Virus record (IMG/VR): IMGVR_UViG_3300032050_000122
DNA: 64,000 bases
Strand: one strand, 5' to 3'
From: a virus
Shown here: positions 1 to 64,000 of the stretch, in pieces
Layout: every line of letters starts with the position of its first letter
How positions within the stretch are numbered: the stretch's first letter is position 1
Program-made: the position numbers and the translations under genes
The notes under the pieces: generated by a model
The model's database searches: none
What the model was told of the DNA's origin: nothing
Seen by the model: only the letters and a program-made list of their open reading frames with translations

Positions 1-98
1 ATTCACCCATATCGGCTTGCACTTCTTGCTTGCCGGCGATTTCGTGAATGTCAATGACACGCACGAATTCCAGATTTACAATCTGGTTCTCTTTGCCC

Positions 99-569
99 CT
101 AATGAATTTCATGGTATTTGACCCCTGACTCAAGAAGAATGCTTCTTGAGAAATCTAAATCAGCTTTCCACCGTTCAGGAATGTCTTTTGGACGTGGTAC
201 ACGTACTTCACTGATTCCTGCTTGAATCAATTCCACGGTGCATCGTGTACAAGGTGGACCACCCCATGGTTTCTTTGAAACCGCGTCAACAGCCCAGATG
301 TACATGGTACACCCTTTGATAGGGATTCCCACTCTCGCGGCAGCAAGAACGGCATTCATCTCCGCATGAACAACTAACTTGATCTTGGTGTCACGGTCGT
401 TTAACCGTTCAATAGTGTCTTTGATTTTACGTGGGAAGCCGTTGTAACCTGTACCACGTACCTCATTATCTGGACCAACAATCACACTTCCAACTTTGGT
501 TGATGGGTCTTTACTTTTGTTGGCCACAAACAAGCACATATCAAGAAAATGTCTGTCCCAATCGGTCAT
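99..569 (-). CDS. dCMP (deoxycytidylate) deaminase
   Basis: 156 aa ORF with the zinc-binding HAE motif (VVHAEMNA) and PCxxC (PPCTRC) characteristic of dCMP/cytidine deaminases; TAG stop. Confidence 0.85.
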   Translation of the reverse strand: MTDWDRHFLDMCLFVANKSKDPSTKVGSVIVGPDNEVRGTGYNGFPRKIKDTIERLNDRDTKIKLVVHAEMNAVLAAARVGIPIKGCTMYIWAVDAVSKKPWGGPPCTRCTVELIQAGISEVRVPRPKDIPERWKADLDFSRSILLESGVKYHEIH

Positions 570-766
570 TTGACACTCCTAGGAGGAATTATTCTATGGA
601 TGAGTTCTTCTTGGTCAGTTTCAGGAATCCGCATAGAAACCTGGGTTTCAGTTACACGTTCAACTATTGAACACTTGACACAGTGTCTGGTTTCAGGCAA
701 TATTCGTAACCGTGTTCTTGAAATTTGTTTCTTGCAAATTTCACAAAATCTTTCAATTGGAATCAT
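566..766 (-). CDS. small C4 zinc-finger protein (DksA/TraR-like)
   Basis: 66 aa with paired CxxC motifs (CEICKK ... CVKC); 4-nt overlap with the downstream gene. Confidence 0.4.
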   Translation of the reverse strand: MIPIERFCEICKKQISRTRLRILPETRHCVKCSIVERVTETQVSMRIPETDQEELIHRIIPPRSVK

Positions 767-963
767 ATAAATTCCTTACCACAAGCAGCACAATACTGTT
801 GACGCTCTTCATCGCGTACAATATCGTGTGGACAATGGCGTTGTAGATCACGCAGGGTTTTGTCAAGATGTCGTTGTTGATTCAGATAGTTCCGTTTAAT
901 CTTTCGTTGTTGAAGCAAGAGTTTCCTGCCCTTGACTCGTGCCTCATGAATCGTCATTGTCAA
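763..963 (-). CDS. hypothetical protein
   Basis: 66 aa ORF, basic and Cys-containing; operon-like 4-nt overlap with the next gene. Confidence 0.3.
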   Translation of the reverse strand: MTMTIHEARVKGRKLLLQQRKIKRNYLNQQRHLDKTLRDLQRHCPHDIVRDEERQQYCAACGKEFI

Positions 964-977
964 ACTCCTTTGAGAAA

Positions 978-1049
978 TGGGACCGGCTGGAATCGAACCA
1001 GCGACCTAGGAATTATGAGTTCCCTGCTCTGCCACTGAGCTACAGTCCC
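978..1049 (-). tRNA. tRNA-Met (anticodon CAT; could also be a lysidine Ile tRNA)
   Basis: Hand-folded cloverleaf: acceptor GGGACUG/CGGUCCC, D-arm GCUC-AGUGGCA-GAGC, anticodon loop CUCAUAA, T-arm GCUGG-UUCGAUU-CCAGC, discriminator A. No encoded CCA. Confidence 0.8.
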
Positions 1050-1305
1050 AAGGCCGGTGCAGCTTGGCGGGCTGCACCGCGAGCATTCGTACCACCACTT
1101 GGTTAGCCGGGTGTAGAATGACCAGTGTCCTGTTGAGGACGGCGCCGAAAGAAAGAGATTAGAAGCTATCGAAGAGGTTGCACTTTTTCATGGTACACCA
1201 TCCTTTCTTTGTTAAGGCCAAAGGGACACACTTGCTAATCGAACCATTCTGACATCCACTGCCTTAAGCCCGCTAGCCTAATTAAAGATTAGCGGGCTAA
1301 TGGAG

Positions 1306-2577
1306 TTACTTGGGAGCGGGAATCTGCATCATCATGTTGGGCGGCGTAGTACCCATGTAGTAGACAGGGTAACGGCCATCCCATTTTTCGTTCTGGACTT
1401 TCTGCAACTCAAGTTGCTTGAGTTGCACATACGCGGCCATGTTCTCTTTAGCCTTTTCGATTTCGTAGAACTTGGCATCAGCGAGCATCTTGATGCCGTC
1501 GGCTTCGGCCTTCTTGGTTTTCAAGATGGCATCTGCCTCACCTTGCGCCTTGAGAATCACAGCCTTGTTTGCTTCTTCTTGAGCTTTGGTCTTGCTGATC
1601 GCGATGTCCTTCTCTTGTTCAGCGTTATACACGGCAACCATCTTCTGGGAGATGGTGGGGTTCTTATACACGAAACCACCGGTAATACCGATGTTCGTGA
1701 TATTGATTCCCTTGGCCGCAAAGGTTTCTTTCACACCTTTGATGACCTTGCTGATGTGAGGCGTCGCAGATTTGCGAAGCGTTTCCATCGGAAGGTCCGT
1801 CACTTCAAGGCCGAAATCGGCCTGCACCTTGGCGCGAATTTCACTGTCCATAATTTGGGCCAGCGAACCATTGCGGTAGTTGTGCAGGAACTTGACCGCA
1901 GCATCACGGTCGTCGATTTTGGCCGTGACAGTCCAGCCAGTGCTGAACTCGATCGAGTCCGCGGTCATGACCCAAATCGCTTCATCCTTGCCGCCGGTGC
2001 CGCTATTCTTGTCGGCAGTCCATTCGCGAGTGACGGGAGCAATATCCACGACAATGAGCGTGGCCGCATCGTGCCACTTGCCGTTCGGACCCAGCCACTC
2101 ACGACCCGTCGCGATCCACTGTTGCGGAATCCGAACCTGCTTGGCGAACACGAGGTTCTTCTTGAGAAACTCTTCGTTGTTCGCAGCTTGTTGCTGAGCC
2201 GCATCGCCCTGGTACGGAATCAGGAACGCCTCTTCATGGCTGTTGATTTCCTTGTTGATCACTGGCTCGATAGGCCGGAGACAGCCTGTCGTACACAGAA
2301 GCAGCAGAGCACAGGTCGCGGTGAAGCTTTTCACCAACAACTTCTTGATGTCACCGTACAGAATCATTGCGATCACTCCGAGAACAAGTAGCCAACCTCC
2401 GCCGTATGCGAACTCCCGCATCTGCTGGTTGGTCACGGTTTCTTCCACGGCCTTTGCGTTGTTGATTTGTTTCGCGGCCGCGTTCGTTCGCTCGTATTGT
2501 GTACTCTGAAAGTACACAGCCCAAGCAACGCCATAGCCGATGAGCAACAACGCACAGACAATCAAACGAGACAACAT
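1306..2577 (-). CDS. SPFH/band-7 (prohibitin/flotillin/HflC-like) membrane protein
   Basis: 423 aa with N-terminal TM helix and a C-terminal Ala/Glu/Lys-rich coiled-coil (KAQEEANKAVILKAQGEADAIL...) typical of the SPFH family. Confidence 0.75.
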   Translation of the reverse strand: MLSRLIVCALLLIGYGVAWAVYFQSTQYERTNAAAKQINNAKAVEETVTNQQMREFAYGGGWLLVLGVIAMILYGDIKKLLVKSFTATCALLLLCTTGCLRPIEPVINKEINSHEEAFLIPYQGDAAQQQAANNEEFLKKNLVFAKQVRIPQQWIATGREWLGPNGKWHDAATLIVVDIAPVTREWTADKNSGTGGKDEAIWVMTADSIEFSTGWTVTAKIDDRDAAVKFLHNYRNGSLAQIMDSEIRAKVQADFGLEVTDLPMETLRKSATPHISKVIKGVKETFAAKGINITNIGITGGFVYKNPTISQKMVAVYNAEQEKDIAISKTKAQEEANKAVILKAQGEADAILKTKKAEADGIKMLADAKFYEIEKAKENMAAYVQLKQLELQKVQNEKWDGRYPVYYMGTTPPNMMMQIPAPK

Positions 2578-2996
2578 GACACGTTCCTTTCAAAGAGGGT
2601 AGATTTCCTTGACACGAATCTGTTCAACAAGGAAGTTGACCACAAAGTCAAACATCTCTTGTTCTTGAGCCGGCCCGAAACTTGCCGGCTTTCTTCGGTA
2701 CGAATCACAAGCGTACCACCTTCGACATTCACCCGAATCAAGTACCAGTCCCAATCCCTATAGGCACGCAGATGTCCTACCTTAAGGATGCGGTCCTCGG
2801 AATCAGAAGAGAGAATACGATTCCTTCCTCTGATCTTAGTTAGGACTTGATACAACTCACGGAATCGGGACTCAGCCCAAGCTTGAGCATCTTGGGCTAG
2901 AGTCCGATTCCTGACGGCTTTGATGATGTCCTTCATTTGTATATCACCGTGATGATGTTGTAGATTGTGACACAAATCACAACCAAGCACAGCCAT
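2562..2996 (-). CDS. hypothetical protein
   Basis: 144 aa ORF; start uncertain (internal Met MKDII possible). Confidence 0.3.
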   Translation of the reverse strand: MAVLGCDLCHNLQHHHGDIQMKDIIKAVRNRTLAQDAQAWAESRFRELYQVLTKIRGRNRILSSDSEDRILKVGHLRAYRDWDWYLIRVNVEGGTLVIRTEESRQVSGRLKNKRCLTLWSTSLLNRFVSRKSTLFERNVSCCLV

Positions 2997-3014
2997 TACT
3001 TAGTAGTATGTGTT

Positions 3015-4094
3015 TCACTGTTGAAACTTTCGGTGGTACCGTGCTTCCTTCGGGATACCGTCATCGGTGAGTTCACGGTAACGGAACGTAACCTGACTCC
3101 CCCTTGGAAACAATGGATTGTTAATCCAGTCAGGAACTTCTTTCTCTGGGTTGCAAATTGCCCACTCTTTGGCATAGACGATATTCTTGCCTTTGAGTTC
3201 ACGCTCGGCATCTGTGAACCCTGACAATTCGAGTCTTTTCCCGTTGAAGTTCGTAATCAGGGCACCCATCTTGCCGAGCAGTTTGCTGCCCTTATCGGTC
3301 TCTCGGCCAGTTGTGTAGCCCGTAACGATTGCTTCCGCATCATTGAAGTCTTTCACCTTCAAGATGTTGTAGCTACGTTTCGGTTCCCAACTTGCCGATG
3401 GCTTGCGAAGCATGATGCCTTCGCCGCCCTGGTCAACAACAGAATCCAACAACCGATTCAACTCGGTTACTGCGGCTGGCGTCGAAAACGGCATACGCCA
3501 CTGTGTATGTACTTGAAGATTTTCGGTGATCTTCAAGTTGCTACACAGATAGTTATGAACTTCTTCATACGATGACAACGGCGGCATGATTCCTGTGAAG
3601 TTTGCTTGCCACCAAGGGTAGCAACCTCGCAGAAACACCTTGTACGCTTGTACCGAGATGTCGCCATCTTGGAACAAAGAGTATGGCCAAGGCATGTCAA
3701 ACACCATGTATCTGACATTTCGCCAGCCCGAACCAGGGTTATGATCCTTGACCGTGGCTTGATTCGTCTGGAAGTTTCCACGACCAGACCACAATTCGCC
3801 ATCCAAACAAAAGTTTGGAAGTTGGTCAAGAAACCAATCCGGAGCGTAGATCACGTTACCATAACGTGACCACAGACCCGTGGCAATCACTTCGTTGACA
3901 CGAATGTGATCCTTCTCGGTGTTGGCATACGGAACTTGAGACGCGGGTTTACCACGACTTGCTCCGCCGTCCCAAAAAGCCCGCATACCATCTAATTTTT
4001 CGCTAGCAAACCAGCCAGCCGGCGAGTGCTTCTTCGGATCGTAAACATGAGCAAGTTGAACGTACTCACGTTTCAAAAGATTACGACTGGCCAT
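3015..4094 (-). CDS. ATP-dependent DNA ligase (phage T7/Chlorella-virus-type nucleotidyltransferase)
   Basis: 359 aa with motif I KLDGMRA (KxDGxR), motif III FCLDGELW, motif IV EGIMLRK and motif V LKVK. Confidence 0.8.
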   Translation of the reverse strand: MASRNLLKREYVQLAHVYDPKKHSPAGWFASEKLDGMRAFWDGGASRGKPASQVPYANTEKDHIRVNEVIATGLWSRYGNVIYAPDWFLDQLPNFCLDGELWSGRGNFQTNQATVKDHNPGSGWRNVRYMVFDMPWPYSLFQDGDISVQAYKVFLRGCYPWWQANFTGIMPPLSSYEEVHNYLCSNLKITENLQVHTQWRMPFSTPAAVTELNRLLDSVVDQGGEGIMLRKPSASWEPKRSYNILKVKDFNDAEAIVTGYTTGRETDKGSKLLGKMGALITNFNGKRLELSGFTDAERELKGKNIVYAKEWAICNPEKEVPDWINNPLFPRGSQVTFRYRELTDDGIPKEARYHRKFQQ

Positions 4095-4269
4095 ATTTTG
4101 CTCTCTCGGGGTGGTTGAATGTGAAGCGTTCGTGATCGCCGATGATGATCTCGCGTTCCATTCGTTTGCTCATCGTTTCGATTGTGACCCTTGACTCTTT
4201 GACTGGTGGCTCGGTGCAGCCAGCAGCGTGATCCAGACGCATTTGATGAATCCGTTCGTACTTGGTCAT
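4081..4269 (-). CDS. hypothetical small protein
   Basis: 62 aa ORF overlapping the ligase start by 14 nt. Confidence 0.3.
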   Translation of the reverse strand: MTKYERIHQMRLDHAAGCTEPPVKESRVTIETMSKRMEREIIIGDHERFTFNHPERAKYGQS

Positions 4270-4332
4270 TTGTCCAACTCCACATTGTTAAGGGTTGCAA
4301 AGTAACAATCATCAACTTTGAAATAATAACCA

Positions 4333-5154
4333 TTAGATGTTTGAAGGTTTTTCATCGGATTCCATATGCCAAGGGCAACTAAAACTGCCGGCGTGCTTGT
4401 GGCCACCGCCGCCGAATCGGGTACAGATTTCGCTAACGTCCATGCCGTTGGGATCGGAACGCAGCGAGTAGCAGAAACGCTTCTCTTTGTCCTTGTTCCA
4501 CCAGACGATTGCGAAAGGTTTGCCCTTTGCAAGTTCGCCGCCGATTTCCGATTGCAGGACGGTGGAGTTCACCATCGGAACTTTGTGACCCTCAAACTCG
4601 ATCTCGGTTGCCTGACTTACAGCTTTTTGAATCAGTTTCTCTTGGTACCGAAGGATTGATAAGCCTTGCGATGTACATAGAGTATGCCCTAGCTTGGTCA
4701 GCATTTCGCAATTGGCCATGCTAAAAGCATAAGACTGGATGCACGCATCGATCTCTTTGGACCGTGGAAGTTCCCATTTCCACAAATCACGGTCTTGGAT
4801 ATAAGGCAGAATCCACGGTGCTTCAAGGGTTGGATTGTAATATTCCCATGTGAGCATAGCACCGCACTTGTCAACGTCGTAGACATACTCAAACGGGTAC
4901 GACGGTACGAACCCTTCCATTTTGATTCTGGAAGATTTGTGGTGGTCGAGGATTTTGAGGGATTTATATTTGGCAGATTCCAGAGTCGCCCGATCAGGAC
5001 AGTAATCGACGCAAATTACGTCGTGGCCATCCAATGAGGGAATGCTGGTTTGGTAATAGACTGGAACCAAATCTGCTGTCAAATTGTGGAGATGAGCGTA
5101 ATAGGCCGCGAAGATTCCGTCGGCACAATTAGCATGGTAAAGGATGGTCGTCAT
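4333..5154 (-). CDS. DHH/DHHA1 family phosphoesterase (NrnA/RecJ-like)
   Basis: 273 aa with YHANCADG (motif I), ILDHHKS (DHH motif III) and the C-terminal DHHA1 signature FGGGGHKHA. Confidence 0.8.
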   Translation of the reverse strand: MTTILYHANCADGIFAAYYAHLHNLTADLVPVYYQTSIPSLDGHDVICVDYCPDRATLESAKYKSLKILDHHKSSRIKMEGFVPSYPFEYVYDVDKCGAMLTWEYYNPTLEAPWILPYIQDRDLWKWELPRSKEIDACIQSYAFSMANCEMLTKLGHTLCTSQGLSILRYQEKLIQKAVSQATEIEFEGHKVPMVNSTVLQSEIGGELAKGKPFAIVWWNKDKEKRFCYSLRSDPNGMDVSEICTRFGGGGHKHAGSFSCPWHMESDEKPSNI

Positions 5155-5164
5155 TTCTTTGTCC

Positions 5165-5590
5165 TTAAGAAAGTTGAACTTCGATGATCTTATCGCTGTT
5201 GTTCAGCGTGGCCGGAAACGCTTTTCCGACATGCTTTGGAAAGTTTTTCGGGGCACGAGTACAGGTAATCAGTAGACCACCTTTGTACGCCGGAGCCATT
5301 CGATACGCTGCATCCGAGGCAGCAGTCGTTGCCGGTCTTTGAAAGCCGATCTTTAATCGAGTCTTATCAAAGAAAACATTCACCGCTTCTTTCGGCTTGT
5401 AACCAAAAATCTCGGCAAAAGCCTTATTGCATTGTAGTCCATTTTTGAGAATGGCAACCATCGGCCGCTCTGCCCAAGCTGCTCCATACTTTGCAACACC
5501 TGATTGGAAGTTTCTCGAATTCGAACTTTGCATTTCCCAAGCCATGATGCGTTCCTTTAAGTAAAAGGTTACTCTTATACCGCCGGCCAA
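5165..5590 (-). CDS. hypothetical protein
   Basis: 141 aa ORF, no recognisable motif. Confidence 0.4.
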   Translation of the reverse strand: MAGGIRVTFYLKERIMAWEMQSSNSRNFQSGVAKYGAAWAERPMVAILKNGLQCNKAFAEIFGYKPKEAVNVFFDKTRLKIGFQRPATTAASDAAYRMAPAYKGGLLITCTRAPKNFPKHVGKAFPATLNNSDKIIEVQLS

Positions 5591-5616
5591 ACTGGACGGC
5601 GGTCAAAGGGGAACCC

Positions 5617-7053
5617 TTACATATACTCGCGTGCCCGAATGAAGTCGATGATTGCCTCGCTCCATCCACTGATGTGGACGAACTTGTTGTAGCCGATTCC
5701 ATTCTCATTGCAACTGATGTTGATGAGATAGTTGGAATCACCGAAGGCGTTTGCCTGAGACGGATCGAGCTTGCTGCCAGGAGTCTGGCAATCTTGCTCG
5801 TCCGTGATGACGATGACGCGGTCAGCCGTTCGCTGTTCCTGATAGACATAGTCCATGACTTGTTTCAGGAAGATGCCACCAGTACCGATTTGGTGCTGGA
5901 GTTGCAACTCACTGAACAGTCGAGACAACTCGAAACCACGCCGAGCCGGAATCTGCATCGTTGCATGACGCCGTGCCGAATCGCTACCGGCGGTAGCATA
6001 GATGACCGGATTTTCGGCGATCTCTTTGACGAGAATCGCCAACGCACCAGCGGCATCAAGACGCGACAGGTCGCTCTTGGCCGAGACCTTGCCCTGAGTC
6101 ATGGACCCCGAGGAATCCACGATCAGAACCGTCTTGCCGGGGAGCTTCGGAATCGTTTGGAGACAGCGAAGCATCATGTCTTCGATCATGTTCTGCCATG
6201 CCGGAACCGCACGGTAAGCCGCGATGAACCGGAAGGGAAGCACACGACCCAAATCAACATGCTTCGAGTACTCGACGACGAGTTCCTTGGCCACGCCGCT
6301 CTGTTCCATGTTGCGGAGATTCCGCAGGAACGCCAACGCACCGAGCTTGCCCTCTCTCATCAGACGCGTGAACGTCTCGCACTTGTCGGCTCCCGCAGAA
6401 AGCTCAACTTCCCAAGTATCGGGAGTCTTGAGAGTGCCTTCTGCCAACTTGTGGTAGAGGGAATCGGTGTGTCGTAGCAGGGACTTGGAGTGACCGTCTT
6501 TGTAAGTACGGTGCTTGATGGTGGCGGGGCCAACGTCAGCCGGTTTCGGATGACAGAGGAACATGGCGTCCCGGAGTTTGACCGCTCCATCACGATTATA
6601 CTTAGCCAAGGCGTACTCATTGAAGTTCCCGAAGGCTTTCGCCAGTCCTTTCTTGACTTGGGCAGAAATCGGGCACTTGCCATCTTTCCAGTAGATGGCA
6701 AGGAATTCTGCCAACTCGTCAGCACGCTGGATGATTTCCGGGAGCAGGTCTTTCACCAGTCCCTTGTGGCTATCCAGCCGAGCCATTTCACGTGCAATCA
6801 ACAACGGTACGTGCCGCAGTTTCTGATTCGTTCGGGCGTCGATCGCCATGTTCGCGACCTTCTGCGGATCGACCTGTTTGATGAGGCTCGCAATCCGCTT
6901 GGCGATCTTCTCGCCAGTTTCGTAGAACGTGTCTTCCCACAACATGCACGCCATCACGGATCGCCGAAGTTGTTCTTCGGGACTGACGTTGCTGGCGATT
7001 GCTCCGCCGTGGGTACGCTTGACAAGCTTGGGTGCCTTCACATTCGTCTTCAT
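5617..7053 (-). CDS. rsr: Ro60/Rsr ortholog (TROVE domain plus vWA domain)
   Basis: TROVE-like N-terminal region (HGGAIASN..., LRDAMFLCHPKP resembling the Ro60 LRLSHpKP motif) and C-terminal vWA domain with the Ro60-type MIDAS LIVDSSGSM. Start chosen at MKTNVKAP because of the strong RBS (AGGAGAgcatcATG); the ORF track extends to 7170. Confidence 0.75.
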   Translation of the reverse strand: MKTNVKAPKLVKRTHGGAIASNVSPEEQLRRSVMACMLWEDTFYETGEKIAKRIASLIKQVDPQKVANMAIDARTNQKLRHVPLLIAREMARLDSHKGLVKDLLPEIIQRADELAEFLAIYWKDGKCPISAQVKKGLAKAFGNFNEYALAKYNRDGAVKLRDAMFLCHPKPADVGPATIKHRTYKDGHSKSLLRHTDSLYHKLAEGTLKTPDTWEVELSAGADKCETFTRLMREGKLGALAFLRNLRNMEQSGVAKELVVEYSKHVDLGRVLPFRFIAAYRAVPAWQNMIEDMMLRCLQTIPKLPGKTVLIVDSSGSMTQGKVSAKSDLSRLDAAGALAILVKEIAENPVIYATAGSDSARRHATMQIPARRGFELSRLFSELQLQHQIGTGGIFLKQVMDYVYQEQRTADRVIVITDEQDCQTPGSKLDPSQANAFGDSNYLINISCNENGIGYNKFVHISGWSEAIIDFIRAREYM

Positions 7054-7241
7054 GATGCTCTCCTGGGATTGACAAAGCCACAGTTCATTGCGAAGCTCAT
7101 GACTTTTATAGTCCATGCTCCACAATTCCTGACCCATGACACTTATGGGTCTAATCATCGCTGCTTCCATTGTCTTATTCTTGTTTCTGCCGGAGTAATT
7201 GCTACTCGACGGCTACCACCGAATTTCTTTGTTAATTCAAT

Positions 7242-7282
7242 CTTCGGCTTGGGTCCACCGATGTAGAACCCAACGCCGAAGA
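7242..7282 (-). other. 13-bp bulged GC-rich hairpin with loop ...ATCGGTGG... between rsr and the upstream gene
   Basis: Minus-strand CTTCGGCGTTGGGT-tctacatcggtgg-ACCCAAGCCGAAG; no U-tract. The loop carries the CGGTGG core of the repeated box A. Confidence 0.4.
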
Positions 7283-7323
7283 TTGCAAAGGCACCTGTCA
7301 CATACAATGCTTCCGGGTGCATG

Positions 7324-7866
7324 TCAACTCCGTGGCAAATGCCAGACTGGGATGTTCGGTGGCAAGTAGCCCGAATAAAAAGCTTCTGCCCCGATCAAAT
7401 CACGCAGGAGTTTTAATGATTGGCGTCTCACTGTGACATAGTAGTAATCACACTGAGCGTCACGAACCGTGTCCCACACTTGGTACAACTGGTCCGTCTC
7501 AACGATTGCTTCACGTATCACATCCGCGTGGAACAAGTCTACTTCCAGCCTCTTGTTCAAGTCATTGCGAAATGACCGATTCAATGCCAGAAAGTCATTC
7601 AGTGTTTTACGCGTTGGATACCGGTTACACTCACCCAATTGTGGGTAAGACAGAAACTCTTCATTACGGCCCCTCAGCATCTCAAGATCAGTGTTTGGGT
7701 CTTGAGTGAGTAGGAAGGAATGTTCCCGCGGATCAAGAATCTCGCTATCAAGAGCGAGAGCCAGAATCGTTGGCCGTAATACCTCGATCCATGCAACGTC
7801 AACAGGTGGCGAGTCTTTCGAAGCCGTCAATAAGGCGGCTGCTAAGACAATCTCACAAGTGAACAC
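7324..7866 (-). CDS. hypothetical protein
   Basis: ORF track gives 7324..7908, which runs into tRNA-His. An in-frame GTG at 7866 is preceded by GGAGGG at a 7-nt spacing, giving about 180 aa. Confidence 0.45.
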   Translation of the reverse strand: MFTCEIVLAAALLTASKDSPPVDVAWIEVLRPTILALALDSEILDPREHSFLLTQDPNTDLEMLRGRNEEFLSYPQLGECNRYPTRKTLNDFLALNRSFRNDLNKRLEVDLFHADVIREAIVETDQLYQVWDTVRDAQCDYYYVTVRRQSLKLLRDLIGAEAFYSGYLPPNIPVWHLPRS

Positions 7867-7881
7867 ATAGATACCCTCCAG

Positions 7882-7958
7882 GGTGGTCGACGGGATTTGA
7901 ACCCGCAACCGCCGGAATCACAATCCGGTGCTCTGCCAGTTGAGCTACGACCAACATG
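7882..7958 (-). tRNA. tRNA-His (anticodon GTG)
   Basis: D-arm GCUC-AACUGGCA-GAGC, anticodon loop UUGUGAU, T-arm GCGGG-UUCAAAU-CCCGU, extra 5' G (G-1) opposite C73; one acceptor mismatch. Confidence 0.7.
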
Positions 7959-7993
7959 AATTTGCGGGAACAAGCGGAACGGCTGCTGCCCTT

Positions 7994-8044
7994 TCGGGCG
8001 ATCAAACCATCTTTGAAGTAACCGTTTCCTAACGCCACGCAAAC
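7994..8044 (-). promoter_or_regulatory. repeat unit copy 1 (box A 8015-8044 plus box-B-like 7994-8006) upstream of tRNA-His
   Basis: Minus strand GCGTGGCGTTaggaaaCGGTTACTTC then GGTTTGATCGCCCGAAAG; member of the repeat family at 8.0-11.6 kb. Confidence 0.5.
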
Positions 8045-8159
8045 ATTAAAGTGGGGAACAATCGCTGTAGTTAGCCGGTATCGAGCCGGCACCCTTGCGG
8101 GTTTCAAACCAAGAAGTAGCTACAACTATCACCACCACAAGAAGCATTAGAGGGATAAT

Positions 8160-8280
8160 AATCGACAACAGGGGTTGGTCTTTTGCTCTACCCACTGAGC
8201 TACAATCCATCCCGAGGGACTTCATGGCGGGATTCGAACCCACGACCTAAAGAAGTAACTGTTATCTACGCCACTCTAAT
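8160..8280 (-). ncRNA. candidate YrlA-like ncRNA: box A, then T-arm, hairpin and D-arm (permuted tRNA-like module), then closing stem and box-B-like
   Basis: Minus strand GAGTGGCGTAGATAACAGTTACTTC (8276-8252); T-arm GUGGG-UUCGAAU-CCCGC (8243-8227); hairpin GUCC-cucg-GGAU; GGAUUGUA plus D-arm GCUC-AGUGGGUA-GAGC (8200-8185); CUGUU (8171-8167) pairs with the AACAG of box A. No anticodon arm and no matching acceptor 3' strand. Confidence 0.45.
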
Positions 8281-8364
8281 AAGGTGCCGACGGCAGGATT
8301 CAAAATGGAGAGCCTGCGAAACAGGATCGTATCACCTGTGGTTAACCGCACAGATTACCACCCC

Positions 8365-8387
8365 GCTAAAGGGTGTGGCCACACCCC
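8365..8387 (-). terminator. possible weak terminator hairpin after the kinase gene
   Basis: Perfect palindrome GGGTGTGGCCACACCC followed by only UUU on the minus strand. Confidence 0.3.
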
Positions 8388-8409
8388 GTCCGCGTTCGTC
8401 GGCCTGATT

Positions 8410-8847
8410 TCATGCTAAGAACACTTCTTGATTCCAATAGGAAGGAACAATTTGTTCTTGAAGGTTCTTATGCATTGCCAAAATTGTGTTGACCGGTACC
8501 TTGTGCGTATTTCTACGCATTGCACGACTAACCGGACACATGTGGTACTTGATCACGTAATCGTGGCCTAATGCTTGAGCGATTCTGACATATGGAGCTA
8601 GTTCCATGAGAGTTGTGTTTGTGTTATCCACAATAAAAAGTGGACAGCGTTTCTCAACGAAGACCGCCGAGATGTAACAACGCAAACACCAATCATGAGC
8701 CTCACCCGCACGCTTAGGGTCGTACTGGTAAATACCATTGACTGTGTGAAAGTCATCAGCCGAGAAGATTTCACAATCTTCACCAGCATAGTTCTTCACA
8801 TAAGTTGATTTACCTGACCCAGGCAATCCTCGCATGATCCAGATCAT
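8410..8847 (-). CDS. P-loop kinase (polynucleotide kinase-like, AAA_33 type)
   Basis: 145 aa starting MIWIMRGLPGSGKSTYVKNY (Walker A) and resembling the T4 Pnk kinase domain N-terminus; RBS AAGGAAAG precedes the ATG. Confidence 0.65.
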   Translation of the reverse strand: MIWIMRGLPGSGKSTYVKNYAGEDCEIFSADDFHTVNGIYQYDPKRAGEAHDWCLRCYISAVFVEKRCPLFIVDNTNTTLMELAPYVRIAQALGHDYVIKYHMCPVSRAMRRNTHKVPVNTILAMHKNLQEQIVPSYWNQEVFLA

Positions 8848-8934
8848 GGTCTTTCCTTAAAAAGTTAATTGGTCCAGAGCCTTCACGGTAACACACCGTG
8901 GCCTGCCCAGCTTAAGCACTCTGGACCAAAAGGT

Positions 8935-9000
8935 ATCGGGGATTAAATCGGTCACAGCTTTTTCTAAGCATGAAGTAACCGTGACCAACGCCACCGAAAG
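8935..9000 (-). promoter_or_regulatory. repeat unit copy 3 (box B 8935-8948, hairpin, box A 8972-9000) upstream of the kinase gene
   Basis: Minus strand CTTTCGGTGGCGTTGGTCACGGTTACTTC ... GCTGTGACCG ATTTAATCCCCGAT; the GGTCAC/GTGACC stem covaries with other copies. Confidence 0.55.
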
Positions 9001-9004
9001 TTTG

Positions 9005-9265
9005 TTACTTGGGCTTCCACTCTTCGGGAATCTTTTCCTTGTCGTTGAAGATGTTGCCCATTCGAATCTTCCAGTCTTCACCTTCGGGAAGACCAGCATG
9101 GCGATACATGGTATCACCCACCATACGCCAAACTCCTGCCTGGGATTCCGGCGGCACGTAAGCCGCTCGTTGCATGATTTGTTTCAAGTCGTTGGCCAAC
9201 GCGACTTCCGTCGGCGGCAGAACTTCTTGAATGACAAACTTCACCAATCGATCAAGGTCTCGCAT
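9005..9265 (-). CDS. hypothetical protein
   Basis: 86 aa; RBS AAGGAAAAG upstream of ATG at 9265. Confidence 0.5.
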   Translation of the reverse strand: MRDLDRLVKFVIQEVLPPTEVALANDLKQIMQRAAYVPPESQAGVWRMVGDTMYRHAGLPEGEDWKIRMGNIFNDKEKIPEEWKPK

Positions 9266-9284
9266 GATTCTTTTCCTTAATAAG

Positions 9285-9402
9285 AGCGGGGATTAAACGA
9301 AATCAGTATTTAGTCCCACACTTGCGGGTTTACGGCCCGTAGTTGTGGGGCTTCTCCGGTCATGGTGGGGAAGTAACTGATCTCAAACGCCACCGCAAAA
9401 AG
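9285..9402 (-). promoter_or_regulatory. repeat unit copy 4 (box A 9370-9402, long structured loop, box B 9285-9298)
   Basis: Minus strand GCGGTGGCGTTTGAGATCAGTTACTTC ... ACTGAT ... GTTTAATCCCCGCTC; ATCAGT/ACTGAT stem. Confidence 0.5.
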
Positions 9403-9403
9403 A

Positions 9404-9682
9404 TCACTTCGTGGGAATCGGCTCAAGCGGACTCGTCGCCAAATGAATGGCAACGTGGTGAATCTTGTTGGTTTCTTTGTCAATGACCCACGACTCCTGC
9501 TCCTGGTAGAACCGATTCAGTTCGAAGATCGCTTCGATCGATTCGAGCCACCACCAAGAGGTTTCGCCTTCGTCGGCAACACCGATCAACCAGCGTGCAT
9601 CGGCGGGCTTACGCCCCACGAATCCTGACACGCGGGAAATTCCTTTGTAAACGACGTTGTCGTATTTCGTTTGCATGTTCAT
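9404..9682 (-). CDS. hypothetical protein
   Basis: Start moved to MNMQTKYD (ATG at 9682) because the longer ORF would run through the upstream repeat unit; RBS AAGGAAatgaacATG. Confidence 0.5.
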   Translation of the reverse strand: MNMQTKYDNVVYKGISRVSGFVGRKPADARWLIGVADEGETSWWWLESIEAIFELNRFYQEQESWVIDKETNKIHHVAIHLATSPLEPIPTK

Positions 9683-9697
9683 TTCCTTAAAAGAAGT

Positions 9698-9763
9698 ATC
9701 GGGGATTAAACGCTTAGGGTTGGCACTTTTAACAGAAGTATCCCTTAGCATACGCCACCGATG
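9698..9763 (-). promoter_or_regulatory. repeat unit copy 5 (box A 9735-9763, hairpin GCTAAGGG/CCCTAAGC, box B 9698-9711)
   Basis: Minus strand CATCGGTGGCGTATGCTAAGGGATACTTC tgttaaaagtgccaa CCCTAAGC GTTTAATCCCCGAT, then RBS and ATG. Confidence 0.55.
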
Positions 9764-9912
9764 ATTGTGAGCCTGGACTGCCATTCATTTATTTAACGCC
9801 CCGGTCCTGGCACCTGGTGCGTCTAACTCTGACGTTCCCATGTAACGCCACGCGAGTGTTGGGTTTTGCTAACCATAAGTGACCACACCAACAGGCCACC
9901 CTTCGATTCCTC

Positions 9913-10161
9913 CTAGAGTTGACCAGCGAGGTACAACAAAGCCGCCTTGAACGCCGCTCGATTGCTGCCGGGCGTCTTGGGAATTTCGTCCATCTTGTTT
10001 GTCATCTCTTTGTAGAGACGGGTCTGTTCGACATCCATCTCTTCGTGAGTCGCGTTCGGTTTCGATTCATACAACTGAAAGAACGTGACGATGGCACTGA
10101 GCGTTTTCAACTGCTGAGCCATCTCTAGGGACAGCGTCAGAATCAAAAGTTCCTTGAGCAT
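9913..10161 (-). CDS. hypothetical protein
   Basis: 82 aa; RBS AAGGAAAtgtctcATG. Confidence 0.5.
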   Translation of the reverse strand: MLKELLILTLSLEMAQQLKTLSAIVTFFQLYESKPNATHEEMDVEQTRLYKEMTNKMDEIPKTPGSNRAAFKAALLYLAGQL

Positions 10162-10188
10162 GAGACATTTCCTTTCGAGAAAGAATGG

Positions 10189-10347
10189 TTAAGGTTCAAC
10201 TGATGCGATGACCCATGACGATAGGACATCAAGGATTCTGTCGGCTTCGTCTTCCGACGTTTCTTGTCCAACGGTTTCCCATTCACCGTGAACAAAGACT
10301 TCAATATGCCAGTTGCCAGAATCGTCGTCCAATCGTTTTCGAATCAT
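10189..10347 (-). CDS. hypothetical small protein
   Basis: Start at MIRKRLDD (GGAG RBS) rather than 10401, which would overlap the upstream repeat unit; 52 aa. Confidence 0.4.
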   Translation of the reverse strand: MIRKRLDDDSGNWHIEVFVHGEWETVGQETSEDEADRILDVLSSWVIASVEP

Positions 10348-10423
10348 CTTGAAACTCCAAAACAGGGGCAAGTAACTAGCGTCAGAACCCCGATGACCCA
10401 ATTACCTACCCCTGTGATTCAAA

Positions 10424-10492
10424 ATCGGGGATTGTTCGCTACGGCTTTTCGTGCAAAGGTAGAAGTAACCGTAGCAATCGCCACCGAAAAAG
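10424..10492 (-). promoter_or_regulatory. repeat unit copy 6 (box A 10462-10492, hairpin GCTACGG/CCGTAGC, box B 10424-10437)
   Basis: Minus strand CTTTTTCGGTGGCGATTGCTACGGTTACTTC ... CCGTAGC GAACAATCCCCGAT. Confidence 0.55.
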
Positions 10493-10628
10493 CATGTACT
10501 CACGTTATCTGTTATTCTCTTCGACCTTCGGCATCATGCGTACTTTCCGAGTCAGACCACGCCGTGAGTACAACCCCATCCTCAAAAGGCAGGGGCGGGC
10601 CAGATGGGGACGGAACCCTTCTCCAGCA

Positions 10629-10838
10629 TCAGGCCGACTTTGCAGTCAGCTTATCCATGTACTTGGCCTTGTTCACGACGCCCCGACGAATCGAAGCGAG
10701 AACTTGGTTGGCACGTTTGACATGCCGTTCCGTGTACGTCTTACCGGCGAACTTCTCGGCGATGACACCTGCATCAAGCAGGGCACCGTCTTTGTCTCGA
10801 CCGAACTTGCTGACATTGGCTTTCGTGATGTTAATCAT
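10629..10838 (-). CDS. hypothetical protein
   Basis: Likely starts at MINITKANV (69 aa). The longer 10629..11003 frame overlaps a better-supported gene in another frame. Confidence 0.35.
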   Translation of the reverse strand: MINITKANVSKFGRDKDGALLDAGVIAEKFAGKTYTERHVKRANQVLASIRRGVVNKAKYMDKLTAKSA

Positions 10839-10872
10839 GGTTAGTGATTCCAATGAGTGTTGGGAAACGGGT

Positions 10873-11124
10873 TTAGGACGCCAGAAGATACACGCCGCGA
10901 GGCTTGTCGAAGACGATGGTCGCGATGACCACTGACTCCTCAACCTCGATGCCTTCGTCATTTTTGACCATTCGATTTTCCTTGACAACCTGTTGGTCGC
11001 CAAAGGCTTTCTTCACATTGGCCCGTCGTTCCGTGACGGCCCGACCGCGACCCGGCCAGATTCCACGAAGGGTAGCTTGACCGTGCTTGCGGCACTTGTC
11101 GATCAGAACTTGCACTTCATTCAT
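10873..11124 (-). CDS. hypothetical protein
   Basis: 83 aa; strong RBS AAGGAAAGtttcATG. Confidence 0.5.
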   Translation of the reverse strand: MNEVQVLIDKCRKHGQATLRGIWPGRGRAVTERRANVKKAFGDQQVVKENRMVKNDEGIEVEESVVIATIVFDKPRGVYLLAS

Positions 11125-11153
11125 GAAACTTTCCTTAAGTAAAGGGACCAGTG

Positions 11154-11221
11154 GGGGCCCGAGGATTTGAACCTCATCTCTGAGTTAAACTCAGGCTCTG
11201 CCAAGTTAAGCTAAAGCCCCA
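11154..11221 (-). tRNA. tRNA with atypical anticodon arm (possible anticodon UUA; or a 5-nt loop)
   Basis: D-arm GCUU-AACUUGGC-AGAGC and T-arm UGAGG-UUCAAAU-CCUCG. Anticodon arm CUGA-GUUUAAC-UCAG gives UUA with a 4-bp stem; the alternative is a 5-bp stem with loop UUUAA. Acceptor has a mismatch and GU pairs. Confidence 0.45.
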
Positions 11222-11224
11222 AAT

Positions 11225-11293
11225 CGGGGAACAAACGATTACGGGGTCACATCAACCAAAAGAAGTACCCGCAATCAAACGCCACCGAAAGCA
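11225..11293 (-). promoter_or_regulatory. repeat unit copy 7 (box A 11264-11293, hairpin GATTGCGGG/CCCCGTAATC, box B 11225-11238) upstream of the UUA tRNA
   Basis: Minus strand CTTTCGGTGGCGTTTGATTGCGGGTACTTC ... CCCCGTAATC GTTTGTTCCCCGAT. Confidence 0.5.
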
Positions 11294-11366
11294 CGACCGG
11301 GTGGAATCGAACCACCAACCTACGGTTTTGGAGACCGTCGCTCTGCCAATTGAGCTACTAGCCGCG
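11294..11366 (-). tRNA. tRNA-Trp (anticodon CCA), acceptor stem does not pair as read
   Basis: D-arm GCUC-AAUUGGCA-GAGC, anticodon arm ACGGU-CUCCAAA-ACCGU, T-arm GGUGG-UUCGAUU-CCACC. The 5' CGGCUAG and 3' CGGUCGU are not complementary, so this may be a pseudo-tRNA or I have misread the boundaries. Confidence 0.5.
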
Positions 11367-11374
11367 TTGTGTCC

Positions 11375-11492
11375 GGGATTAAGTCGAATCAGTATAGCAT
11401 CCTACCATTAGACGACGAAGGCAAGCCCTCGGTGGGATTCGAACCCACATCTCTTCTTTGACATAGAAGTAACCGATTCTAAACGCCACGGA
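11375..11492 (-). ncRNA. candidate YrlA-like ncRNA: box A, then T-arm, closed acceptor-like hairpin and D-arm, then stem and box B
   Basis: Minus strand CCGTGGCGTTTAGAATCGGTTACTTC (11492-11468); T-arm GUGGG-UUCGAAU-CCCAC (11450-11434); hairpin CGAGG-gcuugc-CUUCG; UC; D-arm GUCU-AAUGGU-AGGA (11415-11402); GAUUC pairs with the GAAUC of box A; TTAATCCCGG (11386-11375). Confidence 0.45.
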
Positions 11493-11567
11493 ACTAAGAA
11501 CCAGGGATTAACTGAGTCGGTGCCGCTGTTGCCAAATCTTGCGGCCTCAACACCCTTGCGGATGCTG

Positions 11568-11637
11568 ACAGGATTCGAACCTGCAATTACTTATGAAGTA
11601 TCCGATTCAATCGCCACTGGTAAGTTGTCAGACGATC
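11568..11637 (-). ncRNA. tRNA-like element: acceptor-like stem, box A in place of the D and anticodon arms, and a T-arm
   Basis: Minus strand CUGACAAcuuacCAGUGGCGAUUGAAUCGGAUACUUCauaaguaauuGCAGG-UUCGAAU-CCUGUCAG; box-B-like TTAATCCCTGG at 11514-11503. Confidence 0.35.
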
Positions 11638-11831
11638 ACCACGAGCAGGCCGAGCAGGAACGCGATTTCGTCGGGATGTTCATTCACCACGACGCATTCC
11701 AAATCGGAGTCGACATCGATTCGAGTCCGATTCCCATACTCATCGTCCGCCGGAAGTGGGACCAGAGCGAGGATCATTTCCGGACGAAGCCAAATCGAGT
11801 GGCCAGTCATCGTGCAAGTCAGACGAATCAT
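11628..11831 (-). CDS. hypothetical protein
   Basis: 67 aa, RBS AAGGAA; its 3' end overlaps the tRNA-like element. Confidence 0.35.
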   Translation of the reverse strand: MIRLTCTMTGHSIWLRPEMILALVPLPADDEYGNRTRIDVDSDLECVVVNEHPDEIAFLLGLLVVIV

Positions 11832-11854
11832 GCTGCGTTCCTTAAATGGAGGGT

Positions 11855-12181
11855 TCAGATCAACTCAAGCAGGAACTCTACAGTAAGTTCCAGCCGGTTA
11901 ATCCATTCTTTTGCTTCCGCGAGTTCCTGACACTTTCGCGTCAGTTCCGAATCGTACCCTTCGGGCCGATCCGCAAGTGCTTTCTTGAGCTTATCTCGAA
12001 GATGGCTCAGTTGTTTGGTTTGCATCGCAATGCCTTCATCGCGACGAGCAATCATCTCTTCCATCCGGTTGATTTGAAGCTGACGATCGGTGAGCTTCAT
12101 CATGTGATTCTTGAGCCGCTGACGCATACCCTCAAGAGCCTTAGCTTGGTTCAAAATCACAAGATCATCGGCTGCACTCAT
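11855..12181 (-). CDS. hypothetical coiled-coil protein
   Basis: 108 aa, heptad-rich. Confidence 0.45.
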   Translation of the reverse strand: MSAADDLVILNQAKALEGMRQRLKNHMMKLTDRQLQINRMEEMIARRDEGIAMQTKQLSHLRDKLKKALADRPEGYDSELTRKCQELAEAKEWINRLELTVEFLLELI

Positions 12182-12387
12182 TTGAGCATCTCATAAGTGT
12201 CACCCGCTACAGCAACGGGTATGTGGCGGAGAACCTCGTTCGGGTCCATATCGTTGGCTGCACAACGATTAACAGCGGCGTCAAGGTCGGTCATGATTCC
12301 CCAGGGAGTCACAATCCAAACCGCAAACGAGGTAATCGGAATCGGCCGACCAGTCAACGTGACTGTCTTTGCAACAAGGTCGATCAT
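12178..12387 (-). CDS. hypothetical protein
   Basis: 69 aa, 4-nt overlaps with both neighbours. Confidence 0.45.
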   Translation of the reverse strand: MIDLVAKTVTLTGRPIPITSFAVWIVTPWGIMTDLDAAVNRCAANDMDPNEVLRHIPVAVAGDTYEMLK

Positions 12388-12758
12388 AGGATCAGTTGTC
12401 CTGTTCGGTTGTTGACGGCAATCTTGATTTCACCGTCGAGTTTGGGTGTACCAATCGGGGCGTACGATTCATCCCCTGCGTTGTGTAGCGTGGCACCTGT
12501 CATGGCATCCTTACCTACGACCTCAGTGGGATCAATTACCTTTTTGCCCGGCAAGTATTTGTCAGGGCCACCCTTCTTCATGATTCCACCAAAGCAGGAC
12601 ATGCAGACTTCATAGCCAAAGCCGTCCTTACCACGTTTGAGAATCTTGTAGGGCTTGTCCTTTAAGGACTTGTTGCACATCTTGTTGGCACAACGTCCCT
12701 TACTTTTTGGCGGCTTGAGACTGATTAGCAAGGCGATCCCTCCGTTTTTGTGTTCCAC
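12384..12758 (-). CDS. hypothetical protein (Cys-rich, possible zinc binding)
   Basis: 124 aa with CxxxC...CxxC. Confidence 0.45.
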   Translation of the reverse strand: MEHKNGGIALLISLKPPKSKGRCANKMCNKSLKDKPYKILKRGKDGFGYEVCMSCFGGIMKKGGPDKYLPGKKVIDPTEVVGKDAMTGATLHNAGDESYAPIGTPKLDGEIKIAVNNRTGQLIL

Positions 12759-12845
12759 GCATCAAGGCCCAGTAGCCCGGCACCCAAGGTGTCGGAATCT
12801 TGGCCAGAATTTTTTGCGAATCTTTCACGTCTTTGCAACGCATGG

Positions 12846-12950
12846 TTAACGTCCTTTGATGTTCATGATCAAGACTACGACGCCAACAATCAGGAACGAC
12901 ACGCCCAAGATTATGGCAACAGGCAAACTCATGGTCGGGTTGAGCATCAT
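12846..12950 (-). CDS. possible 34-aa single-TM miniprotein
   Basis: Not on the ORF track (under 60 aa). MMLNPTMSLPVAIILGVSFLIVGVVVLIMNIKGR with GGAG RBS 7 nt upstream, immediately downstream of the tRNA-like element. Confidence 0.3.
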   Translation of the reverse strand: MMLNPTMSLPVAIILGVSFLIVGVVVLIMNIKGR

Positions 12951-12966
12951 AACAAATCTCCAAGTT

Positions 12967-13032
12967 GCGGGGGTGGGCTTCGAACCCACAAACAGGTAGC
13001 TAGCCTTCGCTTTGCCAGTTAGCGTACCCCGC
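12967..13032 (-). ncRNA. tRNA-like element lacking an anticodon arm
   Basis: Acceptor GCGGGG/CCCCGC, 3-bp D-arm CGC-UAACUGGCAAA-GCG, T-arm GUGGG-UUCGAAG-CCCAC, but only AAGGCUAGCUACCUGUUU where the anticodon arm belongs; about 66 nt. Confidence 0.4.
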
Positions 13033-13307
13033 GATAATCCCTCTGGGACCGTAAATCCCAGAGGGCGATAAGCCGGGACGTAGCCCGGTACAAATTGTAC
13101 TCTATCTAACCGAAAAGCACCAGCGGTGTGTTCCGCAAGAATTTAGGTGCCTTCGGCCGATTCTTGCTCCATCGAAAACCTACAACCCAGGACTTTACGG
13201 GTCTCTTGGGCGTCGATAGGCTCAAGGCCGAGTTTGGCGGATAGCCGTAAGCAGACAGCAGACAAACTAAGACGGCTCCGCCGATCAAATCGAACAAGGG
13301 CGACTCC

Positions 13308-14363
13308 TTACTTGGAGACCAAAAGCTTGGTGCCACGCGGCAAGATGCGATTCACGCTCTTGCTCTGAATGAAGATGTCGTAGTTGCCGTGGTTGCCCGG
13401 CACGATCTTGGCGTGCTGGTCACGCGGCAGACCGATTAGGTCGCGGGCTTCGGGGCCACCGTAAATCTTCTTGGTGCGGCCGGTGTTCTTCTCTTGGATG
13501 AGAACCTCTTTCGAGGGCTGAACCTTTTCCGGCTTCACCAACTGGTAGAAGGCCGTACCGGGGATGTAATCCTTGCCGGTCTGGTCTTCCACAAAGTTGC
13601 GGATGATCGATTCGTTGGCGACCGTGAACAGTCGGAAGCTCGCCGCCAAATCGTCGAGTTGCTTCTTGACGTTGACCTTCGAGAGGTCCGGCGTCGCCTT
13701 GAAGAAGCCCTTCGTCTGAGTGATACCGCGGGCACGATTGTCCATGTAGTTGGATACCGCGTTCGAGGTTTCATCACTCATCTTCCGCGTGCCGATCTCG
13801 GTCAGTTCCCACTCGTTGACATTGTCAACCGCAATTCCGAACTGACGACAGAAGATGTCGCGGCGACCGACGGGAAGCTGGAACGCGAACGTCCAGTTGC
13901 CCTTGTCTTCGCGATTCACCATCATCCGTTTCAGGTCGGAAGCCGTGGTGAACACCGAGTTGAGTTCTTCACCGTCCGTAATCGGATGGATCAGGAAGCT
14001 CGTGTTTTCGTCGGTCGGCACGTTGTCGAACAGTGCGATGGCCGAAGCGACGGCATCGAACAAAGCGGTCCCACCACCGGGATTGTAGTTCGTGTGGTCC
14101 AGGTCGGGAATCATGTTCACGTTGGCGTGCTTGAACAGCGGTTCATTCACGCGGTCGTTGAACGTAATCAGGGACACGTAGACATCCTGATTCTTGAGGG
14201 CCGACTTGCGTTGCAGCGTCGCCTTGAGGTTGTTGAATGTCTGCCGAACCGAAGCGGTCAGTCGGCTGTGGCCAATTGAACTGGACGAATCCAGCACGAT
14301 GGCAATGTAGGTCTTCTGCCGGGGCTTGGTGACGCGACGCTTGGTGGTTGTGGTGCGAGCCAT
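13308..14363 (-). CDS. vWA domain protein (second MIDAS protein in the window)
   Basis: N-terminal vWA with IVLDSSSSIGHS (DxSxS), TALFDAV and ITDGEE; about 170 aa of unknown C-terminal domain. ATG at 14363 (MARTTTT); the ORF track extends to a TTG at 14381. Confidence 0.6.
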   Translation of the reverse strand: MARTTTTKRRVTKPRQKTYIAIVLDSSSSIGHSRLTASVRQTFNNLKATLQRKSALKNQDVYVSLITFNDRVNEPLFKHANVNMIPDLDHTNYNPGGGTALFDAVASAIALFDNVPTDENTSFLIHPITDGEELNSVFTTASDLKRMMVNREDKGNWTFAFQLPVGRRDIFCRQFGIAVDNVNEWELTEIGTRKMSDETSNAVSNYMDNRARGITQTKGFFKATPDLSKVNVKKQLDDLAASFRLFTVANESIIRNFVEDQTGKDYIPGTAFYQLVKPEKVQPSKEVLIQEKNTGRTKKIYGGPEARDLIGLPRDQHAKIVPGNHGNYDIFIQSKSVNRILPRGTKLLVSK

Positions 14364-14377
14364 GATTTTGGTGTCCT

Positions 14378-14662
14378 TCAAGAGTGAAATTTTGTGGAAA
14401 GAAATTCGGCGATGGCTTGCTCTAAAGCAGCCATTCGTGATTCGTTGCTAATATGGCTGGCGGTGACTTCTTCACCATTATCGTGGATGAAGATTCCCAC
14501 CGCCGCCCATTTCCGTATGACCGCTTCCATGCTACTCCTTGTTGGAAATCGCATTGCGAAGACCAGCAGCAGCGGCAGCAGCGAGCAGGCTTTGGAAACC
14601 GGCTTCAATCTGTCCGATACTGAACTGATAAACGGCAAGGCCAACGAGACCTGCCACCGCAA
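14378..14662 (-). CDS. hypothetical protein
   Basis: 94 aa ORF. Confidence 0.35.
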   Translation of the reverse strand: MRWQVSLALPFISSVSDRLKPVSKACSLLPLLLVFAMRFPTRSSMEAVIRKWAAVGIFIHDNGEEVTASHISNESRMAALEQAIAEFLSTKFHS

Positions 14663-14689
14663 TGTATGTCTTGTACCCGTTCAACATGG

Positions 14690-15214
14690 TCATCTCCCGG
14701 TTGGTCTGGGATCACCACAGTGTTCCCAGCGTTCGATTCGTTCTCCATTCACTTCTTCAACCACAAGATATTCGAAGAAGTAGGAGAACTGTCCTGGTCC
14801 TTCGGTTTTGATACCGTAGGTTTTGTGACGCAAGTCGAGAAGATTCTTACCCTGCCAAACCGTTTTGATCTTCGGTTTCGGATCGAATCGACTCGACGGT
14901 TCATAGCCTTCACGCATCTGCAATCGATACGTGTGCATCAAGCTTTGAAGCTCTTCGGCTTGGCGCTTTGTTTCGGCCTTGGCCCACAATCGGGCTTTCG
15001 GTCCCTTTGCCATCTCTTCGATGGCGATGACGATTACCTCGTCACCGACTTTTGGTTCTTCCCGCCAGTCACCATTGTGGTAAATCTTATTGTCGAGATC
15101 ACAATAAAACTCACGTTGTTGACTGTTGTGGAAGAAAATGTTTCGCGGGCTTTCAGGACTCTGAATGAATCCGAACTTCCCCTTCTTGTCGTAATGACAA
15201 ACGGTGCCTGTCAT
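14690..15214 (-). CDS. cold-shock-domain-containing protein
   Basis: Start at MTGTVCHYDKKGKFGFIQ (CSD RNP-like motif) with RBS GAGGA; 174 aa. Confidence 0.5.
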   Translation of the reverse strand: MTGTVCHYDKKGKFGFIQSPESPRNIFFHNSQQREFYCDLDNKIYHNGDWREEPKVGDEVIVIAIEEMAKGPKARLWAKAETKRQAEELQSLMHTYRLQMREGYEPSSRFDPKPKIKTVWQGKNLLDLRHKTYGIKTEGPGQFSYFFEYLVVEEVNGERIERWEHCGDPRPTGR

Positions 15215-15701
15215 AGTCGTCCTCAATTTTGAAGTAGGTCTTGAAAATCGACCCCTTGCTTTCCAAGAGTTCAGCCAGTTCATTTTCCTCGATGCAACGG
15301 CGAATCTCTGACGCCTTCGTCTTGAGATACGCCTCGTAATCCTTGACAAACTCTGGCCGATTCTGCTTTGTCAACTTGAACTTGAACAAATGAAAGAGTT
15401 CGAGAACTGTCGAAGACTTCATTCGTTCGTAGTAAGGGAACAAAGGATTCTCTCTTGGCAAGCTCTGTGCCCAAGGGCCACAGTTGTCAAGGACTTCCAT
15501 ATCGAGCGTTGCACACCCCGTCGATTCCATTCGAAACCTGACCAATGCCGCGTGAACCCGTTTTAAGGACTCACGTTTCTCTTTGATGCAAAGAAGTTCA
15601 AAAAGAACTCGATCGCGATTCTTACCGCAAACTTTGCAAGGTACAGACGTTGACTTGTTGTTGCACTTCTTGCAAATCGGCAGGTCTTTAATCCTTGTCA
15701 T
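15153..15701 (-). CDS. hypothetical protein (N-terminal zinc ribbon)
   Basis: 182 aa; CKKC...CKVC near the N-terminus. Confidence 0.4.
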   Translation of the reverse strand: MTRIKDLPICKKCNNKSTSVPCKVCGKNRDRVLFELLCIKEKRESLKRVHAALVRFRMESTGCATLDMEVLDNCGPWAQSLPRENPLFPYYERMKSSTVLELFHLFKFKLTKQNRPEFVKDYEAYLKTKASEIRRCIEENELAELLESKGSIFKTYFKIEDDYDRHRLSLRQEGEVRIHSES

Positions 15702-16234
15702 GGTTTCCTCGATTTAAGCGTAGATTTACTTACAGCGCAGAATGGTTCTGCACAAAGGGGCCGAATCATTTTTCATTTAGGATTTGGTCACTTAGAGAAG
15801 TGACATCCTTAGCTCTTGTCCTAAGAGCCATGATCCAAAACATCCCGCTTTGTCATCGGACGTTGCTAAGCAACTTCTTCGCAGAGCCAATCAGGTCGGA
15901 TAGTGTGGATGTCGTTACAGCGGGCTTCCGTCTCGCTAATCTTCTCGAAGATAGACGAGCCAGGTATGGCCGCTTTCATCACACTGTTGACCATTTGAAA
16001 TTTTTGGCCAATCTTGAACTCACTGAACGGTTTTTGCAATCGCCTACGAGCCGGTGAATCCATTGATCCTCTCCCCCAGGATGCCTGAGTATTGACTCAT
16101 GGCGATATGCTGGCGAACCAGCTGATCGCGTTCGAGTTCGGACAGCTTGTCGTATTGGCTGCCCATCATGTAGCGGTGCAGCATTTCGATTCGCAAGTCC
16201 AGTTCACGTTTTTCTTCAACGAGCGTTTCCATAA

Positions 16235-17206
16235 TCAGTAGCTCCTGCAAATGGCGTCAAATTCCTCGTCACGCATTCCCATCGACTGTTGGTCGAGAGT
16301 CTTGCAGCGGGCTTGCGATTGCTCAAGGGTCATGTTGCGGAAGATATGGTCACTGTGGACAATATCCCAAATCTCTTGAGCCAGAGCAAACGTATGCCAC
16401 TGGAAGGTCTCACTGATTCGCAGCCGATGTTCGGCAATCCGAATGCTCGGTTTGATGCCACCCGGCTTGCAAACCAGTTGGTCAATCGCGGTGATGAAAT
16501 CGCTGCCGACTTCGTTACCGCACAACCAACCGTAAATTGCAAGCTGAACAGCCCAACTCTCGTTGAGTTCTTCGAGACGTTGGTCACGGTTAATCATCAT
16601 TCCATGATGCATGGCTGGGATGCAGTTCTTGTGTGGGCCAGTGAAATCGGCACCACGAATCCGCAAGTAACCCGGCATCGGACTGATTCCCGACTTGCTA
16701 CAGTAGCCATTCACCTTGAAGTCCAAGGTGACATTGATTCCGCTTTTGTGGTTGAAGGACACGTCCGGTTTACCCAAGAACGTGACCCCTGACACACTCT
16801 TCGTGACGCCTTCTTTTTGTCCATTGACCACGCCACGAACTTCGATTTCAAAACGCGGTGTACCAACCGCTTGTTCCAAATCCGACATTAGGTCAGCCAA
16901 CGCACCTGAGTGCTTGTAGCAATCGAAAGCGTGACGACCGTTGTCCCATGCCCAGTCCCAATGGTGTCGTTCGACCTGAGCTTCAAAGAGCGTTCTCAAA
17001 TCGAAACGAGGGTCATTGCCTTTACCGAACAACGCTTCGTGCATCCAACTCTTCACGTAAGCATCGAAGGCGGACCCGATCGACATTGGCTGAGTTTGCT
17101 TGTCTCGTGTTGGACGATTCTCAGACAGGTATCTGAGGTAATAGTCCTCGGCGTTCTGCTTGAATGCTGCGATGCTCGTCGGGCTGAGGTACTCAAGTTT
17201 CCTCAT
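16235..17206 (-). CDS. putative PD-(D/E)xK-type nuclease
   Basis: 323 aa; candidate catalytic GKPDVSF ... LDFKVNGYC (D...D/ExK). Confidence 0.4.
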   Translation of the reverse strand: MRKLEYLSPTSIAAFKQNAEDYYLRYLSENRPTRDKQTQPMSIGSAFDAYVKSWMHEALFGKGNDPRFDLRTLFEAQVERHHWDWAWDNGRHAFDCYKHSGALADLMSDLEQAVGTPRFEIEVRGVVNGQKEGVTKSVSGVTFLGKPDVSFNHKSGINVTLDFKVNGYCSKSGISPMPGYLRIRGADFTGPHKNCIPAMHHGMMINRDQRLEELNESWAVQLAIYGWLCGNEVGSDFITAIDQLVCKPGGIKPSIRIAEHRLRISETFQWHTFALAQEIWDIVHSDHIFRNMTLEQSQARCKTLDQQSMGMRDEEFDAICRSY

Positions 17207-17840
17207 TGTTGCTCCTTAGGAATCGGTTCTTGATGACATCGAAGATACGGCTTGCAGTCACGTAGTGTATACCCGTCTTTTCCTGAATTTCCCTAAAGGT
17301 ATAACCCTGACACTTCAAGTCGAAAATCTTTCGTTCCTCTTCCGTCAAAACAGCAAGCTGAATCTCTTCATCAAGAATCATCTTACGGAGCGGACTCATC
17401 TCTCTGCCAGCCACTTCCCGGTTGGGCAGAATCTTTTTGTCTTCTTGTCCAATCACATACCTCGCATGGGTTGATAGCGGAATCAACCGATCTCGATGTA
17501 TGAACCGACCACACGCTTCGTGCATCCGGTAGGATACAAACTTTCCAAAAGAATCAGTTTTCATTTTTTCAACGTCGTGACAGGCTTTAACCAAAGCAAG
17601 AGCAGCTTCACTTACAAGGTCTTTCGATTTCTTTGGTTCTAAAGCTCCGTAGCATCCAGCGATGTACACGACCAGTTTCAAGTGTCCTGTTACAATCTCT
17701 TCGATGACACTCTTATCCCCAGCCTTGAGCTTGACTACCAGTTCGTCTAATCGTTCCTTGGTAATCTTAGGCGAAGGAACTTTGCTGAATGGATAACGAA
17801 TCGAACACGGCCTTGTCTTCTTACCAAGTAGGAACATCAA
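17193..17840 (-). CDS. sigma-70 family sigma factor (phage-encoded)
   Basis: 215 aa; region-2-like DLVSEAALALVKACHDV and C-terminal region-4 HTH YTFREIQEKTGIHYVTASRIF. Confidence 0.6.
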   Translation of the reverse strand: MMFLLGKKTRPCSIRYPFSKVPSPKITKERLDELVVKLKAGDKSVIEEIVTGHLKLVVYIAGCYGALEPKKSKDLVSEAALALVKACHDVEKMKTDSFGKFVSYRMHEACGRFIHRDRLIPLSTHARYVIGQEDKKILPNREVAGREMSPLRKMILDEEIQLAVLTEEERKIFDLKCQGYTFREIQEKTGIHYVTASRIFDVIKNRFLRSNNEET

Positions 17841-17923
17841 CCTCCTTCTTAGCGTTCCTTAGCTGGGCTTTCCGTAATCCGTTTAATTCCTATTCCTAAG
17901 TCTCCGATTCGGAATCTGGCAGG

Positions 17924-17946
17924 AATCAAATCGCCGATTTGATTCT
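17924..17946. promoter_or_regulatory. palindrome GAATCAAATC-gcc-GATTTGATTC (operator or parS-like), copy 3
   Basis: Perfect 10-bp inverted repeat; same half-sites as the palindromes at 37035 and 37318. Confidence 0.5.
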
Positions 17947-18208
17947 TGCGAGTTTCGCCTAGTTCACAAAAGGAACAGGGCGCGACCGTTTCGAGATGTC
18001 AACCGAACCGAACCGAATTAGACCATAAAACGGGCGCACTGTGCAAGAGGAATTGAGCAAGGAAAACGCATTTTCTGGGAAATTTTTGCGCAACCGTGCG
18101 CAACCTCTTTCGCGTTAACGTGTTACGTTCATTTCAAAAAGCAACGCGCTGCCCATGGCGCGAAAAATTACCTAAGAAGTTTCCCCTATAGGTAGTTTTC
18201 CAATGTAA

Positions 18209-18667
18209 TCAAATCGGTGGATAACTCCATTTCGATTTGATTCGGTAGTAAGTTTGGATTTGGAAATCGTCTAACGTCGTTAGACGCCCACCACTCGGAT
18301 CCAAAACCTTACCGTTCACCCATGCAATCGCATGACGCTGCCCATTGATTTCGCCAGTCAAGACACCATTGCTACCGTCAAGAATTTTTTCAAACGGTAG
18401 ATGAATCTCAACAGGCCCACCTATGCCACCGGGACTCTCAAGCATGGCAATCGGTTCGTATGTCGTGGTCACGAATCCTAACCTATCCCCAAGGTAGATT
18501 AACTCTTGAGGGTGGAAACCTCTGCGACAGTTTGGTTCAGTAAGATTCGGCCAGCGTATCTCGCTACCATCATGGCCAATGGCTTTGATGACAGACCAAG
18601 TAGGCCAGCCGATAACATAGGACCAAGCTGTTGGCAGACAGGACCAGCGATTGGGTTGGTAGGTCAT
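18209..18667 (-). CDS. hypothetical protein (possible Cys/His peptidase)
   Basis: 152 aa with candidate Cys (CLPTAW) and His (GQRHAIAWVNG) motifs; weak. Confidence 0.35.
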   Translation of the reverse strand: MTYQPNRWSCLPTAWSYVIGWPTWSVIKAIGHDGSEIRWPNLTEPNCRRGFHPQELIYLGDRLGFVTTTYEPIAMLESPGGIGGPVEIHLPFEKILDGSNGVLTGEINGQRHAIAWVNGKVLDPSGGRLTTLDDFQIQTYYRIKSKWSYPPI

Positions 18668-18939
18668 TTCTGCTCACACATGACTGTGCCGGGCGGTGGC
18701 GGTGTTGGGGTAATCACTTGAGGTTGTGGAGTCTTAATGCCACAACGAATCTTTGAACCACGGTTGATGTCTTCGAGAATCTTGTACGCTGGGTCTTGTT
18801 CCCAATAGAACACAATGATATCTCGGTCTGTGCTGATAACGCTGATGATTCTCTTTGGACCGAGTTCACTCAGGAAGTCAGCCGCTTTCAAATGAGAAAC
18901 ACCGCTGGTTAAGCTGAACGATTTTGTCAGTGCTGTCAT
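18664..18939 (-). CDS. hypothetical protein
   Basis: 91 aa ORF. Confidence 0.35.
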   Translation of the reverse strand: MTALTKSFSLTSGVSHLKAADFLSELGPKRIISVISTDRDIIVFYWEQDPAYKILEDINRGSKIRCGIKTPQPQVITPTPPPPGTVMCEQK

Positions 18940-18978
18940 CGGCGTTTGTCCTTGTGTTTGTCGGAACGAGGACGGCGT

Positions 18979-19488
18979 CTACGATTTTCGCCGTCGTGAG
19001 CGGGGCATCTTGCGCACTTGCCGCTTTTTGGTGCCCGGTGCCCGTACACCTTTTCTTTTCTTGCCATAGGTTCCCCAAATCTTCTCGTTGATTTCCTGAT
19101 AGGTTTCAGGTGGGATAGGCTTACCACCCATAACCATTCTTGTGTTCAGAATCCCAAACGGGTGACCCTTGACCCATGACCCACCGTTAAAGACAAGTAG
19201 AGTCGGTGGCCATCCATACGCGATTACAACGGGTTGGCGTGTGGCTCTGTGCAACTCTTCACACAGAAGCATCTCACCATTCGTGGGGTGTGGACCTTTA
19301 ATCTCGATCCAGGTGTTCCACCCAGGGAGATAGAAGTCCGGTAAGTATGAACCAGAAGGTAAAGGGAACCTTCGTGATTCATAGGTCCAAGGAACATCAA
19401 ACATGTTGAACAACATGCAGTATTTGGCCTCAGTCCGAGAACGAAACTGAACGCCACAATACAATGTTGGTTTTGCTTTTATTGGCAT
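18979..19488 (-). CDS. PD-(D/E)xK nuclease-like protein with basic C-terminal tail
   Basis: FRSRTEAKYCMLF ... YLPDFYL ... WIEIKG matches the E...PD...(E/D)xK restriction-endonuclease-fold core. Confidence 0.45.
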   Translation of the reverse strand: MPIKAKPTLYCGVQFRSRTEAKYCMLFNMFDVPWTYESRRFPLPSGSYLPDFYLPGWNTWIEIKGPHPTNGEMLLCEELHRATRQPVVIAYGWPPTLLVFNGGSWVKGHPFGILNTRMVMGGKPIPPETYQEINEKIWGTYGKKRKGVRAPGTKKRQVRKMPRSRRRKS

Positions 19489-19700
19489 GTGTGCAACCCG
19501 CAGTCATCACAGGCTTCATGGTAATCAGAACCGCCACCATAGTCATGGTGCGTCCATGATCGTTTGTTTGGATGGTCACAAACTGATTGCAAGAATGCGA
19601 GTTCTGCTTTCAGAATCTCTGCATCCTTTTTCAAAAGCTTCTCTCGAAGCTTTAGCTCGGCGAGCTTGGTTCGGATATTGTCAATGCTCCAGTCGGACAT
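19479..19700 (-). CDS. hypothetical protein
   Basis: 73 aa ORF; overlaps neighbours in other frames. Confidence 0.3.
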   Translation of the reverse strand: MSDWSIDNIRTKLAELKLREKLLKKDAEILKAELAFLQSVCDHPNKRSWTHHDYGGGSDYHEACDDCGLHTCQ

Positions 19701-19870
19701 TGTGACACCTGGTCCTTAATCTCTTGAGCCGTGGCACCTTGGATGTTGACCCAAGGTCTCTTTGACAGATCAAAGACACTTGACAACTGCAAACAGTTGC
19801 CACCGTGTTCACACTTGTCGCTGTCCCAATGAACAGTCAACTCTTCTCGTTTGTAATCACGCTTTGCCAT
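19652..19870 (-). CDS. divergent 4Fe-4S mono-cluster protein (Fer4_19-like)
   Basis: 72 aa with WDSDKCEHGGNC ... QCPTGAL. Confidence 0.5.
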   Translation of the reverse strand: MAKRDYKREELTVHWDSDKCEHGGNCLQLSSVFDLSKRPWVNIQGATAQEIKDQVSQCPTGALTISEPSSPS

Positions 19871-19944
19871 GATACACCTTGTATGGCGGTCCCCAGGCCA
19901 TTCTCCCTCGCACGGGAGAATTTGTGCGAAGACCCAGGGACCAT

Positions 19945-20015
19945 TAGACTCAGAAGGATTCGAACCCTCTCTAACGGGTCCAACGCCCGTTGTGCTACCG
20001 TTACACTATGAGTCA
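19945..20015 (-). tRNA. tRNA-Gln (anticodon TTG), noncanonical G33
   Basis: D-arm GUGU-AACGGUA-GCAC, anticodon arm ACGGG-CGUUGGA-CCCGU, T-arm GAGGG-UUCGAAU-CCUUC, acceptor GACUCA/UGAGUC with U1-U72 mispair. Confidence 0.5.
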
Positions 20016-20101
20016 ACGTACCCGCTTGGGTGGTCTGCTCTGCGTTCGCAGTCGTTCCACGCACCCTAGACGCTACGGCACTCTGCCAAGCGGGCTTACA
20101 A

Positions 20102-20365
20102 TCACTTCTTGATCAGAGCCAGGATGGCATTGATCACGGTTTGCAAATCCAACTTCTGGCCAGAGAACAGACTGAGAACAAGCGGCAAGAGAACCGCCAA
20201 AATCGTCACCAATCCGACGCCCTGAGCTTGTGCCTGCTTGACGGCTTCACTGAGCTTTGTCTCGGCGTCGCGACCGTACTGGTACGCAACGCTCTTCAAA
20301 AGCATTCGCAGCGTTCCCTGTTGATTTGCACCGACGACACCTGCAAGGTGTTGAGCTTCGATCAT
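20102..20365 (-). CDS. small membrane protein
   Basis: 87 aa with a hydrophobic segment (VGLVTILAVLLPLVLSLF). Confidence 0.4.
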   Translation of the reverse strand: MIEAQHLAGVVGANQQGTLRMLLKSVAYQYGRDAETKLSEAVKQAQAQGVGLVTILAVLLPLVLSLFSGQKLDLQTVINAILALIKK

Positions 20366-21525
20366 TTATCCTTCTCCAAGTAAGTTGCTCCGACACACTT
20401 GAGACACAAGCGTCCCAAGTGAATGTCAGTGCGTTCAACAATCGGTTTGACCACGCAGCCCTCACGATAGTGCTGTGCAATCAAAGATTGACCGTCGCTC
20501 AAGTTCACAACCAGATCGAAGCTGTAATCGTGAACGCCAAGGAATGGCACCCACGGTACATCCGGTGCCGCGTCGCGAGCTTCTTGAGCATTCAGCCAGC
20601 GGCCGTCGTCAAGAATGTCGAACACAGCAATCGAGACTGGCTTGTCTTGAGTGTGGCCGTACTTCAAGGTCTGCACGTTGCCGTAGACTTCACCGTACAA
20701 AATCTTTCCCGGATTATCACGGCACCACTTCTCAATTTCCGGTTCATGGCTCAACGCCGTCCACCACATGTTCCGCGACTTTGTCGGAGAATGTAGGCGA
20801 TCGAAAATCTGTTGACAGCGTTCTTCATCAGGGATGTTTGTGTCCTTGTTCAGAACACGTTCCCGCAACCAATTCATTGTGATATGGTCATAGGTCGGGA
20901 ACTCTTTCTTCCACTCGGTCCGAGAACCACAGTGCATCACACCGTCTTGATAGACGTACCGTGCGTTAGCTCCGTGAATCTTCTCGGTGATCCAAACCTT
21001 CTCGCCAGGAATCAACAAGTGATGATACTTGCGGAAGGCATCGAGATCGTACTTCGGACTGTTGAGGCTTGGAGCCTTGGCAACTTCACCGCCAAGAATC
21101 AAGCCGTTTGCTGCTCGCTGCTCACCTGGCATCGGCGGTTCGTAGTGAGTGACGCCCAACTGCTGAGCAACGTCTTGACCCAAGACGCTACCTTCCGGTG
21201 CCGGAATCATCAGACCAAACGAAACAACACCACGCAGCTTCATAGCCTTGACGCGGTGTGTACCATCAGCCTTGGCTTTTGGCATGAGGAAGTCGAACTC
21301 TTTCCGGTTTGTGTCCACCACCGAATCAGGCGGAAGATACGCACCAAGAGCGACACCTTGCCAGTCTTGGGTTCGGACGATACAGGTGTATCCGCCGAAG
21401 ACTCGAACGATACTGAGCGAATCAGCGTTTGGGTGCTTGGTCAATTCGATTGGCACAATCTCCACCTGATGTGTGCTATTTGACATGGTGCTTACCTCGT
21501 TTGTTGAGTTCCCTGATTTCATCAT
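20362..21525 (-). CDS. ATP-dependent RNA ligase (Rnl2/Rnl5-DraRnl type, KxHG)
   Basis: 387 aa; nucleotidyltransferase motif I ITEKIHGANARYVY (KIHG as in T4 Rnl2) preceded by an N-terminal OB-like domain. Confidence 0.65.
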   Translation of the reverse strand: MMKSGNSTNEVSTMSNSTHQVEIVPIELTKHPNADSLSIVRVFGGYTCIVRTQDWQGVALGAYLPPDSVVDTNRKEFDFLMPKAKADGTHRVKAMKLRGVVSFGLMIPAPEGSVLGQDVAQQLGVTHYEPPMPGEQRAANGLILGGEVAKAPSLNSPKYDLDAFRKYHHLLIPGEKVWITEKIHGANARYVYQDGVMHCGSRTEWKKEFPTYDHITMNWLRERVLNKDTNIPDEERCQQIFDRLHSPTKSRNMWWTALSHEPEIEKWCRDNPGKILYGEVYGNVQTLKYGHTQDKPVSIAVFDILDDGRWLNAQEARDAAPDVPWVPFLGVHDYSFDLVVNLSDGQSLIAQHYREGCVVKPIVERTDIHLGRLCLKCVGATYLEKDK

Positions 21526-21919
21526 GAAGGATATGAAACTTGATTATAGTTTCATCGCTTTGTGGTTTGCCACCTTTGAGTCTAGGAATATCCCAGTAAG
21601 CAAGTAGTATCTCTGCTTGTCTTTTCTTCGTGAAAAGAAAAGGCAGAAGAAGTTTGCAGACATAAATTGCATCATCACTTGACACAAACCATGTAATGTA
21701 ATCGCTACCATTAACATTGTTTGATGTCCTGGGATCAGAGACAGCACCTATTCCTAAAATTTGACGCACTCGCCGGACAGTGGCGAAATGCGTCATGTCG
21801 ATTTTAACCTTAGGTGTAAAACTAGGGTTAATTGAAGTCTTCGATTTGTTGAGTAGCAAATCAACATTTGCTTCGCCATCAACGATACCGGCTGTCCAAC
21901 TTAAAAGACTACTATCCAT
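21476..21919 (-). mobile_element. free-standing LAGLIDADG homing endonuclease
   Basis: 147 aa with WTAGIVDGEANV; overlaps both flanking genes. Confidence 0.65.
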
Positions 21920-24185
21920 GACGAACTACGCATTGTGGACCTTCGCAATAGCGTTCATCAATCCCATCGCTACCACGAAGCTTGGACCAATCGATGGGCT
22001 TGATGCTGAGCAAACGATGCTTGTACTCATCCTCAGTAATCCCTTCTTCGGGCATTTGTGCATACACACCTTTTGGAGTGATTGGCAACATTGCCACGCT
22101 CTTCGTCAAAGGAGCGATACTACTGAGAACAGGTTCAATGTCTTCTTCCTCATGGTTCTCGTCGTACTCGTAGATTTTCACTTCGACGTTCTCAGAGAAC
22201 TCGAACGTGGCTTTGAACTCACGGAACGAGTTAATGCTGGGAAGCTTCTTGTTGAAAACCTCAATACGTTCAGCAAGACTCATGTACTGGTCGAGTACCG
22301 AATCGGCTTGTAAGAACGCTTGGACCGTTGGCCACAGATGATATTTCAGATTCCACTTGGGTCTGAAATTCAACGTGTTGCTCACAGCGTTGTCCGACCA
22401 TTCTCGTTGTAACAAGCACAACATGCTTGCCTGTTCCCACAAGCTGACTCGTTTGAAACCAGTCTTGTGTACCGGGAACTCAAATACAACCGTGCCCTTC
22501 GGATCAAAGATTTCCGGTTCGTTCGGCACACCTGCATCAACCAGGATTTGGTAGACCGGTGAGTTACGCGACAACCGGACTCGACGAATCATGAACTCGA
22601 AATTCGGACGATTGAACCCTGCATTCTGTCCAGGGAGATTCGGTGTCGTGCCGCCGGGCTTGATGGTCGTGTGCCGGATCGGATCAGGAATGCCTGCTTC
22701 CGAATTGCACCAGTGCGACACATTACGAGTCTTCTCGTAACCCTGACGCAGGTTCTTAATCAGCTTGTGAGTGCCGATCTTGTCCGACCATTCAGCGACG
22801 TTGATGATGCTGGCACCAATACGACGATTCCGGTACATAACCGAATTCGTTTCAGGCCGATGCGTCGGCAACAGTGTTACCGTTGTGGCATACACAGTTG
22901 CATACTCAACAGCCTTGAGCCATGCTTCGTCACTGTGACATCGCATGGGAACCGTTTCAACGAGTGTGCAAAGCTCTTTATCTTCGAGAGGTTGTTCGCC
23001 ACAAGGATTAAAAGCAATCGCTCTGTCCAACCTCAAGCCATCCATCGACTTACCAATACGACCGAATGGCAAGTTAACCTTATTGATGTATCCAGGCTCG
23101 CCATTGAGAATCACCCTTTTTGCGATTTCACCAAGACGCTCGAAGTCTTCACTGGTTTCCAGGAACACCGAATTGTTCGACATGTAGCCCCAGTCCTTAC
23201 GGTAGGGATACTTGTCGTACTGTTTCAGGTCCATCACTTCGTCGATTGTTCCTGCACAGAGTTCGGCTGATCGTCGGACATTGCCCGCCACCACGCAACA
23301 GCCAGTACAATTGGCGAGGTCAGTCTTAAGAAGAACCGAGTCATACCATTCCTCACAAGCGTACTGTTCCATCAGCATTTCAATGCGTTGATGAAACTTG
23401 ATCAGAGGAGCCGGACCAGAACAGACGCCACCGAATCCACGAATCGGGGCACCCTCTTCACGAATCTCGTCGTAGATGAATCTCGGTTTCGGGGAACCTT
23501 TTTCCCGAAAACTTGTAATCAGGGCTTTGGTGGAATCGCACCAACCTTCACGACTGTCAGGGATGACATAGTCGTAAGTTCCCTTCGGATTGTAGACCGT
23601 CAATTCATCTTGACGTTCTGGTAGGAATCCTACACCGACGCCGCACATGAGCATGTCCATCATCCAATGGATATCATTCTCAAGTGTCTCACCGATGATT
23701 GTGAATCCACAATTTTGCAGAGCAGCCGAACCACGTTCGTAAACGAAGTCCGAACCCATCGCCCAAAGTCCGCGACCGGGAGGTAGCCATTCCATCTTGT
23801 ACATCGACACCGCGAAGTGGCGTGCGTACACCTGCCAGAATGATTCGTCCCACGGAATATGGTTCTTAATGTACCAATCCTTGCGAATCGAAAACGTTCC
23901 TTGAGTCGCACGGATGATTGTATCGGGCCACCACTCTTGACAAGTCTCTAAAGGGTCTACAAAATCATGTACAAGAATTTGTCCCTTTTGACATGAACCA
24001 CAATACTCTCTCCCAGTCTTGAGATCAAGTTTGATTGACGGTTGCCGGCAATTTTTGCAGATGTTTCGCGAGTATGTCCTGAAATACAGGAACTCTCCGA
24101 AACCATTGTAGCCAAAGTCTGGAGTCATACTCCTAATCTCTTCAAGCGTAGACTCGACTAACTTGAATCGTTCTTTTACAAACAC
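21912..24185 (-). CDS. nrdJ: class II (B12-dependent) ribonucleotide reductase, NrdJ-like
   Basis: 757 aa with the active-site motif NPCGEQ and large RNR-like size. Confidence 0.7.
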   Translation of the reverse strand: MFVKERFKLVESTLEEIRSMTPDFGYNGFGEFLYFRTYSRNICKNCRQPSIKLDLKTGREYCGSCQKGQILVHDFVDPLETCQEWWPDTIIRATQGTFSIRKDWYIKNHIPWDESFWQVYARHFAVSMYKMEWLPPGRGLWAMGSDFVYERGSAALQNCGFTIIGETLENDIHWMMDMLMCGVGVGFLPERQDELTVYNPKGTYDYVIPDSREGWCDSTKALITSFREKGSPKPRFIYDEIREEGAPIRGFGGVCSGPAPLIKFHQRIEMLMEQYACEEWYDSVLLKTDLANCTGCCVVAGNVRRSAELCAGTIDEVMDLKQYDKYPYRKDWGYMSNNSVFLETSEDFERLGEIAKRVILNGEPGYINKVNLPFGRIGKSMDGLRLDRAIAFNPCGEQPLEDKELCTLVETVPMRCHSDEAWLKAVEYATVYATTVTLLPTHRPETNSVMYRNRRIGASIINVAEWSDKIGTHKLIKNLRQGYEKTRNVSHWCNSEAGIPDPIRHTTIKPGGTTPNLPGQNAGFNRPNFEFMIRRVRLSRNSPVYQILVDAGVPNEPEIFDPKGTVVFEFPVHKTGFKRVSLWEQASMLCLLQREWSDNAVSNTLNFRPKWNLKYHLWPTVQAFLQADSVLDQYMSLAERIEVFNKKLPSINSFREFKATFEFSENVEVKIYEYDENHEEEDIEPVLSSIAPLTKSVAMLPITPKGVYAQMPEEGITEDEYKHRLLSIKPIDWSKLRGSDGIDERYCEGPQCVVRHG

Positions 24186-24194
24186 AGATGACCC

Positions 24195-24671
24195 CTAAAT
24201 GTGTGACCAATTCTTACGACTGAGTATTAAAGAAATCGTGATGTAGTTCACATTGAACATTCTTCCTAGAGCGGCTTTAGACATAGTTCCTTCTAGCTCA
24301 CGAATCTTCAAAACTTCTATCTCAGTCAATTTCGCTTGACTATGGTTCTCACCACGATTATCTTTGCGGCCAGTTTGAAAAGCATGAATTATATTCTCAG
24401 AAACAGTTCCAAGAAATAAATGTTCTGGCTTTACACAAATCGGGTTTTCGCACTCATGACAAACTTGCAACTCTCCCGGCTCTTTATGGTAATGAAACCA
24501 ATAAGAGAATCGAGAGGCTATGTAATTGACACGATCAATTGTTATTGTGCCATAGCCGTCTCGATTCGGTCTACCTAACCAAAGCCAACAATCTTCTGTC
24601 TTACTGACATTGGCCCAATACGTCACAATCGCTTTTGGCGTTATGAGGGGCATTGGCCTGTAGTAACCCAT
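24195..24671 (-). mobile_element. HNH homing endonuclease
   Basis: 158 aa; CWLWLG...DGYG...HECENPICVKPEHLFLGT, typical of the phage HNH_3 family. Confidence 0.65.
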
Positions 24672-25056
24672 CAGGTTCCCTTGGTATAGGTCCGAAAGAG
24701 CAGTAAACGGGAGCGTCTTTGATCCCGGTCAGCTTGCCACCGTTATAGGTGATGGTAAAACGGTAGCCATTTTCAGTCGTCAAAATCCAGACACCCGGCT
24801 TGTCGGGTAATCCTTTGACCCACCTTGGTGGCGGCATGTACTCTGTACCTTCACTCTGACAAGTGAGGTACTGTTTGCAGTTCTCAAGTTGAATTGGAAT
24901 ATCTTGCTTGGGCGGAGTATACCCCTCCGGCAGCATAGCAAAGAGAGCGTTCCAATCTTGCCAACATTTGTCATCACCGAAGTTGTCTCGAATTTTCCTT
25001 ATTTGATTGAAGAGCTTGTCTTCTCTTTCCTCATAAATCTCACCGACGATGGACAT
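24601..25056 (-). CDS. hypothetical protein
   Basis: 151 aa ORF. Confidence 0.4.
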   Translation of the reverse strand: MSIVGEIYEEREDKLFNQIRKIRDNFGDDKCWQDWNALFAMLPEGYTPPKQDIPIQLENCKQYLTCQSEGTEYMPPPRWVKGLPDKPGVWILTTENGYRFTITYNGGKLTGIKDAPVYCSFGPIPREPDGLLQANAPHNAKSDCDVLGQCQ

Positions 25057-25194
25057 GATTCATCCTCGATTTCTTTCCAAATTTTTCGGATGATAGCATC
25101 ACGACGGTCGATCTCACCTTGGGCACAACACCACAAGGTGGCAACCGTCGCTACTAATCCGAAAACAGACAGGCCGTAAAACACCAAGAAGATT

Positions 25195-25584
25195 TCATTC
25201 GGCACAATGCACATTCTTCTCGTACTTGCTGTGATGAATCCATTCACCAGCACGAGTCCAAAAGCCCCAGTTCCGAAGCTTGCCTGTGCAGAAGCAAAGT
25301 GTAATCGCTTTCTTCTCGATTACAACTTGGTGTTTCCAAGTGGCTGGACGGTATAAGAAGCTACCCGGTCCATACCATTTCTTTCCGGTTGGCGTGACTT
25401 CCCAGTAGCCACCCCACAAGATTAGTGAGTAGAAGTTCCACGGATGATCGTGCAAACATTCGTCGTCACTTGCAACGAAAATGTGGAGATACACTCGACA
25501 CCATGAGAGGACTAAAATCTTTAGCCGCCACATGTAGTCGGCGTTATCTCCACGAGTGATTCGTTCCCATTGGAACATCTTCAT
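25195..25584 (-). CDS. hypothetical protein (HxH cupin-like?)
   Basis: 129 aa; LHDHPW motif. Confidence 0.35.
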   Translation of the reverse strand: MKMFQWERITRGDNADYMWRLKILVLSWCRVYLHIFVASDDECLHDHPWNFYSLILWGGYWEVTPTGKKWYGPGSFLYRPATWKHQVVIEKKAITLCFCTGKLRNWGFWTRAGEWIHHSKYEKNVHCAE

Positions 25585-25913
25585 GTTTGTTGTCCTAATT
25601 GGTCCGCAAAGCGTTGCTGAAGAAGTTTGTATTCTTGGTGGAGAGTGTTGAAAGATTGTTCAAGCTCTGCCTTGTCTCGATACAGAGTTTGAAGTTCGTC
25701 GTCAAGGTTTTCGAATCGCCGACGCCAATGCTCTTTGGCTTTCTTGAATTCAGTCTCCACCTTGACTGCGTAGTTTCGAGCAACCGCCAGGAGTTCCAAA
25801 TCGACGCTCATATGATCCCTTCCAAGATGAAAATTGAGACAACGGTTTGTGTTTCGCATTCCTCGCAATAACCACCGCCCTGGTCTGGTTCGACCTCGGT
25901 GGTGTAATCGCAA
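25581..25913 (-). CDS. hypothetical protein
   Basis: 110 aa, partly coiled-coil. Confidence 0.35.
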   Translation of the reverse strand: MRLHHRGRTRPGRWLLRGMRNTNRCLNFHLGRDHMSVDLELLAVARNYAVKVETEFKKAKEHWRRRFENLDDELQTLYRDKAELEQSFNTLHQEYKLLQQRFADQLGQQT

Positions 25914-26019
25914 TCCTCATTCGAGCAGATGCCAGGAGCAACCGAATCGGAGATGTACGCTTCGCACAAATCGACCGGACTGGCATAGCCTTCAATCTCG
26001 GCGAGCTTGTCTGATTTGC

Positions 26020-26379
26020 TCATCTGCAATACACCGAAAGGTAAAGGTACCAGTTGCTAGGACCGAACAGCTTTTTGATTTCGTCATCCGAGTCACTTGT
26101 CAACACATAGATGCCGACGCCTTCGGCAGCCATCTTTGTGAAGTCACGAATTTGAGCGTCCGTGAATTTGTATGACGCGGCATTCTTACACTCAATCCAG
26201 CGAGTCCCGTAACCACGGTGACATGCAAACAAGTCAGGGAATCCTGCTTGATACATATTGCCGTGAGTTGATTTCACGAACCAGCCTTCAAGAGTGAGAC
26301 GTTTGATGATCGCCTGTTGGATATACCATTCAGGACCATGACCACCTTTGGGCTTGAATGGTTTCATCTGGTTACTCAC
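26020..26379 (-). CDS. VRR-NUC domain nuclease
   Basis: 119 aa; GFPDLFACH ... WIECK (PD-(D/E)xK of the VRR-NUC type). Confidence 0.6.
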   Translation of the reverse strand: MSNQMKPFKPKGGHGPEWYIQQAIIKRLTLEGWFVKSTHGNMYQAGFPDLFACHRGYGTRWIECKNAASYKFTDAQIRDFTKMAAEGVGIYVLTSDSDDEIKKLFGPSNWYLYLSVYCR

Positions 26380-26683
26380 TTACTTGGTTCGCCTTCACAA
26401 GAGCGAGAAGAGTAATCGCCTGGTCGATCTTGTTGTCATCTGCACCAGACAGAAGCTCATGAATCAATTCGTTGGTTCGACGCAGCTTGTACGTCATGTC
26501 CGATTCGACAACGATCTTGAACCACACACTGTCGTGGTGTTTGTCGATCGAATCAGTCAGCGACTTCTTGATCGCCTTGATCCCGATTTTTCTTTTTGCG
26601 GCCATAGCTGCGAATCTCCTTGTACTTGGTGCGAAGGCGTTTGAGTGCTTCTTTGAGTAGTAGTTGTTCACGAAGGTCTTCAT
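26372..26683 (-). CDS. hypothetical protein
   Basis: 103 aa ORF. Confidence 0.35.
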   Translation of the reverse strand: MKTFVNNYYSKKHSNAFAPSTRRFAAMAAKRKIGIKAIKKSLTDSIDKHHDSVWFKIVVESDMTYKLRRTNELIHELLSGADDNKIDQAITLLALVKANQVSE

Positions 26684-26900
26684 ACTCCATCAAAGCATAA
26701 TGTTCCCACTGTGCTTCTGGGAGTAGATTCCAAATCTCGACAACATCACGCAACTCGTGAACCGTGATGTCAGCGGTCAACTTCTGAATGGCAGCGATGA
26801 AATCCTCATCGCCTTTTTCAAGGCGATGAGATTCTTTCGTCAGTTGCTTCTCCGAGACGCCGCTCATTTTCAAGAATTTTTCTAGCACGGACTTCTCCAA
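26553..26900 (-). CDS. hypothetical protein
   Basis: 115 aa ORF. Confidence 0.35.
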   Translation of the reverse strand: MEKSVLEKFLKMSGVSEKQLTKESHRLEKGDEDFIAAIQKLTADITVHELRDVVEIWNLLPEAQWEHYALMEYEDLREQLLLKEALKRLRTKYKEIRSYGRKKKNRDQGDQEVAD

Positions 26901-27228
26901 TCAGGGTAAGCAACTGTTCTTTGCACATTTTCTGGTAATCGTAAATCCCTAACGACCGAGCCAGAATACGTAGAGCGGTAACAGTCATTGTTGCCGTGTC
27001 CGAGTCGCGAATCTTATCCAACAAGGCAGAGAACAACTCTCGTTCGTTCTTTTCAAGAAGAATGAAGAGTTGCTCTCTTTCAATCGCAGTTGCCTTGTTG
27101 ATTAGTTCTTGAACATCATTTCGATTGACGTAGTAATCCAAGCTCCTAGCCTGGAGATACTTCCGTCTCGCCATTGTCAGGAAGTCCGGGAGGGTCTTCA
27201 TTCGATGATGCCTCAAGACGTTTCTCAC
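26818..27228 (-). CDS. hypothetical protein
   Basis: 136 aa ORF. Confidence 0.35.
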   Translation of the reverse strand: MRNVLRHHRMKTLPDFLTMARRKYLQARSLDYYVNRNDVQELINKATAIEREQLFILLEKNERELFSALLDKIRDSDTATMTVTALRILARSLGIYDYQKMCKEQLLTLIGEVRARKILENERRLGEATDERISSP

Positions 27229-27418
27229 ATTCCATCAGCACCCGATTCATGAAACGAGTCGCCGTGTTGTGAAGAAGCGATTCTTCTTTTGTCAACTCAC
27301 GTTCGCATTTGATACCGGACAACTGCATACGTGTCTCGTGTGCAGCTTTAGGCGCGTCGAGTGGACTCATAATATGAACCCTCCCATTAGGATTACTACT
27401 GACGCCTTGATGTTTCAA
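27146..27418 (-). CDS. hypothetical protein
   Basis: 90 aa ORF. Confidence 0.35.
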   Translation of the reverse strand: MKHQGVSSNPNGRVHIMSPLDAPKAAHETRMQLSGIKCERELTKEESLLHNTATRFMNRVLMECEKRLEASSNEDPPGLPDNGETEVSPG

Positions 27419-30040
27419 TCATTTGTCGGCCCATGACTTAAGCCCAATCATCCAGTCCATCTTAATCAAAGGTACTTTTGGACGGATAGATTCAACTGAT
27501 TCATCAACGATACGTTTAACCTCGGCGGAATACTGCGGGTCGGTAACACACATGATCTCGTCGTGAATGTTCATACCGATTACACGCCATGGATTCACAC
27601 CATGAGGTTGAATGTTCCAGATGTTGCGTTGCAACTTCTTAGTCGCCTGTGCCCCGCTGCTTTGAATCTGGTGGTTCGCAGCAGCACGCATTGAACTCGC
27701 TTGGATGCTGAAAGCAGCACCGAACAGTGCTGACCTTGTTGCACCCTCAGCCATTTGCATTCGCGGATTCTTCAAGCTTCTTACGAGCCTGATCTTGATG
27801 TCTTTCCAAGCTCTTGGAGGTTTCTCTCCGAGCATGAAGAGAGCCTTACAGATTTTATTCTCAAGAGTGAAGTACCTTGGGAATCCGAAGAGGGACTCGA
27901 TTTTGTCAGCAGGCTCGTGCCATTCGACGCGGCTACCTATTCCACCTGGTTGTCGCATGGAACAGAACTGATCGACAATTCTTTGTCGAGCAACGCCAAC
28001 CTGTTTGAACTGTCGTCCGAATTCTGTGAAGGCTTTGTTTGCGGTTTCAAGATCGACGCCCAATCGGTCTTGAAGGGTTGGTCCTTCTCCACCATAAAAC
28101 ATAGCGAAGACAGCGGACTTTGCCTTGGTGTACAGGTCTTTTCCATCGTTCATACCCTTGGTGGCCTTAAGCGATTTGTATGTATGTTCGGGATACACAT
28201 GGATACCGAACAACGCATGAATCGCTTTACCATCTTTGTCGCAAGATGGACAATAGACCTCATTGGTCGGACTTACCGCTTTGTTGAGCTTGCACTTCTT
28301 GCAGACCTTGTCCGAGTTGCGTTCGCGTTTCGTACAGGCCGGGCAGTAGATGTCACCTGATTCGATGACCATTTGCCCGTCGCAGTATTCACACGTTAGC
28401 AGAGCTTTTCGTAAGTCTGGATCGTTGTAGCAAGCCTCAGCAAGTGTGACTTCAAATCCTGCAAAGTCTCCTCCATCAAGAGAAAATCCTTCCCACGCCA
28501 ATGGAAAGCAGCTGCGTACTTCCTTTGTCTTGTTAATCCCTTGGGCGTTGAGACCGTCTGTTCCTGACATACGAGAGGACAAGGCCCCAATGACTTTGAA
28601 ACTTGCGTGAAATCTCCCAGCAAGAATAAGCTTGTCGTAGATTTCAATTTCTTTGGTGGCCTTACGAGCGTCGAGGACGTTCTTGGCTCTGATTGCTGCC
28701 GGGTGCGGGACTTTACCTTTTGAGCCACAATGTTCACACTCCACATTTGAAGGTGCGATAACCGTTTTGATGATTAACGATTTCTCACCTGTCAATTCGC
28801 CAACCAATTCGGAAACTTGTTCGCAAGCTTCCTCGACTTCGATTTCATTGGCCGCTGACGCATTACACTTGGGGCAAGGCATTTCTTGCTTTGCCATTGC
28901 TTCAAGAAGAACTTTCTTGGTGCTGCCCTTGAGTACAAGTTTGCTGGCAGGATCAAGTAGTTCGTTGATGTAATGCTTTACTTCGCGTGGACCAGTTGGA
29001 ATGACTTTCTTTTTCTCAATAGCACTCTTCTTAAGGGCTTTGAGCTTGTCGATGTCGATTCGAAATCCCTTCCAACGAACGGCAGCCACCATACAAGCCA
29101 ACTCGGAATCATCATCGCCTTGAGCAGGACGACCAAAGTGTTTCCAAAGTCCGCGAGTATAAATCACATCATCGGTTGCATACTCCCTTGCCAAAGGATT
29201 ATATGCCCAATGATTGATATGGTGTTTGATTACTTGTGGCCATGCTTCTCTTGCGAGTTTTTTCTTATTTGTTTTGCTACCAAACTTCTTCGCGAACGGT
29301 ACAGCTTTTGCGAACGGAGCATAGCCGTACTCGGCAGGCCACCAGCGACGATCGACTTCGACGTCGGTGAAGCGTAGAACTTTCTCAGGTGGAATACCTA
29401 AAGCGTCTACCGCTAATGCTTTCAATGCACTACTCGGTGCGAACTTCAAAACGACATCTTTGAAATCGGGGTTGACGACTTTCTCTTCATCCACGATATC
29501 GTAGACTTGCCATTTCTTACCTTTTTCTTTCTTGCGAGCAAAGTAAATGTCCTTTAATTCGATTCGTCTTTCCAACTCAGCAGCAAGCTGCCAAGCAAGT
29601 GCTGTAGGTACTCTACGAATTCGAATGTCGCCGCGATCCATTGTAGACTGGTATTCAGTTTTTCTGGCCCACAGCATTAGATCGCAAGCAGAGACAGGCT
29701 TCAAACAAGGACCATCACGACCCATAGGTTCGAGATCGGCAAGCCTATCAATGATGTCTTCAGGGTAATCGTCATGGTCATGCCACAGTGAGAAGATTGT
29801 ATAAATCTTACACATGTGGAAAAAATCAAATGCTAGATTGAATCCACAAATTCCTCCAGGGTGGTTCACAATCATTTCAATCAATGCGAGTGTCTTGCTG
29901 ATAGGCTCTTTCCAAATTGAGTACAATTCAATTGGACCGTCGCCAATGGCATATTGAAGAAGCACTCCCATACCATGGAGACCACAAGTTTCAAAATCTA
30001 GAAAGATTGGGTCATGCGTATTTCCAGTAGTATCCACCAC
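27419..30040 (-). CDS. family A DNA polymerase with 3'-5' exonuclease and zinc-finger insertions
   Basis: 873 aa; Exo I FLDFETCGL, Pol A motif B KAKSAVFAMFYGGEG, motif C NIHDEIMCV; inserted CxxC...CxxC ribbons. Confidence 0.8.
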   Translation of the reverse strand: MVDTTGNTHDPIFLDFETCGLHGMGVLLQYAIGDGPIELYSIWKEPISKTLALIEMIVNHPGGICGFNLAFDFFHMCKIYTIFSLWHDHDDYPEDIIDRLADLEPMGRDGPCLKPVSACDLMLWARKTEYQSTMDRGDIRIRRVPTALAWQLAAELERRIELKDIYFARKKEKGKKWQVYDIVDEEKVVNPDFKDVVLKFAPSSALKALAVDALGIPPEKVLRFTDVEVDRRWWPAEYGYAPFAKAVPFAKKFGSKTNKKKLAREAWPQVIKHHINHWAYNPLAREYATDDVIYTRGLWKHFGRPAQGDDDSELACMVAAVRWKGFRIDIDKLKALKKSAIEKKKVIPTGPREVKHYINELLDPASKLVLKGSTKKVLLEAMAKQEMPCPKCNASAANEIEVEEACEQVSELVGELTGEKSLIIKTVIAPSNVECEHCGSKGKVPHPAAIRAKNVLDARKATKEIEIYDKLILAGRFHASFKVIGALSSRMSGTDGLNAQGINKTKEVRSCFPLAWEGFSLDGGDFAGFEVTLAEACYNDPDLRKALLTCEYCDGQMVIESGDIYCPACTKRERNSDKVCKKCKLNKAVSPTNEVYCPSCDKDGKAIHALFGIHVYPEHTYKSLKATKGMNDGKDLYTKAKSAVFAMFYGGEGPTLQDRLGVDLETANKAFTEFGRQFKQVGVARQRIVDQFCSMRQPGGIGSRVEWHEPADKIESLFGFPRYFTLENKICKALFMLGEKPPRAWKDIKIRLVRSLKNPRMQMAEGATRSALFGAAFSIQASSMRAAANHQIQSSGAQATKKLQRNIWNIQPHGVNPWRVIGMNIHDEIMCVTDPQYSAEVKRIVDESVESIRPKVPLIKMDWMIGLKSWADK

Positions 30041-30242
30041 TTGATTTCTGCCTCCCTGAAAGTACTCGTAGGTGCCTATAAGCTCTTCTGCCGATTCCCT
30101 TACCTATGTAGAAATACGGGTCACTACTTGTTGGGTCAGTGTACCCGTATACGTAGTAATCAGTCAAGTGGGACATCCGTTGCAAGGAGAGTTCGCAGAT
30201 CGTCCCATAGCATGGGACACAAAGCCTTTTCACCTGACACAC
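30012..30242 (-). pseudogene. truncated GIY-YIG endonuclease-like ORF
   Basis: YVYGYTDP...PYFYIGKG.GRR...H (N-terminal half of a GIY-YIG domain) in a 76-aa ORF overlapping the polymerase start. Confidence 0.4.
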
Positions 30243-30405
30243 GACACTTACAGCTAATCAGGTGCGGAGCGTACTGGCGAGTTGTGAAGAACATCGGCGT
30301 GTTGCAGATTGTGCAAGTCCGATACGGCACATCTTTGCCAGCTTCAAGCAAGGCTTTGACATAATCAAAGCTAGGCTTCTTCGTTGGCCCTTGTGAGGTC
30401 GTCAT
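30160..30405 (-). CDS. hypothetical Cys-rich protein
   Basis: 81 aa with CTIC...CKC. Confidence 0.3.
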   Translation of the reverse strand: MTTSQGPTKKPSFDYVKALLEAGKDVPYRTCTICNTPMFFTTRQYAPHLISCKCRVSGEKALCPMLWDDLRTLLATDVPLD

Positions 30406-30562
30406 TGTTTGGGTCTTCCTCAGTGATAGTGCTGATTCGTCTTCTTATAGCCGAATCATGTGGATCAGGTCGATGAATGATTTGTGTGTTGACGCCAAGT
30501 TCCCCACAAGTGGGGCACCTGGCATCAGCTAACACTTTGCTGCAACCCCTACACCACTTCAT
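30371..30562 (-). CDS. zinc-ribbon protein
   Basis: 63 aa with CRGC...CPTC. Confidence 0.35.
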   Translation of the reverse strand: MKWCRGCSKVLADARCPTCGELGVNTQIIHRPDPHDSAIRRRISTITEEDPNNDDLTRANEEA

Positions 30563-30953
30563 CTGGCTTCACCTTGAGCTTCAAGGATTCGTGGTCCGAT
30601 TGCAGATTCGCATGAGTCAAGGTCAATGCCTTGTGTTCATTTTGAATCTTGTCGAAGACCGCTTGCCAAGTCTTCTGGTCTTTGTCGGCTTGTTCCTTGA
30701 CAAGTTGGACTTGCAACTCGGCTTTCTCGCTCGCAGCCCGAAGATTCAAAATCTCGGTCTTGAGCTTCTCGTTTTCATCTTGCAGCTCTTTCAGCTTCGG
30801 AGTCGCAGTACCATCCACTGTTGCCTTGGTCACTTCATCGACCAGAACATCTGCAAAATCTTCACAGAGTTGTACATCCATGAGCTTGCGTTTGTTGTTC
30901 GTGCGGGTCCAGATTCGAGCGGCAATGCCGCGTGCTTCATCCATTGTCAACAT
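30549..30953 (-). CDS. hypothetical coiled-coil protein
   Basis: 134 aa. Confidence 0.4.
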   Translation of the reverse strand: MLTMDEARGIAARIWTRTNNKRKLMDVQLCEDFADVLVDEVTKATVDGTATPKLKELQDENEKLKTEILNLRAASEKAELQVQLVKEQADKDQKTWQAVFDKIQNEHKALTLTHANLQSDHESLKLKVKPDEVV

Positions 30954-31755
30954 TACGTGGTTCTCCGTTGAAGGAAGGATATTCTTCCTTTAGGGACTTA
31001 AAGAGTTCTTCCGTGCTAATGACACCAGATGTCCAAGCTAACGTCCGTGTAGCAATGTTCGGACCAACAGAGTCCGTAATCAAGTCTTGGACTTCAAACA
31101 TCTCTCGCATGTTGCGAACAACTTTGGCCTTCTGGTCAGAGGTTATGACGCTCTTCTTTGGTGTGATTGCGACATCAAGACTCTCGCCACGGAGCTTCGC
31201 CTGTTTGATCTTGACCACAGTGTCGATCCGGCCTTGCCGAGATGGAATCTCATGCAAGGCTTTGATCTGGTCCTGTGTTAGGAACCCTGCTGCGATTTCC
31301 AATTGAATGTCGGGTTCAAGATCGAGGATCAAGTAACGAGTTGTCACCCAGCCGGTGGACTGACCCACACGCTTGGCAACTTCCCGCAACTGCAATCCTT
31401 TATCCCTGAACCACTTGATTGCCTGAGCTTCCTGGAACATGTTCAAGTCTTTGCGTTCCAGATTCTCGATGAGATTCAAGGAACGAGCTTGATCTTCGGA
31501 CAAGTCCCGAATCGTACCAGGAATGTGGGTCCACTTCAACAGCTTGCAAGAGTAGAGGCGACGGTGACCCACGACCATCATGTACTCGTAGCCGTCCTTG
31601 TTGTAAGGACGAACTACGATAGGTTGCATGAGTCCATTCTCTCGAATGGACTCGACAATCGTTTGCACGTCAATCGGTGCAAGCTTTTGATGACGACAGT
31701 TCCAGTTTTCCTCGTCGGAAAAGATTTTCTTGATTTCAAGCTGTTGTACTTGCAT
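30937..31755 (-). CDS. ParB-like nuclease domain protein
   Basis: 272 aa; N-terminal ParB/Srx fold with VVGHRRL. Confidence 0.6.
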   Translation of the reverse strand: MQVQQLEIKKIFSDEENWNCRHQKLAPIDVQTIVESIRENGLMQPIVVRPYNKDGYEYMMVVGHRRLYSCKLLKWTHIPGTIRDLSEDQARSLNLIENLERKDLNMFQEAQAIKWFRDKGLQLREVAKRVGQSTGWVTTRYLILDLEPDIQLEIAAGFLTQDQIKALHEIPSRQGRIDTVVKIKQAKLRGESLDVAITPKKSVITSDQKAKVVRNMREMFEVQDLITDSVGPNIATRTLAWTSGVISTEELFKSLKEEYPSFNGEPRNVDNG

Positions 31756-32198
31756 TAAGTGCCTCGTTTGTTCAATGCCTGAATCTCTTCACAGAGAATG
31801 TCTCGCAAAGCCTGATCCCTTAGAGGCACAGGATTGAATCTATCGTAGTCCTTAAAAGTATCAAGAAATTCAAATAGTATTTTCGCCTGCTCGATTTTAA
31901 TAATCAAATAAGGTGAAATACGATTCAAGAAATTTCTTAATTCTTCTCGTTGAACATCCCATTGCCAAGATTCTTTTCTATTTCCTCTTAAATCTTTCCT
32001 GGATCGAGGAGTGCCAATTCCAGTAATAACTACCAAGTAGTCCATTAACTTGTAGTTAGTATTGCTGATTGCCACAAATGGTATATAAGGAATTGCATGG
32101 GTTACTTTTTGTGGCTTCTGCCTACAGATTGTGATAGTACCTTCACCATCAATCAATCCAGCAATATAAGCAGCTTGGTTGTCTGTGATGTTTTTCAT
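31755..32198 (-). mobile_element. free-standing LAGLIDADG homing endonuclease
   Basis: 147 aa with AYIAGLIDGEGT. Confidence 0.65.
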
Positions 32199-34117
32199 TG
32201 ATCCCAGTTGATTTGGTTATTCAACTCTCCCATGCTGAGGGCTTGAAGCTTCTTCTTCTTCTTCAAGTTGTTAAGAACCAATTCATCACTTGGTAAATGG
32301 ATCAAATCAATGATGGTAGCCCCTCTGTTCACATCCATTCCCATACGATGTATTCGGTCTTCTGACTGCTGTCTGGATTCAGCATTGAAATCATTCGAGT
32401 AATATACGATTGTTGGGCTAGCCGTTAAGGTCAAACCCATACCAGCCGCACTAGGCTGACCAATGAATACTAATCGACGAATTTCCTTATCATTTTGAAA
32501 TTTCAACAACAGTGCTTTAGCATCAAGTCCTTCAAAAGAACTTGCCCAACCACGGCCATCAACACGAATCCATTCCCACTGATTCTTCTTCGCTATTTCA
32601 ACACAGCGATCAACAGAACCAGTGAACCCCGCATAGACAACGAGACGCCCAACGTCGTCGTGTTCGTCAAACAGGTCCGAAAGGACTTGTTCCTTCGCAG
32701 ATTCGACTTGCGTTGCAACGCGAGTATACGAAGTAACTTCGCCCGATCCGTCGCAATGCGGACACGCTTTCTCACCAGTTTGAAACGTGCCTTCCGGGAT
32801 TTCAAGCCCTTCATATTGTCTCCGCATCATTTCGTCATATTGGTCGTCCGGACCAACGTAGATGAAATCGATCGCAGTACGCTCGCCCTTGCAGAGCGGA
32901 CACGTTTCCGTGCCGATCGCTTGTTCGTCATACTGAAAGCCATCGGAGAGTTCTCTCAACAGAGTGAGAGTTTTGATTCCACTGTTGCCTTGAGCCACAA
33001 GCAGCTTCGCGGCATTGACGATGTTCTGACTCGGCTTGATACGAATTTCCCGGTATTGCTTTTCGGGAAGATCGAGGCAATCTTTTTTCAATTTCACAAG
33101 AACCAGGCCATTCATTCTCTTATAGAGATAAGCGACTTCATTCTTGCTCGGCTGGTACGGGTGAGCATCTTCCATGATTTCATCATGTTGATTTTCATAC
33201 TTGCCGCAGGTCTTGCATTTCTTCTCGTCATCAAGCCAAGATTCCAACGCGGAGTACGTACCCGCGACGCCTTCCGCTTGTTTCATAATCGCAAGACGCG
33301 ATCTGAACTTCTCAGGGTTGCCCTCTTTCAAGAAGCCAGGACAAGCGATGTTACATAATGACCACCAATCCACCGGACTCTTGGGAGCCGGCGAACCAGA
33401 CATCAGAATGACATAGCCCTGTTCGCCCCAGTGTTCGCGGATGTAATCGGCCATCCACTTGGCAGCTTGTGTACGCGCCGCGGTATGCGTTTTGCATCGT
33501 GATGCTTCATCGAACACAATGCCTTGCGGCGGTTCGGCACCTTGCGGCCAATTCTTGCAAAGTTCGCGGAACGCTTCGTAGGTGTGGAATCGAGGACGAA
33601 CCTTGGAGTTCCATTTGTCGAACTCAAGCTGCACCGAGTACATGGCGGACTTCGGTGCAATCCAGTACCAACTCTTGGCATTGGATTGTTCCATGGCACT
33701 GATTGTCGAGAGCGTCTTGCCAGTACCCATCTCGGCGGCGATGACGCAGTAGTGACGAATCAGTTCAAACGCCGCAATGTCAATTTGATGTTGCCGGAGT
33801 TCAGGACGCCAAACAATATTGCTTGTGTCGAGAGGCTTGTCGAACCAGACATAAGGATCGCCGCCAGCAAGAAAGTCAAGCTGGAAACGATTATGTTGGG
33901 AGTCACTAAGACTCCAAGCCTTAATCGGCGGGTCTTTGAACCCATGCCAAGTTGTACCCTCAAGAGCTTTGAGTTCTTCGGTTATCTTTTTGTTAAAAGC
34001 ATACGAAGCCCAAAGCCGGTCACGCTTCTTCGTGAACGTGACCGGGTATCGATAATCCCCAATTTGGATTTTAAGGACTTTTGGAACACCTTCTTGGAAT
34101 GTCAAATCAGTGAACAT
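32195..34117 (-). CDS. SF2 (SNF2/DEAH-like) helicase with zinc-ribbon insertions
   Basis: 640 aa; Walker A AAEMGTGKT, motif II VFDEAS, motif VI QSEDRIHRMG; CxxC ribbons. Confidence 0.65.
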   Translation of the reverse strand: MFTDLTFQEGVPKVLKIQIGDYRYPVTFTKKRDRLWASYAFNKKITEELKALEGTTWHGFKDPPIKAWSLSDSQHNRFQLDFLAGGDPYVWFDKPLDTSNIVWRPELRQHQIDIAAFELIRHYCVIAAEMGTGKTLSTISAMEQSNAKSWYWIAPKSAMYSVQLEFDKWNSKVRPRFHTYEAFRELCKNWPQGAEPPQGIVFDEASRCKTHTAARTQAAKWMADYIREHWGEQGYVILMSGSPAPKSPVDWWSLCNIACPGFLKEGNPEKFRSRLAIMKQAEGVAGTYSALESWLDDEKKCKTCGKYENQHDEIMEDAHPYQPSKNEVAYLYKRMNGLVLVKLKKDCLDLPEKQYREIRIKPSQNIVNAAKLLVAQGNSGIKTLTLLRELSDGFQYDEQAIGTETCPLCKGERTAIDFIYVGPDDQYDEMMRRQYEGLEIPEGTFQTGEKACPHCDGSGEVTSYTRVATQVESAKEQVLSDLFDEHDDVGRLVVYAGFTGSVDRCVEIAKKNQWEWIRVDGRGWASSFEGLDAKALLLKFQNDKEIRRLVFIGQPSAAGMGLTLTASPTIVYYSNDFNAESRQQSEDRIHRMGMDVNRGATIIDLIHLPSDELVLNNLKKKKKLQALSMGELNNQINWDQ

Positions 34118-34157
34118 TAAAAATATCCTGTATGAGTGTGAAAGGTATCTAGCTCAG

Positions 34158-34418
34158 CTAGTTCTTGAAGATAAGGAAGGCGATGACTTCCAGAACTGTC
34201 AAGCCGATAGCGAGAATCCAAAGATTGCGACACACGCTAGTTGACAGCATAGTGTAGCTGTCTCTGACCACTGTTGCCAGAATCGCTGCACCGAATAGAC
34301 CACCAACAAACAAGTGACAGGCATCTTTGAAAAGATCGTCGGGATGAATCTGACCAGAAGCTGGCATCAGGAATCGGCCGATGCCAAAAGCGATTGTCAA
34401 GATTAGAACGTAGATCAT
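34158..34418 (-). CDS. small membrane protein
   Basis: 86 aa, two or three hydrophobic helices. Confidence 0.4.
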   Translation of the reverse strand: MIYVLILTIAFGIGRFLMPASGQIHPDDLFKDACHLFVGGLFGAAILATVVRDSYTMLSTSVCRNLWILAIGLTVLEVIAFLIFKN

Positions 34419-34445
34419 TTCAACAACCGCCTTTTGGTTTGGTTT

Positions 34446-34940
34446 TCATTTCTTCTCCAAGAGCTTGAAGGTTTTATCCTTCAAAGGAACCTTTGAGTAG
34501 TTCACCCAAAGTTGACCCATTTCTCTCTTCTCCATGTCCATCAGGACAAGATTCGTGAAGTGCCTATATGACGCAAGAGCAGACTCAGAACAACCGGCTA
34601 TGAAAGCCACGAGCCATTGTTGTAGAGTCCCGCTTACAATCACATACTCTTCATCGAAGCTGACGGTGAAGTTGAGATTGCATTCTTCAATGATCTCGAT
34701 TCTATCACGTTCTTTCGGGCACTTGAGTAAGTACACGTAATGCTCGTGTCTTAACAATGACCCAAGATTCGTGAAGTTGCATGGCACATCCTTGAAGTCT
34801 GTCAAGGTTGCCAAGTATGCAAGCGAATGATTCGGTGGTAGCCGTAAGCTGTCGATCTTAGGCGACTTCTCAAAGCTCTTGATAAGCTGCAAGAAGTTGT
34901 TCATATCGACAACTGTCTTGCCCATGAATGCTATTTGCAT
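34446..34940 (-). CDS. hypothetical protein
   Basis: 164 aa ORF. Confidence 0.45.
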   Translation of the reverse strand: MQIAFMGKTVVDMNNFLQLIKSFEKSPKIDSLRLPPNHSLAYLATLTDFKDVPCNFTNLGSLLRHEHYVYLLKCPKERDRIEIIEECNLNFTVSFDEEYVIVSGTLQQWLVAFIAGCSESALASYRHFTNLVLMDMEKREMGQLWVNYSKVPLKDKTFKLLEKK

Positions 34941-35015
34941 GTGTCACCCTTAAGAGATGGGCGGGAGGGAATAGTAATCGCCGCTCAACAACCACTAACA
35001 TCTCAACCGCCCAAA

Positions 35016-35072
35016 CTGACTTGCTGGGACTCGAACCCAGTGCCCTCGCTAGCGAGGTATCCAATCAAGTCA
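35016..35072 (-). ncRNA. tRNA-like minihelix (acceptor stem, hairpin, T-arm; no D or anticodon arm)
   Basis: Minus strand UGACUUG-auuggaua-CCUCGCuaGCGAGG-gca-CUGGG-UUCGAGU-CCCAG-CAAGUCA-g; perfect 7-bp acceptor and canonical T-arm, 57 nt. Confidence 0.35.
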
Positions 35073-35104
35073 ACACAACTGACTACCCAGTTGTCAAGGA
35101 TCAA

Positions 35105-35836
35105 CTATCGGTCCCGCTTGGGTTGGCCTTCTTCCTTCTTGACCACTTCGACTTCCGATTCCTTCGGGTTGGCAAACTTCGTCGCCTGCTCGATGATTTC
35201 TTCCATCGACGGAATGCTGAACTGAGTCGAGCACTGGGTGGCGACGGGACCGTGCCACTTGTACTTGTCAGTCTTGATGAGGTTTGCCTTGAGCGTCATC
35301 GGACGCGGGCCTTGGCCAGGATCGCCGTTCGGGAAATCGGCCGTGATGTGGGCCGGATTCGGCGGACGCGGACAGAACGAACGGATGTTCGGGGCTTCAC
35401 GGCGGCTCGTCTTGCTGTTGCAGTAGAACGTGGCGAAGCAACGAGCGGGCAGTTCAGGAACCCAGAACAGGAACTCGATACCGTACATGCAGCCCGAGTC
35501 CTTGATTTCCGACTTCTCTTTGATCGTCAAGAACGTCGTCGATTTCGGATCGTAGCTGCTGAGAATGCCTTCACCGATCTGCATGGCCTTGTAACGCCAC
35601 GCAATCGCGAGGACGTTGAACTCAGCGGTCAGGTCTTCGATCTTGTCCTTCTGACGGACGAGACCGTAGCGGCCGATTCCAATGAGTCCTTCTTTGCACG
35701 CATTGCTGTTCCCGCCATAGAGCGAGATGTACGGGAGGAAAGACCCAGCGGCGACAACATCGCCCCAAGCCTTGTCGTCCTGCGTGTGGACCGACATCGG
35801 AAAATTCTGATTGAGAGTGGAAAGGTCTGTGGACAT
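35105..35836 (-). CDS. hypothetical protein
   Basis: Start moved to MSTDLSTLN (ATG at 35836); 243 aa. Confidence 0.45.
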   Translation of the reverse strand: MSTDLSTLNQNFPMSVHTQDDKAWGDVVAAGSFLPYISLYGGNSNACKEGLIGIGRYGLVRQKDKIEDLTAEFNVLAIAWRYKAMQIGEGILSSYDPKSTTFLTIKEKSEIKDSGCMYGIEFLFWVPELPARCFATFYCNSKTSRREAPNIRSFCPRPPNPAHITADFPNGDPGQGPRPMTLKANLIKTDKYKWHGPVATQCSTQFSIPSMEEIIEQATKFANPKESEVEVVKKEEGQPKRDR

Positions 35837-36003
35837 TGTGTAAAGTCTCTTGAAGAAATACTTTTGGTAAGGTAACAGTATTTTGACCATGAACTGTCAA
35901 TCATGCTTCAGGGTGCATTGGTCGTAAGAATCCTGAAATCCGGCCTGTACTTAATCAGATACAGTATCAACCTGATCAGCCACAGGCCGGGATACTGCTT
36001 CGA

Positions 36004-36978
36004 TTACGCAGCCGCGACAGGAGCATTCAGCTTGGCGACTTCTTGCGCCGCTTCCTGAGCCTTGCGTTGAGCACGTTCGGCCGCAGCCTGAACGCGTTCC
36101 GCTTCGGCCGTCTTCTTGCGTTGTTCGTCCTTGGCCTTGGCGGCTTCGATCGAACGATTGTCAAGATGCACGGCGTACTTGAGGCCGAGAAGGAATCCTT
36201 CTTCGGCGGTCTTGATTCCAGCTTCACGACAAAGCTGGGGTCCGATGACCGGCGTCTCAAGCTCTTGCTTGATTTCGGCGGTCTTGCGGGCACGGGCGAC
36301 GGCGACGAAGCCTTCCGGATTCGCAGCGCGACCTTGACGACGGGCCTTGTCGAGTTCTTGCTTGCGGGCCTGAACGGTTCCGCCGAACTCTTGAGGATTC
36401 ATCGACTGGGCGCGATCAATGAACGCGGCCTGTTCGTCTTCCGGCAGCTTGGCCAGGACGTAGGCGTTGCTCAGGTTGATTTTGCCACCATCGACGAGGG
36501 CACCGACGGCTGCCGTCAGCTTCGTGAGGCCGAGGCGTTCCTTGAGCCACGTGTCGCTCTTGTGCAACTTCTGAGCCATCTGGCTGAAAGTCGTCAGAGG
36601 ATTGCGGCCCATGAGACGCTGGAGAGCCTTGCTGTACTCGACAGGCTTGGTCTCGATCTTGTGGATGTTACCGAGAATCTGCGCTTCCTCGACTTCGGCG
36701 TCGCTCATCGAGCGAACCTGGGCGGGAATCGTTTCCTTGCCGGCGTCGAGCGACCCGGTGTAACGATGCAGACCTTCGATGATTCCGTAGAACAGTTCGC
36801 CAGTGGTGGCGTCCTTCACTTCGCGGACGAGGATGGGATTCAGGATGCCGACATCCTTGATGGAATCAACCAACTGAATGTACTCGACATTCGTGCGGTT
36901 GACACCACGCAACGCAACCGGATTCTCGCGAATCTGGCTGAGCGGGATGTGCTTCAATTGGGTCAACTCATTGGACAT
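36004..36978 (-). CDS. ParB-like partition/DNA-binding protein
   Basis: IPLSQIRENPVALR ... GILNPILVR ... GLHR (ParB N-domain) and an Ala/Glu/Lys-rich C-terminus; start at MSNELTQ with GGAG RBS. Confidence 0.65.
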   Translation of the reverse strand: MSNELTQLKHIPLSQIRENPVALRGVNRTNVEYIQLVDSIKDVGILNPILVREVKDATTGELFYGIIEGLHRYTGSLDAGKETIPAQVRSMSDAEVEEAQILGNIHKIETKPVEYSKALQRLMGRNPLTTFSQMAQKLHKSDTWLKERLGLTKLTAAVGALVDGGKINLSNAYVLAKLPEDEQAAFIDRAQSMNPQEFGGTVQARKQELDKARRQGRAANPEGFVAVARARKTAEIKQELETPVIGPQLCREAGIKTAEEGFLLGLKYAVHLDNRSIEAAKAKDEQRKKTAEAERVQAAAERAQRKAQEAAQEVAKLNAPVAAA

Positions 36979-37034
36979 GGAACAAACTCCAGAGTGTGTT
37001 GCGATTCGTCGATCGCAGGTTGAAAATCGTTCAC

Positions 37035-37055
37035 GAATCAAATCTGATTTGATTC
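37035..37055. promoter_or_regulatory. perfect palindrome GAATCAAATC-t-GATTTGATTC (parS or operator-like), copy 1
   Basis: Located 57 bp upstream of the ParB-like gene start within a 300-bp dyad-symmetric divergent region. Confidence 0.5.
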
Positions 37056-37317
37056 ACGGTGAAGCGGAACAGCCTCATATAGCATGGTCCGAAATGGCGT
37101 TTCTTGTTTCAACAATTCCGGCGGAACTCGCCTATTATAATGGCGCGTTTTGCGCCCTACTAATTTCTTCCTTTCCCTTACTCTCTTATAGCGAAGCTAG
37201 TTAGAACGGTTTGCATTAAAAGAGTAAGGGAAAGAGGGAAAAAATAGTAGGTCAACAATTCTTGAAACAATTTCGCCCGTTTCGGACCATGCTAATTAGA
37301 CCGTTCCGCTATCTTGT

Positions 37318-37338
37318 GAATCTAATCAGATTTGATTC
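37318..37338. promoter_or_regulatory. palindrome GAATCTAATC-a-GATTTGATTC (one mismatch), copy 2
   Basis: Just upstream of the primase-polymerase start; flanks the large inverted repeat centred near 37190. Confidence 0.45.
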
Positions 37339-37355
37339 GTAAATGGAGGATTCCT

Positions 37356-40058
37356 GTGCTGAGAAGCGAAGCAATCAAAAAATTGCTCGTTGCTAAAACC
37401 CATGCTGACCTAGCAGAAATGTATTCCAAAAACATGGAAGTTCAATTCAACGTCGCACAAGATGGTGGCGACCGGATTGAGGAAGATTTCAAAGGGCGAA
37501 CACTCCACAGTTATACCGATGGTATTAACAAGTGGAGCCACTTTCGGATTCCGCGTAATGCGAAGACCGAACCCGAAGATAATGATTGCCCCGTATACGG
37601 GGACATCTATCAACATGCCGAAGGCGTTGGCATGACGGGTTGGGACTGGCAGAATCGCTTGAGCCGATGGGTCGCCTACGATTTCGACGCCATGACAGGT
37701 CACTCGGATAAGCACGAGAAGAAGATGACCGACGAGGAGCTTCAACAACTCCGAGAAGTAGTATCCGCGATTCCGTGGGTCACTATCCGATTATCAACGT
37801 CAGGCAAGGGTATCCACCTGTACGTGATGCTTGACCCAGTACCCACGCAGAATCATACGGAACACGCCGCCCTCGCTCGGGCGATTCTTGGGTTGATGGC
37901 TTCGATTACTGGCTATGATTTCCAATCGAAGGTTGACACCTGCGGCGGTAATATGTGGGTCTGGCATCGTAAGATGACCGGCACCAAAGGATTATCCGTC
38001 GTAAAGCAAGGAACGATTCTTACGGACATTCCACAGAATTGGCGTGATCACATTCGCGTCGTGAGTGGTGCGTCGCGTCGCACGTTGCCTGCATTCGTTA
38101 CGGAGAACAGCGAAGCGAATCCGAATCTTGAAGACATGTTTGAGGAAGTAACTGGCACGAAGACTTTGATTCCGCTCGACAATGAACACAAGCGATTAAT
38201 CGCTTTCATGCACGAGAACAGATGTTGTGCCTGGTGGGATCAAGATCATCACATGCTTGTCACGCACACGGTACACCTACAAGAAGCTTTCAACAAGCTG
38301 AATCTTAAGGGAGTGTTCAAGACAAATGCGAAAGGTGAAAATTACGGCCAAGACCATAACTGCTTCGCTTATCCACTTAGAAGGGGTGCTTGGGCAGTTC
38401 GTCGGTATACACCGGGGGTTGCCGAGGAATCGACGTGGGATCAAGATGGGCAAGGATGGACTCGATGCTACTTCAATCGAGAACTTGATCTCGCAACTGC
38501 GTGTCGCGCATTCAATGCTAATGAAGATGAGAGCGGAGGTTATGTCTTTCGAGAAGCAGAAGTTGCAGCCAAAGCCGCAACTCTCCTTGGAATCGACCTT
38601 GGCATCCCTTCCTGGGCTAATACTCGATCCGCCCTGATTAAAAAGGGCAAGGATGGAAAGTACATTGCTCAGATGGACGCGACCGAACATGATGACCCAC
38701 GAGAGATGACCCAATGGAATCGTAAGGGGAAGAAGTGGTCACGTGTCTTGAGCGGTAAAGCAGAGGTTGCACCCGAGACTGAGGGTCGTAACTATGACGA
38801 AGTTTGCCGGCATATAATCAGTTCGGCCCATTCCAATTTGGGCTGGCTGTTACGTGCAGAGAAAGAATGGATTGACGAACCATTGAATCATGTGTCCATT
38901 GGCTTGAAAGGAATCGTCGGCAAGCAAGCTCTTGTAGATACGATCCTAGGCGAAGCGGCTCTCAAGCCGTGGAAAATCGTGTGCAGACCGTTCGAGCCTG
39001 AGTATCCCAAGATCGCGGGTCGTGTGTGGAATCGGAACGCACCACAATTGCGATTCCGACCCACGAATGCGGACACGCTCTCGTATCCGACATGGCTCAA
39101 GATTCTTACACATTGCGGTAAGAGTCTGAACGAACCAATCAAAAAGAATAACTGGGCCAAGAGTGCAGGTATTCTTACTGGTGCTGATTACTTGAAGGTA
39201 TGGCTCGCATCGCTATTTCAAGAGCCGCTGTGTCCATTACCTTACTTGTTCTTTTATGGGCCACAAGATAGTGGTAAATCTATCTTCCATGAAAGCATCA
39301 GGAATTGTTTGGTTACGTCAGGCGTCGTGCGTGCGGATACAGCCCTGATTAATCAGCAGGGTTTCAATAGTGAATTGGAAAAAGCTGTTCTGTGTGTCGT
39401 TGAAGAAACGAACATGAAGAAGAACAAAGTGGCCTATAATCGAATTAAGGATTGGGTCACTTCCGAAGAGCTTCCTATTCACCCGAAGACAAAGACACCC
39501 TACAGTGTTCTTAACACAACACACTGGGTGCAGACGGCGAATGAGGCAGACGCCGTACCTGTGATGGAAGGTGACACCCGAATCGTTATGGCTTATGTCG
39601 ATGAGCTTTCTCCTACGGATAAAATTCCTAAAAAGATTCTCATGCAAAAGCTGATGAAGGAAGCACCTGACTTCATCGCAGAGTTGTTGCGAATTCAACT
39701 TCCAGATTCTAACGACCGTTTGAACGTGCCAGTGATTGCAACCGAGGAAAAGATCAGGGCACAGCAAGCGAGCCAGAGCTATCTTGATATGTTCTTGGCT
39801 GAGCGTTATTATCATGTTCCTGGCGAAACGATTCTGTTCAAGCAACTCGTTGAAGAGTTCCATGAATGGTTGCCGGGTAATGAACGTGATAACTGGATGA
39901 TGAAAACTATTGGAGAATCGTTGCCGGATAAATACGTTAAGGGACGTAGTACGTCCACTAACCAAGTTATCGTTGGTAACATCTCCAAAAACAAAGATGC
40001 AAAGCCAGGCAAGGCTTTGGTTATTCGCAACGAAAAACTCGTACCATCGGAGACCTAA
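37356..40058 (+). CDS. primase-polymerase (AEP prim-pol) fused to a D5/SF3-like P-loop helicase
   Basis: N-terminal prim-pol motif TIRLSTSGKGIHLYVML; C-terminal Walker A YGPQDSGKS; GTG start with GGAGG RBS (track start 37332 is a TTG). Confidence 0.7.
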   Translation: MLRSEAIKKLLVAKTHADLAEMYSKNMEVQFNVAQDGGDRIEEDFKGRTLHSYTDGINKWSHFRIPRNAKTEPEDNDCPVYGDIYQHAEGVGMTGWDWQNRLSRWVAYDFDAMTGHSDKHEKKMTDEELQQLREVVSAIPWVTIRLSTSGKGIHLYVMLDPVPTQNHTEHAALARAILGLMASITGYDFQSKVDTCGGNMWVWHRKMTGTKGLSVVKQGTILTDIPQNWRDHIRVVSGASRRTLPAFVTENSEANPNLEDMFEEVTGTKTLIPLDNEHKRLIAFMHENRCCAWWDQDHHMLVTHTVHLQEAFNKLNLKGVFKTNAKGENYGQDHNCFAYPLRRGAWAVRRYTPGVAEESTWDQDGQGWTRCYFNRELDLATACRAFNANEDESGGYVFREAEVAAKAATLLGIDLGIPSWANTRSALIKKGKDGKYIAQMDATEHDDPREMTQWNRKGKKWSRVLSGKAEVAPETEGRNYDEVCRHIISSAHSNLGWLLRAEKEWIDEPLNHVSIGLKGIVGKQALVDTILGEAALKPWKIVCRPFEPEYPKIAGRVWNRNAPQLRFRPTNADTLSYPTWLKILTHCGKSLNEPIKKNNWAKSAGILTGADYLKVWLASLFQEPLCPLPYLFFYGPQDSGKSIFHESIRNCLVTSGVVRADTALINQQGFNSELEKAVLCVVEETNMKKNKVAYNRIKDWVTSEELPIHPKTKTPYSVLNTTHWVQTANEADAVPVMEGDTRIVMAYVDELSPTDKIPKKILMQKLMKEAPDFIAELLRIQLPDSNDRLNVPVIATEEKIRAQQASQSYLDMFLAERYYHVPGETILFKQLVEEFHEWLPGNERDNWMMKTIGESLPDKYVKGRSTSTNQVIVGNISKNKDAKPGKALVIRNEKLVPSET

Positions 40059-40061
40059 CCA

Positions 40062-40256
40062 ATGGATGCGATTAACGAAGCCTTCAAAGAACTTACGCCA
40101 GAAGATCGTGATGCTCTAATGGCAGCATTTGATGAACTGATTCCGTTCGTTGTCAAGCTAAGCAACAACAGGTTTTTAGGTGCCCACTGTGGGGAAGATT
40201 CCAGCTTGACTGTGGTCGAAACCAATGGCTACTGGTTTGTGGGTACAATCAAATGA
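40062..40256 (+). CDS. hypothetical protein
   Basis: 64 aa ORF. Confidence 0.35.
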   Translation: MDAINEAFKELTPEDRDALMAAFDELIPFVVKLSNNRFLGAHCGEDSSLTVVETNGYWFVGTIK

Positions 40257-40528
40257 AAGTCATAGCAATTGATGATCCAAGACGTATGGCAATCCGGTTC
40301 TTGAGCCAAGAAATTAGGCTCAAGCATCCGGGTTGCAATATCTTGGTAATCGCAGCAAATCATGTCAAGCTTGAAAGTCTATGCAAAGTAGATTATTGCT
40401 TCTTGACTGAGGCTGAACCCTGTGAGGTTGAAGCTTTGAATGGAAAGTTCTACACTCTTAAGGAGGTAGAAACAATGAGAGAATATCACGCGGAAGTGAT
40501 GGCTCTATTACCGGAGATTCTTGCATGA
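40253..40528 (+). CDS. hypothetical protein
   Basis: 91 aa; 4-nt overlaps. Confidence 0.4.
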   Translation: MKVIAIDDPRRMAIRFLSQEIRLKHPGCNILVIAANHVKLESLCKVDYCFLTEAEPCEVEALNGKFYTLKEVETMREYHAEVMALLPEILA

Positions 40529-41163
40529 AGTTGCTTGATCTCTTTTGTGGTGCTGGTGGTTGCTCAATGGGTTATGCTCGTGCAGGGTTTACTTGTACGG
40601 GTATAGACATCAACCCGCATCCTGATTATCCCTTTGAGTTCTTACTCGACGATGCGTTGTGTATTGACTTTAGGGATTACGATGTTGTTCACGCTTCACC
40701 GCCCTGCCAATTGTTCTCAGTGTCCGCTTCTGGTGACGGAGGCGGACATCCAGATTACGTAGAACCGATTCGAGAACGTCTACGTGCATGGGGTGGGCCT
40801 TATGTAATCGAGAACGTGGTTGGTTGTCCACTGATTGATCCTATCATGCTTTGCGGAACAGAATTTAATCTGCAAGCTAAGTGTGAGGATGGAATCGTTA
40901 GACAACTACGACGGCACCGATTATTTGAGTCGAATGTTGCACTCCAGAACAATGGCGGCTGCAAACATAGTGGACGAGCAATCTCCGTAGTAGGTCATTC
41001 AGGTGGCGTGAAGGCAACTCGTTCTGGAGAGTATCAAGCCACCAAAGCTACTGCTAAGATTGCAATGGGCATTGACTGGATGTTGCACGAGGACATCACT
41101 CAAGCTATACCGCCAGCATACACTGAACACATAGGCCGACAAATCATGGAGTATCTTGCATGA
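40525..41163 (+). CDS. DNA cytosine-5 methyltransferase (short, Dcm-like)
   Basis: Motif I DLFCGAGG, motif IV PPCQ, motif VI ENV; only 212 aa. Confidence 0.7.
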   Translation: MKLLDLFCGAGGCSMGYARAGFTCTGIDINPHPDYPFEFLLDDALCIDFRDYDVVHASPPCQLFSVSASGDGGGHPDYVEPIRERLRAWGGPYVIENVVGCPLIDPIMLCGTEFNLQAKCEDGIVRQLRRHRLFESNVALQNNGGCKHSGRAISVVGHSGGVKATRSGEYQATKATAKIAMGIDWMLHEDITQAIPPAYTEHIGRQIMEYLA

Positions 41164-42032
41164 GCGAAGACCTGTTGCGTCTGTACGCAGACCTCGACGA
41201 CACGGCAGTCACACGTGAGAACTACGTTCGTGCACCATTCAACTATCCTGGCAACAAGAAGGAATCACTCGAACACTTACTCCCCTTACTCCCCACTACG
41301 GATGTTTGGGTTGATGTGTTTGGTGGCACTGGAGTTGTCACTCTTAATCGGCGTCCTTCGAGACTCGAAGTCTTTAATGACCGATGGAGTGGCATTGTTG
41401 CTTTCTATCGTTGCATTCGTGAACCTGCGAAGCTCGACGCACTAATCGACAGACTTCGATTGTGCGTCCACTCGCGTGAAGAGTTCATGTGGTGCAAACA
41501 AACGTGGGAGAATCCCACGGACGACATCGAACGTGCGGCACGTTGGTACTACATGATCCAATGTAGTTTCGCTTGTCGTGGGTTGTTCTTCGGACGTATT
41601 CTTGGACCGGCTACGCCGATTGCCAAGAAGATTTCCGAAAATCTCCCGTTGTTCTATGAAGTGCATCTTCGGATGCGAGATGTCCAAGTTGAAAACCTGG
41701 ACTTTCGAGAATGCTTCAAGGACTACGATTCTTCACAAACAGTCTTTTACCTTGATCCACCCTACTACGAAAACAACATCTACGCTGTCAACTTCACAAA
41801 GCAAGACCATGTGGAAATGCTCGACAAGGTTTTCAAGCTGAAAGGCTTTGTTGCTTTGTCTGGGTATAAGAACGATTTGTACGACAAGTTTCCTTGGGAC
41901 TCAGTACACAAATGGTCACGCCAAGACAAGATGGCTACAATGTCTACGAAAACTGATACCAGTTGCGTAGCTGGGTTGGATATTGAGCGTGAGGAGAAAA
42001 CTGAGTACCTCTGGATAAAGGAATCGTGGTAA
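41160..42032 (+). CDS. DNA N6-adenine methyltransferase (Dam/D12 class)
   Basis: FNYPGNK, DVFGGTG (FxGxG) and DPPY motifs. Confidence 0.7.
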   Translation: MSEDLLRLYADLDDTAVTRENYVRAPFNYPGNKKESLEHLLPLLPTTDVWVDVFGGTGVVTLNRRPSRLEVFNDRWSGIVAFYRCIREPAKLDALIDRLRLCVHSREEFMWCKQTWENPTDDIERAARWYYMIQCSFACRGLFFGRILGPATPIAKKISENLPLFYEVHLRMRDVQVENLDFRECFKDYDSSQTVFYLDPPYYENNIYAVNFTKQDHVEMLDKVFKLKGFVALSGYKNDLYDKFPWDSVHKWSRQDKMATMSTKTDTSCVAGLDIEREEKTEYLWIKESW

Positions 42033-42033
42033 A

Positions 42034-42543
42034 ATGTACAAACCAATTACAGGTTGGTCTATCGAACATTTGTTCAAATTTTGTGGCAAAATCCAAAAGA
42101 CTGATTTTCATTGGCTCTGGACTGGGACCATCTGTAAAAGAGATGGCTATGGCATATTTACTATTAGGAACAATAATTATTATGCTCATAGAATTTCTTG
42201 GTTTGTACACCATCAAGAAGACCCTGGAGTTAACTTTGTACTGCACAAAGTTGATTGTCATTTACGACTTTGCATAAACCCAAATCATTTATATTTGGGT
42301 TCAAAATCGGACAACAATTTTGATCGTACTTTGAATGGAACTAACATCCAACAAGGAAGTTTTAATGGCAATACTAAATTCTCAGATGAAAACATCTTAG
42401 ATATTAGACACCGTTATCAGGCAGGAGAAACACAAAAGTCACTTGCTAAATTTTATGCTGTACACAAGTGTACTATTTACAGAATCGTAAATAACATAAG
42501 ATTTGCAACTGTTGGAGATAAAACAAAATGTCTCACAAACTAA
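42034..42543 (+). mobile_element. HNH homing endonuclease
   Basis: HWLWTG...DGYG...HR.SW...CHLRLCINPNHLYLG; paralogous to the HNH gene at 24195. Confidence 0.65.
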
Positions 42544-43142
42544 TGGCGCACCTTAACGGCCATTTGCTCTGTTCTATCGACGTAGAAACAACTGGCTCCC
42601 GACCCGGCTTTCATGACATCATCCAAATTGCGGTGATTCCATTGGACGGGTTGTTAAAGCCTGACGGGAATCGAATACCCTTCCTGTTGGACATGTGTCC
42701 GAAGCGGCCGCAAAACGCCGAGCCGGATGCAATGGCTTGTAACAAGCGAGAGCTTGCCGAGCTTGTTCTCAGGGGTGTCGACGCCGATCGTGCTGCTGAT
42801 CTTTTTGTTGAATGGGTCGAGAATCAAAAGCTCGGCTTCAACAAACGGATTATGCCGTTAGGTGCAAACTGGCCTTTTGATCGTTCGCACATCATGGAGT
42901 GGCTCGGACCCAAGACATATGAAATGTTGTTCGATTCGCAGTTCCGAGACACGATGACCGTGGCGACGTTCCTCAATGATCTTGCTTCGATTCGTGGGCT
43001 ACCTTACCCGTACCCCAAAGTGAACCTGAGCTACCTCTGCAACATCTTCCGCATCGAACGGACGAAGTCACACGATGCGACTGATGATGCACGGGTCACG
43101 GCCGAAGTGTATGCGAATCTTCTCAAGCAATTCGGTGCTTGA
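42528..43142 (+). CDS. DEDDh 3'-5' exonuclease (DnaQ-like)
   Basis: Exo I CSIDVETTG and Exo III HDATDDARVTAEVY. Confidence 0.65.
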   Translation: MSHKLMAHLNGHLLCSIDVETTGSRPGFHDIIQIAVIPLDGLLKPDGNRIPFLLDMCPKRPQNAEPDAMACNKRELAELVLRGVDADRAADLFVEWVENQKLGFNKRIMPLGANWPFDRSHIMEWLGPKTYEMLFDSQFRDTMTVATFLNDLASIRGLPYPYPKVNLSYLCNIFRIERTKSHDATDDARVTAEVYANLLKQFGA

Positions 43143-43654
43143 TGAGTATTATCAAGCATTTCAAAAATGAGTCTATGTCTGAGTACATAGACAAGGTGGT
43201 GTTAATGGGCGACCAACCCAAGGCACCTTTAGGAGTGATCATGACAGAGCCAATCAAAAACGACAAGTTTGTTGTGAAGGACTCCGGCGAACGGCGACAG
43301 TTTGAAACTGGTGCAGTTCGAGACAAGGCTGTTGGTAAGGGTCGCTTCGACCTGATTCCTGCTTATCCTCTGCATCGGTTGGCCAAGCTTTACGAAGCTG
43401 GTGCAATCAAGTATGCAGATCGAAATTGGGAAAAGGGAATGCCGACTGGTCAGTTCATGGATAGTGCTTTCCGGCACTTGATGAACTACCAAGACGGTGA
43501 TCGTAGTGAAGATCACCTGACGGCTGTCGTTTGGAACATGTTCGGGTTGATTTGGACCCAAGAGATGGTCAAACGCGGCAAGCTCCCGGAATCGTTACTC
43601 ACGCTTCCTGAACCGAAAGAACTCGATGGGACAACGCAAGACGTACCTTTCTAA
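43139..43654 (+). CDS. hypothetical protein
   Basis: 171 aa; conserved-looking RLAKLYEAGAIKYADRNWEKG segment of unknown function. Confidence 0.45.
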   Translation: MMSIIKHFKNESMSEYIDKVVLMGDQPKAPLGVIMTEPIKNDKFVVKDSGERRQFETGAVRDKAVGKGRFDLIPAYPLHRLAKLYEAGAIKYADRNWEKGMPTGQFMDSAFRHLMNYQDGDRSEDHLTAVVWNMFGLIWTQEMVKRGKLPESLLTLPEPKELDGTTQDVPF

Positions 43655-43660
43655 CGTCGG

Positions 43661-43734
43661 GGCGGCATAGCTCAATTGGATAGAGCGTCGGTCTACGAAG
43701 CCGAAGGTTGGGAGTTCGAATCTCTCTGTCGCTA
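43661..43734 (+). tRNA. tRNA-Arg (anticodon ACG)
   Basis: Acceptor GGCGGCA/UGUCGCU, D-arm GCUC-AAUUGGAUA-GAGC, anticodon arm UCGGU-CUACGAA-GCCGA, T-arm GGGAG-UUCGAAU-CUCUC. Confidence 0.75.
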
Positions 43735-43843
43735 ATGTTGATTCGCGTCAGGATCAACAACACGCACTTGGTGCGGTCTCTGTAACTGGGCTTACATAAG
43801 CAGGCTTACCAGAGCTATGCAAGACTCCTAACGGAGTAGTCCG

Positions 43844-44209
43844 ATGGCAATCACAATCACCGAGATCAATATTCGGAAGCCCCAATATCTTGATTCTCGG
43901 CTCCTGGCGTTTGTTACTGTAGTCTTCGATAACTGCTTCGCAATCACGGACCTACGGCTATTGCAGCTTAAAGACGGTCCTTTCCTGGCGATGCCTTCGA
44001 AGAAAGCATCTACACCATGTCAGCATTGCAGACGTAAGAATACGTTTGATTGCCGATACTGCGGTAAGTGCGGCAAACTCTTGGAGTTCAAAGCGGAAGA
44101 GCATTTCGACGTAGCTTTTCCAATCAACAACGAGTTCCGACAATTTATGTTGCAGTCCATTCTTGAGAAATACAAGAATGAAACTGCCAACGAAGCTGGT
44201 GCCAAGTAA
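43844..44209 (+). CDS. SpoVG-like protein with zinc-ribbon insertion
   Basis: ITDLRLLQLKDGPFLAMPSKKAS ... HFDVAFPINNEFRQFM matches SpoVG (NGLFVAMPSKR ... DIAHPIN), interrupted by CQHC...CRYCGKCGK. Confidence 0.55.
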   Translation: MAITITEINIRKPQYLDSRLLAFVTVVFDNCFAITDLRLLQLKDGPFLAMPSKKASTPCQHCRRKNTFDCRYCGKCGKLLEFKAEEHFDVAFPINNEFRQFMLQSILEKYKNETANEAGAK

Positions 44210-44247
44210 GAGGAAATCAGGGCACCCATGACGAATGGAATCGTGAC

Positions 44248-44319
44248 GCTAGCATAGCTCAATGGTAGAGCAGCTGTTTTGTAAGCAGCCGGTTGGGGGT
44301 TCAAGTCCCTCTGCTAGCT
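44248..44319 (+). tRNA. tRNA-Thr (anticodon TGT)
   Basis: Perfect acceptor GCUAGCA/UGCUAGC, D-arm GCUC-AAUGGU-AGAGC, anticodon loop UUUGUAA, T-arm GGGGG-UUCAAGU-CCCUC. Confidence 0.8.
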
Positions 44320-44331
44320 CTGGAGGTATCT

Positions 44332-44751
44332 ATGAGCATACTGTTTTTGGATATTGATGGTGTCTTAAATGGACACCAGAGACATGCCAATGGGTATTGT
44401 GGTATTGATTCCCACTGTATGAGCAACCTGAACCATGTAATCGCACAAACCAAATGTCTGGTTGTAATCAGTTCCGCTTGGCGGTACATGATGCCAGAAG
44501 CCATGACGATTACTGGCTTTGAGTATCTACTCAAGAGTCACGGTCTGAATGGTAGTGTCTACGGTTACACGGAACGTGACGAAGTAATCTCGAAACGCGA
44601 AGATCAGATTCTGGCCTACCCCAAACAAGGCAAGTGGGCCGTGGTTGATGATCTTCCTTTGCAGATCGAAAACTTTGTTCGCACGGATGGAACTATTGGA
44701 ATGCAACGGCATGAAGCCGAACGATTGATCGGCCTGTTAACTCAGGGGTAG
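44332..44751 (+). CDS. small HAD-family phosphatase (Pnk phosphatase-domain-like)
   Basis: Start at MSILFLDIDGVLNG (HAD motif I DxDGV) with GGAGG RBS; about 139 aa; 3' end overlaps tRNA-Val by about 20 nt. Confidence 0.55.
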   Translation: MSILFLDIDGVLNGHQRHANGYCGIDSHCMSNLNHVIAQTKCLVVISSAWRYMMPEAMTITGFEYLLKSHGLNGSVYGYTERDEVISKREDQILAYPKQGKWAVVDDLPLQIENFVRTDGTIGMQRHEAERLIGLLTQG

Positions 44752-44802
44752 AGTGCCAGCTTTACACGCTGGAGGTCGCAGGTTCAAATCCTGCACAGGC
44801 TA
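44731..44802 (+). tRNA. tRNA-Val (anticodon TAC)
   Basis: Acceptor GGCCUGU/ACAGGCU, D-arm ACUC-AGGGGUA-GAGU, anticodon arm CCAGC-UUUACAC-GCUGG, T-arm GCAGG-UUCAAAU-CCUGC. Confidence 0.75.
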
Positions 44803-44912
44803 TTCCCTACGAGCTTTTAAGTGGCACCACTGTTATCGTGGTTCTGGGAAATGAGAAAGGTGGACCCGGCGTATCCGGGGTGAATACCCAGCTAGGGAAC
44901 CAGGAGACAGCT

Positions 44913-45506
44913 ATGTTTAAGTTACTCTTGATCAGTCTAATGTTAGGCGCGACTCCTGCGGAGATCACGCAAAGTACAGTCAAAGTAGATTATCGATTCG
45001 ACGACAACGTCCTTGTCGGGTCTGGAACGATAATCGAAACCACCGACGTGAGCTTTAGTGTACTGACGTGTTCGCATTGCGTCCGACATCATGCACCCAA
45101 AGGAAAGAGCAAAATCATTCTCCAAGATGGTCGAAGCTATCCAGCAACGATTATCAAGATTGACCCGGATCGTGACCTCTGCCTCTTGAAGTCAAACTTC
45201 AAGATAGAGATCAAACCTTCCGAATTTGCTGACGATGATTACAAACCTGGAACAAAGATTCAGGTGTCAGGGTTCTCGGCAGGTAAGTTCTACTCACTAC
45301 GGAATGGGACCGTGACCAATGACTTCGGTTGGAAAGTCATTGACGGAGATAAAGTCGTCTCACAGATTCTGAATGTGTACGCCGTACAAGGTGATTCGGG
45401 TGGTGGCGTGTTTAGAGATGGCAAACAGATAGGTGTTCTATGGGGCGGTACCCCTGGCGGCATCTATGTGAATCGGATGGATACGATTAAGTCGTTCTTG
45501 AAGTAG
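44913..45506 (+). CDS. secreted trypsin-like (S1) serine protease
   Basis: Signal-peptide-like MFKLLLISLMLGA; catalytic triad contexts TCSHC, DLCLL, GDSGGG; GGAG RBS. Confidence 0.65.
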   Translation: MFKLLLISLMLGATPAEITQSTVKVDYRFDDNVLVGSGTIIETTDVSFSVLTCSHCVRHHAPKGKSKIILQDGRSYPATIIKIDPDRDLCLLKSNFKIEIKPSEFADDDYKPGTKIQVSGFSAGKFYSLRNGTVTNDFGWKVIDGDKVVSQILNVYAVQGDSGGGVFRDGKQIGVLWGGTPGGIYVNRMDTIKSFLK

Positions 45507-45512
45507 TGGTTA

Positions 45513-45585
45513 GCGGGTGTAGCTCAATTGGCAGAGCGTCAGTTTTCCAAACTGGATGTTGAGGGTTCGAGTCCCTCTACCCGCA
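45513..45585 (+). tRNA. tRNA-Gly (anticodon TCC)
   Basis: Acceptor GCGGGUG/UACCCGC, D-arm GCUC-AAUUGGC-AGAGC, anticodon arm UCAGU-UUUCCAA-ACUGG, T-arm GAGGG-UUCGAGU-CCCUC. Confidence 0.8.
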
Positions 45586-45740
45586 CTATGCCTGATCGTC
45601 TTACCTTTGGCAAGGCAGCCGGTCAGGACAGCGGTGGATTAGAGCGTGTGGGGCTACACCACCAGGCTGGTTACGGGTAGAGAGGTTGTGCCAACAGCCA
45701 TACTGTAATCGGTCAAGCCCTTCCTTTTAGGAGATTCACA

Positions 45741-46178
45741 ATGATTGCAGGCACTGTCCTTATCTCAAGGAACAATGATGAGGCTCTAAACACAAGTCCC
45801 GGCCATTGGAATCATTGTGCCATCTACGTGGGCGGTGGACGCATTATCCATTCTCTACGTGATCAAGGTGTTGTCGAAACAGTCTATGGCGAATGGCTCG
45901 CTTATGACTGTACTTGGGTTTCCTTGATTCCTATTGACGTGTCGGTCGGATACAAAGCTGCATTCAAAGCGACACAGCTTGTAGGGTTGCCTTATCGAAT
46001 GCTCTCAAGCGTGTTTCTGCGTGCTAGGAATCTTAACCGTGGGATCAATTGTGTTGATGCAGCGGTAAGAGTACCCTACGAGTACGCTTTAGGAAAGAGC
46101 CTCAGTTCGATACATTGGCCTGACCATGTAATCGAATTGACTGGCGTGTTTAAGAAGGGTCCAACAAGTTCTGATTAA
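45741..46178 (+). CDS. hypothetical protein (possible Cys/His hydrolase)
   Basis: 145 aa; GHWNHCAIYVGGGRIIHS. Confidence 0.4.
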   Translation: MIAGTVLISRNNDEALNTSPGHWNHCAIYVGGGRIIHSLRDQGVVETVYGEWLAYDCTWVSLIPIDVSVGYKAAFKATQLVGLPYRMLSSVFLRARNLNRGINCVDAAVRVPYEYALGKSLSSIHWPDHVIELTGVFKKGPTSSD

Positions 46179-46183
46179 TTCTC

Positions 46184-46256
46184 GGGCCGTTAGTTCTAAT
46201 CGGGAAAACGCTGGCCTTGCAAGCCGGAGTCAAGGGTTCGAATCCCTTACGGTCCA
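46184..46256 (+). tRNA. tRNA-Ala (anticodon TGC)
   Basis: Acceptor GGGCCGU/ACGGUCC with the G3-U70 Ala identity pair, anticodon arm CUGGC-CUUGCAA-GCCGG, T-arm AAGGG-UUCGAAU-CCCUU. Confidence 0.75.
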
Positions 46257-46257
46257 A

Positions 46258-46330
46258 TCCCTGGTAGCACAACTGGTAGTGCAACTCGCTGTTAACGAGT
46301 AGATTGTAGGTTCGAATCCTACCTAGGGAG
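46258..46330 (+). tRNA. tRNA-Asn (anticodon GTT)
   Basis: D-arm GCAC-AACUGGUA-GUGC, anticodon arm ACUCG-CUGUUAA-CGAGU, T-arm GUAGG-UUCGAAU-CCUAC. Confidence 0.75.
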
Positions 46331-46418
46331 CTTGACAGGTGAATTGTGGCATTAAGGGAAACGGCGGAACAGGCTTATGCCTAAGTACCATATGGTTCTC
46401 TCCACATACCTGTCACCT

Positions 46419-46490
46419 CGGTGCGTTGCTGGAAGGTCATAGCGTGTGGTTTGGGACCACAAGACGAGAGTTCGATTCTCTCCGTGCCGA
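46419..46490 (+). tRNA. tRNA-Pro (anticodon TGG)
   Basis: Acceptor CGGUGCG/CGUGCCG (two GU pairs), 3-bp D-stem, anticodon arm UGUGG-UUUGGGA-CCACA, T-arm GAGAG-UUCGAUU-CUCUC. Confidence 0.65.
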
Positions 46491-46503
46491 TTAAAACGAA
46501 AAA

Positions 46504-46536
46504 GCCCGCAATGGTAAAACCATTGCGGGCTTTTTT
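46504..46536. terminator. bidirectional rho-independent terminator
   Basis: AAAAA-GCCCGCAATGG-uaaaa-CCATTGCGGGC-TTTTTT; ends the plus-strand tRNA block and the convergent minus-strand structural operon. Confidence 0.8.
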
Positions 46537-46539
46537 CGT

Positions 46540-47091
46540 TTACACGTTTGCGAGGACAACCGGAGTGTCGTAGACGATAATCACGCGGGCCTTACCCGCC
46601 GTGACATTGGTGTCACCAAGGGCCGAACCGTTGGTCACAACACCATTCAAATCAAACGCCGTTTGAGCCGCAACCAATGCGAGAGCATCGGCAGGAACCG
46701 CACCGACTTGACTGTTCTTGGTCAGAGCCGCGGTGATGCCAAGCTGATCGACATTGCCACCGTTCGGGCCAAGGCCAAGCTTGACGGTCGTGCCGCCACC
46801 AACGACCAGTTCAGTAATCTGAATGATCGCAAGCTTGACTTTGGAACCTGCCGGAATCGTGCAGACATTTTTGTACTTGGTCGCATTGCCAGTGAAGTCG
46901 ATGATTTCATCGACTTTCACTTCTTTGAGTCCAGCCGGATCAGTCATCACTTCGGCGCGAAGTTGCTCCAAAGTAATTTCCTGCTCTTGAGACTGAGACT
47001 TGGACAAACCTCGGTCGTCGGTGACCGAGGTAAAATTCTTGACTGCGATCTTGTCGGTCGTGAAGTCAAGATTGGGAATAACTGTTGCCAT
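46540..47091 (-). CDS. putative virion structural protein (paralog 1)
   Basis: 183 aa sharing TDPAGL.EV..D, PAGSKVKLA and C-terminal VYDxPVVLANV with the adjacent gene. Confidence 0.45.
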   Translation of the reverse strand: MATVIPNLDFTTDKIAVKNFTSVTDDRGLSKSQSQEQEITLEQLRAEVMTDPAGLKEVKVDEIIDFTGNATKYKNVCTIPAGSKVKLAIIQITELVVGGGTTVKLGLGPNGGNVDQLGITAALTKNSQVGAVPADALALVAAQTAFDLNGVVTNGSALGDTNVTAGKARVIIVYDTPVVLANV

Positions 47092-47111
47092 ATGTCAAAT
47101 CTCCAAAAAGG

Positions 47112-47672
47112 TTAGACGTTTGCCAAAACAACGGGTTTGTCGTAGACCAACAGCACACGAACGCTGCCAGCGGTCAATTCACCATCAGAGAGTGAACCGT
47201 CAGCATTCACTGTTGCACAGAGGTCAATTGCCGTTTCGGCTGCGATAAGCGAAGCAGCATCAGCTGGTACGCTACCGATTTGATAGTTAGCTGCAAGGTT
47301 TGCAGCACCTTGAAGCAGCAATGCCGGTGTTCCTGCGTTAGTTCCGATAGCCAACGAGTCACCAGTACCGTCATCTGTCACAGTCGACAGAATCTGGAAC
47401 TTTGCAAGTTTGACTTTCGACCCGGCAGGAAGCGTAGCAATTTCTACGTATGCTGCACCGAGAGCAGTCAAATCAAAAGTACGGTCAATACGCACTTCTT
47501 GAAGACCGGCAGGATCAGTGAACAACCGCTCATGCAGTTCGTCCAGCGTGATTTCCACAGGTACACTCAATTGTCGCGTAGTACCATCGCCAAGCAAAAC
47601 AGACTGCTTGCGAATCACAGGGACCACATCAGGTCCAGTGAATTGCAAGGTAGTCGATGGAGTTGAGGCCAT
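47112..47672 (-). CDS. putative virion structural protein (paralog 2)
   Basis: 186 aa; tandem paralog of 46540..47091. Confidence 0.45.
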   Translation of the reverse strand: MASTPSTTLQFTGPDVVPVIRKQSVLLGDGTTRQLSVPVEITLDELHERLFTDPAGLQEVRIDRTFDLTALGAAYVEIATLPAGSKVKLAKFQILSTVTDDGTGDSLAIGTNAGTPALLLQGAANLAANYQIGSVPADAASLIAAETAIDLCATVNADGSLSDGELTAGSVRVLLVYDKPVVLANV

Positions 47673-47675
47673 AAA

Positions 47676-47948
47676 TCATATCTCCCTTTTTGTACATGTT
47701 TGACAGAAGGCTGGACCCACTGGTAAACCGAGTAGAGTACATTGGTCTACTAATCGGCTACCAAGTGGACATTTGACACGGACACCGATTATTCGGTACT
47801 TACAAGGTTTGTAAGTTTGAACAAATCGGTAAGCGTCCGTTGGATCGCGAACATAGTTCGCTGGTGGTTCCCATGTAGGTGGTGAACCACGCATTGGGAA
47901 TGTAATACTCCCATCGCCTTGCAATTTTGCTCCCGGTGGCAGATTCAT
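47676..47948 (-). CDS. hypothetical protein
   Basis: 90 aa. Confidence 0.4.
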   Translation of the reverse strand: MNLPPGAKLQGDGSITFPMRGSPPTWEPPANYVRDPTDAYRFVQTYKPCKYRIIGVRVKCPLGSRLVDQCTLLGLPVGPAFCQTCTKREI

Positions 47949-48886
47949 TAGCCTACTCCTTCACCAACAGGGTTGAATGGGTCCGAAATTGGGTAGTTCG
48001 GATATTCATAGGAGTTCGGTTTAGGAATCTGGTACGGATCAAGGGTCGTGTCAGCGTGCCAGCCTTCAATATCGTGCCAACCAGTATCCCAGCCAACTGC
48101 TTCAACTGTTGCTCCAACACCTTGGACAACGCCAAGAGGATTGTTGTAGTACACTGAGACAATACCGTCAGAAAAATTCAAACGGTGTTTTTCCCAAATC
48201 TCGCAAGGCAAAAACAGATTACGTTCATACGGTGGACCCAACATTGCGTAGTAGGTTACACCTTGACTAAAAGTTGTATCAGACAACTTATAGTGAACGT
48301 AGCTTTCAACCAACCCATCCCTGCTATCCCACACGAAAGGATCAATGCTTGGGTCTGGAAAACCTTGTGCATCGTGTGCTGCTAAGTACACTCTGCATGT
48401 AGCTGATCCAGCACTGTAGCCAAGACCTTGCATGAACTCAGTAGCAGGTGCCTCGTTTGAAGAAAAAGTTTCGTCAAACGGCATCTTGGCATCACGTTGC
48501 CAGTTTCGAATATACACTTTCGGTTCTGCCCCAGCACCATTGCTACCAATGGTGTGGGCAAAACTAATTGTGATTCGCAGTCGGATACTATCCTGGCCAC
48601 CGACCCACGGACGTTTATCCAGACGAAGTCCACGACGTAAGATAGTCCCTTTCTTACCATATTTTTGAGTGGCGGAATCTATGCAAATTCCAGTTCCACC
48701 TTCAAAGCCCATTATGTTGCCGACGTTCTTGCCAATCATAGGGCGTCCCGACATAGGAGACAACCCATATGGTTGCAAATTGTTGGAATAGGAATCCATG
48801 TTTGTCAGCTTGAGAACTTTGGTCAACAAACCAGCAGTAAGAAGTTCACCATCCCAAGTGACTTCGTCGCCATAGGTTAGAGCCAT
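47948..48886 (-). CDS. putative tail/baseplate structural protein
   Basis: 312 aa, Gly/Pro/aromatic-rich; position in the tail module. Confidence 0.4.
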   Translation of the reverse strand: MALTYGDEVTWDGELLTAGLLTKVLKLTNMDSYSNNLQPYGLSPMSGRPMIGKNVGNIMGFEGGTGICIDSATQKYGKKGTILRRGLRLDKRPWVGGQDSIRLRITISFAHTIGSNGAGAEPKVYIRNWQRDAKMPFDETFSSNEAPATEFMQGLGYSAGSATCRVYLAAHDAQGFPDPSIDPFVWDSRDGLVESYVHYKLSDTTFSQGVTYYAMLGPPYERNLFLPCEIWEKHRLNFSDGIVSVYYNNPLGVVQGVGATVEAVGWDTGWHDIEGWHADTTLDPYQIPKPNSYEYPNYPISDPFNPVGEGVG

Positions 48887-51800
48887 ACTGGCACCTGCAT
48901 TGTGTACTCGCCACTTGGACCTTTAGAAACTAAAGCCCAAGTGCCCGAAGGGATGCTTTCACCGCCAGCAATCTGCAATTGCTTAACAGTAACGGACGTT
49001 GCCGCACCTGTCAAACCACTCTTGTAGATGTTGACGGTATAAGTACCAGCACTACCGCCAGTCACAACGCCTGGGTATGTAGAAGTACCACCTGTTGGCA
49101 GGAAATATCTCTGGACCGATTGCTTCGTTGTAGTCTGGGTACGTCTACCAGCTGTGCTATCACCACTTGTCGTTGAGGGTAACTCAGTTGTGACTTTGTC
49201 AGTCCACATAAGTGGCTGAATCATTACCCACATACCCGGTTCATGTTTGACCGGGTTATCCCGATCGTAAGACGCATCAATGGCTTTGGAGATTACACTT
49301 TTCTTACCCACACCTTTTGGATATGAATCCAAAAGATACTCAGGCAGACCCTTGTTAGAAACCCGTCGAATCTTAGCAGGTATAGCCGAAGTATTAACTA
49401 CTTGAGGATTCGTACTCAAATCGAAGTTCTGGTTTACCGGCGGGTACAAGTCCGGTTTTTCTTCGGCCAATTCACCGATACTGTTTTCGACTTCTGGCGA
49501 AACAATCGGATTCAATTCCTCTGCACCAGGATTTGGACTACCATCATGTGGACGGTCTCGACCATCTTCAAATTCCATAGGTTCATCAGCCGGTGGACGA
49601 CCGCTGCTACTGATATCACCACCAGCAGTTTCACCAACATTCTGACTACCTACTTCATCATTGATATCAGGGTAGAAGAAGAACTTGTCAGGATTCGCAC
49701 CGGGGTATTTGTGCATCTCACCGATTCGCACAGGCACCCAAACACTAAAGTCAATTTCCATTGCGTCACTGTCCAAGCTTGCACTTTGGACAACGCCAAC
49801 TACTGGCTCATCAGACACGGCTCTCAAATCGATGGTGACCGAATCGAAAGTCTCAAGTCTGAGTTTGTGCAACGGCGTCTTGAATTTCACCAACTTCCAT
49901 GTGTTTGCTTTTCTGATAATCCAAAACGTCGAACTCAAATCAACTAGCCGCGTATTTGTGTACGCGTAGTAGTTGTAGGTTTGCTCATGGCAACCATACT
50001 TCGCCATGTTAGCACGAAGAATGATTTTGTTGTCCTTACTACCGACATCAGAAGCTGCGAATCCTGTTTGAGGCCCGTAGAAAACCTTATAGGATGCTAC
50101 GAACTTTGTGACCAGTTCCTCGGTTGTTGTGTGATGAATCTCAAGAGTCTTCTCTTCAATATCACACAAATCAATCGAGTCTACTGGTGCACCTTCCGGC
50201 ACTAAGTACAACAGATAGAAGATATCTTCTTTCAACCAGATTGCACAACGTGCTTGGAACGCAATTTCCTTCAAAGCATCAAACAGATTCTTCCGCTCGA
50301 ACAAACAGAAGTGCATAGGGAATGCACCAAGTTGTGCCCGAACTGTGTTGAAGCTAGTGGTATCGCAATCGAACGGTGCAGCAGGATAAGGCACACCACT
50401 ATAGGTGTGAATCAAATACTGCAAAATGTCGGCCGTGTTTGGGCCAACTGGCGAAATAAGATCGACGTAAATTTGATCTTCCCAGCCGCTTGAGAAGCTG
50501 GAGTCTCGACTCAAATTGAAGTACGTCTTCTTATTTTCATCACGTACATGCTGACCATTCACCGACGACGTTGTTGTCCTAACAATACCGGTTCCGGTGT
50601 CAGCGGTGACCAACTCAATGTCGTTGATGTAACTCAACGGTTGCTTGAGTGTAATCATTGTTGCGGTAACGCCAGGACCACCATCTCCGGCCACGAAGTT
50701 CTGGTAACTAACTGTGTAATAGTTAGTTGGAACCGCAGTCATCAATTTGGTGCCGTCGTAATCGCGAATAGCGTACACGCCCAAAACCGCACAAGGCAGC
50801 ATCGCTGCTACCCAACGCATTGGAAGATCGCTCACCCACTTGATACGAGTACCAGCCTTGACGAAGACAAAACCAGGATTACTGTCCACAATGATTTTGT
50901 CAGCGGCTTTTTTCGTGATGTCGATTTCAGTGACCAGACCCATGTCTGCTATGAAGTTGTCCGGGAATCCGAATTCACTTTTATCAGACACGTTGGCACT
51001 GGTGTATTTCTCGACACTAGACTCGCCGACTTCGACATGCGTCAAGAATGGTTTCTTGGGCGTTATCGAAGTGATGTTTAAGATACTGTCCCCACGCGGA
51101 CTCGAAGGTAGTGCAGAGATGACTCCGGTGACAATCAATTCACCGATTTCAAATGTTGCAGGCACGCCCATTGGGAACGACTGGCCATTGAACAAAATGA
51201 CAGAGTCCTTCTCAAACTTCTTCTGTGCCTCAATCTGCTGAGTAATCGCTGACACACTATCCAGCATTCGTTGGCCTTCGTTCAGCAATTTAGTGGCACT
51301 ATCCATCATGCCCTGACCCTGTTGGTAATCAGGGTCATCAGGGTTCTGTTCAAACGGCCCAACATCCTCACCCATGCCAGCAGAGTTTGTCTGCAACACG
51401 CTACCAGCCGTGTATAATGCTTGGGCGTAAGCATCCGAAAACTGTTTGGCCATGAACAGATTCTGCAAGTCAGCTTCGAGTTTTGGATCGTGCAACCCAA
51501 TGCTATCCATCAAGGTTGCATTGCCGACCAGATCAAGACTGACCGATGGAACCTTGAGGCAGGTTCCAAAAGGCATGGGCCAAGCCTTACCGATTACGCT
51601 GTCATCCAACTGAGGAAAGTCGCCTTCTTCTGGCGAGAATCCGATTTCTGCATCTTCCAATTGGCTCACAATATCGAAAGACATCGTCCGATTAACTTCA
51701 ACCCAAACAATGGGCGAGTTGATAACGCCTTCAAAAATCACGAACTTATCATTGAAGTTAAGTTGTGTGAACCACTGGTAGATCAAGACCTTTTTCTTGT

Positions 51801-52086
51801 GGATGTCGCGTGTGTTGTAAATCGTTTTGATCGAACCATCTGTATCGCTCAATGTAATCGAGACGGACTGTGAGTTCGACGCATTCGAGATATTCACAAC
51901 ATCATCAAGGTTAGCCAACTTGAGAATCTTACCTTGTAACTGCGGCACAGCTTGATGCGCACCGCGATCACAATAGTATTGGGGCGGACGGTTCTCCCCA
52001 TCCCAAAAGATTGCTACAACGACGAGTGGTTCCCCACCCAGCTTTGTAGTAATCTGCGTCAATGCTGCTGTTGAGATATTTTTCAT
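48877..52086 (-). CDS. large tail/baseplate (fiber or hub-like) structural protein
   Basis: 1069 aa immediately downstream of the distal tail genes. Confidence 0.45.
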   Translation of the reverse strand: MKNISTAALTQITTKLGGEPLVVVAIFWDGENRPPQYYCDRGAHQAVPQLQGKILKLANLDDVVNISNASNSQSVSITLSDTDGSIKTIYNTRDIHKKKVLIYQWFTQLNFNDKFVIFEGVINSPIVWVEVNRTMSFDIVSQLEDAEIGFSPEEGDFPQLDDSVIGKAWPMPFGTCLKVPSVSLDLVGNATLMDSIGLHDPKLEADLQNLFMAKQFSDAYAQALYTAGSVLQTNSAGMGEDVGPFEQNPDDPDYQQGQGMMDSATKLLNEGQRMLDSVSAITQQIEAQKKFEKDSVILFNGQSFPMGVPATFEIGELIVTGVISALPSSPRGDSILNITSITPKKPFLTHVEVGESSVEKYTSANVSDKSEFGFPDNFIADMGLVTEIDITKKAADKIIVDSNPGFVFVKAGTRIKWVSDLPMRWVAAMLPCAVLGVYAIRDYDGTKLMTAVPTNYYTVSYQNFVAGDGGPGVTATMITLKQPLSYINDIELVTADTGTGIVRTTTSSVNGQHVRDENKKTYFNLSRDSSFSSGWEDQIYVDLISPVGPNTADILQYLIHTYSGVPYPAAPFDCDTTSFNTVRAQLGAFPMHFCLFERKNLFDALKEIAFQARCAIWLKEDIFYLLYLVPEGAPVDSIDLCDIEEKTLEIHHTTTEELVTKFVASYKVFYGPQTGFAASDVGSKDNKIILRANMAKYGCHEQTYNYYAYTNTRLVDLSSTFWIIRKANTWKLVKFKTPLHKLRLETFDSVTIDLRAVSDEPVVGVVQSASLDSDAMEIDFSVWVPVRIGEMHKYPGANPDKFFFYPDINDEVGSQNVGETAGGDISSSGRPPADEPMEFEDGRDRPHDGSPNPGAEELNPIVSPEVENSIGELAEEKPDLYPPVNQNFDLSTNPQVVNTSAIPAKIRRVSNKGLPEYLLDSYPKGVGKKSVISKAIDASYDRDNPVKHEPGMWVMIQPLMWTDKVTTELPSTTSGDSTAGRRTQTTTKQSVQRYFLPTGGTSTYPGVVTGGSAGTYTVNIYKSGLTGAATSVTVKQLQIAGGESIPSGTWALVSKGPSGEYTMQVPVWL

Positions 52087-53126
52087 TGTAGTACCTGAAA
52101 GTCAAACTCGACCTCGTAAGAGCCGCAGTTTTTGTCGTTGGTGCATACCACTTGCGCATCAGGAGTGATAATGATTCCGTTCCACACCACTCCAAAATGA
52201 TCCGTTAATTGGACACTCAGTCCAATTGTGTCAGCAAAGAATCGAAGCAACTCTTGACTTCTATTCCGAGTCAAGTTGGTGAACTTGAACTTAAGAATCT
52301 CAGTAATCGACCATATCGGGTCACGAAAGATAATCGTGTCCCCACCGCGTGTTTGATCTTTAACACGCTTGAGACTGATACTGTCAATGTCCCCAAGCTC
52401 TGGTACTACAAGAGTAACAGTTGTTGAGCCGTAAGTTAAAATTACTGGCCCGTATACAAGCGAATCTGACGGTACATTAACGGGAATATTTGCAGACGGA
52501 GACGGTACAACAATGTTGAACGTCTTGACAGCGTCTTTCTTGAAGTAAGAGACGCTTTGCGTAATCGTCAAAGACGTAGTTGCTGGGGCTGTATAAGTTC
52601 CAACAAGGACTACAGCTTGTGAAACTGTCAGCGTGCTTGCAAGTGCACGAGAAGGAACAACACTATGAGTAATCGCCAAGCCTTGAATAACCGCTTGAGG
52701 GTTTACACTCGCAGCTTGCTGTGTGATTACCAGTGCCGTCGCAGCTTCAATGTTGTAAGTTGGAGCCGCAGTTTGAGTCAGGCTCAAAATATTGACGACA
52801 TCAAGATTCAAAATTTGTGTAACAGCAACTGCCTGTGACACATTGAATGGTTGATTCGTGCTTACGTTCTGATGCGAACATTGTACCGATTGAGTTAGGT
52901 ACAAAGGCTGTTCAACAATCTGGCCGATGATTCCCGAGTCTGGGTCGCCTTGCGTAATCGGCAAGAACTGGGCGACGCTGATATTGATGATCGCCATTAG
53001 ACAACTCCAGTAGAAAGCGGAAGGAGAAGGATTCGAACCTCCGGATGCCATAGGCATCGCCGGTTTAGCAAACCGGTACAATAAGCCACTCTGCCATCCC
53101 TCCGAAAAGAGGGACCGTGTTGCCAC
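52083..53126 (-). CDS. tail protein with internal TQ-rich repeats
   Basis: 347 aa with repeated LTITQSV / VAVTQIL-like segments. Confidence 0.4.
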   Translation of the reverse strand: MATRSLFSEGWQSGLLYRFAKPAMPMASGGSNPSPSAFYWSCLMAIINISVAQFLPITQGDPDSGIIGQIVEQPLYLTQSVQCSHQNVSTNQPFNVSQAVAVTQILNLDVVNILSLTQTAAPTYNIEAATALVITQQAASVNPQAVIQGLAITHSVVPSRALASTLTVSQAVVLVGTYTAPATTSLTITQSVSYFKKDAVKTFNIVVPSPSANIPVNVPSDSLVYGPVILTYGSTTVTLVVPELGDIDSISLKRVKDQTRGGDTIIFRDPIWSITEILKFKFTNLTRNRSQELLRFFADTIGLSVQLTDHFGVVWNGIIITPDAQVVCTNDKNCGSYEVEFDFQVLQ

Positions 53127-53141
53127 GGTCCCTCGTTCAAT

Positions 53142-53720
53142 TTACGCCGATGTCGTGTAGGTGATGTTCAATTGATCACCGCTCGACACTGGGACGGGCG
53201 AAGCGAAGGCCGCTGTTGCCCACAATTTTCCGGTCGTGCCGCTCTTGGCACTTCCGCTTGTCACAAAGATTCCGTAAACCGTTCCACCACCGCCGTTGAT
53301 GTTGAACACGCAGGCGGAGGCATTTGTCACGGTACGGACACCAGCACTGGCCGTTCCACTCGTCCAGCTTACACGCGTCGACTGCGAGTAGGCAATGAAC
53401 TCGGTCCAACCAGCATGGCTGTTCATTACGTCGGCATTGTCCAAAGCCGAGAAACCGGCGTTGTCAATGAAGCCGATGTACCACGCGTTCTGTGCAATCT
53501 GCGTTGCACTATTGAACATGACGTTGAACAGCGTATTGACACCTTCATTGGTGATGTTGTTCAGCGTGTCATGCACGCCAATCAACTTACCACCACGATA
53601 TTGTTCCATCTTCACCGGGTTCCGAAATTTCAGGAACTGGGTGAGACTTCGATTTCGTTCCGCAACGAAATCGATTTGGTCCTTGACAGAAAAAGCTCGG
53701 ACATCGTTATTCATTTTCAT
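53142..53720 (-). CDS. putative distal tail protein
   Basis: 192 aa directly downstream of the tape measure gene. Confidence 0.35.
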   Translation of the reverse strand: MKMNNDVRAFSVKDQIDFVAERNRSLTQFLKFRNPVKMEQYRGGKLIGVHDTLNNITNEGVNTLFNVMFNSATQIAQNAWYIGFIDNAGFSALDNADVMNSHAGWTEFIAYSQSTRVSWTSGTASAGVRTVTNASACVFNINGGGGTVYGIFVTSGSAKSGTTGKLWATAAFASPVPVSSGDQLNITYTTSA

Positions 53721-53728
53721 CTCCAGGG

Positions 53729-56700
53729 TTAAGCATTTCCACGCCGTTGTTCGCGACGTATGATTTTCATGACTGCACGAGCAGTCTGTTCAGGACTGTC
53801 AGAACCGCTAACATTGAAGGTCATGTTACCGATACTGCTGTTCGTCACGGTTCCACCGTTTGCATATCCACCACCGCGTGGTGCATCACCACGATTCATG
53901 CGAACAAGTGTCGCATAAAACTTCTGCGTCGATTCCGGATTCATAACAAATTCGCCGCGTCGTGCACGAATCATTACATTGTCCGGACCGAAGTTGGAAA
54001 ACATGTTTCCAATCAAACCACCCTCTGCGTACCCTTGCGGGTTAACCATATCTCCATTTATGATTACAGGCGGTGGAGCCGGTGGTGGGATCACTACCGG
54101 TGGCGGGATGTTAATGGTTACCGGTGTCGGCCCATTCTGAATAACCGGCAAAGGTATTGCGCCAGGTTGTGGCGGTCCTACCGGTGCCTGTGGTGGCCCA
54201 TTCTGAATGACCGGCAAAGGTATTGCGCCAGCAGGTGCTGGTGGCCCCATCAACCCTGGTGCCGGTGCTGCTGGTGCGCCTGGTCCCCCAAGGAGTCCTG
54301 GTAGCACGATTCCAGCAATGCCAGATAGCCCTGTTCTGATTCTTTCAGCCAGAGTTCTTAACGCTTCTGGTGCTTGGTCTATAGCACGCTGGACACCATC
54401 CATTCCTTGCTGTCCTGCATTCACCAGTATATCACGCGCACGTCGTACTCTTTCAGCCTCTGCACGTGCATTGGCTTCAGCAACAGTTGTCTCAGCCCTA
54501 GTCCGATTCTCAGTGGCTTCCGTAAGGCGTGCCATAGCCACACGAAGTGCCTCAGACCCGGCCGTAGTATTTACCAAACCATCAGCCCGCGGTGCAGTAG
54601 ATAAGAGACCTCGACCACGTTGAAATCGATCAAACAGTTCAGCAATCGCTCTTGCTGCTTCTTGTGCTCTGGCAATATCTTCCGGCCTACCAGAGGCAAC
54701 AGCAACAGAATTCAAACGTGTCGCTTCCTCAATAGCTTCCTGCAACATTCTAGCTCGCTGACGAGTTAGAGCGTCCGCACCTTCCGAGCCTAATGAGGAC
54801 GCACCAGCTACAGTTCTTGGGTCTGGTACAAACCCTCGAATCTCATTCAGTGTTGTTTGAGCTTGTCGAAGCTGCTCAATTTGCGCCTGCCTTGCCGCTA
54901 CAGCCTCAGCCGTTGCTCGATCAGTATTCCGAGCAATCTCTGCCAAGATACCAATCTGTTCACGTTGATTAGCTTCACTCCGGCGTCTTGCCTCAGCATT
55001 CTGGAACAAAGCTTCCAATGCAATTCTCTGGTTCTGCAATTGCAGAGTCAAAGCCGCAACTTCTTGCTCAGTAGGTGCACGCCTACGAGCTTGGTCTGCT
55101 TGTTCTTGAGTGATTGCACCAGTACGCAAAGCCTCAGCAATACCAGCTTCAATCGATGCTGGCAACTGTTCAATACGAGCAATCTGTTGGTCGATTGTTC
55201 TATTGATTTCAGCAGATGCAAGTCGACCACCGGCAGCACCCTGGAAGTTCTCGCGTGGAGTTCCGTCCGGCGTAAGCAACCGATTAGGCAGACGAGCAAC
55301 ATTACGCTGACCTTCTTGAACCAACCGGACCTGATTACGCAGTTCTTGGTTGATTGCTTGAAGTGCAGCTTGTTGAGCTGCCAGTCGTTGTCGGCGTCTC
55401 GCTTCGAACGCTTCTTCCGCAGCATTGAGTCGTCTCGCTGCTTCTTCCCGCTCACGATTGAATGGGTTAAAGGTTTGATCTTGACGCGTAGACCTTGCTC
55501 GGAATTCAGCGTTGCGTCTCGAAGACTGCGCACGAATGTCATATTCTTGTTCAGTCAACTGACGAAGCTCAGCCATCTTTCGGCGTGCCGTAGCAATACT
55601 AACTGCGTCACCCTTAGCTTCAAGTTGTGCAATTTCTTCGGTCAGTCGCTGTTTACGATCTCGAATCAAGCTAAGCTGATTATTTGCACCAGCATCTTGA
55701 GCATTCAACAATTTCGCGGCATTATTTTGCTGCGAAGCACTTGTGAATGGTGTAGTTTGCGATACGTCAGCAGCACTCTTCAACCGATCCTGGAACGATT
55801 CCTTGTCAGTCTTTTCTGCAAGGTCTTGAACTCGACTCAACGATTCCGAGATTTGAGACTCGGCTTGTTTTGCGATAGCTTCCAGTGCTTCGATCTGTGC
55901 TGCAAAAGCACCAAAAACCGATTTGCTAGAGGCTTCGATTTCCTGGCCAAGAGTATGTACTCGTTCCCGTTGCAAGTCAGCTTGACGATTCAATTCGGCA
56001 TTAACTGGCAAGAAAGTAGCAGCAATTGCTGCTGTTCCTTCTTGCAAAGCTGTCCGTGTAAGCTGACGTTGTCCGGCTGCCCAAGTGTTAGAACGCTCCA
56101 TCGATTCGCGAGCAGCCGTGTTAAAGGCGGCCATCGCCTCTCGATTTTCTCTTGTTGCTCGACTAAGAAGGCCGACTCCTTCGGCAATTCTTTCAATCAG
56201 CTGAGCAACAAGAACTGCACCAGTCGCAACCGCAGCAATAGGTTCGACAAGTGCTGCAATCAATCGACCAGTGTCAATGATTACATTCGAAAGGCCACCA
56301 GCACGATCCGCCATGTTGAGGATCGTATTGATAATTTGCGGCCCAATTTGACCGACAAAAGCCGTTCTAATTTTCTCAAGCTCGTCATTCCACCGACCTG
56401 TCGCATCCACAACTCGCAAAGCAGCGTCAGCGGTATTGTTTAATCCTTCAACATTGTCTAAAGGATTACCACCACGTTGCCGTGCTTGAAAGGAATCAGC
56501 GACAGACAGACCACCACCAGCACGACGGCTTTGAACAGCTTGTCGTGCCTGGATGTTGCCTTCATCAATGTTACGATTGATGTACTGAAGTGCCCCGCCC
56601 AATCGTTGGGCTTGAATCAATTGTTGCGGGCTAAAGATTCCATCGCCAGCCATCAAGTCACGCATTCGTTGCGTAGGCCGTTCGATCGAATTCATTACCG

Positions 56701-57667
56701 CGCCGAGTTGAGTCATAACCTCGGCATCAGAGATGCCTGTGGCCTTCAACTCTTCCATCAACAAGGCAACTTCGGAGAAACTGATCCCGAGGCGTTGAGC
56801 TTGCGAAGATACGCGACCAAGTGATCCAGAAATCGCTTCAACGCCGATACCAGATTGAGCCAAGTGGATCAACTGATTACTAACGTGTTGCGATTCCTCA
56901 GCCGTCAGTTGGAAAGCACGAGTAACAGCAGTAATCGCTGTTGCTGCTGCTGGTCCAGTAGAACCAGTTACCTCAGCAAGACGGATAGCCGAATTAGTGA
57001 TCGCATCAATTTGGTCAGCACTTTGTGCCCCACCTTGATCAGCAGCAATTCTACCAATGTTGGCCGTATCTTGCAGCGACCGGCCGTAGGCCAAAGAAAG
57101 ATTAGTAAACCGTTCAGACAGTTGATCGGCACTTACACCAAGCTCTTGGTGCAGAGCGACAATACGTCCGACCGATTCTTGGTACTCAGCAGCAGCCGTA
57201 ATCGAGTTACCGATAGCACCGGCAATGTCCAAGAAGACACGCCGAATGACTGTAACTGTCAACAGCCGGAAGATGCCGTCCCATGCAAAAGTGAATGCCT
57301 TAGCATGTTCGACACCAGCTTTACCAGTCTTGGCCGAAGCTTGAGTCAACTTGTCCAGAGAGTCAGCGGCTCTCTGAGTAGCTCCTGCGATTGCAGTCAA
57401 AGCTGCTGACTGTTGGGTTTGTGCAGCAGTCAAGGCTTGTACAGCTTTTGTCGTTGCTTCGGTAGCTGCTTTTTGAGCAGCCATTGCAGTATTCATTGCC
57501 TGCAATTGTTGTTCAATCTTTGCAGTCGAAGTTGCAAAACCGTTGAACGCAGCACCCGCAGATTGCAGGTTCTTGTTCATATCAACAATGGCTTGACCGA
57601 TTGCATCTACCGACGCGATAAACTGTGAGGCGTCAAGTGTTACTTGTGTTTGAGCAGGTGTTGCCAT
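53729..57667 (-). CDS. tail tape measure protein
   Basis: 1312 aa, long Ala/Gln/Glu/Arg-rich coiled-coil and Pro-rich C-terminal region, located between the chaperone-like and distal tail genes. Confidence 0.75.
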   Translation of the reverse strand: MATPAQTQVTLDASQFIASVDAIGQAIVDMNKNLQSAGAAFNGFATSTAKIEQQLQAMNTAMAAQKAATEATTKAVQALTAAQTQQSAALTAIAGATQRAADSLDKLTQASAKTGKAGVEHAKAFTFAWDGIFRLLTVTVIRRVFLDIAGAIGNSITAAAEYQESVGRIVALHQELGVSADQLSERFTNLSLAYGRSLQDTANIGRIAADQGGAQSADQIDAITNSAIRLAEVTGSTGPAAATAITAVTRAFQLTAEESQHVSNQLIHLAQSGIGVEAISGSLGRVSSQAQRLGISFSEVALLMEELKATGISDAEVMTQLGAVMNSIERPTQRMRDLMAGDGIFSPQQLIQAQRLGGALQYINRNIDEGNIQARQAVQSRRAGGGLSVADSFQARQRGGNPLDNVEGLNNTADAALRVVDATGRWNDELEKIRTAFVGQIGPQIINTILNMADRAGGLSNVIIDTGRLIAALVEPIAAVATGAVLVAQLIERIAEGVGLLSRATRENREAMAAFNTAARESMERSNTWAAGQRQLTRTALQEGTAAIAATFLPVNAELNRQADLQRERVHTLGQEIEASSKSVFGAFAAQIEALEAIAKQAESQISESLSRVQDLAEKTDKESFQDRLKSAADVSQTTPFTSASQQNNAAKLLNAQDAGANNQLSLIRDRKQRLTEEIAQLEAKGDAVSIATARRKMAELRQLTEQEYDIRAQSSRRNAEFRARSTRQDQTFNPFNREREEAARRLNAAEEAFEARRRQRLAAQQAALQAINQELRNQVRLVQEGQRNVARLPNRLLTPDGTPRENFQGAAGGRLASAEINRTIDQQIARIEQLPASIEAGIAEALRTGAITQEQADQARRRAPTEQEVAALTLQLQNQRIALEALFQNAEARRRSEANQREQIGILAEIARNTDRATAEAVAARQAQIEQLRQAQTTLNEIRGFVPDPRTVAGASSLGSEGADALTRQRARMLQEAIEEATRLNSVAVASGRPEDIARAQEAARAIAELFDRFQRGRGLLSTAPRADGLVNTTAGSEALRVAMARLTEATENRTRAETTVAEANARAEAERVRRARDILVNAGQQGMDGVQRAIDQAPEALRTLAERIRTGLSGIAGIVLPGLLGGPGAPAAPAPGLMGPPAPAGAIPLPVIQNGPPQAPVGPPQPGAIPLPVIQNGPTPVTINIPPPVVIPPPAPPPVIINGDMVNPQGYAEGGLIGNMFSNFGPDNVMIRARRGEFVMNPESTQKFYATLVRMNRGDAPRGGGYANGGTVTNSSIGNMTFNVSGSDSPEQTARAVMKIIRREQRRGNA

Positions 57668-58200
57668 TAGTTCAACTTCTTTCTAATTAGATAATCCGTT
57701 ATGGCAGGAATCCTTTGAAGACCTGTTCGTTCCAAGTAATCAATAAACGCGGCGGTCCCAAATTGGTAACTCTTCCAATTCAGTCGCTCGTCGTTAATCT
57801 CGTAGTACAACACAGTGTTGTCGTAGTTGAAGCTCCAAGATTTACCATTGTTGGTAAACACTCGGTTCGAAGGTGTCGAGAATGCCCGAGCGGCATCTGG
57901 TGTTTTAAGGACACCTTCGTAGTATTCAACATAGCCATTCACTGGCGAATTTTGTTTGGGCCGTTTGGCCAGTTTCTTCTTAAACGCTGCGGGGCTAGAA
58001 GCCGCCGCCATACCGATTGCATCTTGCAAATTAAGAAGCGTCCCGCGTGCAAATCCTGTTCGGACTGGCACGCGGGGTAACGCTGCCTCAACAAACTTTC
58101 TGGCCGCATTTCGCATTTCAAGTGCGATAGCTTTTTTGAAAGCATCTGAGAATTCGGCTCGTTTGAACTCGAATCCCGCGATAGTGATGTTGACTTTCAT
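57667..58200 (-). CDS. putative tail assembly chaperone
   Basis: 177 aa immediately upstream of the tape measure gene. Confidence 0.35.
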   Translation of the reverse strand: MKVNITIAGFEFKRAEFSDAFKKAIALEMRNAARKFVEAALPRVPVRTGFARGTLLNLQDAIGMAAASSPAAFKKKLAKRPKQNSPVNGYVEYYEGVLKTPDAARAFSTPSNRVFTNNGKSWSFNYDNTVLYYEINDERLNWKSYQFGTAAFIDYLERTGLQRIPAITDYLIRKKLN

Positions 58201-58346
58201 TTAGAACCTCGGTCCGCCTGCTTTCATGAGTTCGATTTTCTCATCGACCTCTTCATAGTCGCGGATTTGAGAGTAAGCTATTAACTGTGCTTGCGCCCAG
58301 ACATTACATTCGTCCCATGACGTTTCGATTCCTGGCGGTCTTATGC

Positions 58347-58877
58347 CTATTCGTTCGCAGGCCCGCCAGATTGCGTAGTCGTGGGTTCGTCCTCTTGGGA
58401 TGTACCGCTCGACACTTGTGTCTCCTGCGATTGTATAAAACGCCGGCGAGCTTCCTCAAGTTTCTGCTCGTCGAGGTTGTTGGCAATGAAGACACCACGG
58501 GAAATCAGATTCCGCTCGATGGAACTGAATCCCGCCTTTTTGAGTTCTTCCTCAAAGTTCAGCCACGTACTCGGGTCTTTGATGTCAATCGTTTCCCATT
58601 CCAACCCTTCGGTTGCTTCAAGGGACTTGATCAACATGTAGTAGGTCTGTTTCGTGACCCGCTGCCTGACTGCTGCTTGGTACTTGACATCCTTGAAGTT
58701 CTGCTCTTTCACCCCACCTGGCTTCATAATCCAGGGTACCTTAGGTTCGGGGCAGAGTCGTTCGAAGTCGGTGTAATCAAGCACGGCTCGTGCCTTGAAA
58801 ACGATCTGACCGTCACCCCGAGGGATGACGATCAGTTCTTCGTTCGGACCCTTAATCTCTTGGCCCAGAATACGCAT
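58347..58877 (-). CDS. putative tail assembly chaperone
   Basis: 176 aa acidic protein between the major tail and tape measure genes. Confidence 0.35.
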   Translation of the reverse strand: MRILGQEIKGPNEELIVIPRGDGQIVFKARAVLDYTDFERLCPEPKVPWIMKPGGVKEQNFKDVKYQAAVRQRVTKQTYYMLIKSLEATEGLEWETIDIKDPSTWLNFEEELKKAGFSSIERNLISRGVFIANNLDEQKLEEARRRFIQSQETQVSSGTSQEDEPTTTQSGGPANE

Positions 58878-58889
58878 TAGATGCCTCGC

Positions 58890-60002
58890 TTATTGGTCAA
58901 CGCGGGTAACAGTTGCCTGGGTCAGATTGCACTTACCCGAACATGCAATCATGGCCGTTTTGGTATCGTGCTGGAGTTCCTCGTAACGGAACTCAGCAAG
59001 GTCGATGATTTCCTTCTGTGCCGAAGAGCAAGGAGGAACGTACTCGATACGGAGAGTAACGCAGTACGGTTCGCAAGGATCGGAACCGGCACTGACCCAA
59101 GTCGATGCCTGACCTTGCTTCTTGAGAACATCTTCGACCGTCAGAGCTTCGCCGGTGCTGGACTTGACAAAAATCCAGCCGAAGTCCAACTTGACTTCCA
59201 ACGGTTCTTCATCACCGTTCCGCACCGAGTCGAGCTTGCCGCGATTCTTCTTGTACTCACGAGCTTTCTTCTCCGTGTAGGAGAAGCTACCGTCACCAAG
59301 ACGGACTTGAAGCGTGTGAGGCAGAACATCAACCGCAGCGTTGTTCTGAACTGCGACAGCCAACACCGGAGTGAAGGTAATCGAAGTCGTGAACGTGGAG
59401 TCAATCTTGGATGTGACCGTGTACTCGGTTGTATCCTGCTGGTTTGGATCGAGGTTGGTAAACGTCACAACATCACCAACAGCGATTACCGCACCCGCAC
59501 CAGAATCCACAACCGTGGTCGAAGCGCCAGCGGCATAAGCCGGAACGCCAGGAACGCTTGTGGCATGAGTGATGGTGATGGCAGCCGGTGCGCTGGTCAT
59601 CAACGAGACGCTCGAACTTCCGATTGCAGGCTGGTTGATACCAGCCAAGTCGCCTTGGAAGGTAACAGTGAAAGGGCCAGTTGCTGTGGTTCCAGCAACA
59701 GCCACATTGCCGGCACCGATGGAAGTCAAAGCTTCCAAAGCTGCCTGAGCCGCCGCAGCGGTGTACGTCGAAATCGCCGCAGTCGATTCGCCATTGAACG
59801 TCAGCACGTAGCTGCCCGAATCAATCGTGCCGCTAAACGTAATCGTTTGCTGCTCGTCGGTTCCGGCGTTGTTGACAAGATAGCCAGTGGGTCCACCATT
59901 GGCCGTACCATATCCGTCGAGGATATAGATTTCAGCGTTCTTGAGGTCAAAGTACGCGTAAGACGTATTGACCGGAATACCCTTGAGGTACTTCATGTTC
60001 AA
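58890..60002 (-). CDS. major tail protein (with Ig-like C-terminal region?)
   Basis: 370 aa Thr/Ala/Gly-rich beta-type protein in the canonical position upstream of the chaperones and tape measure. Confidence 0.5.
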   Translation of the reverse strand: MNMKYLKGIPVNTSYAYFDLKNAEIYILDGYGTANGGPTGYLVNNAGTDEQQTITFSGTIDSGSYVLTFNGESTAAISTYTAAAAQAALEALTSIGAGNVAVAGTTATGPFTVTFQGDLAGINQPAIGSSSVSLMTSAPAAITITHATSVPGVPAYAAGASTTVVDSGAGAVIAVGDVVTFTNLDPNQQDTTEYTVTSKIDSTFTTSITFTPVLAVAVQNNAAVDVLPHTLQVRLGDGSFSYTEKKAREYKKNRGKLDSVRNGDEEPLEVKLDFGWIFVKSSTGEALTVEDVLKKQGQASTWVSAGSDPCEPYCVTLRIEYVPPCSSAQKEIIDLAEFRYEELQHDTKTAMIACSGKCNLTQATVTRVDQ

Positions 60003-60010
60003 AACTCCTG

Positions 60011-60544
60011 TTAAGTGTCCAAGTACATACAGTAGTAGGCTTGGACCGTTGATTGTGTCAATTTCACGCTGGGGTCCATCTGACCGAAGTGATGAATCAC
60101 AATCGGGTCAGACTCTTCGGTATCGAGTACGAGGCATCCTACTGCGGAGCCATCGTCGTCGGTTCCATTACCGAGTTTGAACACGGTAATACTGGGAGCA
60201 AAAGTAGCAAACACGCGGCCTACCGAAGTATCGTGAGTATAGACATTGTTGCCAGTCAATTGAGTTTCGACCAAGAAGTTCATGGTAATCGTGTACTTGT
60301 CACGGCCATGACATTCCCTCACTAAAGGCCCATCCATTCGCATTTCTGTCCATGTTGGCAAGCGGTTAATGATTTTACCGTTCTTGTCAATATGTTCAGT
60401 AAGCTCGACGTAGACCTTAATCTTGTCTTTAAGTTGGTCGTTGAACCAAGTATAAAGAGAAGCTCGAATCCAACGAATGATGTGTTCTTTGTTAATCATT
60501 GTGCATCCCTTGATCAATTTCAAGATCGTTGCACGCTGAATCAC
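60011..60544 (-). CDS. head-tail joining or tail terminator-like protein
   Basis: 177 aa; position only. Confidence 0.3.
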   Translation of the reverse strand: MIQRATILKLIKGCTMINKEHIIRWIRASLYTWFNDQLKDKIKVYVELTEHIDKNGKIINRLPTWTEMRMDGPLVRECHGRDKYTITMNFLVETQLTGNNVYTHDTSVGRVFATFAPSITVFKLGNGTDDDGSAVGCLVLDTEESDPIVIHHFGQMDPSVKLTQSTVQAYYCMYLDT

Positions 60545-60965
60545 TCAGCAGTTGTGCTGGTGGAACACCTTGCGTGTCTGTCATCGTGAGTACCCAGCCA
60601 TAGGCACTAATCAATTCGGTGATACTCGAAATGGCCCATCGTGTGCCATTGTGTACGATGTAATCTTCCATGGTTGGCACAAAATCGACAGGGACATCTT
60701 CTGCATCGAGGATGCAGACATGCTTAGCCGTGTCAAAGTGTCCACCGTAATTGAACTGGCTGTTGGCTGGCTTGAACTGTCTTTTGCTGCCTTCGTCCAA
60801 CACGACAGCCAGAGACACATTCAGGACAGTTTTCGGTTTTTCGATTTCGCCGGTACGAGTGTCAACTGTTTGCGACCCGTAGCGGTAAATATCAATTGGA
60901 GTTCCATAATCCAATTTCAATTTATACAACACATTTTTGATGTAGGCTGCACCGCCGGGTGTCAT
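60492..60965 (-). CDS. head-tail joining protein (putative)
   Basis: 157 aa; position only. Confidence 0.3.
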   Translation of the reverse strand: MTPGGAAYIKNVLYKLKLDYGTPIDIYRYGSQTVDTRTGEIEKPKTVLNVSLAVVLDEGSKRQFKPANSQFNYGGHFDTAKHVCILDAEDVPVDFVPTMEDYIVHNGTRWAISSITELISAYGWVLTMTDTQGVPPAQLLSDSACNDLEIDQGMHND

Positions 60966-60969
60966 CAGT

Positions 60970-61227
60970 TCACTCCTTGGGTTTGCAAAGGCTCAAACAT
61001 TCGTTCAGTGAATCATACAATGGCTTAAATTGTTTTGCAATTTCAGCGATTGCAGTCTCCAACTGTTCTTGTTTCGAATATAAGAGCACTGGAACTTTCA
61101 CATCTGGGACAGGAGCATCGGCAACGACAATATGACAATCTTCAATTGACGATATTTCGAAGCCGTAATCCTTTAGCACACGACAGACTTTATCGGCGTC
61201 GTGGCCTACAACGCAGATACGAATCAT
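60970..61227 (-). CDS. hypothetical protein
   Basis: 85 aa. Confidence 0.35.
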   Translation of the reverse strand: MIRICVVGHDADKVCRVLKDYGFEISSIEDCHIVVADAPVPDVKVPVLLYSKQEQLETAIAEIAKQFKPLYDSLNECLSLCKPKE

Positions 61228-61577
61228 TTCTGAATCCTCCGCTCCAAATCCGCGATCTTCTCTCGAAGATCGTTATTCTCACACGTGAGATTCTGGATTT
61301 GCTCCTTCATTTTCATGTTTTCCATTAGCGTTGCGACATTCGCAGTTTGAATGTCAACAACTTTTTGTTGCACTTCAACGAGTTTTAATTCCAGCCTTTG
61401 CATCTTTGAATCTTGCTGGAGAATCGTTTCTTTGTAACTCGTCAAAAGGAAAGCAGCACCTTCTTGGTCTTCTTTCTTTTTCTGCGACAAGGCTTCCTTT
61501 ATCTTTGTGATAATCGGTACGATAGCAGCAGAAATTGCCATCAAGACTGCAACCCATTCTGTTGAAATAGGTTCCAT
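61224..61577 (-). CDS. hypothetical coiled-coil protein
   Basis: 117 aa. Confidence 0.35.
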   Translation of the reverse strand: MEPISTEWVAVLMAISAAIVPIITKIKEALSQKKKEDQEGAAFLLTSYKETILQQDSKMQRLELKLVEVQQKVVDIQTANVATLMENMKMKEQIQNLTCENNDLREKIADLERRIQK

Positions 61578-61588
61578 GTTTAAGCTCC

Positions 61589-62209
61589 TTATACCCGGAC
61601 CAAATCAATTTCTTCCGGGTCACGTAGATATGGTTTCAGGTAAGTCCAAGCTCGGAAACTAGGAATACCTGCACGCATATAGTCAGGTATGAAGGATCGA
61701 TCGTAACCAGTTCTGACGTTGCTATACGTCTGCGAAGCAGTAGCAAGGATGTCAGCTTCACGATCAGGGTCATACCCTTGAATGAGCTTTATTGCAATTT
61801 CAAAGCAAGCCTTTTTGATGTCTTCCGGAATCTCATCATCCGGGTCGCCAGCGGTGTTGACACCGCAAACAAGTACCGGACTTGGACCCCGTGGAAACTG
61901 ATGAACTTGGCTTGTTTCAGCTTTGATTCCTACGAAATTCAAGCGATCAATCATCTCGGTCGCTTCGTGCATTGCAGACTTTTTGTCCACGTTTCTTGCA
62001 CGTTTCCACGCTGTAGAGCGTAGACGATTATCAAAGTAGTTGTTTGCTTCCGAGAGAGTCCCGTAAGCATCCAAATACTCGGAGTTGTATGGCATACAAC
62101 TCTGCATAGGAAACAGATTGTTGAGACAAGCCAAGTTCAAATTGGCTTGATTACCTTGGGCTTGTACAAGGGTCAACGTGTTATCAACGGAGATGTCAAT
62201 AATTGCCAT
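61589..62209 (-). CDS. putative head-tail connector protein
   Basis: 206 aa; position between the capsid-proximal gene and the tail genes. Confidence 0.3.
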   Translation of the reverse strand: MAIIDISVDNTLTLVQAQGNQANLNLACLNNLFPMQSCMPYNSEYLDAYGTLSEANNYFDNRLRSTAWKRARNVDKKSAMHEATEMIDRLNFVGIKAETSQVHQFPRGPSPVLVCGVNTAGDPDDEIPEDIKKACFEIAIKLIQGYDPDREADILATASQTYSNVRTGYDRSFIPDYMRAGIPSFRAWTYLKPYLRDPEEIDLVRV

Positions 62210-63996
62210 TAGTTAACCCTCACGCCTTGGTACTCAAGTTCAACTTCGTACAGATCACCGTTGCAAATTCCTCCCCGCGAAGTCGAAGTGATTTCGGCCG
62301 GGTCAGTTAGTAAAAACCCAGTCCACATTTCGCCCTTCCAGTTTGTCATCTGAATACGATCCCCAAGGAAGTCCAAGAGGAATCGTCGCAGTTCATAAGC
62401 CTTCCGTTGATTTATGACAAACTTGTATTTCAGCTTACGATTAGCACTCTTCTTCACATAAGAGTAAGTGTCGCCACAAATCGTTCGCTTAATACTTACT
62501 GCCGCTACGTTCCCTTCCGAATCACTGTACTCTGGATTCGGCAACACAATCGCTCGCGTTGCACTTTGATAGACTGTTGACCCACTTGGAATTGGGCAAC
62601 ATTCAATATCAGGTGTCGGCCCACTTGTAGTCGTTGGCTTCGAGCCACCAAATGTTACAATAACATTTGGTACTTGAATAATACCACCAGCACCATCGGC
62701 TTTTGGGTGTTCTTCGGTGAACACCATAGTGCTGGTCAGACTACGATTCAAAATCATCGTCAGGCCGACACTTTGTGTGACGGCCAGCGTCTGACTTACT
62801 GACTTGTTCCGTTGAACATCAACAACAACGTCATGGTCCAAACCAGACAGTGTGTTAGATGCGTTTCGTAATGGACCACCGACGACCAACTGTGATACTA
62901 GAAGAAGGTTCGATGCCGATTGCTCGATAATCTTCAAGTAACTAACAGTTTGTGCAATCGTCACAGTCTGCGAGACTGTTCTATTGAAGATCGCAGCAAC
63001 TGCAACAGTTTGTGTTGCGGTCAGTTCTTGAAACTGTTGGTCAAGGTGTGGATCATATTGAGTGACCACATCTTGGGTAATCGTCAGTTCGTTGCCGACA
63101 CCAGTCGTCTTGACTTCGACAACACTCTGAGTGATTGTCAGGCTGTTACTTGCGTCAGTTGGAATGAACTGGAAGTAATCAGCAGCCTGGTTCAGTATCA
63201 AGGAATTCGAAGCACTCTTCGACACTTCCAATTCTACTGCAACCGATTGGCTAAGTGTTAGCCCTTGTTCAACACTTTGAGTAGGTGAAGCAACCAAATG
63301 CGATTGTGTAATTGTCAGAGTGCTAGTAACACTCCTATTAACAATCTTATTGGCTACTACATCTTCACTTGTTGTCGCTTCATCAGTGGCAAGACGACCA
63401 AATACTTTGATTCCTACTACCGATTCCGATAGTGTAGGAGCGTCGGTTGCCGTTCTGATGTACGTCAAACTAGCAGCAGCAGACTCACTGATCGTAGGTG
63501 CGTCAGTAGCAGTTCGATCAAGAATTGCTACCCAGTCAACAGCTTCACTCAGCGTAGGTGCATCTGTCGTTGTCCGTTGAATGTCAGCAACACGATCAAC
63601 CGATTCCGACAGCGTAGGTGCATCAGTTGTTGTTCTTGTCTGAGCAACAATTGCGACTACTGATTCTGAAACAGTCGGCGTGTCAGCCGTACTACGTGGT
63701 TGCAGCGTTACGACAACCGCAGAGTCAGACAAAGTCGGCGAGTCAAAAGCTGCATCGCCAAATACGCCTACGGCTGCTGCACTTTCAGAAATCGTTGTCG
63801 CATCTACCGTAGTACGGTAAAAGTCGCCAGTTCGATCTACCGACTCAGAAGTAGTCGGTGTATCAGTTGTTGTCCGTTGCAGAGCTTGAACCGCACTTGC
63901 CGATTCGGACAGCGTCGGTGTGTCCGTTGTCGTTCGGATATTAAGGACAGCATCGCCAAGTAGGATGTTACCTAGAAGGCTGTCACTTGTTCCCAA
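62209..63996 (-). CDS. capsid-associated protein with N-terminal tandem TTDAPTLSESV repeats (possibly partial at the window edge)
   Basis: 595 aa from the first ATG inside the window; the ORF may continue upstream past 64000. About ten 19-aa repeats, then a TITQS/SNSL-rich domain and a Cys-containing C-terminus. Confidence 0.45.
   Translation of the reverse strand: MGTSDSLLGNILLGDAVLNIRTTTDTPTLSESASAVQALQRTTTDTPTTSESVDRTGDFYRTTVDATTISESAAAVGVFGDAAFDSPTLSDSAVVVTLQPRSTADTPTVSESVVAIVAQTRTTTDAPTLSESVDRVADIQRTTTDAPTLSEAVDWVAILDRTATDAPTISESAAASLTYIRTATDAPTLSESVVGIKVFGRLATDEATTSEDVVANKIVNRSVTSTLTITQSHLVASPTQSVEQGLTLSQSVAVELEVSKSASNSLILNQAADYFQFIPTDASNSLTITQSVVEVKTTGVGNELTITQDVVTQYDPHLDQQFQELTATQTVAVAAIFNRTVSQTVTIAQTVSYLKIIEQSASNLLLVSQLVVGGPLRNASNTLSGLDHDVVVDVQRNKSVSQTLAVTQSVGLTMILNRSLTSTMVFTEEHPKADGAGGIIQVPNVIVTFGGSKPTTTSGPTPDIECCPIPSGSTVYQSATRAIVLPNPEYSDSEGNVAAVSIKRTICGDTYSYVKKSANRKLKYKFVINQRKAYELRRFLLDFLGDRIQMTNWKGEMWTGFLLTDPAEITSTSRGGICNGDLYEVELEYQGVRVN
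63390..63940 (-). repeat. tandem repeats of about 57 bp encoding R-T-T-T-D-A-P-T-L-S-E-S-V-D-x-V-A repeats
   Basis: Seen as recurring protein motif in the translation of 62209..63996. Confidence 0.5.
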
Positions 63997-64000
63997 TTTT

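What the first reader, a model, noticed from the sequence alone, without database searches (positions are those of the whole stretch)
5617..7170. Phage-encoded Ro60/Rsr ortholog with the Ro-type MIDAS motif DSSGSM
The C-terminal vWA domain carries LIVDSSGSM, matching the Ro60 DxSGSM MIDAS. The N-terminal region has TROVE-like segments including LRDAMFLCHPKP (compare Ro60 LRLSHpKP). Ro60/Rsr proteins act in ncRNA quality control with Y RNAs. Here the gene lies about 1 kb from tRNA-like candidate RNAs and near RNA-repair-type enzymes (kinase, ligases, phosphoesterase).
Basis: partly seen in the sequence, partly recalled or inferred. Interest (0 to 1): 0.7.

Follow-up and report, generated by a model that had tools for sequence, protein, structure and literature searches.

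The report
Phage Ro60 gene with Y-RNA array
A tailed phage carries a gene for a Ro60-type RNA-binding ring protein, and directly upstream of it lie ten small "Y RNA"-like genes, an unusually large set of the partner RNAs known for this protein family; phage Ro60 genes themselves are already known.

Summary
ORF 5617-7170(-) is real. Its likely start is the ATG at 7053, giving 478 aa.

The protein belongs to the Ro60/TROVE family:
- Pfam TROVE scores above its gathering cutoff.
- PHROG 850 matches at 1e-38.
- It aligns over its full length to the solved Ro60 of Thermus phage phiLo.
- For an AlphaFold model (pLDDT 85), the 13 best PDB matches are all Ro60 rings.

It is not an Rsr equivalog (28 bits against a cutoff of 900). 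The MIDAS threonine is not conserved.

The larger result lies upstream. Ten Y-RNA-like units sit on the same strand between 7960 and 11621, packed against tRNA-His, tRNA-Trp and a tRNA-like element. All ten share a constant handle: a basal helix with a bulged U, GGCGWW, an 8-bp helix, UUACUUC, and a 3' loop ending in CCC. Their heads vary, and two carry YrlA-type T and D arms.

The same motif lies upstream of Ro60 in about 40 other viral loci. All 78 covariance-model hits are on the Ro60 strand, and covariation is strong.

The RNA-repair context is weak: neighbour synteny holds only in close relatives.

Phage Ro60 with Y RNAs is a known kind of system. The new element is the array size (10 here, 12 in a relative) and a handle signature that matched no Rfam family in the region searched.

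The parts
5617..7053 (-). Ro60/TROVE-family protein gene, 478 aa from the SD-preceded ATG (the ORF as listed extends to 7170)
6148..7053 (-). HEAT-repeat (TROVE) ring portion, about residues 1-302. Includes KK134-135, R161 and HPKP 168-171, which align with the phiLo Ro60 RNA-contact residues K141/K142, R169 and R178
   Evidence: phmmer alignment read against the mutagenesis in PMC12135203; clade invariants; secondary structure
5659..6147 (-). vWA domain, about residues 303-465, closing the ring. DSSGSM at 6100-6117; TDEQD begins at residue 417
   Evidence: Pfam VWA_2 and vWA_Ro60 below cutoff; alternating strands and helices in the model; fold matches; coordinates
7960..8044 (-). Y-like unit u1; head is a GAAA-tetraloop hairpin; ends 5 nt before tRNA-His
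   Evidence: R1 27.1 bits; MFE shows a basal helix with bulged U
8051..8138 (-). Y-like unit u2; head is a GCAA hairpin plus a T-arm-like hairpin
   Evidence: Scanner; MFE
8146..8280 (-). Y-like unit u3, YrlA type: T arm, closed acceptor-like hairpin and D arm in permuted order
   Evidence: Rfam YrlA 36 bits, E 4e-5, full model length
8936..8997 (-). Y-like unit u4, minimal 62-nt form
   Evidence: R1 43.6 bits, E 8e-11; MFE z = -4.0
9286..9396 (-). Y-like unit u5, with a long structured head
   Evidence: MFE z = -3.1
9698..9762 (-). Y-like unit u9, minimal form with AUACUUC
   Evidence: R1 31.8 bits
10425..10487 (-). Y-like unit u6, minimal form
   Evidence: R1 37 bits
11224..11288 (-). Y-like unit u8, minimal form; 2 nt after tRNA-Trp and 3 nt before the tRNA-like element
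   Evidence: R1 34.3 bits
11372..11492 (-). Y-like unit u7, with T arm, 6-bp acceptor-like hairpin and D-arm-like hairpin; ends 6 nt before tRNA-Trp
   Evidence: Rfam tRNA 25 bits on its head
11500..11621 (-). Y-like unit u10, with AUACUUC, a T arm, a GCAA hairpin and one further hairpin
   Evidence: MFE z = -3.2
7881..7954 (-). tRNA-His (GTG), last RNA gene of the array
11291..11365 (-). tRNA-Trp (CCA), between u7 and u8
11153..11220 (-). tRNA-like element with a 5-nt anticodon loop, directly after u8
   Evidence: Rfam tRNA 34.7 bits; not called by ARAGORN; sequence

Best explanation
The gene encodes a phage Ro60: a closed ring of HEAT repeats (the TROVE domain) capped by a vWA domain. It is the downstream protein gene of a minus-strand region that also carries ten Y-RNA-like genes, two tRNAs and one tRNA-like element.

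Each Y-like RNA has a constant 'handle'. From the outside in, this is a basal helix holding a bulged U (N..G-U-GG paired with CCC..N), an asymmetric internal loop (5' CGWW; 3' side typically GYUUGUU, here mostly with AAU or UAU before CCC), a 7-8 bp helix of free sequence, and then UUACUUC. Each also has a variable 'head': YrlA-type T and D arms, a T arm alone, GNRA hairpins or a plain loop.

Inferred mechanism:
1. The array is transcribed with the flanking small ORFs. There is no room for promoters between a stop codon and the next unit, and spacers to the tRNAs are only 2-7 nt.
2. The transcript is cut into units by tRNA-processing and other host nucleases.
3. The handle, whose 5' strand GGCGWW is a variant of the GNCGAA motif of bacterial Y RNAs, docks on the basic outer face of the ring.
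4. The different heads tether or block different partners. Host PNPase is the best-documented candidate.
5. The phage thereby re-tunes decay or surveillance of structured RNA during infection.

Shown here: family membership and fold of the protein; the existence, structure, strand and linkage of the RNA units. Inferred only: expression, processing, binding, partners and benefit to the phage.
For: Protein:
- Pfam TROVE scores above its cutoff, and PHROG 850 'RNA-binding protein' matches at 1e-38.
- Full-length alignment to phiLo Ro60 gives E 2e-26; the family profile gives 1.7e-44.
- The AF2 model has pLDDT 84.9. Its top 13 Foldseek PDB hits are all Ro60, with TM 0.56-0.72 over about 490-575 aligned columns.
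- KK134-135, R161 and K170 align with the phiLo residues K141/K142, R169 and R178. Mutating those residues weakens Yrl2 binding.

RNA:
- GTTACTTC occurs 8 times in the window against 1.45 expected. Six copies lie on the minus strand within 8015-11473.
- Ten units have the same layout and different helix sequences.
- Every unit folds on its own into the basal helix with the bulged U plus the middle helix.
- On 46 units from other loci, 89.6% of cells are paired against 60% in shuffles (0 of 500 shuffles reach it) and 45-53% when partners are slid. The basal-helix pairs, which were not used for selection, show GC, CG, AU and UA.
- A structure-aware scanner finds 111 units in 1.72 Mb and 0 in the reversed sequences.

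Linkage:
- The covariance model gives 78 hits at E <= 0.001 in 43 Ro60 loci. All are on the Ro60 strand, and nearly all lie within 5 kb upstream.
- Among 120 motif-seeded loci, full units and Ro60 co-occur 24 times, against 5 and 6 discordant loci and 85 with neither. All 54 units are on the Ro60 strand.
- Units also lie in the unannotated gaps upstream of the TROVE gene of the cultured phages Tenjo, CcrColossus and Kabachok.

Precedent:
- YrlA RNAs lie within 4 kb of Ro60 on the same strand in 254 bacteria and 22 phages. They carry GNCGAAN0-1G and YUAY motifs. M. smegmatis YrlA and YrlB are cut from one precursor (PMC4201824).
- phiLo Ro60 binds Yrl1 and Yrl2 and, with them, host PNPase (PMC12135203).
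Against: - There are no expression data. No promoter or terminator was assignable; promoter-like sites are not enriched.
- None of the ten units has the strict GNCGAA; they read GGCG followed by UU, UA or AU.
- The Rfam YrlA hit is below gathering (36 against 69 bits), and that model also gives 31-34 bit hits on tandem tRNAs.
- Only 4 of the 8 basic residues tested in phiLo Ro60 are conserved (R137, R163 and R173 are not; K193 could not be placed in the alignment), and the MIDAS Thr is not.
- The phiLo Yrl RNAs, the only phage Y RNAs with binding data, do not match this handle.
- The middle helix was a selection criterion for the units counted, so only the basal helix is an unbiased test.
Confidence: 0.82

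Rival explanations
1. The repeated units are cis-acting parts of the operon mRNA rather than free Y RNAs. They would be leaders, processing sites or Ro60 operator sites that set the stability or translation of the small ORFs that follow them.
For: In the window, several units sit 9 nt after a stop codon. They end roughly 13-25 nt (u5, u9) to about 80 nt (u4, u6) before a UAAGGAAA-type ribosome-binding site and ATG. No flanking promoters or terminators were found.
Against: In L135, six units follow each other with 1-2 nt spacers and no ORFs. In L122, nine units fill 1.5 kb directly before Ro60. Units abut tRNAs with 2-7 nt spacers, like co-processed stable RNAs. Two units carry complete YrlA-type tRNA-like heads. 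The intervening ORFs are conserved only in the closest relative.
Confidence: 0.08
2. The Ro60 and Y-RNA set is one arm of an RNA-repair pathway, working with the neighbouring kinase, phosphoesterase and ligases. This would parallel the Salmonella rsr-yrlBA-rtcBA operon and would serve to mend phage or host tRNAs cut by defence nucleases.
For: An AAA_33/PNK-like kinase sits inside the array, a DHH phosphoesterase lies two genes downstream, and an RNA ligase (PF09414) lies 13 kb away beside tRNA-Gln. DHH recurs near Ro60 in 5 loci. Jumbo-phage surveys place TROVE among RNA-repair genes (PMC7824862).
Against: The kinase has no match in any fetched locus, including the 93%-identical relative, so it is a recent insertion. 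The adjacent ligase is an ATP-dependent DNA ligase. No RtcB, RtcA or Rnl gene lies next to Ro60. The RNA ligase has no match in any Ro60 locus fetched with up to 8 kb of flank on each side.
Confidence: 0.15
3. The protein mainly acts as a counter-defence factor, as proposed for the Ro60-like gp130 of phage Bas63 against the Ppl system. The RNAs would be cofactors or decoys.
For: The PhageMaP preprint reports that deleting the Ro60-like g130 sensitises Bas63 to Ppl, and that the gene lies directly upstream of a run of annotated tRNA genes (PMC11482910). The phiLo authors propose interference with host PNPase. The window has a non-decoding tRNA-like element in the array.
Against: No defence or anti-defence family matched (PADLOC). 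The host is unknown. The idea is not exclusive of the main explanation and concerns the benefit rather than the molecular mechanism.
Confidence: 0.2
4. The protein is a generic vWA/MIDAS protein whose N-terminal part is unrelated to Ro60.
For: The vWA Pfam models score below their cutoffs, and identity to cellular Ro60 is only 15-18%.
Against: TROVE scores above its cutoff, and sequence and fold matches to four solved Ro60 proteins run over the full length. The next-best folds are isolated vWA domains with TM 0.23.
Confidence: 0.01

Closest known systems
phiRo60 with Yrl1/Yrl2 of Thermus phage phiLo (PDB 9KOP, 9L5Y; PMC12135203)
   Same: It is the best sequence and fold match (E 2e-26, TM 0.70). 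Both are phage-encoded and have the HEAT ring plus vWA with DxSGS and a distal Asp. In both, small stem-bulge-stem RNAs are encoded just upstream on the same strand. Four of the mutated RNA-contact residues are conserved.
   Different: Identity is only about 22%. phiLo has two reported RNAs; this window has ten. The phiLo RNAs carry CGAA and do not match this handle model upstream of the gene. The MIDAS Thr is present in phiLo and absent here.
YrlA/YrlB Y RNAs next to Rsr in bacteria, mycobacteriophages and CcrColossus (Rfam RF02553; PMC4201824)
   Same: The RNAs lie on the same strand, mostly within 4 kb of Ro60 (u7, u8 and u10 lie 4.2-4.6 kb upstream). The 5' motif is a variant of GNCGAAN0-1G, and YUAY (UUAC) follows the helix. 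u3 and u7 have T arm, acceptor-like hairpin and D arm in permuted order. Several RNAs are cut from one precursor in M. smegmatis. CcrColossus units match the model built here.
   Different: All units are below the Rfam gathering score. The motif reads GGCG(U/A)(U/A), not CGAA. Eight of the ten units lack a full tRNA-like domain. Copy number is 10-12, against about 1.3 per genome in the 2014 survey (355 RNAs in 276 genomes).
D. radiodurans Rsr-Yrn1-PNPase (RYPER) and metazoan Ro60-Y RNA
   Same: Same ring fold (2NVO, 1YVP and 9NEN all match). The RNA ends pair into a helix with a bulged nucleotide next to a conserved 5'-strand motif.
   Different: Protein identity is 15-18%. The protein is not an Rsr equivalog. 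No PNPase link was tested here.
Bas63 gp130 (Ro60-like, counters Ppl; PMC11482910)
   Same: It is a phage Ro60-like protein encoded beside a run of tRNA-type genes.
   Different: The relationship rests on the preprint's structural comparison. No sequence comparison was made here, and no defence link was found for this window.

Membership tests
Ro60 / TROVE (Pfam PF05731; solved Ro60 structures) | TROVE domain at or above Pfam's gathering score | tested here: met
   52.6 bits against a cutoff of 23, E 5.7e-14. Nearly all of the 120 listed homologues carry PF05731.
Ro60 / TROVE (Pfam PF05731; solved Ro60 structures) | Full-length ring of HEAT repeats closed by a vWA domain | tested here: met
   AF2 model with pLDDT 84.9. 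The top 13 PDB matches are phiLo, D. radiodurans, Xenopus and human Ro60, with TM 0.56-0.72 over about 490-575 aligned columns.
Ro60 / TROVE (Pfam PF05731; solved Ro60 structures) | Complete MIDAS (DxSxS, Thr, Asp) in the vWA domain | tested here: inconclusive
   D313, S315, G316, S317, M318 and D418 are invariant in the clade. The Thr equivalent to phiLo T391 aligns with Ile, and the clade consensus there is GGGGIFL. The Pfam vWA_Ro60 model scores 18.4 bits against 27.7.
Ro60 / TROVE (Pfam PF05731; solved Ro60 structures) | Basic outer-surface residues that contact the Y-RNA stem | tested here: inconclusive
   By alignment against the mutants in PMC12135203: K141, K142, R169 and R178 are conserved as K134, K135, R161 and K170. 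R137, R163 and R173 are not. K193 falls in a gapped stretch and could not be placed.
Ro60 / TROVE (Pfam PF05731; solved Ro60 structures) | Y-type RNA gene(s) nearby on the same strand | tested here: met
   Ten units lie 0.9-4.6 kb upstream on the same strand. The same holds in about 40 related loci.
Ro60 / TROVE (Pfam PF05731; solved Ro60 structures) | Binds Y RNA and misfolded RNA | not testable with these tools
   Needs EMSA or RIP.
Bacterial Rsr equivalog (NCBIfam NF041674) | Score at or above the curated cutoff | tested here: not met
   28 bits against a cutoff of 900; only residues 319-459 match.
PHROG 850 (phage 'RNA-binding protein') | Full-length profile match | tested here: met
   E 1.1e-38; residues 44-512 on profile positions 10-457 of 476.
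YrlA / bacterial Y RNA (Rfam RF02553; Chen et al. 2014) | Rfam gathering score | tested here: not met
   The best hit is u3 at 36 bits against 69. The other units get no YrlA hit at E <= 10.
YrlA / bacterial Y RNA (Rfam RF02553; Chen et al. 2014) | 5' motif GNCGAAN0-1G near the 5' end, in a helix formed with the 3' end | tested here: inconclusive
   All ten units have GG(C/U)G followed by UU, UA or AU and then 0-2 nt before G, so the two A positions differ. Related loci do carry GGCGAAG or GGUGAAG. The helix is supported by covariation.
YrlA / bacterial Y RNA (Rfam RF02553; Chen et al. 2014) | tRNA-like module (T arm, acceptor-like hairpin, D arm) | tested here: met
   Met for u3 and u7. u10 and u2 have a T arm only. 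u1, u4, u5, u6, u8 and u9 have none and are YrlB-like.
YrlA / bacterial Y RNA (Rfam RF02553; Chen et al. 2014) | Same strand as Ro60 and within about 4 kb | tested here: met
   Seven units lie within 4 kb of the start at 7053. u8, u7 and u10 lie at 4.2-4.6 kb. All are on the same strand.

The most novel reading that the evidence does not exclude
This phage lineage carries the largest set of Y-RNA genes seen so far next to one Ro60 gene: 10 here, 12 in L121, 9 in L122. All share one Ro60-docking handle but have different heads. The set would then be a library of adaptors that lets a single ring protein address many partners or targets during infection. The handle (bulged-U helix, GGCGWW, UUACUUC, UUGUUCCC) would define a widespread phage 'mini-Y' RNA class. 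No Rfam family matched it in the region searched, and it is unannotated in deposited phage genomes.
Probability: 0.45. Interest if true: 0.65.

Novelty: new member of a known kind. Interest (0 to 1): 0.45.

Why it matters
What Ro60 and Y RNAs do in bacteria and phages is still largely open. Only a handful of RNAs have been studied, usually one to four per genome.

A phage lineage with ten to twelve Y-like RNAs that differ only in their heads offers a natural experiment on what the variable module is for. The compact handle signature lets such RNAs be found and annotated in phage genomes where they now lie in blank 'intergenic' gaps, including the cultured phages Tenjo, CcrColossus and Kabachok, which can be tested directly.

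For the gene itself the result is ordinary: it is one more phage Ro60.

Tried and rejected
- Near-identity DNA search of the locus against GenBank phages found no match. tblastn of the 1069-aa ORF also found none, so the phage has no close cultured relative.
- MAFFT on whole units failed on the 3' halves because the heads vary from 13 to 80 nt. I replaced the heads with NNNN in equal-length units from other loci.
- Covariance model R1 missed or mis-aligned the window's long-headed units u2, u3, u5, u7 and u10. These rest on a regex-plus-pairing scanner and on single-sequence folds.
- The strict 5' motif scan of IMG/VR is dominated by chance matches in coding DNA: 85 of 120 loci have neither a full unit nor Ro60. 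The raw count of 120 is therefore not a family size.
- PADLOC gave nothing for Ro60 or its neighbours, apart from a weak P-loop hit for the kinase.
- PHROGs gave nothing for ten small ORFs in and around the array.
- The phiLo upstream region does not match the handle model.
- The Annual Review on bacterial Ro60 (PMC10870794) is not held.
- Host identification through cluster names yielded nothing.
Full report
**1. The observation**

The minus-strand ORF 5617..7170 is present and translates to 517 aa. DSSGSM is encoded at 6100-6117 and LRDAMFLCHPKP at 6541-6576.

The likely start is the ATG at 7053-7051. It follows AGGAG at a 6-nt spacing and gives 478 aa, in line with most of the 120 best homologues, which are about 452-483 aa. 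The 7170 start would overlap the upstream 55-aa ORF.

The window is phage DNA. It encodes a tape measure protein, DNA polymerase, helicase, primase and ParB. It carries 12 tRNA genes. Its closest relative is a 111,835-bp IMG/VR viral contig whose Ro60 is 93% identical.

**2. The protein**

Sequence evidence:
- Pfam TROVE scores 52.6 bits against a cutoff of 23. The two vWA models fall just below their cutoffs.
- PHROG 850, 'RNA-binding protein', matches end to end at 1e-38.
- Against the PDB, residues 52-514 align to the Ro60 of Thermus phage phiLo (9L5Y/9KOP) at E 2e-26.
- A profile of 69 family members raises this to 1.7e-44. It also reaches human Ro60 (5e-9), Xenopus Ro60 (1.5e-7) and D. 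radiodurans Rsr (6e-5).

Structure evidence: an AlphaFold2 model built from that alignment has mean pLDDT 84.9. Its 13 best Foldseek matches in the PDB are all Ro60 proteins over their full length, with TM 0.56-0.72. The next matches are isolated vWA domains at TM about 0.23.

Three qualifications:
- It is not an Rsr equivalog. NCBIfam NF041674 gives 28 bits against a cutoff of 900.
- The MIDAS is incomplete by alignment. DxSGSM and the Asp of TDEQD are invariant in the clade. The Thr that coordinates Ca2+ in phiLo Ro60 (T391) aligns with Ile, in a clade consensus of GGGGIFL.
- Only some RNA-contact residues are kept. Of the eight basic residues whose mutation weakens Yrl2 binding in phiLo Ro60, K141, K142, R169 and R178 align with K134, K135, R161 and K170 here. 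R137, R163 and R173 do not. K193 lies in a gapped stretch and could not be placed.

tblastn finds relatives at 41-44% identity in 98 deposited phage genomes: Brevundimonas, Xanthomonas, Ralstonia, Caulobacter, crAss-like, Streptomyces, Gordonia and others. Several are annotated as TROVE or RNA-binding protein.

**3. The RNAs upstream**

Rfam at relaxed threshold reports a YrlA (Y RNA-like) match at 8162-8265(-). It scores 36 bits, E 4e-5, covers the full model length and is below the gathering score of 69.

Reading the strand showed that this element is one of a series. GTTACTTC occurs 8 times in the window against 1.45 expected, and six copies lie on the minus strand within 8015-11473. Ten units share one layout:
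- a basal helix of 3-6 free pairs continuing into G-(bulged U)-GG paired with CCC;
- an internal loop, with 5' CG followed by UU, UA or AU, and a 3' side of GYUUGUU in the wider family but mostly ending AAU or UAU before CCC here;
- a 7-8 bp helix whose sequence differs in every unit;
- UUACUUC (AUACUUC, GUACUUC or CUACUUC in four units);
- a head of 14-80 nt;
- the return strands.

The ten units are:

| Unit | Coordinates (-) |
|---|---|
| u1 | 7960-8044 |
| u2 | 8051-8138 |
| u3 | 8146-8280 |
| u4 | 8936-8997 |
| u5 | 9286-9396 |
| u9 | 9698-9762 |
| u6 | 10425-10487 |
| u8 | 11224-11288 |
| u7 | 11372-11492 |
| u10 | 11500-11621 |

Each unit, folded alone, gives this basal helix with the bulged U plus the middle helix as its minimum-energy structure. 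Folding z-scores for u4, u5, u6, u8, u9 and u10 lie between -2.5 and -4.0.

The heads differ:
- u3 and u7 have a T arm (GUGGGUUCGAAUCCCRC), a closed acceptor-like hairpin and a D arm in that permuted order. This is the YrlA design.
- u10 and u2 have a T-arm-type hairpin plus GCAA hairpins.
- u1 has a GAAA hairpin.
- u4, u6, u8 and u9 are 62-65 nt minimal forms.

**4. Is the RNA family real?**

I collected units from other viral contigs, using a scan for the 5' motif and the flanks of Ro60 homologues. From these I made an equal-length alignment of 46 units from other loci, with the heads masked.

On the proposed structure, 89.6% of cells are paired. Shuffles give 60.3%, and 0 of 500 reach the observed value. 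Sliding the partners gives 45-53%. There are 257 double-sided changes against 99 in shuffles.

The middle helix was a selection criterion, so it is not independent evidence. The basal helix was not selected for. Its three variable inner pairs are paired in 41 to 46 of 46 sequences and use GC, CG, AU and UA.

A stricter scanner that requires both helices finds 111 units in 1.72 Mb of fetched loci and none in the same sequences reversed.

Orthologous units in the 93%-identity relative show compensatory changes. In u5, for example, GAGAUCAG/CUGAUUUC becomes GAAUACGG/CCGUGUUC.

**5. Linkage to Ro60**

- Covariance model R1, built from the 46 units, gives 78 hits at E <= 0.001 in 43 Ro60 loci (585 kb, both strands). 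All are on the Ro60 strand and nearly all lie within 5 kb upstream. This includes loci whose Ro60 is only 29-31% identical. Some hits are training sequences, but most loci contribute new ones.
- Among 120 loci seeded only by the 5' motif, a full unit and a Ro60 gene co-occur in 24. Five have a unit alone, at least one of which is explained by the fetched piece ending short: L014 is a fragment of the Ro60-bearing contig of L122. Six have Ro60 alone, and 85 have neither and are chance matches. All 54 units are on the Ro60 strand, and 50 are upstream.
- The cultured phages Tenjo, CcrColossus and Kabachok have 2-3 R1 hits each in the unannotated gap before their TROVE gene. CcrColossus also has YrlA-type sub-threshold Rfam hits there.

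This meets the criteria used to define bacterial and phage Y RNAs. The signature is a variant of the published one. Chen et al. 2014 describe GNCGAAN0-1G near the 5' end, likened to the GGUCCGA contacted by Xenopus Ro60, and a conserved YUAY. Related loci here do carry GGCGAAG or GGUGAAG. The ten window units carry U at one or both A positions.

**6. Organisation**

Units are separated from each other and from the tRNAs by 2-7 nt. The order is u10, u7, tRNA-Trp, u8, tRNA-like, and later u3, u2, u1, tRNA-His.

Elsewhere, units sit between small ORFs. A unit typically starts about 9 nt after a stop codon. It ends 13 to 80 nt before a UAAGGAAA-type ribosome-binding site.

There is no room for separate promoters, and promoter-like sites are not enriched. 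The simplest reading is one long transcript cut by tRNA-processing and other nucleases. This was shown for YrlA and YrlB of M. smegmatis and is only inferred here.

The ORFs are not an obligatory part of the design. L135 has six units back to back, and L122 has nine in 1.5 kb directly before Ro60. This argues against the units being mRNA leaders.

Copy number is 1-5 in most loci, 9 in L122, 12 in L121 and at least 7 in L169. The 2014 survey listed 355 YrlAs in 276 genomes, and phiLo has two.

**7. The RNA-repair context**

The neighbours are:
- an AAA_33/PNK-like kinase inside the array (8410-8847);
- a DHH phosphoesterase (4333-5154);
- an ATP-dependent DNA ligase (3015-4094);
- an SPFH protein;
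- a dCMP deaminase;
- further away, a second vWA protein (13308-14381) and an RNA ligase (20362-21525).

tblastn of these proteins against all fetched loci shows synteny only in the closest relatives. The kinase and the RNA ligase have no match anywhere, not even in the 93%-identity relative. Only DHH recurs, in five loci. The conserved module is Ro60 plus its upstream RNAs. A repair operon like rsr-yrlBA-rtcBA is not supported.

**8. How it most likely works**

By analogy with solved and tested systems, the handle docks on the basic outer face of the ring. The heads engage other factors, of which host PNPase is the documented case for D. radiodurans and for phiLo. Ten heads on one handle suggest ten specificities.

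The benefit to the phage is not decided by anything here. It could be protecting its RNAs, reshaping decay, or countering a defence as proposed for Bas63 gp130.

**9. Novelty**

Phage Ro60 genes, and Y-like RNAs next to them, have been known since 2003-2014 and have been structurally characterised since 2025. The finding as written is a new member of a known kind.

Two things appear new within the literature I could search. One is the size of the array. The other is a compact, covariation-supported handle shared by minimal units. No Rfam family matched these units at E <= 10 in the 4500-12500 search, and deposited genomes leave them unannotated.

Noticed in passing
window 11153-11220 (-): A tRNA-like element scores 34.7 bits on Rfam tRNA but is not called by ARAGORN. 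It has good acceptor, D and T arms, but its anticodon stem closes a 5-nt loop (UUUAA), so it cannot decode. It lies 3 nt after Y-like unit u8.
   Followed up: partly
window 8410-8847 (-): An AAA_33/polynucleotide-kinase-like gene sits inside the Y-RNA array. It has no tblastn match in any related locus, including the 93%-identity relative L121, where u4 and u3 are only about 250 nt apart. It looks like a recent insertion.
   Followed up: partly
window 8871-8927 (-): A long hairpin (GGUCCAGAG...CUCUGGACC) lies between unit u4 and the kinase gene. It has no Rfam match.
   Followed up: no
window about 9790-9870 (-) and 11664-11699 (-): These look like degenerate remnants of further units (GUGGCGUUACAUGGG; R1 15.8 bits). 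They lie at positions where L121 has intact units (L121 4755-4833 and 3101-3164).
   Followed up: partly
window 13308-14381 (-): A second vWA-domain protein (357 aa) is encoded upstream of the array. It is conserved in L121 (96%), L122 (46%) and L169, and weakly in L125 and L130. It could be a partner of the module.
   Followed up: no
window 20362-21525 (-), beside tRNA-Gln 19944-20016: An RNA ligase (PF09414 with the PHA02142 OB domain) lies 13 kb from Ro60. It is absent from all fetched Ro60 loci.
   Followed up: partly
L170 (Thermus phage phiLo) 3980-4051 (+): A weak handle-model hit (16.8 bits, E 0.001) lies immediately after the phiRo60 stop codon, with GGUACUUC and paired stems. It may be a further Y-like RNA not among the published Yrl1 and Yrl2, which are upstream. 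It overlaps the start of the annotated CDS phiLo_25.
   Followed up: no
L150 6344-6755 (+); L173 (crAss-like cr106_1) 1437-1740 (+): A tmRNA gene lies 1-2.5 kb upstream of the Ro60 gene in two unrelated phages. One is an ARAGORN permuted tmRNA; the other is annotated as SsrA.
   Followed up: no
L135 7423-7976 (+): Six Y-like units lie back to back with 1-2 nt spacers directly before Ro60. This is a pure RNA array without ORFs.
   Followed up: partly
L122 3327-3812 (+): The Rfam YrlA model gives 31-34 bit sub-threshold hits across junctions of tandem tRNA genes (T arm of one, D arm of the next). This false-positive mode should be kept in mind when reading weak YrlA hits.
   Followed up: yes
L168 (CcrColossus) 3215-3282 (+): The record's 'tRNA-Gln' (68 nt) lies in the 1.3-kb gap upstream of the TROVE gene, among Y-like units, and overlaps a YrlA-like hit at 3250-3346. 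It may be the tRNA-like head of a Y RNA rather than a tRNA.
   Followed up: no
window 4333-5154 (-); L121, L122, L124, L125, L146: A DHH phosphoesterase (PHROG 4771) is the only neighbour that recurs near Ro60 beyond the closest relatives. It appears in five loci.
   Followed up: partly

What the first reader, a model, noticed from the sequence alone, without database searches (positions are those of the whole stretch)
7990..8290. Permuted tRNA-like module (T-arm, hairpin, D-arm) about 1 kb from a Ro60/Rsr gene: candidate phage Y RNA-like (YrlA-type) RNA
Between tRNA-His and the kinase gene, the minus strand carries, 5' to 3': repeat box A, a canonical T-arm (GUGGG-UUCGAAU-CCCGC), a short hairpin, GGAUUGUA plus a canonical D-arm (GCUCAGUGGGUAGAGC), and then CUGUU, which pairs back to the AACAG inside box A. 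There is no anticodon arm and no matching acceptor 3' strand, so it is not a tRNA gene. As I recall it, a tRNA-like domain whose termini sit where the anticodon loop would be, ordered T-arm, closed acceptor, D-arm, is the architecture reported for bacterial YrlA Y-RNA-like RNAs that are encoded next to rsr and bound by Rsr (Ro60). An intact Ro60 ortholog sits at 5617-7053 on the same strand.
Basis: partly seen in the sequence, partly recalled or inferred. Interest (0 to 1): 0.85.

Follow-up and report, generated by a model that had tools for sequence, protein, structure and literature searches.

The report
Phage Y RNA array beside Ro60
The flagged sequence is a real tRNA-mimicking "Y RNA" gene about 1 kb upstream of a phage Ro60 gene, and it is one of ten related Ro60-type RNA modules in a row; RNAs of this kind are already known from bacteria and a few phages, so this is a solid new example rather than a new kind of thing.

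Summary
On the minus strand at 8278-8148 there is, in order, a 5' stem strand, a T arm, a closed hairpin, a D arm and a 3' stem strand. It is not a tRNA gene. An intact Ro60 gene (7053-5617) lies downstream on the same strand.

The YrlA reading is supported. Rfam YrlA matches end to end (36 bits, E 7.7e-6) but stays below the curated cut-off of 69. A covariance model built only from Ro60-adjacent RNAs of 26 other viral contigs ranks this element first in the whole 64 kb window (87.4 bits, E 3.4e-20).

"Box A" is not an isolated repeat. It is the 5' strand of a conserved bulged stem carrying GGCG(U/A)(U/A), a variant of the published Ro60 motif GNCGAA(N)G. This stem recurs ten times between 11621 and 7962, with strong compensatory covariation.

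Three modules carry tRNA-like parts. The others are short hairpins, comparable to YrlB. They alternate with tRNA genes and small conserved ORFs.

The same stem sits upstream of Ro60 in about 40 other viral contigs, including Caulobacter phage CcrColossus, which has eight modules.

Verdict: a new member of a known kind. Expression and Ro60 binding are inferred, not shown.

The parts
8148..8278 (-). Module E8, the finding itself: a YrlA-type Y RNA candidate of 131 nt. It has the Ro60-type stem, a T arm, an acceptor-like hairpin and a D arm, and no V arm.
   Evidence: R2 gives 87.4 bits, E 3.4e-20, model positions 1-132. Rfam RF02553 gives 36 bits, E 7.7e-6. Sequence read.
8266..8272 (-). GGCGUAG in E8, a one-base variant of the published Rsr/Ro60 recognition motif GNCGAAN0-1G. 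It spans the end of the basal helix and the internal loop.
   Evidence: Sequence. The motif definition is from PMC4201824. The same alignment position reads GGCGAAG in relatives, for example the E8 ortholog L013:9663.
8273..8281 (-). Basal helix 5' strand of E8 (UUAUUAGAG) plus the bulged U at 8273. It pairs with 8145-8152; GG at 8272-8271 pairs with CC at 8154-8153.
   Evidence: Fold. There are 8 contiguous pairs. Compensatory changes are seen across the ten copies and across 56 relatives.
8259..8266 (-). Second ('anticodon-stem-like') helix of E8, 5' strand GAUAACAG. It pairs with CUGUUGUC at 8171-8164.
   Evidence: 8 of 8 positions pair. This helix has a different sequence in every copy and stays complementary.
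8252..8258 (-). UUACUUC box. UUAC corresponds to the conserved YUAY that begins the V loop of YrlA RNAs; CUUC forms the 5' strand of the V hairpin in modules that have one.
   Evidence: The TACTTC core (with the preceding base variable) is present in all ten copies and is nearly invariant in relatives. YUAY is described in PMC4201824.
8227..8243 (-). T arm of E8: GUGGG-UUCGAAU-CCCGC.
   Evidence: The T stem covaries in the orthologs: AUGGG/CCCAU in L012 and UUGGG/CCCAA in L013. In A6 this helix is 99.2% paired.
8203..8226 (-). Closed acceptor-like (AS) hairpin region of E8. It is irregular here: CAU/AUG, a bulge, then GUCC-CUCG-GGAU.
   Evidence: Sequence. The L012 ortholog has a tidy CGUUC-UUCG-GGACG hairpin and L013 has AGCAAC-GCAA-GUUGCU. 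The hairpin is therefore kept in structure but not in sequence.
8185..8202 (-). U8-A9 followed by the D arm of E8: GCUC-AGUGGGUA-GAGC.
   Evidence: G15 with C48.
8050..8139 (-). Module E9: the same stem (GGUGAUAG variant) with a GCAA hairpin and a T-arm-like hairpin (GCCGG-CUCGAUA-CCGGC).
   Evidence: R2 32.3 bits, R1 27.4 bits, fold.
7962..8042 (-). Module E10: the same stem with a GAAA hairpin. It ends about 6 nt before tRNA-His.
   Evidence: R2 34.8 bits, R1 29.6 bits, fold.
7881..7954 (-). tRNA-His(GUG), directly 3' of the E8-E9-E10 array.
   Evidence: ARAGORN. Rfam tRNA 59.8 bits.
8935..8998 (-). Module E7: a minimal hairpin-type module. It starts about 10 nt after the stop codon of the 86-aa ORF.
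   Evidence: R1 51 bits, R2 35.1 bits, fold z -3.46.
9285..9397 (-). Module E6: the same stem with a 63-nt insert that is not tRNA-like.
   Evidence: R2 31 bits, fold z -3.03.
9698..9762 (-). Module E5: minimal, followed by an AAGGAAA ribosome-binding site and an ATG at 9676.
   Evidence: R1 67.1 bits, R2 34.5 bits. It is 98.5% identical to L012:6944-7009.
10424..10488 (-). Module E4: minimal, with the GGCGAUUG variant.
   Evidence: R1 43.1 bits, R2 31.5 bits.
11223..11289 (-). Module E3: minimal, wedged between tRNA-Trp and a tRNA-like gene.
   Evidence: R1 68 bits, R2 34.4 bits.
11371..11493 (-). Module E2: a second full YrlA-type module with a V hairpin (CUUCU-AUGUCAA-AGAAG), a T arm, an AS hairpin and a D-like arm. 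It has A15 with U48.
   Evidence: R2 57.2 bits, E 1.4e-12, R1 60.3 bits. Rfam YrlA does not reach E 5 here.
11500..11621 (-). Module E1: the stem, a T arm (GCAGG-UUCGAAU-CCUGU), a GCAA hairpin and a degenerate D-like hairpin.
   Evidence: R2 46.2 bits, E 8e-10, fold z -3.07.
11291..11365 (-). tRNA-Trp(CCA), between E2 and E3.
5617..7053 (-). Ro60/Rsr ortholog, 478 aa counted from the ATG at 7053, which has an AGGAG ribosome-binding site.
   Evidence: Pfam TROVE E 5.7e-14. The best solved structure is the phiLo phage Ro60 (9L5Y/9KOP), E 1.5e-26, over nearly the full length. It is 93% identical to L012 from residue 1.

Best explanation
Module E8 (8278-8148, minus strand) is a phage gene for a YrlA-type Y RNA.

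Its two ends form a bulged basal helix (NNNG-U-GG / CC-CNNN). This is followed by an internal loop that carries GGCGUAG, a variant of the Ro60 recognition motif GNCGAA(N)G. Next comes a second helix of 8-11 bp that corresponds to a tRNA anticodon stem. Together these form the Ro60-binding module.

The interior folds as a circularly permuted tRNA body. A T arm and a closed acceptor-like hairpin stack on each other, and a D arm docks on the T loop. There is no anticodon loop and no free CCA end.

The RNA is most likely cut out of a polycistronic precursor that also carries modules E9 and E10 and tRNA-His. RNase P cleavage at the tRNA would set the downstream end. The RNA is then bound by the phage Ro60 encoded about 1 kb downstream.

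By analogy with bacterial Ro60/Y RNA/PNPase complexes and with phage phiLo, the stem would hold or gate Ro60, while the tRNA-like elbow recruits a host factor such as PNPase or a tRNA-recognising enzyme. This would redirect RNA decay or repair during infection.

E8 is one of ten modules that share the same stem. E2 (and partly E1) are also tRNA-like. E3, E4, E5 and E7 are minimal hairpins, analogous to YrlB and Yrn2.

Shown here: the sequence architecture, the covariation, the linkage to Ro60 and the family membership. Inferred: transcription, processing, Ro60 binding and the effector.
For: 1. Architecture. The T arm, AS hairpin, U8-A9, D arm and both stem strands are all present in the sequence. 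The nucleotides for the tRNA tertiary pairs are present, including G15:C48. E2 has A15:U48, and the family shows G:C, A:U and U:A at this pair.

2. Rfam YrlA (RF02553) aligns over positions 1-114 at 36 bits, E 7.7e-6. Phage loci with Ro60 score in the same sub-threshold range: CcrColossus, where Y RNA-like RNAs are reported, gives 42.3, 30.5 and 29.9 bits, and Xanthomonas phage Tenjo gives 55.9 and 38.8.

3. Independent model. R2 was built from 26 Ro60-adjacent elements of other viral contigs, with no window sequence. It scores E8 at 87.4 bits (E 3.4e-20), the best hit in 64 kb. E2 scores 57.2, E1 46.2 and the other seven modules 31-35.

4. Real RNA structure.
- Among the ten copies, 75 of 80 cells of the variable helix pair, against 4.78 of 8 pairs per helix for non-cognate strand combinations.
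- The basal helix pairs in 40 of 40 cells, with compensatory changes in 3 of 4 columns.
- In the MAFFT alignment A6, 93.8% of cells pair against 69.4% in shuffles, 18 of 23 pairs change on both sides, the covariation score is 0.667 against 0.186, and slid registers reach at most 50%.
- For 56 stem modules from 33 sources, 97.1% of cells pair and 14 of 15 pairs change on both sides.
- That set holds 62 G-U cells, which would be mismatches on the opposite strand.

5. Linkage to Ro60.
- All 83 R1 hits in Ro60 loci lie on the Ro60 strand.
- Pattern-defined modules number 88 on the Ro60 strand against 5 on the other strand. Of the 88, 84 lie within 5 kb upstream of Ro60.
- R2 hits 41 of 42 sources.
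- Loci found through the RNA pattern alone (L001, L002, L007) carry Ro60 immediately downstream.
- Nothing elsewhere in the 64 kb window matches the stem-only model R1: the best other hit is 13 bits, E 0.26.

6. Motifs match the literature. GGCGAAG in relatives and GGCGUAG here correspond to GNCGAAN0-1G. UUAC corresponds to YUAY at the start of the V loop.

7. Precedent. Y RNAs are processed from a common precursor with a tRNA (D. radiodurans Yrn2-tRNA-Asp-Yrn1) or with each other (M. smegmatis YrlA/YrlB upstream of rsr). Each studied species has one tRNA-like and one hairpin-type Y RNA (PMC4201824). Phage phiLo Ro60 binds two upstream Y-like RNAs and host PNPase (PMC12135203).

8. The window's Ro60 is closest to the phiLo Ro60 structure. 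RNA-repair-type genes lie nearby: a PNK-like kinase, a DHH phosphoesterase and an RNA ligase.
Against: - There are no expression, end-mapping or binding data of any kind.
- The Rfam score is about half the gathering threshold.
- The GNCGAA motif is off by one base in E8 (GGCGUAG).
- E8's acceptor-like hairpin is irregular, and the linker to the D arm is about 7 nt instead of 2, unlike the tidy L012 ortholog. E8 also lacks the V hairpin that most relatives have.
- The free-energy z-score of E8 folded alone is only -1.41.
- Several modules (E4-E7) sit between protein-coding cistrons, within about 10 nt of a stop codon and about 20 nt of a ribosome-binding site. They could therefore act in cis on mRNAs rather than as free small RNAs.
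- The sequences used to build R2 were picked with a pattern that required the stem boxes, so only the T, AS and D part of its score is fully independent.
- The E-values from my models are rough, because calibration was short.
Confidence: 0.8

Rival explanations
1. The modules are cis-acting parts of long transcripts rather than free Y RNAs. Under this reading they are intercistronic Ro60-binding or nuclease-processing/stability elements, or autoregulatory operators in the Ro60 leader. They would mark the tRNA/mRNA operon for processing or protection.
For: - E4, E5, E6 and E7 lie between conserved small ORFs. They start about 10 nt after a stop codon and end about 20 nt before an AAGGAAA ribosome-binding site and ATG.
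- Linkers between E8, E9, E10 and tRNA-His are only 3-6 nt.
- In many relatives the last, minimal module ends 60-190 nt before the Ro60 start codon.
- The scan found no excess of promoter-like or terminator-like sites.
Against: - Known Y RNAs are also made from polycistronic precursors and then released (PMC4201824), so the tight packing does not tell the two models apart.
- E8, E2 and E1 carry a complete effector-type tRNA-like domain, which a simple processing site would not need.
- In most relatives the modules form pure head-to-tail arrays with no ORFs between them.
Confidence: 0.13
2. The repeats work at the DNA level, as phage promoters or as recombination boxes that bound exchangeable gene cassettes (like the PeSL elements of T4-like phages). 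The RNA folds would then be incidental.
For: - The kinase gene (8847-8410) and the ORF at 9676-9404 are absent from the 93%-Ro60 relative L012.
- The flanking module E5 is nevertheless 98.5% identical, and the module order is otherwise kept.
- A short CTT-rich stretch precedes most copies.
Against: - Two helices covary, with different sequences in every copy. A promoter or recombination box would conserve sequence, not complementarity.
- The 62 G-U cells make the structure specific to one strand.
- The copies are confined to the Ro60 neighbourhood rather than spread along 64 kb of same-strand genes.
- The association with Ro60 holds across Ro60 proteins that are only 38% identical.
Confidence: 0.04
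3. E8 is a decayed tRNA gene or a tandem-tRNA artefact: the T arm of one former tRNA followed by the D arm of the next, with no function of its own.
For: - The T and D arms are close to tRNA consensus, and the phage carries at least 12 tRNA genes.
- The same R2 model gives a false hit of 36.8 bits on the real tRNA-Ala/tRNA-Asn junction at 46195-46315. Chen et al. warned about this kind of artefact.
Against: - There is no acceptor 5' strand or anticodon arm on either side, and ARAGORN calls nothing there.
- The arms are enclosed by the conserved, covarying Ro60-type stem.
- Orthologs in L012 and L013 keep the T stem through compensatory changes and keep a closed hairpin between T and D.
- The same layout recurs upstream of Ro60 in dozens of contigs.
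Confidence: 0.02

Closest known systems
YrlA (Y RNA-like A) of Salmonella Typhimurium, M. smegmatis and more than 250 bacteria (Chen et al. 2014, PMC4201824; crystal structure 6CU1, bioRxiv 10.1101/312249; Rfam RF02553)
   Same: The order of parts is the same: stem, (V), T arm, closed acceptor-like hairpin, D arm, stem. Also shared are tRNA-like T and D loops with the tertiary-pair nucleotides, YUAY at the start of the V region, a GNCGAA-type motif near the 5' end, and a location on the Ro60 strand within 4 kb of Ro60.
   Different: - The Rfam score is 36 bits against a cut-off of 69.
- The motif reads GGCGUAG.
- The Ro60-type stem has its own signature: a bulged U, GG/CC, a 3' box UU(G/A)UUCCC, and UUACUUC. 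In this signature both strands are recognisable. In Salmonella and M. smegmatis only the 5' strand is.
- E8 has no V hairpin and an irregular acceptor-like hairpin.
[quoted passage not shown] 2014, as cited in PMC12135203)
   Same: The genomic logic is the same. My R2 model finds eight head-to-tail modules at L055:3805-4996, immediately upstream of the CcrColossus Ro60 CDS. Three of these regions also match Rfam YrlA below threshold.
   Different: - The window phage is unrelated at the DNA level (no megablast match), and its Ro60 is about 41% identical to that of CcrColossus.
- Its ten modules are spread over 3.7 kb and alternate with tRNA genes and small ORFs, instead of forming one compact array.
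- I could not see how many modules per phage the 2014 supplement listed, because it is not held.
Hairpin-type second Y RNAs: Salmonella and M. smegmatis YrlB, D. radiodurans Yrn2
   Same: The minimal modules E3, E4, E5 and E7 (about 65 nt) keep the Ro60-type stem and end in a short, pyrimidine-rich loop region, with no T/D domain. They sit between a YrlA-type RNA and Ro60 or tRNAs, as YrlB and Yrn2 do. Those RNAs are processed from a common precursor.
   Different: There are at least four such modules here rather than one. Several of them lie directly between protein-coding genes. I could not test sequence similarity to YrlB or Yrn2, because their sequences were not at hand.
Yrl1 and Yrl2 of Thermus phage phiLo with phiRo60 (PMC12135203; PDB 9KOP, 9L5Y)
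   Same: Phage Ro60 has Y-like RNAs encoded just upstream, and a CGAA-type motif lies in a bulged stem. phiRo60 is the closest solved relative of the window's Ro60. The paper proposes recruitment of host PNPase.
   Different: The phiLo Yrls are described as one- or two-hairpin RNAs with no tRNA-like domain (0 occurrences of 'tRNA-like'). I did not compare them at the sequence level.

Membership tests
YrlA-type Y RNA (Chen et al. 2014 definition) | Encoded on the same strand as a Ro60/Rsr ortholog and within 4 kb of it | tested here: met
   The 3' end of E8 is at 8148 and the Ro60 start is at 7053, both on the minus strand. The distance is about 1.1 kb.
YrlA-type Y RNA (Chen et al. 2014 definition) | T stem-loop resembling a tRNA T arm (5-bp stem, UUCGAAU-type loop) | tested here: met
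   GUGGG-UUCGAAU-CCCGC at 8243-8227. The stem covaries in the orthologs and in A6.
YrlA-type Y RNA (Chen et al. 2014 definition) | D stem-loop resembling a tRNA D arm, preceded by U8 | tested here: met
   UA-GCUC-AGUGGGUA-GAGC at 8202-8185.
YrlA-type Y RNA (Chen et al. 2014 definition) | A closed stem-loop (AS) between the T and D arms, conserved in structure but not in sequence | tested here: met
   The AS region is at 8226-8203. It is irregular in E8 (3 bp, a bulge, 4 bp, a CUCG loop). The orthologs have clean hairpins of unrelated sequence: UUCG in L012 and GCAA in L013.
YrlA-type Y RNA (Chen et al. 2014 definition) | Nucleotides for tRNA tertiary interactions, including a covarying Levitt pair 15:48 | tested here: met
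   E8 has U8, A14, G15:C48, G18, G19, U54, U55, C56 and A58. Across the family the 15:48 pair is G:C in about 20 cases, A:U in 3 (including E2) and U:A in 1, with 2 exceptions.
YrlA-type Y RNA (Chen et al. 2014 definition) | GNCGAAN0-1G motif near the 5' end (the presumed Rsr contact) | tested here: inconclusive
   E8 reads GGCGUAG, one base off. The other copies read GGCGAUUG, GGCGUUUG or GGUGAUAG. At the same alignment position many relatives read GGCGAAG exactly, including the E8 ortholog L013:9663.
YrlA-type Y RNA (Chen et al. 2014 definition) | Conserved YUAY at the start of the V region, after the 5' strand of the stem | tested here: met
   UUAC at 8258-8255. The UAC core is present in all ten copies, preceded by a pyrimidine in E8 and in most other copies.
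YrlA-type Y RNA (Chen et al. 2014 definition) | Exists as a discrete RNA of about 80-130 nt bound by Rsr/Ro60, with T and D loops modified by TruB and DusA | not testable with these tools
   No transcriptome or biochemical data were available.
Rfam RF02553 YrlA (operational threshold) | cmscan score at or above the curated gathering score of 69 bits | tested here: not met
   The score is 36.0 bits, E 7.7e-6, over the full model length. The threshold is also missed in CcrColossus (42.3 bits), in phage Tenjo (55.9 bits) and in seven IMG/VR Ro60 loci. The model therefore under-detects this phage clade. This is a property of the model, not a biological criterion.
Ro60-linked phage Y RNA family defined here (model R2, from 26 other viral contigs) | Full-length match to R2: bulged basal helix, second helix, T arm and D arm | tested here: met
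   87.4 bits, E 3.4e-20, model positions 1-132, the top hit in the window. The family structure is supported by covariation.
tRNA gene | Acceptor stem with free 5' and 3' ends, plus an anticodon arm with a 7-nt loop | tested here: not met
   ARAGORN makes no call. Rfam tRNA gives no hit over E8 at E <= 10. Only a tmRNA-model fragment matches the T arm.
Hairpin-type Y RNA (YrlB/Yrn2-like), for modules E3, E4, E5 and E7 | A long hairpin that carries the Ro60 motif, ends in a small pyrimidine-rich loop and is encoded beside a tRNA-like Y RNA | tested here: inconclusive
   The stem and motif are present. The apical region of 14-17 nt starts with UACUUCU. I made no direct comparison with YrlB or Yrn2 sequences.

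The most novel reading that the evidence does not exclude
The ten-module array may be more than a set of redundant Y RNA genes. The Ro60-type stems could have been recruited as punctuation for a phage operon. Under this reading, stems placed between tRNA genes and small, exchangeable protein-coding cassettes would let the phage Ro60, with a host nuclease such as PNPase, bind the polycistronic transcript itself. That binding would direct its processing or protection. The repeated stems would also serve as recombination points for swapping cassettes between related phages.
Probability: 0.12. Interest if true: 0.6.

Novelty: new member of a known kind. Interest (0 to 1): 0.35.

Why it matters
This adds a well-supported YrlA-type Y RNA, and nine sibling modules, to an uncultured tailed phage of about 110 kb.

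It also shows that phage Ro60 genes across many lineages, with Ro60 proteins only 38-93% identical, are preceded by arrays of 1 to about 10 modules that share one stem signature. The current Rfam model misses all of these at its threshold.

That gives a concrete set of RNAs and a sharply defined candidate Ro60-binding site for experiments: a bulged U, GG/CC, GGCG(A/U)AG and the 3' box UUGUUCCC. Such experiments could address why phages carry Ro60 at all, and whether it is used to hijack host RNA decay or tRNA repair.

This extends known biology. It does not overturn anything.

Tried and rejected
- A megablast of 5000-10000 against GenBank phages found no match, so no annotated close relative exists.
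- Rfam at its gathering threshold returned only tRNAs, both in the window and in seven related loci. In 14 bacterial loci it returned nothing at all.
- MAFFT alignments of the trimmed or natural short modules put the 3' strands out of register. I therefore seeded model R1 from four modules of equal geometry and checked covariation by hand.
- R1 with default filters missed E1 and E8 because of their long inserts. R2 recovered them.
- The sigma-70 promoter and intrinsic-terminator scans showed no enrichment: 4 sites against 5.1 expected, and 9 against 8.3. This neither supports nor excludes separate transcription units.
- A scan of genome contigs with GTGGCGWAGN{7,9}GTTACTTC returned more than 120 loci, and only 3 of 120 had Ro60. 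This looked like a contradiction at first. However, about 400 chance matches are expected in 596 Gb, and R2 confirmed modules in only L062 and L111 among the 80 loci I searched. Of the three Ro60-bearing loci, L111 is one of those two; L160 and L163 lay outside the 80 searched.
- The supplementary tables of Chen et al. 2014 and the 2020 Annual Review are not held. I could not check how many modules per phage had already been listed.
- PHROGs gave no function for the small ORFs between the modules.
Full report
WHAT IS THERE

I read the minus strand.
- a T arm GUGGG-UUCGAAU-CCCGC at 8243-8227;
- a hairpin region at 8226-8203;
- UA plus a D arm GCUC-AGUGGGUA-GAGC at 8202-8185;

ARAGORN finds 12 tRNAs in the window but none here. 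The downstream ORF carries a TROVE domain. Its best solved relative is the Ro60 of Thermus phage phiLo, E 1.5e-26 over nearly the full length.

The window is part of a tailed phage. It encodes a tape-measure protein, a DNA polymerase, a primase, a helicase, a ribonucleotide reductase and an RNA ligase. It has no close relative in GenBank.

FAMILY TESTS ON THE FLAGGED ELEMENT

At Rfam's curated thresholds only tRNAs are reported. With E-value reporting, the YrlA model RF02553 aligns end to end with 8265-8162 at 36 bits (cut-off 69), E 7.7e-6.

That score is not weak for a phage. In Caulobacter phage CcrColossus, where Y RNA-like RNAs have been reported (PMC12135203), the same model gives 42.3, 30.5 and 29.9 bits. 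In Xanthomonas phage Tenjo it gives 55.9 and 38.8 bits. Seven IMG/VR Ro60 loci give nothing at the gathering score.

I then built a model that owes nothing to the window. I took 26 elements of 125-143 nt that lie upstream of Ro60 genes in other viral contigs and aligned them with MAFFT (A6). RNAalifold recovered the basal helix, the second helix, the T arm and the D arm. On this unfitted alignment:
- 93.8% of cells pair, against 69.4% in shuffles;
- 18 of 23 pairs show changes on both sides;
- the covariation score is 0.667 against 0.186;
- sliding the partners by 1-3 columns drops pairing to 50% or less.

The resulting model R2 ranks the flagged element first in the whole 64 kb: 8278-8148, 87.4 bits, E 3.4e-20, model positions 1-132.

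The element also has the nucleotides needed for the tRNA elbow and core: U8, A14, G15 with C48, G18, G19, U54, U55, C56 and A58. Across the family the 15:48 pair is mostly G:C, with A:U and U:A variants. Chen et al. described the same covariation for YrlA.

Orthologs in the two nearest relatives keep the T stem through compensatory changes (GUGGG/CCCGC, AUGGG/CCCAU, UUGGG/CCCAA). They also keep a closed hairpin of unrelated sequence between the T and D arms.

"BOX A" IS THE RO60-TYPE STEM, AND THERE ARE TEN OF THEM

The pattern GTGGCGT-N9-GTTACTTC matches five times, against 0.11 expected by chance. A looser scan finds ten copies, all on the minus strand between 11621 and 7962. All ten fold in the same way:
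- a basal helix NNNG-(bulged U)-GG paired with CC-CNNN;
- an internal loop with CG(U/A)(U/A) on the 5' side and UU(A/G)(A/U)U on the 3' side;
- a second helix of 8-11 bp whose sequence differs in every copy;
- the conserved UACUUC box (mostly UUACUUC), followed by a variable insert.

In a hand-registered comparison, 75 of 80 cells of the second helix pair, against 4.78 of 8 pairs per helix for mismatched strand combinations. The basal helix pairs in 40 of 40 cells, with compensatory changes in three of four columns.

A small model of the stem alone (R1) finds nothing convincing elsewhere in the window; the best other hit is 13 bits, E 0.26. R2 detects all ten modules.

By their inserts the modules fall into classes:
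- E8 (8278-8148) has T, AS and D but no V hairpin.
- E2 (11493-11371) has V, T, AS and a D-like arm, with A15:U48.
- E1 (11621-11500) has T, AS and a degenerate third hairpin.
- E9 has a GNRA hairpin and a T-like hairpin.
- E6 and E10 have other inserts.
- E3, E4, E5 and E7 are minimal hairpins of about 65 nt.

LINK TO RO60 ELSEWHERE

Ro60 relatives (38-93% identical) occur in 43 IMG/VR loci. R1 gives 83 hits there at E < 0.01, all on the Ro60 strand and mostly within a few hundred bases upstream of the start codon.

A pattern-based count gives 88 modules on the Ro60 strand against 5 on the other strand. Of the 88, 84 lie within 5 kb upstream of Ro60 and 68 within 1.5 kb. R2 hits 41 of 42 sources.

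The converse also holds. Loci recovered from the RNA pattern alone (L001, L002, L007) encode Ro60 immediately downstream.

An alignment of 56 stems from 33 sources is 97.1% paired, with 14 of 15 pairs changed on both sides. This alignment was fitted to the model, so it leans towards the structure. It contains 62 G-U cells, which fixes the strand.

In many relatives the 5' box reads GGCGAAG. That is exactly the GNCGAAN0-1G motif which Chen et al. proposed as the Rsr contact. The UUAC of the UUACUUC box is their conserved YUAY at the start of the V loop.

Arrays are the rule:
- eight head-to-tail modules in CcrColossus (L055:3805-4996, just before the Ro60 CDS), one of which overlaps an annotated "tRNA-Gln";
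- four modules in phage Tenjo;
- five to nine modules in several IMG/VR loci.

A common layout is a module of about 130 nt with a tRNA-like domain, followed by a minimal module of about 65 nt, followed by Ro60. This resembles YrlA-YrlB-rsr in M. smegmatis.

HOW IT MOST LIKELY WORKS

Shown here: the sequence architecture, the covariation, the strand, the linkage to Ro60 and the family membership.

Inferred from the literature: the stem with its GGCG(U/A)AG motif binds the phage Ro60. This follows the X. laevis Ro60/Y RNA structure and the D. radiodurans footprints cited in PMC4201824. The tRNA-like body acts as the effector module, as in the YrlA crystal structure. A Ro60/Y RNA complex could recruit host PNPase, as proposed for phiLo.

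The linkers between E8, E9, E10 and tRNA-His, and between E2, tRNA-Trp, E3 and a tRNA-like gene, are only 3-6 nt. This points to polycistronic precursors cut by tRNA-processing enzymes, as shown for Yrn2-tRNA-Asp-Yrn1 and for YrlA/YrlB.

The neighbouring genes fit an RNA repair or turnover theme, but this is context only. They include a PNK-like kinase, a DHH phosphoesterase, a DNA ligase and, further away, an RNA ligase.

WHAT IS UNUSUAL HERE, AND THE RIVAL READINGS

In this phage and its 93% relative L012, the modules are spread over 3.7 kb. They alternate with small ORFs that are conserved at 64-88% amino-acid identity and that have regular AAGGAAA ribosome-binding sites.

Two cassettes, the kinase and the ORF at 9676-9404, are missing from L012, while the adjacent module E5 is 98.5% identical. 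The stems might therefore also act in cis on mRNAs, or serve as recombination points.

I rate the cis reading at about 0.13. It is not exclusive of the main explanation. I rate a purely DNA-level role at about 0.04, because two helices covary and are strand-specific. A decayed or tandem tRNA is excluded for practical purposes (0.02). The one clear false positive of R2 is the real tRNA-Ala/tRNA-Asn junction at 46195-46315, the artefact Chen et al. warned about.

WEAK POINTS

- There is no expression or binding evidence.
- The Rfam score is below threshold.
- The Ro60 motif in E8 is off by one base.
- E8 has an irregular acceptor-like hairpin and no V hairpin.
- E8 folded alone is not unusually stable (z -1.41).
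- The seeds for R2 were chosen with a pattern that required the stem boxes.
- My model E-values are rough.

DEAD ENDS

A genome-wide pattern scan returned more than 120 bacterial loci, almost none of them with Ro60. About 400 chance matches are expected in 596 Gb. Among the 80 of these loci searched with R2, modules were confirmed in only two, one of them Ro60-bearing; two further Ro60-bearing loci were not among those searched.

The promoter and terminator scans were uninformative. The supplementary tables that would show how many modules per phage were already listed in 2014 are not held.

VERDICT

This is a new member of a known kind. The useful addition is that the element belongs to a ten-module array, built on a stem signature that is shared by phage Ro60 loci generally and is missed by Rfam at its threshold. 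Interest 0.35.

Noticed in passing
window 11153-11220 (-): A tRNA-like cloverleaf (Rfam tRNA 34.7 bits) that ARAGORN does not call. Its 'anticodon' arm is CUGAG-UUUAA-CUCAG, so the loop has 5 nt or fewer and it cannot be an ordinary decoding tRNA. It sits directly 3' of module E3.
   Followed up: partly
window 8292-8403 (-): A multi-hairpin element of about 112 nt closed by GCCGACG/CGUCGGC, between the kinase gene and E8. Its fold z-score is -2.86, and its 3' part, adjoining E8, aligns with relative L012 at about 78%. It matches no Rfam family and neither R1 nor R2.
   Followed up: partly
window 8869-8929 (-): A long, nearly perfect 61-nt hairpin (11-bp outer stem UUGGUCCAGAG/CUCUGGACCAA, z -3.45) between module E7 and the kinase start codon.
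   Followed up: no
window 8410-8847 and 9404-9676 (-), compared with L012: The gene cassettes between the Y-type modules differ between this phage and its 93%-Ro60 relative. The PNK-like kinase and a 90-aa ORF have no counterpart in L012, while the flanking module E5 is 98.5% identical. L012 also carries an extra stretch of about 900 nt and extra modules.
   Followed up: partly
window 35000-35075 (-): An acceptor-like 8-bp stem, a hairpin and a good T arm (CUGGG-UUCGAGU-CCCAG) with no D arm, downstream of a 261-aa ORF. R2 gives only 15 bits and the fold z-score is -0.1, so this may be a tRNA remnant or a mini tRNA-like element.
   Followed up: partly
L055 (Caulobacter phage CcrColossus NC_019406) 3805-4996: Eight head-to-tail Ro60-type modules fill the 'empty' space upstream of the Ro60 CDS. 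The annotated tRNA-Gln (record 109217-109284) lies inside one of them (R2 84.5 bits), so it is probably the tRNA-like domain of a Y RNA.
   Followed up: partly
window 43661-46491 (+), and 977-1050, 19944-20016, 53017-53103 (-): Besides His and Trp, the phage carries ten more tRNA genes. These include a cluster of seven on the plus strand (Arg, Thr, Val, Gly, Ala, Asn, Pro), plus an RNA ligase at 20362-21525. This is a sizeable toolkit of tRNA and RNA-repair genes.
   Followed up: no
L062 (Terracidiphilus MAG), L111, L160, L163 (genome contigs): A few contigs binned to bacteria carry the same module type, with Ro60 41-49% identical to the window's where the sequence extends far enough. I did not determine whether these are prophages, mis-binned phage contigs or bacterial rsr loci.
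   Followed up: no
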